Shown: piece by piece, positions 1 through 30,964 of the stretch
Layout: every line of letters starts with the position of its first letter
Numbering within the stretch: position 1 is the stretch's first letter
Source of the DNA: Psammoneis japonica
Taxonomy: Eukaryota
Direction of reading: 5' to 3'
Assembly (NCBI GenBank): GCA_008632985.1
Contig: QPGO01000109.1
Location: 248,001-278,964 of the forward strand
DNA: 30,964 nt
Translations under genes and position numbers: made by a program
Notes under the pieces: generated by a model
The model's input: the letters and a program-made list of their open reading frames with translations, nothing else
Databases searched by the model: none
What the model was told of the DNA's origin: nothing

Positions 1-400
1 GAGGTCACTTGCTTGATGAAGTTGCCCCACCTGCATTCGACAACCCCAATGAACATCCAAGGAAGACATGGGAGACAGAGTGCTGTCCCACTCATTGTGT
101 GGGGATGTGCGCCAATTTGCAGCAGAAGGTGCTGCCTTCAATGTCAACTGGGGTGACACAGCCATCAATGGTGGCAATGTGCTGCAGGCTGTCAGGAACC
201 TTGAGCAACCAGTCGTTGATGTCTCATGTTTGTGCTGCTCAAGCTGTCCACAAGAGTGCATGCCAAGTTTTGCATCCCCCAAAAAGTTGGCATGCCCAAT
301 GCTGTGATGTCCCAATCAGAGCTGGAGTGTGCCCAAAGTCAGAGGCACACCACTGCATGCACCATGCAGCACCTGCTGCTGACACAATGTCGGGGCCCTG
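1..400 (-). mobile_element. Degenerate Ty1/Copia (diatom CoDi-like) LTR retrotransposon pol fragment (protease-to-integrase linker region)
   Basis: Minus-strand frames, joined across frameshifts, read PDIVSAAG...HSCGQLEQHKH.DIND..KVPDSLQHIATIDGCVTPVDI...HNEWDSTL...LDVHWG. This matches my recollection of the CoDi segment PIVTAAG...IHSSGQLEHYK..VND.S.KV.GG.QRI.T.DGYVIPLDI...EWDTLPHV.LTSD..WDP, with Tyr replaced by Cys/His. Runs off the window edge. Confidence 0.65.
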
Positions 401-1688
401 AGGACGGCATGTGTGCGCCATTGTGCACTTCTGTGCACGCTGTTGGCAACACAATGCTGAGCACAATGTCGCAGCAGCTGTGCAACAAAGACAGCAATGC
501 AAAGTGATGCAGTGTGAAAGAGGAGGAGAAACATGGTGATGGGCACCTGTTTTTTTTTCATTGACCACTCAGTGGTCAGTGATTGCAAACTTTTTTGTGT
601 TGGGCAGTCAGTCAGGCAGTCGGGCAGTCGGTCGGGTTGTCGGTCCATCTGAATTTGAGAGTGTGTCCCTCGGATTTTGGAACGGCATGGGTTGTTTGGT
701 GCAAATGAATTGTTTGGATTCGCAGAATGATTGTTGAGGACATCAGATGTTGTGGGGACATCCTAAAAAGTTGATGAATTCCCTGTGATGGGTGCATGGA
801 ACGTTTTTTCAGGAGAGCTTGAAAGTGCTTTAAAATTGGGGTTGCTGGCGTGGCATGTTGAAAAATGCACTGAGCTTTGAATGAAGAGAATTCATTGTGA
901 ATTGCACACAAAACAGTCGTGTTGGAAAAAACATGTCAAACAATGACTGTGTTTGTGCGATGCACCATTTTGGCAATGAATTGGAAAAAAGAGTGTCCGT
1001 GCACCTCGCCACAGCCCCAAGAATGACACGAGCCACAAAATGCAACAGTCATCCACGTCACCGTTGCCGGTGGCCATGCCACACAGCTGCCACAATGCCA
1101 GCCCCCCATCGGTGCCATGCAGCAGGGCCCTGCATGCTGGCAGGAGGGGGCAATGCAGCACACAACGGCACACACCCACAAAGAAAGACAAGTGATCAAT
1201 TCTCCCCACAGGCCTGGTTTTTTGCTGAACGCTCTTTTTTTTTTTGCTGGCGGCAAGCCTGATGTTTGTGTGTGGACATTTGTGTGTGCAACATTGGGCA
1301 ATCAGTGCCACCACATTGTCCACACATGTGGCTGCAACAACTGAAAAATGTGAGTGCTCTGTGATCCTGCAAGCAATGCTGTGCCTTCACACATGCATGT
1401 TTGAAATTTCAAATTTTCCGCGACTTGTCGAAACGCAATGACAGTGGCGACCACGAAAAATGCAATGCACTCCATCAATGGCCACAAGCAAACTCACCAC
1501 AATGCTGACACATGTCAACAGCAGCATGTGACTCATTTCATGTGCGCGTGCCTTGCTGGGCTTTGATGTTGATTGATTGCTGTGAAAACAGCTGCAACGT
1601 TCAATTTTTTGCCCATCGCTTTTCGACTGCACAAGCCAACAATGAGCCTGTTGCACCTGCACTTGTCAATTCTGCCGCACATGAGTTC

Positions 1689-1789
1689 TCACGAGATGCA
1701 ATGCACTGTTGATTGTTGTGGCTCTTGAAGGTGACACCAAGTTCACGAGATGCAACACACTGTTGATTGTTGTGGCTCTTGAAGGTGAC
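1689..1789. repeat. Tandem duplication, 54-bp period, 2 copies
   Basis: TCACGAGATGCAA[TG/CA]CACTGTTGATTGTTGTGGCTCTTGAAGGTGAC at 1689 and 1743. Confidence 0.95.
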
Positions 1790-1911
1790 GCTGTTGAAGA
1801 AACGGCAAACATGTGGAGTTGCCATGGTGTGGTGGTTCTTGCGGTTTCCGGCTGTGGCATTTTAATGGCAAACCTGCTGTGCTGAAACTGAGTTGTGCTT
1901 GTTGAGTTAGC

Positions 1912-2388
1912 ATGGCTGCCTCTTTGTGCATCATGTGCCCATCATTCTCAGTGGCGGGGCTGCCAGAAAAAAAAGACGTTGTGTTTGGCAGAAAAAAAAC
2001 AACTCAGGTGCGGCAGCATCCACCCCGACAGCTGGGACAAGCAGAAAACACAGTGGTGGTGGACAAAGCTGCACCAAGACTGTGCAAAATTTGTCAACAG
2101 CAGAAAGCAAAGTTGTGTCAGGAGCAACTGGAAAATCTCCTGCTGGCTGGAAGCGGGAACCAAAATCATCATTCTGGCGGCGATGCTTTGGCGCATGTTT
2201 TTTTGTGGCGAAACATTGGGCAGTTTGATCTTTGTCGCGACCATGATGTTTTCCACAAACTGTCTGGTGCATTGACCTCCAGCAGAAATGAAGAGGACAT
2301 GCATCATGTGTGGATGGACTCTCCTCGCAATCCCCCGCTAATTTCTCAACACGAATGGCGTCACACACGCGAACACGCGCACCAGTGA
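1912..2388 (+). pseudogene. Degenerate DUF6824-like (diatom-expanded) protein gene
   Basis: PEKKDVVFGRKK...RQHP and C-terminal FHKLSGALTSSR resemble the DUF6824 pattern P...DVLFGRG...HPGN ... KVS.ALR. Tyr-free and inside the TpA-depleted zone. Confidence 0.45.
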
Positions 2389-2521
2389 TAGCCTTTCCGT
2401 CTGGCTTGGTGCGCCGACCGCGCTGAAGCAGAGGTTTGAAGCGGTGCGCCATGATGTGACTGTTTTATTGCACAGTTGCGTTCGGCTGTGTTTGAAATGG
2501 GAAGGCTCGCCGGGATAGACG

Positions 2522-3731
2522 ATGGTGAAGCCTCTTTTGTACCTGATATTGCCTGTATTTCTCGTATCCGTGTTAGTTTTGGAATGGGCAAGTCTCTCTG
2601 AAATCACAGAACTCATTCTACCCGACAGCGGGTCAATCCTACGAGCATCATCATCTGCTCCGTCACACAACAACAATCAGGATTATTGCGACACACTACT
2701 CAATTCGACAATGACACCATTGTCCACGTCCAATCTTCCTCCCATTTCTTGTCTCATCAATGATACAGACATTACATCCAATGTCGATTTCTGCTGCATC
2801 ACGTCATTATCGGACACGCCAAGACGGGAACCACCGAAACACAAGCGTGGCTCAACAGGCATCCCGCTATTTCCATGCCGTGGAAGAATTGTTTTACCAA
2901 AAGACCAATCAAAGTAAGGCTACCATTATCGAGGAGCTGTACGAGTTGGAACCGGGGAAAAAGTGGGGATTCAAAAAGCCAAGCCTGATTTACAGTCCAA
3001 AGTTTATACAGAATCTGGAAAAGCACTTTCCGTCAGCGAAACTCATTGTCGGGATTCGACATCCCGTCTTGTGGTTTCAGAGCTTTTACAGTTAGTAAGT
3101 GTGTGACCTGTTTGCAAGTGGCTGGAGACGACTCGCTATTTTTTCAATGTATATGGTATACTCATGTTTGTTTACACTGCCATACAGTCGAATTCATAAC
3201 GGGGAAACCATGCCTCCCGCTGAAACTCTAGAGACTTGCAAGGTCCCAGGGTCCAATGGTGTTTGTGTTCATCGAGCACGATTTCACAACAATCTGAGTC
3301 TATTGGGCAAAACAAATTGTACCGTACAAGAAATAGAGCTCTTGCATTCCAAACAGTGTCGGCGTCACCCATCACTCACCAACAAGGTATTCTTGTACGA
3401 GGTTTCTCAATTGCAAGATTCCAACAAGACACGTTCCGATCGATATCGATTCGATTTGAGTAACTTTTTGCAACTCAAAAGTACTCCACTACCACCTCTG
3501 AATGACGAACCCTACGTCAAGAACCGTTCCAAGGACGATTTGAACATTTGTGAGGAGCGGTACAAGGATATTCGAGACAAACTCATGGTGGTTGCACGGG
3601 ACGCATCGCTATGGATACGAACCTACTTTATCCCACACAACCACGTCACGATCTCTTCGCCGGACTATTTCAATGACTTGCTCTTGTCGTGGAACCGCGA
3701 TCCGTGCATGGAGCGTGATGCGAGTTTGTAG
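2522..3731 (+). CDS. Sulfotransferase-like P-loop protein with N-terminal signal anchor; 2 exons (intron 3095-3187); two apparent 1-nt frameshifts (~2790, ~2879)
   Basis: Hydrophobic N-terminus. PAPS 5'-phosphosulfate-binding-like motif IIGHAKTGTT at ~2806-2835 in a frame missing from the ORF track. 3'-phosphate-binding-like motif KLIVGIRHPVLWFQSFY. The GTAAGT...CATACAG intron joins FYSY-RIHN in frame; stop TAG at 3729-3731. Confidence 0.8.
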
Positions 3732-4149
3732 ATATTGTAATGCAAACGTGGAGCGGCTTTGAACGGAACCTTTTGAACGCGGACAAACACCTTGCTATCG
3801 ACTGAGCAAGTCTTTTAGTGTGGATGAAAGCGAATGTTTCTATGGCTGGCTACACTTGCTTATCATTTGTGTCTGTGAGCAGTACTATTTGATTGAGCTT
3901 GTGTGATGGACTCGACAAATGTGTCAACTGCAACGGGACACATCAGAACGGCTTGATTTGTTTATCCTTACTACTTTGAGTCATAAACTCTGCTCCGTTA
4001 TTGCGTCAAACAAACTAAGTTTTCTTTTGCGATTCGTCTTTCTGTAGTACGAGTAGCAGTTGGCGGCTGTACATTCACGGCAATCGCAAGGGACCCTCCT
4101 TCAAAACATACCTGCAGAGATTTTTTGGTTTCCTTTTTTCCATCAAATC

Positions 4150-4870
4150 CATCGGACGCACAATACTTGCTTCGTTTCATCTTCGACCAAGGCATCAATC
4201 AACGCTTGTCTCTTGTCGGAGATGACGCGATTGAAATCTGTTCACCACCTCTTCTTTGAGCCCAGCCTTCTGGACCACCACATGGATAAGACTTGATGGT
4301 CACGGCGTCATCCAACGACTTACAAGACGCCAAAGCAGCTTCAATGAGCGTCTCGCAGAGAAACTCCAATGATAGGGATACTTCGATGCCAGGAGCTCCC
4401 CGAAGGAAAGGGAAGATCAACTGAAAATCCCGAAGGACCTTTCGCACCTCTGTTGTTTCAGCCATCATATCGTGTGTCAAAGATGCTTCCGATTCTCCAG
4501 ATATCATGGTTGGTGACTCCAACGGTGCTCTGCGGACACGAATACGCCTGGGACCCTTCCTCCAAGCACTCAAGGATGACTGTCACAAGACGGCGTCATC
4601 GTTGGTACCGTATATTCAGTACAAGGATGATACGCGAGACTGAGACTCCACCTGGTCTGGCTCGTCTTCGAGAGAATCTAAACGATCGATTTCGTCTTGG
4701 TCTCCGTCCTCGTATTTAGGCTGCTTGGCCAGAGAAGCAACAACTGGAAGGATTCTTGACTTGAGTGGCCTTGATATTCCATTCATGGCATGCGCCAATA
4801 TCTCTGCAGCGGACATTGGCTTCTCGCCGCCAATCATATCGGTATCGTTAACCTTATCGCTGCTGCTCGG
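4150..4870 (-). pseudogene. Frameshifted C-terminal fragment resembling COG6 (conserved oligomeric Golgi subunit 6)
   Basis: LAHAMNGISRPLKSRILPVVASL resembles COG6 [20 protein letters not shown], and LIDALVEDEAKQVL resembles HLDTLINEQASYVL. Spread over several frames with stops and no N-terminus. Confidence 0.5.
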
Positions 4871-4960
4871 TGGAGAAACTTCGTCATCGTGCAGAGGCTT
4901 GTATCGAATGAGACATGGGCTACATGCGCTTCGACATTGTAGGAGCAAAAGGCGTTAGCC

Positions 4961-5480
4961 GATATTCGAGCCAAACTCATGGTGGTTGCATGGAACGCAC
5001 CGTTATGGATACAAACCTACTTCTATCCCACACAACCACATCACGGACTCTTCGCCCGACTATGAATATTTCAATGACTTGCTCTCATGTCGTGGAACCG
5101 CGATCGAAGGTGAAGCGGGTTAGTAGATTTTCCAATGAAAACGTGGAGCGGCTGTGAGTGAAACTTCTTGAAAGCCGGCAATCGCCTTGCTATCGACCGA
5201 TCAAATATTCCAGTGTGAAATGAAAGCGAATGTTCCTGTTGCTGGCTACACTTTCTTATCATTTGTGTCTGCGCGCTCTACCATTTGATTGAGCTTGGGT
5301 GATTGACAAGGCAAAAATGCCGATTGCAACGGGACACATCGGAACATCTTGATTTGTTTGTTCGTAGTACTTTGAGCCATAAACTCTGCTCCGTTATCAC
5401 TTCAAACAAACTTATGTATACCGGTCGATGGCTTTCATGGCAAAAAGCAAGGGATCCGCCTCCAAACCCTACCTCCAGAG
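4961..5480 (+). repeat. Diverged direct duplicate of ~3568-4120 (3' end of the sulfotransferase gene plus downstream sequence)
   Basis: Collinear shared blocks, e.g. GATATTCGAG.CAAACTCATGGTGGTTGCA, TTTCAATGACTTGCTC, AACGTGGAGCGGCT, TGAAAGCGAATGTT, CTTATCATTTGTGTCTG, CATAAACTCTGCTCCGTTAT. Offset ~1.36-1.41 kb, with indels. Confidence 0.9.
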
Positions 5481-6081
5481 ACTGGACAAGGGGTGTCCAT
5501 TGAAAAGCAGATCCCGCATTTTTTCTTTTTTTTAAATCTCCTTTTGTCCACCAAATCAATAGGGCGCACACCCGGTTCACTGTCGCCAAGACGCATTCAA
5601 AATGGAAGAAATTCTCTCTCATCACACATGCTCAAGTCATCGTTCGGCAGCAATGCAGTTTCCTATTCTTTTGGCCATGAGGCCAAAAATACTCACAAAG
5701 CCTGCATACATATTGGTATCAGAGGGGATCACAAAACGGATTCTCGAGACCTGCGTCTTGACCATCATCATCGTCACTACATGCCGCATTTGATTTCCCG
5801 AAAAGAATGAGAGCGCGCAGAAAGACGAATTGACACTACATAGCGCAACGGACAGATATGGAATTCAACGGAAATATATATTGCCCTTCTAAATCAGCTC
5901 CCCCTAAGTACGTTCGGAAGATACTTAACGGACGTCGGATGGAATTTTGGGAATTTTGACACCATCAGAACAGCCGGGAGGAACAAAGATACAGCGCGAT
6001 ACCAGCTGACATGCCTTTTTGATTCTATTCCGAGTCCGTGAAAAGAACTTTGACCAAACTTCACTTCGAACACGCTTGACC

Positions 6082-6839
6082 ATGTCGATGAAGGAGTACA
6101 TTGCCAGTGCCGAAGGGGCTCTCGCTCACGCGAGCAAAATGCCCAAGGGTATTTTCAAACGCTGTGCCGGAATCATGTTGGTGAGCACAAAAGAAACAGC
6201 CGTGTTCTTTTCCAAAAAGAGTGGAGCTGGCGTCATGCTCTTTCATACAGATGGGAAGTGGTCTCCTCCCTTTCCTGTAAATGTAGATGGTGGCGGAATG
6301 GGCCTCTCCCTCGGACATCAAAACAAGGAAACTATTATTGTTTTGGGGAAACGAGCCACGAAGAAGTTGGTAGAAAGTCAAGAACAGTTCAAGTTGGGCA
6401 TGGACATGGGACTCGTGCTTGGTAGCTTTGGGCGCGAGGCTCAAATCGAGACGGCCATGTCCGAGGTAATTGTGCAGAGAATATGATAATTGATTGCGTT
6501 TCTTTGACGAATGAAGAGACTGATCCGGCTCTGTTTTGTAATTTATAGGCTGGAGGAATGGGAATGTCCTATGCTTATACGTTTAACAACGGGGTCATGG
6601 TGAATCTCCAGTTTGAAAACACCGAGATTGCAGAAGCCACGGATGTCAACAAGGAAGTGTATGGTAAAGAGACGGTAAAGGATATTGTAGAAGCAGACGT
6701 CGCGATTCCCGACGATCCCGAAATCAAGGAATTCATGGCCAAGATTGAAGCACTTGCGGGTGAACCACAGAGTGAGCCACAGAGTGAACCACAGAGTGAA
6801 CCACAGAGTGAACCGCAGAGTGAACCAAGTGAAGAATAA
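6082..6839 (+). CDS. SYLF/Ysc84-domain (lipid/actin-binding) protein, ~224 aa; exons 6082-6465 and 6549-6839
   Basis: MPKGIFKRCAGIMLV...FFSKKSGAGVML...GKWSPP...GGGMGLSLGHQ..ETIIVL follows the SYLF pattern. Intron GTAATT...TTTATAG (6466-6548) joins the two ORFs in phase 0. Confidence 0.85.
6762..6827 (+). repeat. 12-bp coding tandem repeat, (EPQS)x5 acidic tail
   Basis: GA(A/G)CC(A/G)CAGAGT x5 followed by a partial copy. Confidence 0.95.
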
Positions 6840-7289
6840 ATGTGTGACGGTGGCGACATAGCCACTACAATGTCGTGTCCCTGTGTCCTTTTCGTATTTC
6901 TACTTGAGTTACTGGTTGTTGACATCGTCTATGCGAAAGTAACGAATACGGTAGTCAGGTAATTTCTCTTGACTTATAGCCCTTCTTTGTGTTGAAGCTA
7001 AGTTGTGCAGTAAAGTAGGATAGTACTGTTATTGTTTACACGGTTGAACTCTTTTTTGCCAGCTTACAGCATCACGCTAGTGGCATGATTTTTTTATGTA
7101 TTTTCGAAGGGAGTAGAGAAGCACGGATAAATAATCATATGCAGTTGGAAAGCATGGCTTGGCTTGACATTGCTTCTTGCGGTAGGCCCTGAGGCCTTAT
7201 TGAATCTGAGACATACAAAAACGTATACGTCGAGAGAAAATATCCCTCGGAAGTTGGGCTGAAAAGTCTTGTCTTCTTCTCTGGGAGGA

Positions 7290-8549
7290 TCAGTCATAGA
7301 CTTGCATCCACGGGTGTGCTAGAACTTGCTCCAAGGTGAATCGCTGGTGGATATTCGGGTTGAGCATTCCGTGCAAAAGGTTTCGGGCGTCCGCTCCCAA
7401 GCGTTCTGCGGCTGGTATCAGCTCCAAAAGATGATTCATCCAGCGGTCTTGAGGAGCTGTCAATTGACGAATGCAAGACAGCATGGCGGGATCTTGCAAA
7501 ACATCGAGCCAGGCTTCATTGATTTGCGTGTCAACGAGTCCGTGATTAGTGATAAAGTGACTGTAGAGCATGTCAAAAGGCTCCAGGTAGAGACACTTTC
7601 CCGTCAAGAGATTGAAGAGCACGACGCCAAGCTCCCAAACGTCTACGCCGTAGGGGTTGGTCTCGAGCCTGGAAAAGACCTCGGGAGGTTGAAAAAGGAT
7701 CGTTCCAAAGCGTGGAGTGGGAGGCATGAGGTGCGTGACGCCTTGGTCCAACATGTGCACGCGTCGGCTCTGAGCAAAGTCTATAAAGACCGGATCCATA
7801 TCTGCCAGGGAAGGAGTAGTACCCGAAACACGACGCGAGTCTACCACGCCAATGTTGGAGCCCTTGATATCGCAATGAACAACTCCGAGGCTGTGGAGTT
7901 CATTAGCTCGCACTACAAGCTTGCGGAAAAAGCGCTTGACGGTCGCTTCCGACAGTTGATCCTCCCTGTAGAAAGGAATATAGTTATCCAAATCTCCACG
8001 AACGAGAAGAGGAGTGACAATGAAAATGGACTCGCTGTTCTTGAGCGCGTCGATACACCCAATCGAGTGGTGGTTTGTCTCGCAAGCCGGATTCAACATG
8101 CGTTCGGCGGCAATTTCATTGTAGGGGTTCTCAGCTCCCCATTCTTCAAAGCGCCACCCCATGAGTGCGTCATGCCAATGGCGACGGATCACCTTGATCA
8201 CCACGTATTGCGCCTCGTCGGGTGGCGGCTCGGCGAACACGAGTTCACCATTGGTTTTCCTTCCAACAAAGTCTAGAGCATAGCCCTTGTATAATTCTTT
8301 TGGAATAGATCCATGTCCTGAACCTCCACCCACAACGTAGAAGGGCTTTGGGGACGAAAGATTGTATCCACGAGGGTGAGAAACAATATTACCAAAAAAG
8401 GTCTCGTGTCCAGTGACGAGAAACACCTTTGATTCCGTTTCTTCATTCGAGCCATGCTCCTTGACCCACACAGACTCATTCACCAAGGCCTGAGTTAGGT
8501 CTGGCTGTTCAAAAGACGGTGGAGTGACGGCTGGTGGAATTGCCGTCAT
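7290..8549 (-). CDS. Ser/Thr protein kinase, 419 aa, single exon
   Basis: VVIK (subdomain II Lys), ENPYNE (alphaC Glu), HCDIKGSN catalytic loop, DFAQ, GTILFQPPE, DVWELGV, RFTLEQVLAHPW. Confidence 0.92.
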   Translation of the reverse strand: MTAIPPAVTPPSFEQPDLTQALVNESVWVKEHGSNEETESKVFLVTGHETFFGNIVSHPRGYNLSSPKPFYVVGGGSGHGSIPKELYKGYALDFVGRKTNGELVFAEPPPDEAQYVVIKVIRRHWHDALMGWRFEEWGAENPYNEIAAERMLNPACETNHHSIGCIDALKNSESIFIVTPLLVRGDLDNYIPFYREDQLSEATVKRFFRKLVVRANELHSLGVVHCDIKGSNIGVVDSRRVSGTTPSLADMDPVFIDFAQSRRVHMLDQGVTHLMPPTPRFGTILFQPPEVFSRLETNPYGVDVWELGVVLFNLLTGKCLYLEPFDMLYSHFITNHGLVDTQINEAWLDVLQDPAMLSCIRQLTAPQDRWMNHLLELIPAAERLGADARNLLHGMLNPNIHQRFTLEQVLAHPWMQVYD

Positions 8550-9430
8550 GGTTATTCACTCAAAATAGAAAAAATGGCGACAGTACACAGTGCGCCTCAC
8601 AAAAAAGTGAGTAGAAATGAACGAAATGATTCTCATCAGTGCATCTCGTACATTTTCTCGTACACTCGCCATCTTCTCGTGGATTTCTACGTGTGATTCG
8701 TGAATGCCACAAAGGTTGTTCAGTCATGCTCCTCAAGCATGCGCTGCATCCTTGGGGTGCCTGACACAGCAGGTTGCATCGACGGCTTTTCGTCTTGCTT
8801 TGTGGCGGCATCCATCATACATCAGCCTGCGCTTCTTGTATTCAGCCTTCAGCTAGCTGGATGCTGCAGCGCATGCTGCATGCTGCAGCATGCTGATGCC
8901 TGCCTGCTGGTAACTGATGACGTATTTTGAAAATTCAATATAACCTACGTTTATATTATTTTTGGTATGATCAGTCATCACTGACATTGTGGGAGAGCCA
9001 ATCAGAATGCTTAAAACTCTTAGTATCGATTTTTGTGTCCTAAAAGTTCCTTTTTTTGTGTCACGATCGGTCATCGGTTCGTTGAAGAATTGAGTCGTGA
9101 ACAAGAAGGGGGGAACGATCGCGAATCGCGAATCGGCAATCGCGAAAACATCGAGAGACTTCATTCACATTACTGTACATACCGTATTTGCAAGCGCTGT
9201 AACATTTGCAACTCGTTCTCAACCACTGTAGAAGCCTCTCCAAAGCCCAGAAAACGCTGGTGTTATACAATACGATCGACTGATATTTACTGAGGTAAGC
9301 AATCATTGGCAACAAGAGCGATTACCATATGGAATGAAGGTCTGGGATTGACATGATTCGTTGTTTGCACGGTGTCATCACGTTGCTCACATACTAATTC
9401 GTCCCTCCATCAGATCAAACTTTGTACGCC

Positions 9431-11122
9431 ATGTCGTCTCCACCTGTTATTCATGGGTGCAAGAGTGATGATGATACACCGCTTGGCCGATTGATTGATA
9501 GATGGGTGGAAGAAAACGAGCCGGAAGAAGCTGCAAGCGACACTTCCGAAGAATATTCTTGTAGCTCTACTGTTACATCGGAGACGGGTGGAGCAGAAGC
9601 GCAGACGGTTCAAATCACGATGAAGTCCTGTGAACACCATGATCACTACGACTTAGGTTGCGGGAATTGTAAGATGGCAAACATTGAGTTTGGTGAGGTT
9701 CACCTAAATGATGGTTTGCAAGAAAAACATCGTGGTGATAAGTTCGCGGCAGTAGGCAAACCGCCCCAAATAGTTACCACCGCTCCATTTGGGACTGGTC
9801 TGAATGAACTGGCGGAGAAACAAAAGGGGTCTCCTGCTTCCTGGATGGGTCTGAAACCCCCGGACACGCAAGACGTCTCAGTCCCGCAACAAGCGCAGGA
9901 GCAGAATGCAGCGTCGCCTAGAGCTTCGGGAATTAATTACAATGCCTACGCTAAGGCTGTAGCTGCTCTAATCAAGGAGCCAGGCAGTTTTTTGGAGACC
10001 GACATTATTTTGGAGTCTCCACTTGTCGATAAACATCTTCCCAAGAACACAGCGACGATCGAGTACGACAAAGTCCGCGATGCTAAGTTCCCCACCAGAA
10101 ATGCTCAAGGTCGACGAAAGCAATTGAAAAAGGAGGAATTCGAGGAAGTTATGAAAGAGGTTGAAAAACGGTTAGGCTTTGGTGGTCTGGGCTTTGTCAA
10201 AGAGTGCAATGAAAAGAGATTTGTGCGTCTCTATCCAGTCAGGGATTGCCATATTACCGTACTTGGATACGGTCGTTATCCTACAACAGCTAATGTGATG
10301 GTGCGTGATTACTTTCGGATGAAGAAGGGAGACGAGATTTGTGAGGACGAGTCGCACTTTTCTATTGGAAAAAAAGATTTGGAAAATTTCTTGACATGGA
10401 TCGATGACCATAAAGAGGATTACGATATTAAGGAGCAAGTTTTCTGCTTAATTAAAGGCCGGACGGACAAATGGTCGGATGAACCTGGGACAGCGGCAAC
10501 GTTTTATTGGGGAGATCCTGAGTACGCCGATTGGGGTGTGGCAACTGACACGACACTGGAGGGGTTTCGCTTCTCTGTTACGAGGGAAGAATCTTCATGC
10601 AAAGTAGCCGGCAAGGAGCACACCGTTCCAGCGGCTAAAGAGAAAAGAAACAGCAAGAAAACGAAGAAGAAGAACAAGCCTGTGAAGACGGAAGAATCTT
10701 CAGGCAAAGTAGCCGGCAAGAAGCACACCGCTCCAGCGGCTGAAGAGAAAAGTAGCAGCAAGAAAACCAAGAAGAAGAAGAATAAGCCTGTGGTAACTTT
10801 CCGACGGAAGACATGTGCATGGAATACATTCTATGAGGCATCCGTCTTGGTAGACACTAAAAAGGTGCCTTTAGATGCGACGATCGAAGATGCAGCTGTT
10901 GTTGCGCGAAAAGTCAACTCAAAGGTTTTTCTTTGTCACCAAGGAACGTCAATTGAATTTATGCTACAGCTGAGTAGCGGGAAGCCCATTTCATTGGCGC
11001 GCGAAACGACACTCAAAGAATTGATTGAACACTTGGCGGCGGAAGAATCGCCGTACGTTTTCGACGTTGTCGAACTACCCAATGAGACGGAGGAGCTCGT
11101 TGACATTGTTTTGGGCGGATAG
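9431..11122 (+). CDS. Hypothetical protein, ~563 aa, with duplicated Lys-rich segment
   Basis: Long uninterrupted ORF with ATG at 9431 and normal amino-acid usage. No family recognised. Confidence 0.8.
   Translation: MSSPPVIHGCKSDDDTPLGRLIDRWVEENEPEEAASDTSEEYSCSSTVTSETGGAEAQTVQITMKSCEHHDHYDLGCGNCKMANIEFGEVHLNDGLQEKHRGDKFAAVGKPPQIVTTAPFGTGLNELAEKQKGSPASWMGLKPPDTQDVSVPQQAQEQNAASPRASGINYNAYAKAVAALIKEPGSFLETDIILESPLVDKHLPKNTATIEYDKVRDAKFPTRNAQGRRKQLKKEEFEEVMKEVEKRLGFGGLGFVKECNEKRFVRLYPVRDCHITVLGYGRYPTTANVMVRDYFRMKKGDEICEDESHFSIGKKDLENFLTWIDDHKEDYDIKEQVFCLIKGRTDKWSDEPGTAATFYWGDPEYADWGVATDTTLEGFRFSVTREESSCKVAGKEHTVPAAKEKRNSKKTKKKNKPVKTEESSGKVAGKKHTAPAAEEKSSSKKTKKKKNKPVVTFRRKTCAWNTFYEASVLVDTKKVPLDATIEDAAVVARKVNSKVFLCHQGTSIEFMLQLSSGKPISLARETTLKELIEHLAAEESPYVFDVVELPNETEELVDIVLGG
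10586..10792 (+). repeat. Coding tandem duplication, 105-bp period (35 aa)
   Basis: EESSCKVAGKEHTVPAAKEKRNSKKTKKKNKPV versus EESSGKVAGKKHTAPAAEEKSSSKKTKKKKNKPV. Confidence 0.95.
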
Positions 11123-11458
11123 GTTGACGTAGGGCCCTATACATACCTACATGTTTTAGATTTGCACACTCTAGTAGTAGTCTTGTTTTGATTTTTTTTT
11201 TGAACCATACATTTTGGGTTCACTCTCGGGCTTTATTTAGCGTAGCAGGGAGTTAATGCACGCGTCAAAGAATCATGCAAATAGATCCACGTTATGTGAA
11301 AGTGTCCTGCGTTCATTGCGTCATGTTTTCGACTTACTAAAGGGCTACTTACTCTTACGCTAATGTAAGCATCATGATGATTCCAAACGTTATATCCTAG
11401 AAGCTAGAGCGACGTAGCATCGGCATGAACACCTTAACCCGAAATCATCAAACAACCA

Positions 11459-12352
11459 TTAGATGGCTTTAATATTCAGTAGCTTGCGCATGTAGTTGTT
11501 GACAAGCCTTTGTCCCGGATCATAATAATGACGAACTTCTTCGAATGCTTTCAACGTTTCGTCCCAAAATGCTGTGACAACTTGGTCACGAGGAATATAA
11601 GGAGACTGATTAAACATGGGGCGGCCGTTTCGCTTAATGGCGAATCCATTGTATTCTTCCAATTACTTTTGCCAACTATTGCTGTCACCATAATCCCCCG
11701 AGGACACCGGATCAATAGTAATCACGTCCTCTCTACCAGAGCTGTAGGAGAAGTGTGCCTTGTCGTCGCCTAACCATTGAATGTACGAAATAGAGGGCAC
11801 ACTGATACGATACCCCGTTCGTTTGTAGTGCTCTACATTGAATTGCATTTACTCGTACATGATCTCACCCGCCTTTTCCAATGGAAACGCCCAGAATGTA
11901 AAGAGAAAGCGCTGAACACCGGGATTTTCGATAGCGGATGCTTTGGTCAGTGGGGTTGAAAGTGTCCGAACTCAATATCTTCAAGGAAGCCTGCAAACGA
12001 TGCAAATATTTATCCACCATCCAGTACTTGACCCTGTCGGAGAGCGAAGGAGTATTCATAGTTTTGCTGCCGTACGATGATGATGCTGTTTTGAAGCCGA
12101 AATTGCGGTAAATTCACAAACCTCGCCTTTGATCTCATTTTCATTATAAGAGAGTGAATCAACGGTGATGGTCCCCAACATTGGAAAGACGTACATGAAG
12201 ATCCCCCGTTTCGATCTAGGATGTTGTCCGCGTTGGCTCGAAACTCTTCCATGACTCTTCGACCGTGTACTCTGCGGGTTCCACGGCCAGAGCCTTTTTC
12301 GGCTTGATTTTCATTGTAACTTCCGTGACAGAACCTAAGAGTCCAACTCTAG
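11459..12352 (-). pseudogene. Pseudogene: C-terminal two-thirds of an FAD-linked oxidoreductase (ALO/gulonolactone-oxidase-like)
   Basis: GLLGSVTEVTMKIKP...PTDQSIRY...FTFWAFP...GYR...FSYS...ITIDPVS...GRPMFNQ...DPGQRLVNNY. Two in-frame TAA stops (~11850, ~11664) and frameshifts. N-terminal FAD-binding part not found. Confidence 0.75.
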
Positions 12353-12804
12353 GTATCCTGTCCGTCTACGATGGACTTCACCGTTTCGTCCGTTCCCTGC
12401 CTCCCTCGAGATTTCATTCTCTAGACTCCTGTTAAATGGGCGCTGGGTTTCTTGTTTCATTTTGGCACTCGCTCTGTGTTAGACTATCAACGTGTCTGTA
12501 TCCGCTTGAGGCGGTCATCGAGGTGATTGACACTTTCCAATCTTTGCACAAATGCCGGCGAGAATGTTCCGCTCGCGATAGTTATTGTCTCACAATAATG
12601 TGGGGATGACCTCAGCCTCAGCATCGTTTCTTGTATCCCTCATCCACTGGCTTTTCTTTGTCACTTTGTGTCAGAGCCTGTTTGTCTTTTGATTTCATTT
12701 TTGATACAGAGCAGCTGATGAGATATGAATGCCGTGCACATTTACACTCAAACAGAAATACCGAAAATCCTTCTCGAGTCTTTGCATTCAAAAACTTCGA
12801 TAGC

Positions 12805-14580
12805 CTACTCAATCCGCCAGACAGTTGTCAGCCCAGAATGCGTTCCGCCTGCGTTGCTGTATTGTGCACCAGCTACAGCTGTTGATGCATCGCCAGAGAT
12901 GGCAACGTCCCAGCCCAACTGCGCATGTGCCTCATCCCCAGTAGCGCTATCGAGAAGCTTCCAATCCTCACCAAGGTATGAAAACAGGTATACACGACCA
13001 GAGTCAGGCCCGTTCGGACCTACGGCCCTCGGGGCACCAACGAGCAAGGTATTTCCGTCGTGTGAAATCGAAACGCCACGCCCAAACTCATCGCCAAATT
13101 CTTCCCCTTCAAGTGGGCTTCCAACACGGACATAGTCCTCACCGACCCGGTCGAAAACAAGAACGCTACCTTTGTAATCGTTGTCCGTTTCGAGTCCTAA
13201 GGCTACTCTGGAACCATTAGCTGACATTGTTACCCTCACGGCGGCTCCTGCAGGGATGCCTGGGAGGCTTCCCACTTGCTCCCAGGCAACTTTCACGTTG
13301 CTGTACTCGTAAACCTTGGCAATCCCAACGCCCCCTACGATCATCATGTTTCCGTCAGTACTCATGTCAACCGAAAGGCCAAAGTACTGTCCAGCTTCCG
13401 TACCATTGATAGACAGCTGCCCTTTTACAGCAACTCCAGCAGATTTCTTTTCTCGAACAGAAATAAACCCCCTATTGTTATTTGCATACGGGGCTCCCAT
13501 GGCAAAGGTGCGGCCACTGGTGGAAACTGCAAGTGCAGCTCCAAGACCTTTGGAGTCTACACCACCGGTTATTTTCCATTCTTGATAAAATTTCTCACCA
13601 TTGGAGTTGTGCAAATACACTTCACCATTTCTTTCCTCAACATCACTGGCGATCAAGTAGGTACCCATTCCATTTAGGGCCACACTTGACCCAAACCTAT
13701 GATTTCTCCCAGTCCTGTTATCGTCCAAACTCTGCAGAATCTTCCATGCTCCATTGATTAAACGGATCACAACAACTGCTGAATAGTATCTTTCACTGTA
13801 ACCGGGACAGCCAAACGAGACTGTGCTTCCATCTGTTGCCACTGCGACGCTATAGCCACATAGAAATTCACCTTGTTCTGCCTGAGCAGAGGTTGCAATC
13901 TTCATCCGTTTTCCAGAACTCGAAGGCTGAGGGGTGCCACCGACGGGTGGGAGAGGAGGTTCCACTCTTGTCGGCACGCGGGTAGGACTTGGGGGCGCCC
14001 TCGTCGGAGCACCATTTGGGGGGTCTCCGTGCGGGTTTCCAATCAATGAAGGACTAGGCGTCGGAGAGTCGTTGTCGTCAAAAACTCCCATGAGGCTGAG
14101 CACAAGACTAACAGCCGCTCCACACATCATCGCAACACCAAACAGAGTCAACAGAAGCTTCCAGCGAGGGCAATTTCTCCTGTTGTCCTCTTGTTGCTCT
14201 TGCGCCAAAGTGCCTGTCCCGATAGTAGGATTGCTCTGCAGTACTTCGTTGAATCGTGCTTCGAGTCTCGCAAAATCTTCCGCCGTTGCTCCGTCGGGAT
14301 GCTGCTCGCTCATCATGCCCACCGATGAGGACTGCTCATGGCTTTCATCATCAACAACAACAATGTTCGAAAGGGATGGCGGAGCAAGCCGAGATAATGC
14401 CGCTTGTGTTTCCTCCTTGATTTGTTCGAGTTCAGATATGCGTTCTTGTTTCGCTGCAATTTCGGTATCCGTAGCATTTGAATTTTGTGCTTGCAGCTCG
14501 CGCAGCTCTCGCCTTTCACGACGAAGCTCCCGGTCGATGCTATGATCTAGAGCAAGCCCCGAACCTTCAATGGTGCTCAT
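12805..14580 (-). CDS. Type II membrane protein, 591 aa: coiled coil, one TM helix, Pro-rich stalk, FG-GAP-like beta-propeller repeats
   Basis: TM LLLTLFGVAMMCGAAVSLVLSLMGVF and PSPS/PTRAPPSPTR stalk. Repeats such as FGSSVAL, FGLSVDMSTDG, FGRGVSISHDGNTLLVGAP...GRVYLF and LGWDVAISGD...AGA. Confidence 0.9.
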   Translation of the reverse strand: MSTIEGSGLALDHSIDRELRRERRELRELQAQNSNATDTEIAAKQERISELEQIKEETQAALSRLAPPSLSNIVVVDDESHEQSSSVGMMSEQHPDGATAEDFARLEARFNEVLQSNPTIGTGTLAQEQQEDNRRNCPRWKLLLTLFGVAMMCGAAVSLVLSLMGVFDDNDSPTPSPSLIGNPHGDPPNGAPTRAPPSPTRVPTRVEPPLPPVGGTPQPSSSGKRMKIATSAQAEQGEFLCGYSVAVATDGSTVSFGCPGYSERYYSAVVVIRLINGAWKILQSLDDNRTGRNHRFGSSVALNGMGTYLIASDVEERNGEVYLHNSNGEKFYQEWKITGGVDSKGLGAALAVSTSGRTFAMGAPYANNNRGFISVREKKSAGVAVKGQLSINGTEAGQYFGLSVDMSTDGNMMIVGGVGIAKVYEYSNVKVAWEQVGSLPGIPAGAAVRVTMSANGSRVALGLETDNDYKGSVLVFDRVGEDYVRVGSPLEGEEFGDEFGRGVSISHDGNTLLVGAPRAVGPNGPDSGRVYLFSYLGEDWKLLDSATGDEAHAQLGWDVAISGDASTAVAGAQYSNAGGTHSGLTTVWRIE

Positions 14581-15018
14581 TTTGGCGTATATTATGTGAA
14601 TGTGTTCGAAGTGGGTGCTGGTGGGGTTGTTTCACCGTTGTGGCAAAGTATGGCGAGTTTGATAGCACTCTCGGTTTCAAGTTGCAGGTGGCGGTGCGCG
14701 GTGGATGCAAAAATCTTCTCAGACTGACACCCGCTGTAGAACTGTACCGGGGTTTACGTAATCGAATCATGCTTCCGCGTTCAGTTCGGCAGTTGTGTGG
14801 TACCGCTCACAAGAAATTTTGTATGTGCTAACGAAGCTATGTAGGATCCTACATACTGAGAACTATTCCTCGTGCACATTATATGATCTCATTCGTGTTT
14901 CTCACACGGGATAAGGTAATAAAATAAGGTAGGTTTCTACATACACAGCACAATACGATTAGGGCCCTACCGGTACATACTTCTGGACACTTCAAACCGC
15001 TCGCACCTCGCACAGGTG

Positions 15019-16556
15019 ATGAGTGATGACACGTGACTTACTTTTTGGCGGCGAAGAACGCGTCTCTCGTTCATTTATCGCCGGATTTCAGTAAGCAAAC
15101 GACTATTGTCGAGGCCGAAAGCAATGAATATAGCGTACAAGAGAAACGACTCGGAATCGTGGAGAAAGCTGTTCTCAAAGGCATTTGCCAAGAGTGCCAC
15201 AGCCATCTCGAGAGGAGCAAGCCAACGACGCTGAAGGCATCGCTGCTTCGTCTCTTGAATGGTCCAAAGTTCATAGAATGTAAGAGCAAATCATGCTTGA
15301 AAAAGAAAGCTGAATTAATTTCCTTGCTGGAGGTGCAATGCGCCGAGAAAAAAAAGGTGGTTAAGGCTGAGAGCGAAGTCGTGCAAGCGGCTGCCCAAGC
15401 CAAAGTAACGCAAAGCGAAGCTTTGAAAGCGGAGGCACAAGCCAAAATCGACATCTATAATGCGTTCTCCCAGTTGACTAAACGGGTACTACAGGGAGCA
15501 GTAGTGAAGGAAAGCAAGTTGGTTCGTCAGACTCAAGCAGCCATTGATGCAGCTATGCTCGGAATGGGAATGATGAGTGGCTTGAGGCAAGAAGTCACAG
15601 AGTTGCTAAGTCGGGTTATCAATGCCGATCTCGAAGCGTTGTACGTCGATGGAAAAGATGACAGATCGGTGGCGTCCATGTCTGACTTCAGCGCCCTCTC
15701 ACAGGATCACATGGTTGAAACTATCGCAGGCCTCATGGATTTAATCCAGCTTGAAAAGAAATTTGAAAGTTGGAAAAAGAACAAGAGAGGCGGCACGAAG
15801 TCAGAAGATGGCCTAGTCAAGCAACGGAAGAGGAGCAAAAAGAAGCAAAACCATGGTCAAGTCCATGTTGATGAGCTCAAACAGAAAAACGATATAAGCC
15901 GGAAAGAAAAGCAGCATCAAGCCGAGTTAGAAAAACTCATGGCTGAAAAAGACGCGCTCTTGAAAGACAAGCACCAGCTTCAAACCGACTTTATGAAACT
16001 TAACCACGAGAAAGAAGTTCTTGCAAAAGAAAAGCAACAACTTGAAGTCGAGTTTGAAAAACTCAAGGATAAGAACGAAGTAATCTCCAAAGAGAAAGGC
16101 AAGCTTGAAGACGACCTTGTGAAACTCGAGGGTGAGAAAATAGGTCTCGCGAAAGAAAAGCACCTACTTCAAGCCGAGTTTCAAAAAGTCACAGATAAGA
16201 ATGAAGTGATCTCAAAAGAAAAGCACCAGCGTCAAGCTGGGTTGGAGAAGCTCGAAGATGAGAACGAAGTTCTGAAGAAGGAAAATGCCAAACTCTCCTA
16301 TCGAATGGATATATTCAAGAGAAAGGAAGAACGTCTTCAAGCCGAAATTGGTGAACTACAACATCAAGCCAAAGGGCTTTTTGTGAAGGACAGATTCCGC
16401 CTTCGAGAAGAGCGGAGTCGCAAACAAAACAGCGAGCCTGGCGCCTTTTACTGCCGTTTGATATTCTTCGCTCTTGCTGTTGTTCTTATGATTATGATGA
16501 ATGCATGGAATCACACCAGCCCCGGTTCTTCAATTGCCATCAGGGAGGAGAACTAA
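15019..16556 (+). CDS. Coiled-coil protein with ~21-aa repeats and C-terminal TM helix (tail-anchored-like); start probably ATG 15019 with a 59-nt intron (15033-15091)
   Basis: 507-codon open frame lacking an early in-frame ATG. Removing GTGACT...TTCAG gives MSDDT-KQTTIV in frame (inferred). Repeats of EKHQLQAEFEKLKDKNEVISK type at ~15900-16270. TM LIFFALAVVLMIMM. Confidence 0.75.
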
Positions 16557-16949
16557 CTTTTTCACAGGTGATTCTTTGACAAGAGAATGAAATATGGATG
16601 GTTTGCGACGCCATCCAAAAAAATAATATTGCATACTTTTACGTACAAAATAATTTCTGTGTAGTCGAGAACTATGCTGCCGCAGCCTATCGTAACACTA
16701 TTAATTGCTCCGTATGGTAACAAACGAGAGTCTAACGTGTCAGGTGTTTCAAGACTCCGTTGCGGTCCCTCAGGCCTGCGATAACTGCTGTGCAGGCTCC
16801 CCAACAAATATTTCTACGCGGTGAACAGGTTATCGATTCATCCATTCCTGACAATGTGTGTGATCTCAAAGAAGCGGTCAAGGAACGGGCATCAACAAGT
16901 CCTCGCAAGAGTCGACGCGGCCCAGCTTGACGTGTGTGTCCACCTGGAA

Positions 16950-19900
16950 CTCCTGTAATGCCGAATCTTCAGGATGTGGACAACACAAGTGTGCACCTTG
17001 AACCTGTGTGGACATGGTGCGGCTTCTCTCAGGTGTGCACACATGTGATGTCATTTGCATTTTGCATGATGTGGGTGCCCTTTTTGGACTGGCACACTTC
17101 ATTCATGTTCTCTGGCTGCGTGTGGTGTCAGGCTGTCATGCATGGCAAAATGAGCCGATGCTTCAAAGACTGCCATTGCACCCACAGCCACATCATTCTT
17201 GAGCTCAAATCCATTCTTGAGGCAGCAGCACTCTTCTTTCACTGTCAGTGGGCCTGCAACAAAACTCTGTCAAGTTGCGCAACAATGTTGATGGGCAGAT
17301 TTTTTCATGCTGAGTGCAAGTGCAATTGTTGAGGATCATTTTCCCTGCTGTGGGTTGGCAATGAAGGGAGAGAGACCAAGTGTTGTGGTGCAAATTGGGC
17401 ATTGAACAGACAGCAGACCTCCCAACTGCACTGGTGTGAGATCATGTCAGGATTCAAAAGAGCTTCACAACTCACTGGTTCCAGTTGCTCCTGCTGTTTT
17501 TTTCAAGTGAGTGTGAGCTTGAGTCACATGCATTGCTGCCAGCAGCTTTCCAGCCAGCTGCCAAATTGCTTGGGCAACCTGCTTTCTCATGGCTTCTTGC
17601 ACTCCACTTGCTTTCTGGGGGCTGTGCTCACTCTTGTGCTCTGAAGGGATCTCTGCACTCGGGAGAGCAGCAGCACACAGCAGCTTGGATCTGTTGAGCC
17701 AGATGTGCAAACCACTCATTCATGTGTGCCTGACTTGTCAACACTGTGTCATGTTCACATGCCATGCCCACATGTCAATGTGGCCTGTCAATCTCAGGGT
17801 CCAGCATGTGAGACATTTTTGGGTGATCCCACCCCTTCATCTTGCGTTTCTTTTGTGTGTGTCATCTGACTGACTTCTTGATTCACAGGTGCTGTGCATT
17901 GACTTCACCATGCTCACTCAATGAAGCACTTGGCATCACTTTTGCTCTCTCCTTGATGCCTTTTGGTGTCTTTCCCCTTGAGTGCATGCTTCAGTGCATT
18001 CATTGGATCCTTTTCTGCTCTTCCTCATTGTTGTCTTCTTCTTCTTTGTGAGCTTGAGTGCGGCAGCAGTTGTGGCCACATTGTGGCAATTCTCGCGCAT
18101 CACCCTGGCAAAAGCTTCTGTGCCAGCTGTTGGCCAACTGCTCCAACATCTCTGTGTCACTGCTGTTTTGGATTGTTTGCTTCCAGCTGCCACAGAGCAG
18201 ATGTTGTCTGAAGAGCTTGAAGTGTGTGTCTGGCTGGCAACTCTCAACCTTTCACAAGCAATGCTGTCAAGTGCCACCAGGCTTTTGTCTCTGGCCAACG
18301 CTGCTGCAGAGCCAGCAACAAGCAGCAAAACATTTGGGCAACACTTCCCAGCTTGTGCTTGCCAATCATTTTCTTGATGCATTCTGGCCCCAGGTGGGGC
18401 TGTGTGTGACACTGAACATCTGAGCAGGCAACAGAGTTGGTGGTGTGACCACAGCTCTTGATGGCCTGTTCCAGGAGCCCCAAATGATCTGCAATCCTCC
18501 ATCATGTGAGAGGCAAATTTTCTGTGCAGCTTGGCACATTGAGCTCCTTCAAACTTGATCATTTCAAAAATTGAAAGATGACTGCACACAAAGAAAAAAG
18601 TTTTGCATGCACTCTCCCTTCAATTCAGGGAGGAAATCAATTTTGAAGGACGAGTTCATTGTGCCAAATGCAAAAATGGGCCAGTGATGGGTTGCACACA
18701 CTGTGCAGGACACCTGGAGCTGGAACAGGTCTGATGCTTTTGAAGTTCTTGAAAATCCACCTGCCCCACACAACTCTTGAGATGTTCAAGAATGGTGCTG
18801 CACAAAAAAACATCAAAGGCAGACAATTGACAATGCTGGCAGGTGTTGCAAGGCTGATCTCAGGTTTTTTTGCAACACAGCGGGGAAGAGAGCCCATGCA
18901 TCAGGCACCAAATCATGGAGCAAACAGATCTGTGTTTTTTGTGAATTTGGCACCCTGCTTTCATTTTGGTCTGTTTTTTTGCTTTCCAAGGGCCACTCAC
19001 CGCACTCTTGCACTCTGTTTGAACATCTTGAGGTGCTCTCTAAAAAAAACAGGGCACTGTGTGGCACAACTTAGATCTGCCCCAGATCTCAAGCTTGCAC
19101 AACTCATCTTAAAGTGTGGGAACTCTTTCTCATGGATTCCAGGCAACAAAATGGGTGATGGGCAGACAAATGTGGTGTGACACTGTTCATTGATTTCCAT
19201 GTGACAAAATGTGCCAGATGTGTCGAGCTGCAATCGACAAGATGTGCACCTGTTTGGGTCATTGTTGTCAAGACACCAGTGAACAAAACATTGCATCAGC
19301 CAAACTTGTCATGCTCACATTGTTGCTGCTGCATGCCTGAAATTAGCACAGATGCTGTTTTCATCCCTGCATGGTTGTCATTGTCACTTCTCATGTTGTG
19401 TCACATTTTTGTGCATTTCTGTCACATTTTGAAAAATTGACAAACTTCTGGCAGCAAAAATTTTGATCTGCCACCTGTTCAATTGGGGTGGTGCAAACAT
19501 TCATGTGTGGTGTTTTCAACTGTTTGTTGCCAAATTGCATTTTCAGTGTTCTGATTGACCACAAAGTCTCGCATCTGTTGGGCTGTCTCTCTCATGACCA
19601 AAGACTGCACCCACCTCCTGCTCTCATGCGGGCATCTGTCTTGCCTGCTGGCAAACTCATTGCATTCTCCCCAAAGTGCTTTTGCCAACTGCCCCCTGAG
19701 GACACACCAGATGAATGGAAATTGTGCCCTTTCAAAGCTGAAGGAGCAACAGAAGTGTGTGCATTCTTGTCACTGGCTCACCCCGCTGAATGCACAAAGA
19801 GGCTGTGTGAGCCTTGCACATGATGTTGGCATTGAGCAGCTGCCAAAAAGAGGTTGACATGCTCCAGCTTCAGGCAGGACTGGCTGTGTGTGATGTTGCA

Positions 19901-20320
19901 CCCACACCAGAATTCTGCTTGCAAGCTCTGCACTGAAAACATCAGGCTGTGAATGAATCAGCAAGATTGCCTCTGCTTGCAGGGCCTTGTTTGAGAAAAC
20001 AATGGCACAACATGGCATCAGCACCATCAAGCGCTGCTTCTGCAGGCTGTTGTGATCCCATGAGAACAAACCAGATCAATTGAAACTGTGCTCTCTCAAA
20101 GCTGAGGGAGCAAGGGAAGTGTGTCTTCTCTTGCCATTGGCTCCAGCCACTGGCTGGGTGTGCACATCAAGAAGAGGTGGTTTTGCCTTGCACGCGCCAG
20201 CATTGAGCAGTGGCAAATGGGTTGGCATGCCCCAGCTCCAGGCAGAACTCTCTGTGACATCTGGGACACCAATGATCCAGGTGTTGCACTGGCTGTCAAG
20301 ATTTCTTTAAACAAAACCCA
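16950..20320 (-). pseudogene. Decayed long cargo gene(s), divergent from the transposase; product unknown (possible 2OG-Fe(II) oxygenase-like C-terminus)
   Basis: Chain of protein-like minus-strand ORF pieces (e.g. 17936-18589, 18637-18897, 18997-19296) and an internally duplicated segment encoding VLP(E/G)AGACQP twice. Confidence 0.4.
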
Positions 20321-20726
20321 ACATTCTCTCCCTTCAATCCAAGATCGTGCTGATTTGTCAAGTCAGCATTTGTGAAATGTTCAACAACAAACATCTGTGT
20401 TCCTCAATTCAACTGTTCACCCCCCCATCTGACAAGCCTTGTGTGTTCATTCAATTCTGTGTTAATTTCTGGATTGTGTGTCAATCAACTTTCTGGATCA
20501 AAATCGCCGCATGTGTTCGCAAAGGTGGGTTCTGCTTGTCTTCTAAATTTTCTCTCCCTGCCCCTTCCATCCTTCCATCCCGTCTGTCCACAACGCCTTC
20601 CCCCCTTGATTGCACATTGTTTCTCTTTGCATGTTTCTGCCCTCACCAAATCCCCAAGTGATTGTTGCTGCACATGCTGTTTCCTTTCGACTCTCTTCTC
20701 AACTCCTTTTTCTCTGCACATCGACC

Positions 20727-23700
20727 ATGTTGTCTGATGGTCTTGTTTGTCCATGGTGCAAACAAACTGGCTTCTTTTCCGAACGTGGTCTCAGCAGGCA
20801 CATCAGAACTAACTGCCTCCGTTCTGCCGTTTCCACCAAGTCTTTCAGTTGTCCTCGTTGCAGACAATGTGGATTTGACTCCAAAAACAATGTGCAGTGT
20901 CACCCATCTCGGCACTGTGCTGCTGCATTTGGCCTTCATCCCCCATTGACACAGTTGCGCCATGCAACCCAATTGTCTTCCCCATGCGGCAGAACATCTC
21001 TTTCCTCTCATCCTCTGGATTCCGCCTCCGTTGGCTCCCTTGGGTCCAACACCAACAAACCCAAATGCCCCCATTGCCGTGTCCCCTTTTCCAACATCGC
21101 CCTTCATCTACAGAAGCACTTGCCCTGCCGCGAAAAGGAGGAAATGTCCCTTTGCCGGCATGCCGCATCTTCCAATGCCACAAATGCACTCCCCCCTGCA
21201 GATGATGAATCACTGGACGACCATGACGATCCTGCTGGGTTTGGTTTTGCCGATGACAAACCCCCTCCTCCCCTCCCCAAAGTCCTTTGGAATCCAGCTC
21301 CATCTCCTCCCACACCATCGGACAATTCTTCTCCAGCTTGCCCTCCCTCTGCCGGAAATGGACTGCGCCCACCCTCCGTCAGACGGTCTGGTCAATTGCG
21401 TTTAGCCGCCAACATTGCTGCTGCCAGTGCAGCCTCCCAAAATGCCCCAATTTGTTTTGTTTGCAGACAATGGGTGTCTGCCCTTGGAGAGGACAGTCCT
21501 GTGGATGTCCCCGAGTTCATTGGAGCTGACCATCTTAATGGCAGTTCTGGGCCCCCCTCAATTTCCCGTCCAATGGAAGAGCCTGTTTCTTCCTTCAATC
21601 AACACAATCCTCTTGGCCCAGTGCATGATGTTGCACCCAATGAGGACTTTGATGCACCTCCAGTCAACTCACCCAGCATTGCACCCACGGTGCATTTGCA
21701 TCATTCATGTCATCGTCAGGTGTCGCAATTGACTTCATTGACAAAGTGATGAGAATTTAGCATGAAGAGCATGCAGAAAAAAGACTGGATGTGTCAAAGC
21801 CCCCATCACAACCACCGTGGCAATGAAGCAACTCCTGGGGCCATTTCCCAATGTTCCTCTCCCCCGCACTGCTGTTGTGATGCTTGAATGCAACAATCCA
21901 ATGCAGCAACAGAAGGATGGACCAAAATGTTGTCACTCCCCACCTTTCCCAGTTTGCAGTTTCACCAAGACCTTGCAGGATCTCTTTGCCAAGCCAGTGT
22001 TCCGTGATCTTTCCAAGTTGCAGGTCAATCCAAATGACATCTGGTCACCTTGTGTGCCACCCACTGCTGACGGTGATTTGGGTTCCAGTGCTGGCCAGGC
22101 TGACAGTGTTGAGATGCAGTTCCTGGATTGTCCTGGTGACTGGCAATTGTCCACTCAAAGTCAAGACATGGGTGATGGCGAGTGGCAACAACATTGCTCC
22201 AATGCCAAGGAAACAGCCTCTGACTTTCACATTCACCTTGTCAAATGCCCGGACAAGACTGGAGTTGATGCGGTCAATCCTCATGGGATGGAGCCTGCAA
22301 TGCACTCACTTGCCATGATTCGAGAGGACACACGCCGCAACTGTCGTTGTGGCATCCACTTGGATTCACACCCAATTTGGACAAGAAATGCAAGAAAGAC
22401 AAGCTTGGGTGCCTTGTTGTTGCCAACTGCCACCACATTCTCAAGGAGGTTCTCCGTGGTCTGCTTCATTGCCAGGCAAATCCACCCATTGTTCGTGCAA
22501 TGACAGGCACTCAATGCTGCTGTGTCAGAGCCACAATGCATTGCAACTCCCTGTTGGGGGATGTCCTCAATCAAGAACACATTTGTGGGAAGAGACATGG
22601 GGCCAAAGCAAGACCAAGAGGTTGTCTCACAACTGCCATGTGCCCTCCCACCTTTCTGATGATCCCCTCCATGTCTGCCAATTCTTTGACCAGGCTTTCA
22701 CAGAGTTGCTCGCTGTTGCTGCATTGGGCCCAGATCCAGAGGATGACAACAGCTGTTGCACCAGCATGTCAAAAGCGTTGCCCGGAAGCATCGTGCAATG
22801 ACATCAAAAAAAAAAGGCTGAGACTGAGCTGGCTTCCTCCCTCATTCGCCGAATGACTGTGTGCTCCAAAATGTTGAGGAAAGTGTTTGGACAGCACATG
22901 GTGGACAATGCTCACTTTCCACTTGGCATGGGTGACAGCCCACACGGTGCATTTGGCATGACCATTGCTGACACAATGCATGTGTTGGAGGTGGGCATTG
23001 TCCCTCAAATGATGGAGGCAACAACAGGAGACATGTCTGCCAAACAGAAAGAGGAGTGCGGCCAGATTGCATCTGAATTGTTCTGCACATCCCATTGTCG
23101 TCCTGGTCAGAGACGTGACTGTCCGCGAATTTGAGTTGATGGGGGACTTTCCACACTCAGTCAACTTGTGTGTGACGAGAAGGTGGGCAAGCTTCTTGCA
23201 CTTGCCATCATTGGCCACACACACGCTGGCAGAAAACTGCTGGAAAAAAGGTGCGATCCATCCTTTGACAGCAAAAAGAAAAAGACGGCTGATGGCTTTA
23301 AAGGAAAGAAGCAACAAGAAGAACAACTGACCAAATTGTCAGAAAGTGGACCCAACGATGAGGACCCTGATCCCGTTGAACCATCAAATGAACAAACTGG
23401 TGAAACAAACACAAGCCCGGTTGATGAGAATGTGCCTGTTGCACTTCCCAGAGGCACATGGTTGGATGTCGCCTGCTGTGTGATGCAACAGATGCATCGT
23501 CACGGCCTTTCTGAATTTTGGGAACCATTTTCCAATCAACTGGATGATGGTCACTTTTTGTTGTGCCAGAAGATTGCATGGGATGAAACCAAATCATTGA
23601 GACGGAACCAACGGGCTGTTGAGACTTCACCTGATCAATTGTTGATGCCCGGACCACATGGTCTTGTCGTTGGTTTGGCGGATGATTGGGACAACTTTGC

Positions 23701-24874
23701 AAGGTGAGCAGACAGATGGCACTTTCTTCTCACCAAGTCAAAATTGCCAAGCACTGTCATTTGTGCAGAAATGGAAAACAAACTTCCTGACTCTTTCATG
23801 AAAATCCGTCGATTGTGGAGTTGATGAATTGTTGGACTTGTTGCATCATGTGCTGCTTTTCCATTTGTTTTGTCTCTGCAGCAAGGGACTCCATGAAAAA
23901 ACAGGAAAGGTGGATTTCAAGTGCCGCGTCATCCTGCTCATGTTCAAGACAAAAGTTTGCCTTCATCGCACAAGGAACACCAGTTTGTTCCGGACCACCA
24001 AGTTCCATTCTATGCTGCATCTCATTGTCGACTCTTTCCTTTGTGGCCAGATTGCAAATTTCTCTGCCATGACTGGAGAGAGTCACCTGAAGTTCTGGGC
24101 CAAGCTTCCGGCAAAAACTTGCCAGGTTGCTTTGGGTGCAGACAATTTCTTGGACCAACTTGTTGTTCGTTTGCATGACATGGCAGTTCTCGAGAAGGCA
24201 TGCAGCCCTCTCATCCATCCCATGGTTGGCCAGGCAAGCGCATCTTCCTCTGAAGAAAATTGATGCACCCCTTGTTTGTTGTGAACAGAACTGCCCAAAC
24301 TTGCTGTCAGTGTTCAGGCAGCAACAAGATCCGGGTTGTCCCGGAAACTGCAGAAGTGGACTCCACCCTGCTTCATTTTTTGTTGTTGCCAACGGAGGAA
24401 CTGTCCACCAAGCATGATGAAATTGTTGTTTGCTCGGAGTTTGCCATGCCAGAGAAAGGGATTTTAATTCATGGACACCCCAATTGCAACAACAATGGGT
24501 TGTGGTGTGACACACCCAGGGTCTTGTGCAAAGAGGGAACCGGTCAGAAAAAAAGGCACCCTTTTGTGCTCCATGGTTTTGCACTGGCTGATGACGGAAC
24601 AACGCCACTTGCCGCAGGACAGTCATGCAAGGAACAGACAAAGACATTGCATGTCCCAAAATTTTGGCATGCTGGCAGAGACGCAATTACAGCGGGTGGT
24701 TTCTCTGTCCTGGTTCCCAACAACTGCAATGGAGACAATGTTGAAGCAGCGGGATGCTCGAACTCATTGTTGTTTGTTGCAGACAGACACAATGACTGGC
24801 CAAATTATTTCCTGTCCAACAAAGTGCTCCAGCTTCACTCAGACAAACGCAGGAAGCGAGATGAAGAGAAATGA
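20727..24874 (+). pseudogene. Degenerate Plavaka-like (CMC/EnSpm-related) transposase with three N-terminal C2H2/C2HC-like zinc fingers
   Basis: Ordered motifs across frameshifts: CPWC..RHIRTNC, CPRC..RHC, CPHC..HLQKH; C-P-DKTG (22246) ...EPAMHSL...TRRN; WHPLGFTPNL (22350); LGD; PHGAFGMTIADTMHVLEVGI (~22940-23000); KFHSMLH...CG...NF...GESHLKFWAK.PAKTCQ (~24000-24125); HPNCNNNGLWCD (24476). These match recalled Plavaka motifs YxDKT, WRPLGYIPN, DxLHxxExG, KFHxxxH..YG..NxxxxxxE, HPxY...WYD. Confidence 0.8.
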
Positions 24875-25117
24875 CAACGCACCTTGGGAAAAAGGAAACG
24901 CTCGTAAATTTTTTTAAGCACTCTGTCAGTGTTCTAATGAGTTTGCTGTGAAGGCGTGTCAACCCATCTAAAAGCATCTGTTGGTTCCACTCCTTGTTGG
25001 TCCTTCCATCAGCAAGTGCAGCGAACAGTGAGATCTTGCTAATTTGTCTAAAAGTGCTGGTTGGTCCCGCTCAGTTTCGATTCTCGGAATTGGAACAAAC
25101 CCTTCTGCTTCATCCAT

Positions 25118-27723
25118 TCATGCTTTGACTTGACTCAAGAGCAAACACTGACATGAGTTGACAAAATCACACCATTGGTCACCAACAAAACATTCAATCC
25201 TGTGCTCTGATTCATCAGGCCACAAACCGCTTGTCGACTTGTTCGAATGTTCCAAAGAGGGAACGGGCAACACACCCCACTCGCCAGATGTGAGGTGGCA
25301 TGGATCCTCACACAACTTGTTGTTCATTGATCGACATTCCCTGCAGCCCAGTTGGTCACATTTGGCCCAAGTTGGTCTTCTGCCATTTTTTCTTGCAACT
25401 TCAATTGCATTTTGAACAACTTCCCTTGCCTTCAACAAGGAGATCCATTCACCTCTCGCATGTGCTTCCTTCCTGACAACACACATGCTGACAAAGAGAC
25501 AAAATCCAGAGTTGCCCTTGGATGTGCACGCCACTGCGGCATTTTGAGGGGGGATTTGTCCCATCGCGGAAGCCGATTGGATCGTCAAAGCCACGCGCAC
25601 ATCGCCCAACCTCTTGCTTGGCAACCACTGCTTGGGTGATTTGTTCTTCCTGGCTTCTCGACAAAACAAAAGTTCCCTGGCAGATTCGTGACTTCCGCCA
25701 GTGTCCTTTGCCTGCAGAGTGTCAAATTGACTGGAAATGAATGCACAGCAGATTTGCATCTCTTCAATGTTGGTCAACAAAGGATCCGTGCATTGAAATC
25801 TCTGCAACATTGAACACGTTGTTCCGCTCATGTTGCCGTTGTTCTTCAGTTGCTTCATCATCAACACCAGTTGGTGGCGCAACAATCCCACTTCATTTTT
25901 CTGCAACAAAGTCTTCACAGATTCTTGGTTTTCAGGTTTCACAGATTCCCTCAATGCAACAAGAGGTGCACCATTGAATTCCATGCCCACAAATGCCGCG
26001 AATTCGTCTCTGTGGTGGAAAGCAACATGCCCCTCACAGCGAAATGTGAAATTGAACCAGCTGTGGGTGATCCCAGGAGAAGGTCTCTGTCTGAGCCTTC
26101 ATCAACAAGCAATCCCAACATGCCCTCATGGTCGCCACTGTCAAATCACTGAAGGTGATCCCCAATGTGTTGGGTGGCGCACTGAACATCATCTGTGTTT
26201 TCCATTGTGGAAAGGTTGAAGCCATCTGTCAGGGATTCCAGTTGTTCCAATGGGGCATTTGCATGTTCACAATCCGTCTTGAACAGCAGCTTTTGTAACT
26301 GAACTCCGACGATCTCTCTGTTTTGCAACAGATGGTCAAACATTGTGTTCGTGATGGGTGCCGAATGCCTTCTCAGCTCATCCACCAAATCTTTGCCAGT
26401 GTTGCAACCCCGCCAATCATCAATGAACACAACACCGTTGCCAATGTCATCCAAGAGGAATTCCCGCTCATTTTCTGAGTCAAAGTGTTTTAGAGGAAAA
26501 CCGGCAATGTGAGATCCTGCCTCATTGAGCTTTAACACACCTCGCAATTGTTCTGGGCAACCCAACCAGGCTTGGCATTTCTCAGACAACCTTCATCTTC
26601 ACTCCAACATTTCTCCTTGGGAAGACCTTGGTGTTCCATGCAAAGCTTTTTGGCACATGACGTGAACCAAAATCACGGTCAGCTGCAAAATCCACTGTCT
26701 GCACCTGGCAGAGAGGTCTTTTTCCTTTTCTGTCATTCCAGGCTTTGCAACACCTGATCCACCATTGCGGCTCCACCCTTGAGCAATCACTCCATTCATG
26801 CCAAAATCTTTGGCAACAGTGCCTCGACATGAATGGTCAAACTTTGCAGCAAGTAAAAACTCTCGTGCTGACCCACTGCTCAGCCCCTGTTCAACAATGG
26901 CTCTGAGCTGCGTTGACAAACCGAGTCCAAGAATTCTTTTGTCAAACTTGCGTGACCTGAAGACAGCATTGTTGGTGATTCCCTCCATTGCATCTGGGTT
27001 CAAAACAAATGGATGAGTTGGATCACTTGCCCGGTGCGGGTGGTTGGCACCCGAGTGCAGAATCTCTGCCTTGCATTGAAGGTGCCGACTCATTTGCTCT
27101 AAAGCATTTGGACCCATCACACCATGTGCAATTGCACGCAGCTTGAAGTGGATGATGAGGGAACACCTCGTTCCCTCCCTGCCTGGTTTTTCAACAAAAA
27201 GGATGTTGTTGTCGAACGCATCAGACAGCTTGTTGGACTTCCGGCGAGGTTGTTTCAGGTGGAACTTTTGCTTGACTTCTCTTTTGTTGTTGGAATTGTC
27301 ACCAAGGCTTTTGGGACGCATTGACAACAAACCCCAGTTCTTGCCACCCGCCCCATGTGGTTGGCCCTTCTTCCTCCAACAACTGACAAGATTGGCGTTG
27401 CACTTTTTGATTTGGTGGAGGAGAGATTCTTCCTTGGTTTTCTTGCTGTTTTTTGTTCCACATGCAGAGTCAGGTGCATCTTTGCAGTCAAGATCAAACT
27501 GCACAGCATTCCGGATGGGAGCCGGCCTGCAACATGGGCATTGCAGAAAATGCTCTTGTCTCTTGAGACTGCATGTTGGACAATGCACACAGTTGCCACC
27601 GGTGAAAACTGGAACATGGCAAGGGTCCTTTCTTCTTCTGGCCAATCCGATGCATTTGACTGGACCTCCAAAATCTGGAAAATGCGCCAACACAGCTTCA
27701 CCTGGTTGTGTGAGCCATTTCAC
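25118..27723 (-). pseudogene. Decayed cargo gene of unknown function, convergent with the transposase
   Basis: Consecutive long same-strand ORF pieces (26599-27723, 26146-26589, 25118-25990) with protein-like charge patterns but no Tyr. Confidence 0.55.
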
Positions 27724-28300
27724 TTCTTCATGTTTTAACTCATGATCCTTTGTGCACTCTTCCCTTGCACAAAACTTTCCGCAGGCAGAGATGTCAACTT
27801 GTGCCTTGTCTCAAAGGATGGGGACCTTGTTGTGTGCTTGCTCTTCACGCAAGAAGCAAATTGGGCACTCTTCCGACATGTGTTGTTTCTTCCATTTGAC
27901 CCAAAATTTGGAAAAAGCAAGATTGCATGCAGGCAAGAAGAAAATCCCATTTTCCGTCAGCAACAGCAGCAGCTCCTTGAGTGCATCTTGGAAAAAAGGT
28001 CCCTTTAGAACTGAAGCCAAGAGATGCGCTGGGTTTGAATGCACGCAGTCAAAGCAAGTGCGGTCAAACTTTGTCTCTTTGGATGATCTCTTCCATTCCG
28101 CTGATCTGTGCAAACTTAGAACATCGCACTCTGTGTGCTTCAGTGAGGAAGCACAGCGCATGTCTTCTTGTCAATTGTGCAAACATCACATCCAAGATCC
28201 TGCAGGCATTGAGTTTGAATGCTGTTGCGCGCATCTTTGTCACTTCCATTTAAATCACCACCGACTTCCATGCCAATTGTCAACAATCTGCCAGCATCAT

Positions 28301-28774
28301 GCAACAATTCTTCACTCTCTGGCCCAGTCAAAATTTGACATTTGTCATCCATGTCATCCGTCTCCACCCATGTTGTGTTGTTGTCACAGTCATGGGCAGC
28401 CTCCTCACCTGAGTCAATGCCGGTGGCAATTGTTTGACTTTTAGCTTTGCTTTCATTCCAGGAGACATCAACATGCATTTTGTCAGGCAAGGAACAGATG
28501 GGAAATGCAAGTGGTGCGACAGATGCAATCCCTTGCTGGCAACACTTCTTCACTCTCTGCCCCAGTCAAAATTTGATGTTCGTCATCCATGACATCCGTC
28601 TCTGCCCAAGTTGTGTCATTGTCACAGTCATGGGCAGCCTCCACACCGGAGTCAACACCAGTGGCAATCATTTGACTTTTAGCTTTGCTTTCATTCTAGG
28701 AGAAATCAACATGCATTTTGTTGGGTGAGGAACAGATGGGAAATGGAAGCAGTGCGCAAGATGCAATCCCTCAC
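28301..28774 (-). repeat. Tandem duplication, 238-bp period = 79-nt intron + 159-nt exon, inside a decayed minus-strand gene (~28140-29254)
   Basis: Copies start at 28301 and 28539. Intron 28774-28696 reads GTGAGG...CTCCTAG. Exon 28695-28537 is 53 codons (NESKAKSQ...ESEEVLP) and continues the upstream ORF (...SVVVQ) in phase 0. Confidence 0.9.
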
Positions 28775-29554
28775 CTGAACCACCACAGATCTTTTGCATT
28801 TTTTGGTTTGGAGGCAGTGCACATCAATGATTTTTCTGCATGCCTTTTTTTCTTTCGTTGAGCCAGCTCTGGGAGCCCTCTTCAAAGCCAATCCAATGTA
28901 GCTTGGATGTGCCGGCCATTTTGCAAGTTCACCAAGGCGGTTTGGGTTGCATGCATTGCTCTTCCCACTGCTCTCAAACGCAAAGATTTTTGCACCAAAC
29001 ATCATCAGCACAATGCCGCGGATTGAGTGGTCTGTCAAACCCCTTTTTTTGAGTGATGAATGAACGTGACCGCATTTGTTCACCCAACGTGTGGGAGAAC
29101 AATGCAGCCTCAATTTTGTGTCAAGGCTGTTTTCTGTGCCAAACGGGGCTGGATGCACCGATGGGGGACAACGGCCAGATGGAATGTTGGCCAACGCTGT
29201 TTTGTGACATGGCAGCGGCAAAGCAATGTCAGGTTGAGTTGGGTGGAATGTCATCAGGAAAGAAGTGCGATGCGCCGGACAAAAAAGAGATTCGTCAGCT
29301 CCATTTCAGCAACGTGGCACAACAGGCAAGGGATTGGGAGGCATTCTTTGGGGTGGGATCATGTTGAGGTCATTGTTTCACAAAGGGAATGACATGGCTG
29401 CGGAGGACAAGAGACAGAGTTGCCCCAACGTTGTCCGTTTGCTGCTCAAAATGCGTTGATCAGCGACTTGGACCAGATTTGGGAGAATGTGGTTTGCTGC
29501 GGGAGATCCACTTTATGTCACGACAATGCACTGGCTTTTGTTCAGTGTGCAAAC

Positions 29555-29845
29555 AAAAAAGTGACACCAAATTGATCTGTCAACAGACAGGTGCATCAAC
29601 AAAAAAGTGACACCAAATTCTTCTGTTGGCGCACATGTGCAAAAACAAAAAAGTGAAACCAAGTTGCTCTGTTGACAGACAGGTGTGTCAACAAAAAAGT
29701 GATGCCAAACACACATGTCAACACATGTGTGCAACAATGAAAAAGTTGTGCCAAATTGGTCTGTTGGCAGACAAGTGCATCAACAAAAAATGGCACCAAA
29801 TTGATCTGTTGACATGTGGGTGTGTCAATTAAAAAGTGACACCGA
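29555..29845. repeat. Tandem array of ~46-bp units, 6 full copies plus a partial
   Basis: Units begin A5-6 GTGACACCAAATT-like at 29555, 29601, 29647, 29693, 29740, 29785 and 29831. Consensus approx. AAAAAAGTGACACCAAATTGATCTGTYRACAGACAGGTGYRTCAAC. Confidence 0.92.
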
Positions 29846-30036
29846 AGCATCATTTGCAGTTGTTCATTGCACACATTGTTCTAAAAGAGTTTGTTTTTGG
29901 TGCGGAATGAATGGTGGATGGTGGCTGTTCCTTTGTGTTGGCCGCGGTGTCAACATGAAAACATCACACAAAAACACTGACAAGACAGTGTGCAACCAAA
30001 TTGTTTTCTGTGCTTTGAGACAGCTGGGATGACCCA

Positions 30037-30964
30037 TTGAATGAGATCATGCAGCAAAGAGGATGGACGAAGATCACATCACACTGGACCATTTGCGAAA
30101 AAAACGTCTGCCGTGCACCCAACAGATGCCGTTGGCAACACAGATTTCACAAGAAAGCCATGCTCATTGCACAGCAATGGATGCAGACTTTCGCTGAATT
30201 GGGTCTGTTCTGCTTAAAAAAAAAGACTGGGTTCCATTTGATTTGGTGGAGCCGGCATGTTCAGAGAATGGTGCAAAAGTGTTCTGTTGACGGATGCTGG
30301 AAATTTGCCCATTGGCCGACAACTTCATGTCAGAAACACAGCAAGTTACTGGCACACCCGGGTGAAATGAAATCTCATGTCGTCAAGAGCAAGATGGCCG
30401 GGTCCAAAGAAAGAGTGCACCAGGAAGGAAAAAAAGGCTGCTTGCAAAAATTCAAAACACCACAACCCCTGTTCAACAAGATTGCAACCCTGGCAAACAA
30501 GGCACCAAGCAGCAAGCAAGAGAAGGAAGGACACCGTTTTGTCAGTGAGTTCATCATTGACAAAAAGGACAAGGCGGAAGGCATTGAGTTGGCAGAAAAA
30601 TGTTGGGGTCAATTCCTGGCTTTCCCCCAGCAGGTGATTCATGCAGAAAGACATCCCGGCACACAGCAGCAAACGCCCCTGCTTCAAGTTTTCAAGCTCA
30701 ACATCAAACTTCTGGTCAAAGGGGGAAATTCATTGTGATTGCGTGGAAACAGAATTGTTTCCTGGCGACAAAATTTTCACCATGTTTCTGTTCCTCGATG
30801 ACACAATGGAGGACAATGGTGCAGTTGAGACATGGCTGGATGGTTGTGAGGCAACATTGAATGAGAAGGAATGCAAAAAACACTTGGTCAGGTTGGGTTT
30901 GGAAAAAACAATTGCTGGTTGGAGAAGCAGGCACTGCATTTGTTTTTGATGCAAGAATGTTGCA
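30037..30964 (+). pseudogene. Decayed ORF of unknown function, probably continuing beyond the window
   Basis: Tyr-free ORFs 30037-30738 and 30641-30949. CSVDGCWKFA...CQKH resembles a small Cys/His zinc-binding motif, but Cys/His are inflated by the mutation process. Confidence 0.35.

Follow-up and report, generated by a model that had tools for sequence, protein, structure and literature searches.

Surviving TA dinucleotides in TA-erased blocks of a Psammoneis japonica contig are biased towards the YTAR context

Layout of the window

The window, that is, the whole stretch of 30,964 nucleotides of Psammoneis japonica DNA analysed here (contig QPGO01000109.1, positions 248,001 to 278,964), contains 633 TA steps and consists of a normal genic compartment with TA-erased blocks on either side (Table 1). 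In the normal compartment, three of the six long ORFs carry Pfam domains (Pkinase, FG-GAP_2 and Ysc84), whereas the 139 open frames that reach at least 70 aa in the two erased blocks, most of them in 20301-30964, all fall short of the Pfam cut-off. Two contigs of the public run X1 span 16500-20286 with 5 letters different and a word depth of ~58-133 save in one bin. For 20301-30964, the summed contig depth amounts to 856-4279, compared with ~60 in the adjoining DNA, and 3194 contigs match at a likeness of at least 80%.

Table 1. Features of the window. Y, pyrimidine; R, purine; product ratio, YTGY+RCAR to YCAY+RTGR; one-sided, TAY on one strand.
Feature	Positions	Strand	Remarks
TA-erased block A	1..2345		runs past window start; TA observed/expected 0.03, CG 0.35-0.47; product ratio 172:113
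Normal genic compartment	2400..16900		585 TA: YTAR 82, YTAY 168, RTAR 152, RTAY 183; product ratio 565:542
TA-erased block, single-copy-like read cover, most CpG-poor	16960..20300		4 TA, all YTAR; 22 CG; product ratio 240:151
TG in window, CA in covering contig	18202..18203		flank A_T (R_Y)
CA in window, TA (CTAG) in covering contig	19083..19084		
TA-erased block with many related copies in read set	20301..30964		runs past window end; 37 TA: 27 YTAR, 10 one-sided, 0 RTAY; product ratios 312:211 and 382:251
Survivor cluster	24806..25049		8 of 41 survivors, including 2 non-YTAR (TTAT 24806, GTAA 24905)
Tandem duplication, 2 x 238 bp, in erased block	28301..28771	+	period 238, 87% matches
Surviving TTAG, tandem counterpart at 28680	28442..28443		G in place of T in 7 of 7 matching contigs

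One alternative holds that the DNA itself is unmutated and that a modified base at TA was misread as CA or TG during base calling or assembly. Nanopore data do contain flank-dependent miscalls at modified motifs. However, the independently assembled X1 contigs repeat the sequence of 16500-20286 (although X1 may be the assembly's own reads), and both the absence of open frames at the Pfam cut-off and the TG/CA swaps between copies described below fit real, old mutation. We regard an artefact of this kind as very improbable.

Context bias and dose pattern of the surviving TA steps

Together, the erased blocks (1-2345 and 16960-30964) retain 46 TA steps, comprising 36 YTAR, 10 with TAY on one strand and no RTAY, which carries TAY on both. 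The stretch 16960-30964 contributes 31 YTAR and 10 one-sided steps (6 YTAY, 4 RTAR) to a total of 41, and the five TA steps of 1-2345 are all YTAR (764 CTAA, 831 TTAA, 1863 TTAA, 1908 TTAG, 2339 CTAA). The earlier note on this DNA had spoken of roughly 30 YTAR among some 40 survivors, about ten with TAY on a single strand, no RTAY and five YTAR out of five in the left-hand block; all of these counts hold, as do the positions it cited (19041 CTAA, 19072 TTAG, 20308 TTAA, 21403 TTAG, 25040 CTAA, 28006 TTAG, 21109 CTAC and 26296 GTAA). There is no TA between 16957 and 19040, and all 41 survivors of the right-hand block fall within 19041-30347. Around the survivor cluster, 8 TA steps lie in 24680-25060, 2 in 24000-24680 and none in 25060-26000. 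The cluster lies next to a contig joint (22116>24996).

In normal DNA (2400-16900), the 585 TA steps divide into 82 YTAR, 320 one-sided and 183 RTAY. Counting the NTAN classes in mutated versus genic DNA, as the earlier note had proposed, reveals YTAR to be enriched among survivors (2x3 chi-square 117, p = 3e-26; YTAR versus the rest, Fisher odds ratio 22, p = 4e-20), and the YTAR bias is confirmed as real. YTAR accounts for 45/343 TA steps in the non-ORF portion of normal DNA. Every null model tried for the excess was rejected, including base composition (0.25 YTAR predicted; binomial p = 5e-14) and new formation of TA by transition from present CA/TG (0.231 YTAR predicted, p = 4e-15; 0.257 RTAY predicted, giving 0/46 a chance of 1e-6). 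These tests address the possibility that no enzyme preference exists and that the YTAR excess reflects ancestral make-up, chance, or new TAs arising after the process had stopped. The surviving TTAG pair at 28442 and 28680 is in line with this possibility, as it is probably a newly made TA, judging its polarity from the contig majority. However, 23% YTAR and 26% RTAY would be expected of new TAs derived from the present CA/TG, whereas 78% and 0% are observed; an ancestor with 78% YTAR would not account for the surplus of YTGY/RCAR; and the product asymmetry reported below, which does not depend on the survivors, has the same direction in four blocks. An origin without enzyme preference is strongly disfavoured, and we give it hardly any credence.

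Taking the normal neighbour DNA (2400-16900) as proxy for the ancestral state of the erased blocks, on which all survival figures rest, survival drops stepwise from ~0.39 for YTAR to 0.028 for one-sided sites and to 0 of ~206 expected RTAY. The base 3' of the adenine (+1) follows the same trend: the 90 half-sites of 45 survivors have A in 55, G in 25, C in 7 and T in 3 cases, compared with A 238, G 246, C 340 and T 346 in normal DNA (n = 1170). An additive Poisson model, with independent hits on the two strands at rates that depend on the +1 base, describes the data well (deviance 3.89, 6 df, p = 0.69), whereas the counts reject a uniform rate (LRT 115, p = 7e-25). Fitted cumulative exposures are 3.7 for T, 2.8 for C, 0.9 for G and 0.2 for A (kY/kR = 6.8, bootstrap 4.2-13), and A at +2 gives extra protection. 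The order of attack at +1 is T >= C >> G > A. If all non-YTAR sites survived equally, the absence of RTAY from the 10 survivors other than YTAR would have p = 0.011.

Product asymmetry, restriction to TA and change of the DNA in place

We limited the comparison of products to tetramers of the same purine/pyrimidine skeleton. Because TA and CG decay are both transitions, this skeleton is invariant, and the one-sided skeleton has a similar density in normal (1839 in 14.5 kb) and erased DNA (2022 in 16.35 kb). YTGY+RCAR outnumber YCAY+RTGR by 1106 to 726 in erased DNA, compared with 565 to 542 in normal DNA (Fisher p = 8.5e-7); the ratio is 1.48-1.59 across four erased blocks, and 0.93 and 1.17 in the two halves of normal DNA. 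From normal to erased DNA, the share of the skeleton changes from 0.174 to 0.005 for TA, from 0.224 to 0.089 for CG, from 0.307 to 0.547 for YTGY+RCAR and from 0.295 to 0.359 for YCAY+RTGR. When half of the CG loss is assigned to each product, the gain of YTGY+RCAR (0.172) equals the loss of TA (0.169) and the gain of YCAY+RTGR is about zero. Similarly, CG-corrected trimer counts on both strands rise by ~39.6 per kb for TGY and by ~3.4 per kb for TGR. The asymmetry of the products thus identifies the change as T-A-Y to T-G-Y rather than R-T-A to R-T-G. If CpG decay favoured YCG over RCG, it might explain part of this asymmetry; in the worst case, with the whole CG loss of 0.135 going one way, the TA-derived split would still be ~62:38. 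Other flank-asymmetry ratios also differ between the compartments (AA/TT 0.66 versus 0.48, GT/AC 1.80 versus 1.41); the shift in GT/AC is expected from TAT>TGT. The AA/TT ratio compares different purine/pyrimidine skeletons.

Depletion is confined to TA (observed/expected 0.04 in erased versus 0.58 in normal DNA) and CG (0.35 versus 0.96), with TG/CA at 1.76 versus 1.15. AT (0.88 versus 0.93) and AA/TT (1.28 versus 1.17) are not depleted, in agreement with the earlier remark that ApT and poly-A stay common, and tetramer counts of NCGN survivors yielded no flank bias comparable to that of TA. These values bear on error-prone patch repair, in which T:G mismatches from 5mC deamination would recruit a Y-family (Pol eta-like) polymerase, whose errors opposite T at WA would produce A>G. 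Pol eta prefers WA motifs, TA loss and CpG loss have common borders at ~2345-2389 and 16957-17000, and the more CpG-poor erased block is also the more TA-poor. However, the Y-family polymerase put forward in the earlier note is disfavoured, since AA/TT shows no depletion while TA falls to 0.04: the rule at -1 is far stricter than a WA polymerase signature, and neither the strong 3' Y rule nor near-total erasure would be expected from occasional patches. We therefore assign patch repair a very low probability.

Three observations argue for action on the DNA in place, namely the erasure of the block with single-copy-like read cover, the TG/CA swaps between tandem copies, and the differences between window and contig at 18202-18203 and 19083. 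The tandem copies differ by 8 TG/CA dinucleotide swaps and by CCAG versus CTAG at 28697. The flanks of the swaps (R_Y 2, Y_Y 3, R_R 2, Y_R 1) lack the R_Y excess that a strict rule would predict if they derived from TA, which counts against such a rule, although the sample is small and the swaps may stem from CG. If different strands were hit in two haplotypes or strains, the TG/CA pair at 18202-18203 would be the pattern expected from an ancestral ATAT (or ACGT). CA stands against TA in another copy or contig at 19083 and also at 28894 (CTAA); given that YTAR occurs in both states at 19083, this context is slow rather than immune.

These data can also be set against RNA-level A-to-I editing of retroelement transcripts by an ADAR-like or ADAT2/3-like enzyme, with the edits fixed in DNA via reverse transcription. 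In the accessible text of PMC4817773, ADARs and fungal Tad2/Tad3 both prefer U at -1 (85.7% of sites in fungal mRNA editing), and ADAR hyper-editing yields A>G as seen here; a parallel to ADAR is also drawn in the available text of a preprint on Bigelowiella natans (10.64898/2026.01.13.699255). However, the same source gives the reverse taste at +1, with G > C ~ A > U for ADAR and A ~ G > U > C for Tad2/Tad3 in Fusarium, whereas TAG and TAA are protected here, and it describes ADARs as metazoan enzymes requiring dsRNA. Moreover, the two strands are hit equally and without runs, erasure extends to a block with single-copy-like read cover, tandem copies have diverged in place, and the block edges are sharp and common to CpG loss. 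An RNA-level origin appears extremely improbable.

A strand-by-strand mutator and its possible agents

We lean modestly towards reading the YTAR bias as the footprint of a flank-dependent mutator that acts strand by strand and converts 5'-T-A-Y-3' to 5'-T-G-Y-3' in silenced blocks of DNA. Every TA would present two targets, one adenine per strand, and the base 3' of the adenine would be the main determinant of its rate of attack (~3.7 for T, ~2.8 for C, ~0.9 for G and ~0.2 for A in cumulative units), with A at +2 slowing it further. RTAY, with Y on both strands, would be lost fastest and turn randomly into TG or CA; in one-sided sites, the Y flank would fix the product (YTAY to YTGY, RTAR to RCAR); and YTAR, with R on both strands, would decay ~7x more slowly per strand and make up the bulk of the remaining TA. 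A minority of survivors would be later, new TAs that persist in the slow context. Per-strand targeting of A in 5'-TAY-3', as advanced in the earlier note, is borne out by the stepwise survival, the additive fit, the dose test and the product asymmetry in all four erased blocks, and the mechanisms offered with it still have the standing of suggestions.

Attack on A in T-A-Y and attack on T in R-T-A are indistinguishable by sequence. In the latter case, a dioxygenase of the TET/JBP type, or some other enzyme that modifies T, would mark T in 5'-R-T-A-3' of silenced DNA, and 5hmU or 5-formyl-U would mispair with G or be misrepaired to give T>C. 5-formyluracil does mispair with G, while 5hmU:A pairs are not known to be strongly mutagenic. 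Since TAY>TGY on one strand reads as RTA>RCA on the other, the survivor, product and model data fit this alternative equally well. Dinoflagellates provide a precedent, as their TET/JBP homologues make 5hmU, which is enriched on repeats and transposons and, in C. cohnii, reportedly replaces T preferentially in TA and TC (available text of PMC11572971 and PMC11071213). However, dinoflagellate 5hmU is a mark rather than a mutation, and a base-resolution map in Breviolum is described, in the text at hand, as lacking a sequence motif (PMC11071213). We consider thymine modification rather unlikely.

A DNA adenine deaminase would be our best guess for the agent. We know of no adenine deaminase with a T-A-Y fingerprint, which counts against this reading. 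At +1, the preference runs counter to those of ADAR and fungal Tad2/Tad3 and resembles bacterial TadA only, whose motif is given as U(-1)A(0)C(+1)G(+2) in the accessible parts of PMC13170351 and PMC10586758. Similar to the footprint observed here (T at -1, T or C at +1, an effect at +2), the motif of TadA covers four bases, in which T/U precedes and a pyrimidine follows the target A; this A is converted to I, read as G. The TadA-like enzyme suggested in the earlier note thus fits, but its fit is limited to T at -1 and C at +1. In the erased blocks, T at +1 serves no less well than C, and any preference for G at +2 would be confounded by the CpG in TACG. The natural substrate of TadA is an RNA hairpin loop. 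In evolved TadA8e, context preference is nearly absent, according to the available text (PMC10586758 or PMC13170351). ADAT2/ADAT3 (Tad2/Tad3) has the deaminase fold and is found in all eukaryotes, and amphioxus BjADAT2 is able to deaminate A and C in DNA, although in the contexts GAA and TCG rather than TA (PMC10354150).

TpA hypermutation itself has already been published for the chlorarachniophyte (Rhizaria) B. natans. As stated in the accessible text of this 2026 preprint (Mettrop et al., bioRxiv 10.64898/2026.01.13.699255), mutation-accumulation lines show A>G/T>C hypermutation at TA sites only, TpA>TpG/CpA changes strike integrated giant-virus and virophage DNA, and an adenine deaminase is proposed. 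Similar to the diatom studied here, A>G/T>C at TpA alone is accompanied by long-term TpA depletion and CpA+TpG enrichment; the depletion lies in clusters of 1-kb windows, and TpA-poor CDS are enriched in transposon-type Pfams. In contrast, viral regions of B. natans are partly depleted (Rho TpA 0.45), whereas erasure here is near-total (0.04) and comes with CpG loss. Since the words "context", "flanking" and "trinucleotide" are absent from the preprint's text, supplements apart, the T-A-Y rule is not described in that text.

RIP in Neurospora and other fungi likewise involves transition hypermutation at a single dinucleotide, which strikes both strands, favours certain neighbouring bases and is restricted to DNA that is repetitive or silenced. 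It requires cytosine-methyltransferase-like proteins and duplication. The chemistry runs the other way: RIP generates TpA through C>T changes at CpA, while the process described here removes TpA and gives rise to CpA/TpG. Unlike duplication-dependent RIP, the process has erased a block with single-copy-like read cover and spared a ~460-bp duplicate in normal DNA (80% identity), which retains 23 and 20 TA. In both, the logic of targeting is reminiscent of a genome defence. The agent here would be an enzyme, for which a DNA adenine deaminase of the deaminase fold that senses positions -1 to +2 is the likeliest candidate, and it may be recruited to domains that also lose CpG, presumably methylated heterochromatin.

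Compartments of the window and the dinucleotides that are lost

The density of TA steps divides the window sharply: it is 0-8 per kb in the two erased blocks, 1-2345 and 16960-30964, compared with 23-63 per kb in the normal compartment between them (see table). TA and CG loss have their sharp edges in common. Loss of TA and of CpG begins and ends together within about 50-100 bp at both edges, and a single chromatin domain may set both. The normal compartment carries ordinary eukaryotic genes, with the Pfam domains Pkinase, FG-GAP_2 and Ysc84 in three of six long ORFs; for the kinase ORF, the nearest Atlas cluster is diatom, based on four members with known phylum. No Pfam domain exceeded the curated cut-off in 16 long frames or in the 139 stop-to-stop frames of at least 70 aa in erased DNA. 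The Atlas look-up of a 403-aa frame gave a best score of 0.77, which amounts to no recognition, and a protein search with this frame (near lengths) and a 379-aa frame (shorter lengths) yielded no match at E <=0.001. Self-comparison of the window in a purine/pyrimidine code returned the tandem repeats known already and nothing else, and the metagenome contigs scanned with transition-tolerant patterns of erased DNA gave 0 matches.

Features of the window
Positions	Feature	Observation
1-2345	Erased block
~2345-2389	Left-hand edge of erasure
2400-16900	Normal compartment
3560-4020 / 4954-5416	Duplicate of ~460 bp, normal compartment	80% identical, 1.4-kb spacing
15033-16556	ORF
15903-16273	63/126-bp in-frame tandem repeat within ORF 15033-16556	Rich in AAG/GAA codons; raises the RAAR tetramer count of the normal compartment
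~16957-17000	Right-hand edge of erasure	~400 bp past the stop of ORF 15033-16556
16960-20300	Erased block, first part	Lowest CpG of the erased DNA, 22 CG in 3.3 kb
20301-30964	Erased block, second part
24806-25049	Cluster of surviving TA	8 of 41 survivors packed in 250 bp, two of them non-YTAR; adjoins a contig joint at which another copy lacks 22117-24995
28301-28771	Tandem duplication, 2 x 238 bp, erased DNA
29499-29846	46-bp tandem repeat, erased DNA	~6.4 copies, 68% matches; length variants in the read set by contig joints

Base composition is unchanged (G+C 0.48 in erased and 0.47 in normal DNA), while CG falls and TG/CA rise strongly. With both strands pooled, observed/expected values in erased versus normal DNA are 0.04 versus 0.58 for TA, 0.35 versus 0.96 for CG, 1.76 versus 1.15 for TG/CA, 0.88 versus 0.93 for AT and 1.28 versus 1.17 for AA/TT. 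AT, AA/TT, AG, GA, AC and CC stay at 0.86-1.09 of their normal values, the other dinucleotides shifting by at most ~14%. TpA is therefore the mutated dinucleotide, as in the type known from B. natans, and CG is the only other one depleted, its drop being what decay of 5mC is expected to give. The products TpG and CpA (A>G/T>C) gain ~76 per kb, compared with ~71 per kb of TA and CG lost. Repeat-induced point mutation (RIP) has the opposite sign, with an excess of TpA and a deficit of CpA/TpG. Mutagenesis by Pol eta at WA motifs targets both TA and AA, and errors of this type do not fit the AA/TT values. With normal DNA as a proxy, CpG in 16960-30964 survives at ~0.38 of its normal density, equivalent to an exposure of ~1 per site, and the T-A-Y adenine has an exposure of ~3 per strand; on this proxy-dependent scale, a single target appears to be lost several times faster by the TA process than by the CpG decay that accompanies it.

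Flanking bases of surviving and converted TA steps

The earlier note had held that the TA steps left in erased DNA favour the context YTAR, in which a purine follows TA on both strands, and its survivor counts and example positions were all correct on recount. The 46 survivors comprise 36 YTAR, ten one-sided sites (YTAY 6, RTAR 4) and no RTAY, the context with TAY on both strands; the 585 TA steps of the normal compartment comprise 82, 320 and 183, respectively. The comparison of tetramers between erased and genic DNA by which the note proposed to check the bias bears it out (chi-square 117, p 3e-26), and other null expectations lead to the same result. Base composition predicts a YTAR share of 0.25 (p 5e-14), and a null of new TA steps, arising by transition from the present CA/TG, predicts 0.231 (p 4e-15) together with an RTAY share of 0.257, against 0/46 seen (p 1e-6); non-ORF normal DNA has YTAR at 45/343. 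Across the erased blocks, YTAR accounts for 5/5, 4/4, 12/17 and 15/20 survivors, and the 46 sites have no longer motif in common and are not telomere-like. The bias is thus real and far beyond chance. The survivor cluster at 24806-25049 may be an element junction or a younger piece.

A per-strand dose describes these counts. When survival is scaled to the TA density of neighbouring normal DNA, as a stand-in for the ancestor, it amounts to ~0.39 at YTAR and 0.028 at one-sided sites, and none of the ~206 expected RTAY remains. We modelled each TA as two half-sites, one per strand, each defined by the base that follows the A (+1), with Poisson counts in ten classes and strands adding independently. 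This additive model fits (deviance 3.89, 6 df, p 0.69), whereas a rate without regard to context is rejected (LRT 115). The lack of RTAY among the ten non-YTAR survivors (0/10, p 0.011) speaks against a model in which YTAR as a whole is shielded and every other context is equivalent. Fitted cumulative exposure by +1 base is 0.18 for A, 0.92 for G, 2.8 for C and 3.7 for T, a pyrimidine-to-purine ratio of 6.8 (bootstrap 4.2-13), and the order of attack is T >= C >> G > A. C and T at +1 are not separable, with seven surviving TAC and three surviving TAT half-sites. Survival of TAG half-sites (0.094) exceeds that of TAC (0.018) or TAT (0.008) about 5- to 10-fold, and, within YTAR, survivors number 14 of 23.7 expected for TTAA, 21 of 51.9 for CTAA/TTAG and 1 of 16.9 for CTAG. 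An additional effect is seen at +2: TAAA makes up 32 of the 56 surviving TAA half-sites, whereas the corresponding share of VAAA in these blocks is 0.336 (p 3e-4).

T-A-Y>T-G-Y and R-T-A>R-T-G would leave YTAR alike, so that the survivors do not tell them apart, and we therefore turned to the products. Since both mutation processes consist of transitions, the purine/pyrimidine skeleton is untouched, and one-sided skeletons have densities of 127 (normal) and 124 (erased) per kb. Their shares in normal DNA (n 1839) are TA 0.174, YTGY+RCAR 0.307, YCAY+RTGR 0.295 and CG 0.224; in erased DNA (n 2022) they are 0.005, 0.547, 0.359 and 0.089. If the lost CG is split evenly between the products, YTGY+RCAR gains 0.172, equal to the TA loss of 0.169, and YCAY+RTGR gains ~0. 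The ratio of the two classes is 1106:726 in erased and 565:542 in normal DNA (Fisher p 8.5e-7), or 1.52, 1.59, 1.48 and 1.52 in four erased blocks versus 0.93 and 1.17 in two halves of the normal DNA. Likewise, CG-corrected trimers of both strands gain ~39.6 per kb for TGY and ~3.4 for TGR. This asymmetry puts the discriminating flank at the position immediately 3' of the base that becomes G, although CpG decay with a preference for YCG would cause part of it and would, in the extreme case, leave a TA-derived split of ~62:38. The control pairs AA/TT and GT/AC also differ between compartments; the AA/TT control compares different skeletons, and the GT/AC shift is expected from TAT>TGT.

Together, the additive model, the lack of RTAY and the product asymmetry support and refine the per-strand preference for T-A-Y that had been suggested from the survivors, and we have shown a T-A-Y footprint. 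Viewed from the complementary strand, the same data fit an enzyme that modifies thymine at R-T-A. A mark on T that lies in repeats has a precedent in the 5hmU of dinoflagellates, TA and TC being the reported preference in one species.

Change in place on both strands

Contigs assembled from the public read run X1, possibly the assembly's own read set, match erased DNA at 16500-20286 with five differing letters. Among the differing places listed between X1 contigs and the window (40 of 1846), a TG/CA swap with the flank A_T lies at 18202-3, the window has CA where a contig has TA (CTAG) at 19083, and the CA of the window at 28894 and at 29529 is matched by TA in other copies or contigs. YTAR is accordingly not immune, TA being kept elsewhere where the window has CA (19083 and 28894), and most survivors are sites that are slow on both strands. 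Some survivors are probably new, such as TTAG at 28442 (also at 28680 in the tandem copy), which has G for T in seven of seven contigs of other copies.

Read cover of 16960-20300 is single-copy-like at >=80% likeness. Beyond ~20300, the window is covered by thousands of contigs with 80-99% likeness, which marks a multi-copy family, with contig read depth not equating to copy number. Erasure is thus not restricted to presently multi-copy sequence. Duplication by itself does not trigger erasure either, since the two copies of the ~460-bp duplicate in the normal compartment keep 23 and 20 TA and 27 and 26 CG.

The 238-bp tandem copies differ by eight TG/CA swaps and one CCAG/CTAG difference; the flanks of the swaps (R_Y 2, Y_Y 3, R_R 2, Y_R 1) lack the R_Y surplus that a strict rule would predict, but this sample is too small to discriminate between models, and many swaps may be of CG descent. 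Products occur on either strand (TGY 1054, RCA 931), and a permutation search for one-strand runs found none (z 0.66 for TGY/RCA, z -0.74 for RTGY/RCAY). At saturation, the changes look independent of one another from site to site, with either strand as the target. Editing of RNA followed by reverse transcription could also put A>G changes into a genome, but it does not fit: the erased single-copy-like block, the divergence in place and the +1 rule all conflict with this route.

Candidate enzymes and comparison with known systems

We propose that a flank-reading enzyme would act on the DNA of silenced domains, and most likely this would be a deaminase-fold adenine deaminase whose footprint spans -1 to +2 and whose product, I in place of A, pairs like G. 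Bacterial TadA reads U-A-C-G (PMC13170351, PMC10586758, in the parts covered here). A T at -1 is likewise found here, where TA alone is lost and AA, CA and GA are not depleted, and the strong preference for a pyrimidine at +1 is, among the adenine deaminases compared, common to bacterial TadA alone, with the difference that C does not rank above T; the +2 G of TadA permits no comparison from this DNA, as TACG holds a CpG. Fusarium Tad2/Tad3 editing has U at -1 in 85.7% and a +1 order of A ~ G > U > C, while human ADAR prefers G > C ~ A > U and ADARB1 G > C > U ~ A at +1 (PMC4817773, in the part covered here). The order of fungal Tad2/Tad3-Ame1 is reversed in the window, and ADAR-type enzymes, with +1 G and dsRNA, differ in that TAG survives better here than TAC/TAT. 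The T-A-Y rule speaks against a mechanism resembling that of ADAR, of fungal Tad2/Tad3 or of Pol eta. Amphioxus ADAT2 prefers GAA and TCG on DNA, and overexpressed EcTadA left the mutation frequency of E. coli unaffected (PMC10354150).

One earlier account, from a different lineage, describes a phenomenon of this kind. In lines of the chlorarachniophyte B. natans, A>G/T>C hypermutation occurs at TA alone, with 231 measured mutations, and is traced as TpA depletion and CpA/TpG enrichment (10.64898/2026.01.13.699255, in the part covered here). The words context, flanking and trinucleotide are absent from the text of this preprint (10.64898/2026.01.13.699255). The B. natans type is confined to clusters, with sharp bounds, of foreign or repeated DNA. 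Here the picture is mixed: the bounds are sharp, 20301-30964 has many related copies, 16960-20300 has single-copy-like cover at >=80% likeness, and none of the 139 frames gives a Pfam match above cut-off that would indicate a virus or transposon. The literature searched gave no account of TpA erasure in diatoms, nor of a natural DNA adenine deaminase serving genome defence.

With this 2026 preprint on another alga as the one description of TpA-specific hypermutation so far, and with no known enzyme, the flank rule is the new and testable part. T-A-Y >> T-A-G > T-A-A, per strand and with a further effect at +2, provides a fingerprint for candidate enzymes, and its comparison with the 231 B. natans mutations bears on the question of a system common to both lineages. 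Base-editing research would also have an interest in an enzyme from nature that makes A-to-G changes in DNA. It is conceivable, though on balance we consider it unlikely, that a dedicated nuclear DNA adenine deaminase (T-A-Y, anti-A at +2) erases TpA on both strands of silenced chromatin as genome defence, and that its family is common to stramenopiles and Rhizaria. If so, these algae would possess an old, SAR-wide system that resembles RIP with opposite chemistry, and with it a natural, context-specific DNA A-to-G editor.

Follow-up and report, generated by a model that had tools for sequence, protein, structure and literature searches.

Results

The window, by which we mean the whole 30,964-nt stretch of DNA analysed here, holds a middle portion of 14.6 kb with normal dinucleotide composition (TA o/e 0.44-0.81 and CG o/e 0.74-1.17 in 1-kb windows), flanked on both sides by DNA that is depleted in TA and CG and enriched in TG and CA (Table 1). 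Introns are scarce in the normal compartment, where open frames reach 421, 574, 608 and 508 codons and a single intron of 83 nt is present. This intron is verified by homology: it splits a Ysc84 (PF04366) gene into two ORFs, with the break falling at profile positions 56 to 66. The first exon of this gene gave no match by word index and 665 matches by phmmer against 1.84 billion representatives, the best of them at 42-46% identity, and the best protein relative of a kinase ORF in the window stands at 29% identity. Further introns were sought in a 1.4-kb paralogue pair at 3.3-5.75 kb, where the alignment offered no clear case, and neither tRNA genes nor Rfam families were found in the window. 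A 40-nt sequence taken from the window had no counterpart among viral, metagenome or genome contigs.

Table 1. Coordinates of the compartments, repeats and gene-model features in the window.
Feature	Position	Strand	Description
TA-/CG-depleted, TG/CA-enriched block	16960..30964	none	reaches the window end
Second depleted block, left end	1..2300	none	TA o/e 0.03, CG o/e 0.35-0.47
Reference intron	6466..6548	plus	83 nt, GTAATT...CTGAT (A at -26)...TTATAG; homology-verified, in the TA-normal block
Duplication unit A	28774-28537	minus	238 nt, in register with unit B
Duplication unit B	28536-28299	minus	238 nt, in register with unit A
Putative exon 1	28775..29254	minus	ATG-started, 160 codons, in-phase end at CAG/GTGAGG
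Candidate intron, copy A	28696..28774	minus	79 nt; donor GTGAGG, branch-like CCAAC (A at -26), pyrimidine-rich tail, acceptor CCTAG
Putative repeated exon part, copy A	28537..28695	minus	159 nt = 53 codons, frame 0 open (NESKAKSQMIATG...EEVLP)
Candidate intron, copy B	28458..28536	minus	79 nt; donor GCAAGG, branch-like CTGAC (A at -26), acceptor position CCTGG (without AG)
Putative repeated exon part, copy B	28457-28299	minus	53 codons; frame runs on to 28140 (TGA stop 28142-28140)
46-nt tandem array	29499..29846	none	inside the depleted block; TG<->CA swaps between copies

The depleted DNA, which extends from 1 to about 2300 and from about 16960 to the end, was tallied in thirteen 1-kb windows from 17001 to 30000 together with those at 1 and 1001. 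In these, TA o/e is 0.00-0.12 and CG o/e 0.10-0.55, and the o/e of TG and of CA lies mostly at 1.5-2.3, with a minimum for CA of 1.38 at 21001. When the normal compartment (14,400 nt compared) is set against the depleted DNA (16,065 nt), the share of TA among dinucleotides falls from 4.06% (584) to 0.29% (46) and that of CG from 5.31% (765) to 2.02% (324), while CA and TG together rise from 14.26% (2,054) to 21.92% (3,521). The gain in CA+TG (+0.0765) is closely balanced by the summed losses of 0.0707 (TA -0.0377, CG -0.0330), and G+C is near-constant between the two compartments (0.470 in normal and 0.482 in depleted DNA). Across at least 16 kb, 93% of the expected TA is missing from the depleted DNA. 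The 1-kb signature is that of a TpA-targeted hypermutated block of the type described in Bigelowiella natans.

The right-hand boundary is abrupt for both dinucleotides. The last TA lies at 16956, and CG, which until then occurs about every 12-40 nt, occurs every 100-400 nt past 16962, so that the onsets of the TA and CG deficits fall within about 50 nt of one another (16956-17020). Beyond the boundary the loss of TA is uniform and that of CG is uneven by sub-block, with CG o/e at 0.10 between 17 and 20 kb and at 0.28-0.55 farther on. Throughout the depleted DNA, TG (1,525) and CA (1,490) are balanced, and a runs test (z = +2.6) places their alternation slightly above random; this balance, without strand runs, therefore indicates that sites were hit singly and on either strand.

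Within the right-hand block lies a tandem duplication, which a repeat search returned as the pair 28301-28533 and 28539-28771 (233 nt, 88% identity, spacing 238) and TRF as a tandem of period 238 (2.0 copies, 87% matches, 0 indels, score 739). Units A and B differ at 33 of their 238 positions, and these differences resolve into 22 events: 9 reciprocal doublets with TG in one unit and CA in the other, 1 TA/TG difference at the acceptor, 2 differences of CG/TG or CG/CA type, 8 transversions and 2 other two-base changes. The doublets begin at unit-A window positions 28773, 28751, 28727, 28723, 28670, 28657, 28618, 28604 and 28578, and once all YR dinucleotides are written as a single symbol the units are 94% identical instead of 86%. 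The units thus carry 8 transversions, yet zero ordinary transitions outside CG or TA contexts, a feature for which the reading favoured below offers no explanation. When 33 random substitutions were simulated in 20,000 trials, no doublet arose in 18,455, one in 1,486 and two in 59, and a simulation restricted to transitions reached a maximum of 6 doublets, in one of 20,000 trials. Repeats in the normal compartment served as controls and behave accordingly, with 1 doublet among 184 differing positions in the paralogous pair 3500-4100 / 4894-5496 and none among 13 in the 105-nt tandem at 10575-10784. A first-pass annotation of this DNA had pointed to many reciprocal TG<->CA swaps at the same positions, to GTGAGG (from 28774) and GCAAGG (from 28536) as donors, to CCTAG (to 28696) and CCTGG (to 28458) as acceptors, and to the aligned codons CAT (DEHQ) and TGT (DKCQ); the letters and codons are present in the two units as quoted, the codons within DDEHQ and DDKCQ, and the swaps, at 9 of 22 events, compare with at most 2 in 20,000 random simulations.

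Other repeats in the depleted DNA carry the same mark. A 47-nt pair at 1689/1743 has one TG<->CA doublet as its sole difference. Among five in-register copies of the 46-nt array, TG/CA swaps occur in 4 of 8 all-YR columns and one further column has CG against CA; in three columns CA is present in four copies and TG in one, a pattern that fits switching via a transient TA or CG.

On the minus strand the duplication can be read as part of a gene, in which each unit would consist of a 79-nt intron and the opening 159 nt of the exon after it. The 79 nt that follow putative exon 1 include a TGA in frame and close with TTGATTTCTCCTAG, and the 159-nt part has one frame that is open in both copies, with 2 to 8 stops in each of the other two. 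Spliceosomal introns have the donor consensus GTRAGT and the branch consensus CTRAY, and GC-AG introns are rare. In one rhizarian, GC/AG introns amount to 0.2% in the part of the study available to us (PMC13746701). Copy A has the sequence features of a spliceosomal intron (GTGAGG and TAG at its ends, a branch-like pentamer, a Y-rich tail and flanking exons that keep phase), and copy B has neither a GT donor nor an AG acceptor. All three signals coincide with sites at which the units differ in the TA/TG/CA manner, namely GTG/GCA at the donor, CCA-AC/CTG-AC at the branch-like site and TAG/TGG at the acceptor.

The intron reading of the first-pass annotation is supported by the phase of the frames, by a length of 79 nt against the 83 nt of the verified intron, and by signal placement, with the branch-like A at -26 in both, and on these features the 79-nt segment is quite probably an intron. 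It is unlikely that the segment is instead a tandem repeat in decayed non-coding DNA whose frames and "splice signals" are coincidental. Such a reading can draw on the frequency of chance long ORFs in the depleted block, where open frames come cheaply because TGA (0.024 per trinucleotide position) is the only stop type left in TA-free DNA; dinucleotide shuffles of the block have a longest ORF of 241 +/- 53 codons. It is also in keeping with the exon copies, which differ at 11 of 53 residues through 14 events, so that no purifying selection is visible, with the absence of GC periodicity across the codon positions of exon 1, and with the exon-1 ORF itself, for which a protein homologue search found nothing and a search of metagenome contigs gave 129 pattern matches, 0 of them confirmed. 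Coincidence would nonetheless have to account for an ATG-started frame of 160 codons that stops exactly at CAG/GTGAGG, for a 53-codon in-phase continuation directly after a pyrimidine tract and TAG, for the in-frame stop inside the segment, and for its agreement with the verified intron in length and in the position of the branch-like A.

ORFs of at least 150 codons number 21 in the depleted block; 200 dinucleotide shuffles average 8.5 and never exceed 15, and this excess suggests that the block is probably former coding DNA. None of its 238 ORFs (90 of at least 90 aa and 148 of 45-89 aa) reaches the Pfam cut-off, transposase, RT and integrase domains, the marks of a transposable element, being absent among them, and the repeat search of the window found no long direct or inverted repeats that would mark the ends of an element. 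The first-pass description of the intron as a "TE intron" accordingly finds no footing in either search. For ORFs of 403 and 379 aa in the depleted block, viral contigs gave zero confirmed relatives, and the ESM Atlas gave for the 379-aa ORF scores of at most 0.90 with low recognition and no credible lead. Nine depleted-block ORFs (105-403 aa) have 0% Tyr, 2.9-9.1% His and 3.8-9.9% Cys, against 1.2-2.9% Tyr and 0.7-2.1% Cys in four normal-compartment genes, and putative exon 1 retains a single Tyr codon (TAC at about 28899; 0.6% Tyr) with 5.6% His and 5.0% Cys. Conversion of TAY codons to CAY or TGY would be expected to produce just such a loss of Tyr with a rise in His and Cys, and strings in these ORFs that look like zinc fingers, built of Cys and His, are not to be trusted.

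The direction of change can be read most directly at the acceptor, where copy A has TA (TAG) and copy B has TG (TGG), and where TA must be ancestral because an acceptor requires AG. With TA as the common state the three signals become GTAAGG, CTAAC and TAG, and with CG the donor becomes GCGAGG and the branch-like site CCGAC; by splice logic, the doublets at the donor and the branch-like site would pass through consensus signals only via a TA intermediate. The doublet at the branch-like pentamer (CCAAC/CTGAC, A at -26) is a third splice-signal doublet that had gone unremarked in the first-pass annotation. That annotation had taken splice consensus to fix TA rather than CG as the ancestral state, which stands for the three splice signals and does not extend to all doublets, because TG and CA are each one transition away from CG as well and the loss of CG nearly equals that of TA. 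Priors calculated from flank-specific frequencies in the normal compartment, together with the losses that each flank shows in the depleted DNA, assign about 5.7 of the 9 doublets to TA and about 3.3 to CG, with a per-doublet TA prior that runs from 0.28 at the branch-like site (flank C_A) to 0.86 and is 0.61 at the donor. The proposed derivation of the His/Cys codon pair from TAT is favoured by the same flank-specific composition (prior about 0.71), with CGT keeping about 0.29. Nor need a site have been TA when the duplication arose for a doublet to form there, since TG or CA can pass through a transient TA or CG. The further claim that splice signals had been killed applies to copy B, with its GC donor and TGG acceptor, and not to copy A, where GTGAGG fits the consensus and TAG is intact.

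An unmutated paralogue was sought within the window by BLAST on YR-collapsed sequence, which gave two collinear 60-bit matches (11206-11353~18840-19001 and 11615-11678~19625-19691); the highest score among 40 shuffles was 47.3 bits. These matches were not used because their identity in real letters is about 50-65% and their aligned YR states are uninformative by construction. Another match, 2692-2812~28269-28386 at 49 bits, falls in the shuffle range and was set aside.

The TA dinucleotides that survive in the depleted DNA are concentrated in particular flanks. TTAA (14) and CTAA/TTAG (20) account for 34 of 45 survivors, against 66 of 578 TA in normal DNA (odds ratio 24, Fisher p 1.2e-20). Length-normalised retention is 0.59 for the TTAA class, 0.39 for CTAA/TTAG, 0.07 for GTAA/TTAC, 0.06 for CTAG and at most 0.02 for all remaining flank classes. 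The duplication bears the same imprint: the single TA kept by both units (GCTAAAAG) belongs to the spared CTAA class, and the acceptor of copy A is the sole CTAG that survives in the depleted DNA. Retention of CG also depends on its flanks, being best between G/C (CCGG 0.85) and least between A/T (TCGA 0.22).

Discussion

The locus described here combines a tandem duplication that carries an excess of reciprocal TG/CA doublets with a domain-wide dinucleotide shift in which the losses of TA and CG balance the gains of CA and TG, and in which both losses begin at one sharp, common boundary. We consider it likely that these features record a duplicated intron and exon of an orphan gene within a domain that was hit by two transition processes. 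A tandem duplication of 238 bp would have copied a 79-nt spliceosomal intron together with the first 159 nt of the next exon of an orphan gene that has since decayed. One process would convert TpA to TpG or CpA, which is A->G on either strand and is most simply explained by adenine deamination, and the other would convert CpG to TpG or CpA, most simply by deamination of methylated cytosine. The copies would have been hit independently, on either strand at each site, and such hits, on sites that were, or passed through, TA or CG, would leave one copy with TG where its partner has CA. Three of the sites hit would be splice signals, with the donor of copy B changed to GC and its acceptor AG to GG, so that the intron of copy B could no longer be removed at the old sites and read-through would meet a TGA, and copy A would still be formally spliceable. 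The intron status of the 79-nt segment, the enzymology and the death of the gene are in this account what we infer from the sequence.

How the two losses relate to one another can be read in more than one way. The onset of CpG loss at the boundary of TA loss implies a common targeting mark, or one enzyme, for both dinucleotides, and a single enzyme acting on both TA and CG is a possible alternative to two processes. Variation of CG loss among sub-blocks, set against the uniform loss of TA, means that the CG loss may also have a separate and unrelated history.

Two further explanations concern the conversion itself. An artefact of assembly or base calling, in which modified bases (for example 6mA, 5hmU or 5mC) at TA and CG were misread as TG or CA depending on strand, would likewise yield TG/CA at former TA/CG sites and a sharp domain boundary, and we regard it as very improbable: the conversion is almost total, at 93% of expected TA, yet obeys a flank rule; 14 further differences between the units are non-YR changes, so that real divergence exists; and the same signature appears as true de novo mutations in Illumina-sequenced lines of B. 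natans, in the available text of the preprint (10.64898/2026.01.13.699255). About as improbable is decay of methylated CG as the source of all doublets, with the scarcity of TA inherited in the composition of inserted DNA. In its favour, a single transition separates CG from TG and from CA, the block is poor in CG (o/e 0.10-0.55), and two sites in units A and B show CG against TG/CA directly. Against it, the loss of TA (-0.0377) is as big as that of CG (-0.0330) and both are needed for the gain in CA+TG (+0.0765), TA o/e stays at 0.00-0.12 over 14 kb and far under the neighbouring 0.44-0.81, the acceptor displays TA against TG directly, the confinement of surviving TA to particular flanks (34/45, Fisher p 1e-20) is a pattern of mutational specificity, and a CG ancestry leads to the non-consensus splice signals GCGAGG and CCGAC.

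Comparison with known systems separates the locus from several familiar forms of sequence decay. Methylation-driven decay of CpG, as in vertebrate and plant repeats, explains the CG deficit and the sites at which one unit has CG and the other TG/CA, and would be expected to explain about a third of the doublets, but it cannot remove TA, and the loss of CG covers about half of the gain in CA+TG. Repeat-induced point mutation (RIP) of fungi acts mainly at CpA, enriches TpA and lowers GC. The locus resembles RIP in being a domain- or repeat-restricted transition hypermutation that fills genes with changes, with a dinucleotide signature and sharp compartment edges, and differs from it in that TpA is destroyed and GC unchanged (0.470 vs 0.482); the TpA excess that marks fungal RIP is absent from the depleted windows, where TA o/e is 0.00-0.12. 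Editing of the ADAR type, as fixed in retro-copied elements, forms strand-coordinated clusters and has a neighbour preference that is merely graded. The locus would share with such editing A->G changes and the preference for a 5' U/T neighbour, but differs in a near-absolute requirement for TA and in TG/CA without strand runs; strand-coordinated editing in ADAR- or APOBEC-like clusters is ruled out by the runs test (z = +2.6). In the preprint Discussion, RIP is given as C->T, and the preference of ADAR-type A-to-I editing for a 5' U/T neighbour is cited (10.64898/2026.01.13.699255, Discussion).

The closest counterpart is found in Bigelowiella natans, for which the available text of a recent preprint describes hypermutation from TpA to TpG/CpA in integrated DNA of viral or other foreign origin (Mettrop et al., bioRxiv 10.64898/2026.01.13.699255). 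[quoted passage not shown] The likeness lies in the loss of TA, the gain of CA+TG, what appear to be changes on either strand, and discrete genomic blocks, and extends to gene content, the genes in the B. natans clusters being mostly without annotation and 0 of 238 ORFs here having a Pfam domain. The frequencies given in the available text are also close to ours, with TpA at 0.041 in all B. natans CDS against 0.0406 in normal DNA here, at 0.0018 in the low-TpA CDS subgroup against 0.0029 in depleted DNA here, and CpA+TpG at 0.137 in all CDS against 0.1426 in normal DNA here.

There are differences as well. The B. natans regions seen mutating retain, in the figures available, TpA at 3.3% and 9.2% of dinucleotides, whereas depletion here is near saturation, and the B. 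natans precedent as described concerns viral insertions, whereas no viral or TE domain was detected in the depleted block. B. natans averages 8 introns per gene, of 182 bp, in the portion of the source available (PMC13746701, Table 1), unlike the intron-poor normal block of this window, a contrast that speaks weakly against B. natans as the host. The preprint text available to us contains no occurrence of "CpG", and none of "context", "flanking", "trinucleotide" or "TTAA"; relative to that text, the loss of CpG with a common boundary and the sparing of TA in TTAA and CTAA/TTAG are new. Beyond this preprint, the literature searched (TpA depletion, adenine deamination) yielded no other report of TpA-directed hypermutation.

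Hypermutation at this locus is nearly saturated and of a kind described very recently, to which the locus adds a duplication-based test of polarity, a flank rule and a CpG arm. In the literature searched, hypermutation directed at TpA in selected genomic DNA has so far been reported from one alga in one 2026 preprint, and the present locus shows its end state, with 93% of expected TA lost over at least 16 kb and a boundary sharp to about 50 nt. The retention of 59% in TTAA, 39% in CTAA/TTAG and at most 7% in other flanks is a rule that any candidate deaminase must reproduce. Duplicated sequence provides an internal clock together with the polarity test, and splice signals polarise sites without an outgroup. 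For annotation, depleted blocks of this kind are a hazard, with no Tyr codons, nearly no TAA or TAG stops, spurious long ORFs and some broken splice sites.

Should the host be other than B. natans, the phylogenetic range of the process would be broader. We advance only tentatively, as a possibility that we hold to be rather doubtful, that the window belongs to such a eukaryote and that a domain-targeted genome-defence mutator there converts the two self-complementary pyrimidine-purine dinucleotides, TpA and CpG, to TpG/CpA to saturation while, by an intrinsic flank rule, sparing T-TA-R (equivalently Y-TA-A). Were this true, RIP-like silencing by adenine (and cytosine) deamination would be wider than the single reported case, and it would leave a readable footprint of its enzyme and disable genes through their splice signals as well as their codons.

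Flank dependence and boundaries of TA and CG loss

The TA dinucleotides that survive in the depleted DNA, the TA- and CG-poor, TG/CA-rich blocks of the window, are concentrated in a small set of flanks, with 34 of the 45 remaining (1-2300 plus 17001-30964) lying in TTAA or CTAA/TTAG, compared with 66 of 578 in the TA-normal ordinary compartment between these blocks (Fisher p 1.2e-20). T-TA-R (equivalently Y-TA-A) seems to be spared by the mutator, the proposed hypermutation process converting TpA to TpG or CpA, although the flank bias could alternatively come from new TA arising in TTAA, CTAA and TTAG contexts. CG retention was also flank-dependent (CCGG 0.85, TCGA 0.22). The CG and TA deficits set in ~50 nt apart or less (16956-17020); beyond this boundary CG o/e is 0.10-0.11 in the 17-20 kb sub-block versus 0.28-0.55 farther right, while TA loss is even across the same sub-blocks.

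Substitutions among repeats

Comparison of the two 238-nt tandem units (28299-28774), each a putative intron plus part of an exon, yielded 8 transversions, 3 of them T<->A, and 0 ordinary transitions outside CG/TA contexts, in what is a small sample. Divergence of the usual kind was gauged on the ~1.4-kb tandem pair, for which no Pfam match was found; ordinary-compartment paralogues carried 18 transitions outside CG/TA contexts versus 29 transversions. Among copies of the 46-nt array, TG and CA are swapped in 4 of the 8 columns examined that hold only pyrimidine-purine dinucleotides (YR).

Features of the ordinary compartment and the depleted DNA
Feature	Coordinates	Strand	Details
Tandem pair, ~1.4-kb units	3567-4016 and 4961-5412		77-90% identity over segments; ordinary compartment
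Ysc84/SH3YL1-type gene	6082-6839	+	one intron, 83 nt
Open frame	20610-21746	+	379 codons; several CxxC...HxxxH/C strings
46-nt tandem array	29499-29846		within depleted DNA; motif AAAAAGTGACACCAAA..., ~6-7 copies

In the Ysc84/SH3YL1-type gene, the 12-nt repeat GTGAACCACAGA, present in 5.7 copies (6760-6827), encodes a C-terminal (EPQS)n tail. Just within the edge of the ordinary compartment, neighbouring 200-nt windows of a skewed stretch (2400-2800) have strong TG/CA skews of opposite direction (2401-2600, TG 26 / CA 5; 2601-2800, TG 9 / CA 30).

Possible relatives and by-products of the proposed hypermutation

Writing every YR as one symbol revealed two collinear 60-bit matches (11206-11353 with 18840-19001; 11615-11678 with 19625-19691), the highest score among 40 shuffles being 47.3. 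These pairs connect intergenic sequence in the ordinary compartment with depleted DNA. The intergenic sequence may represent an unmutated relative of a hypermutated one, but real-letter identity is low. The cysteine- and histidine-containing strings of the open frame resemble C2H2 zinc fingers and gave no Pfam score; such zinc-finger-like motifs may be by-products arising where Tyr codons turned into Cys or His codons.
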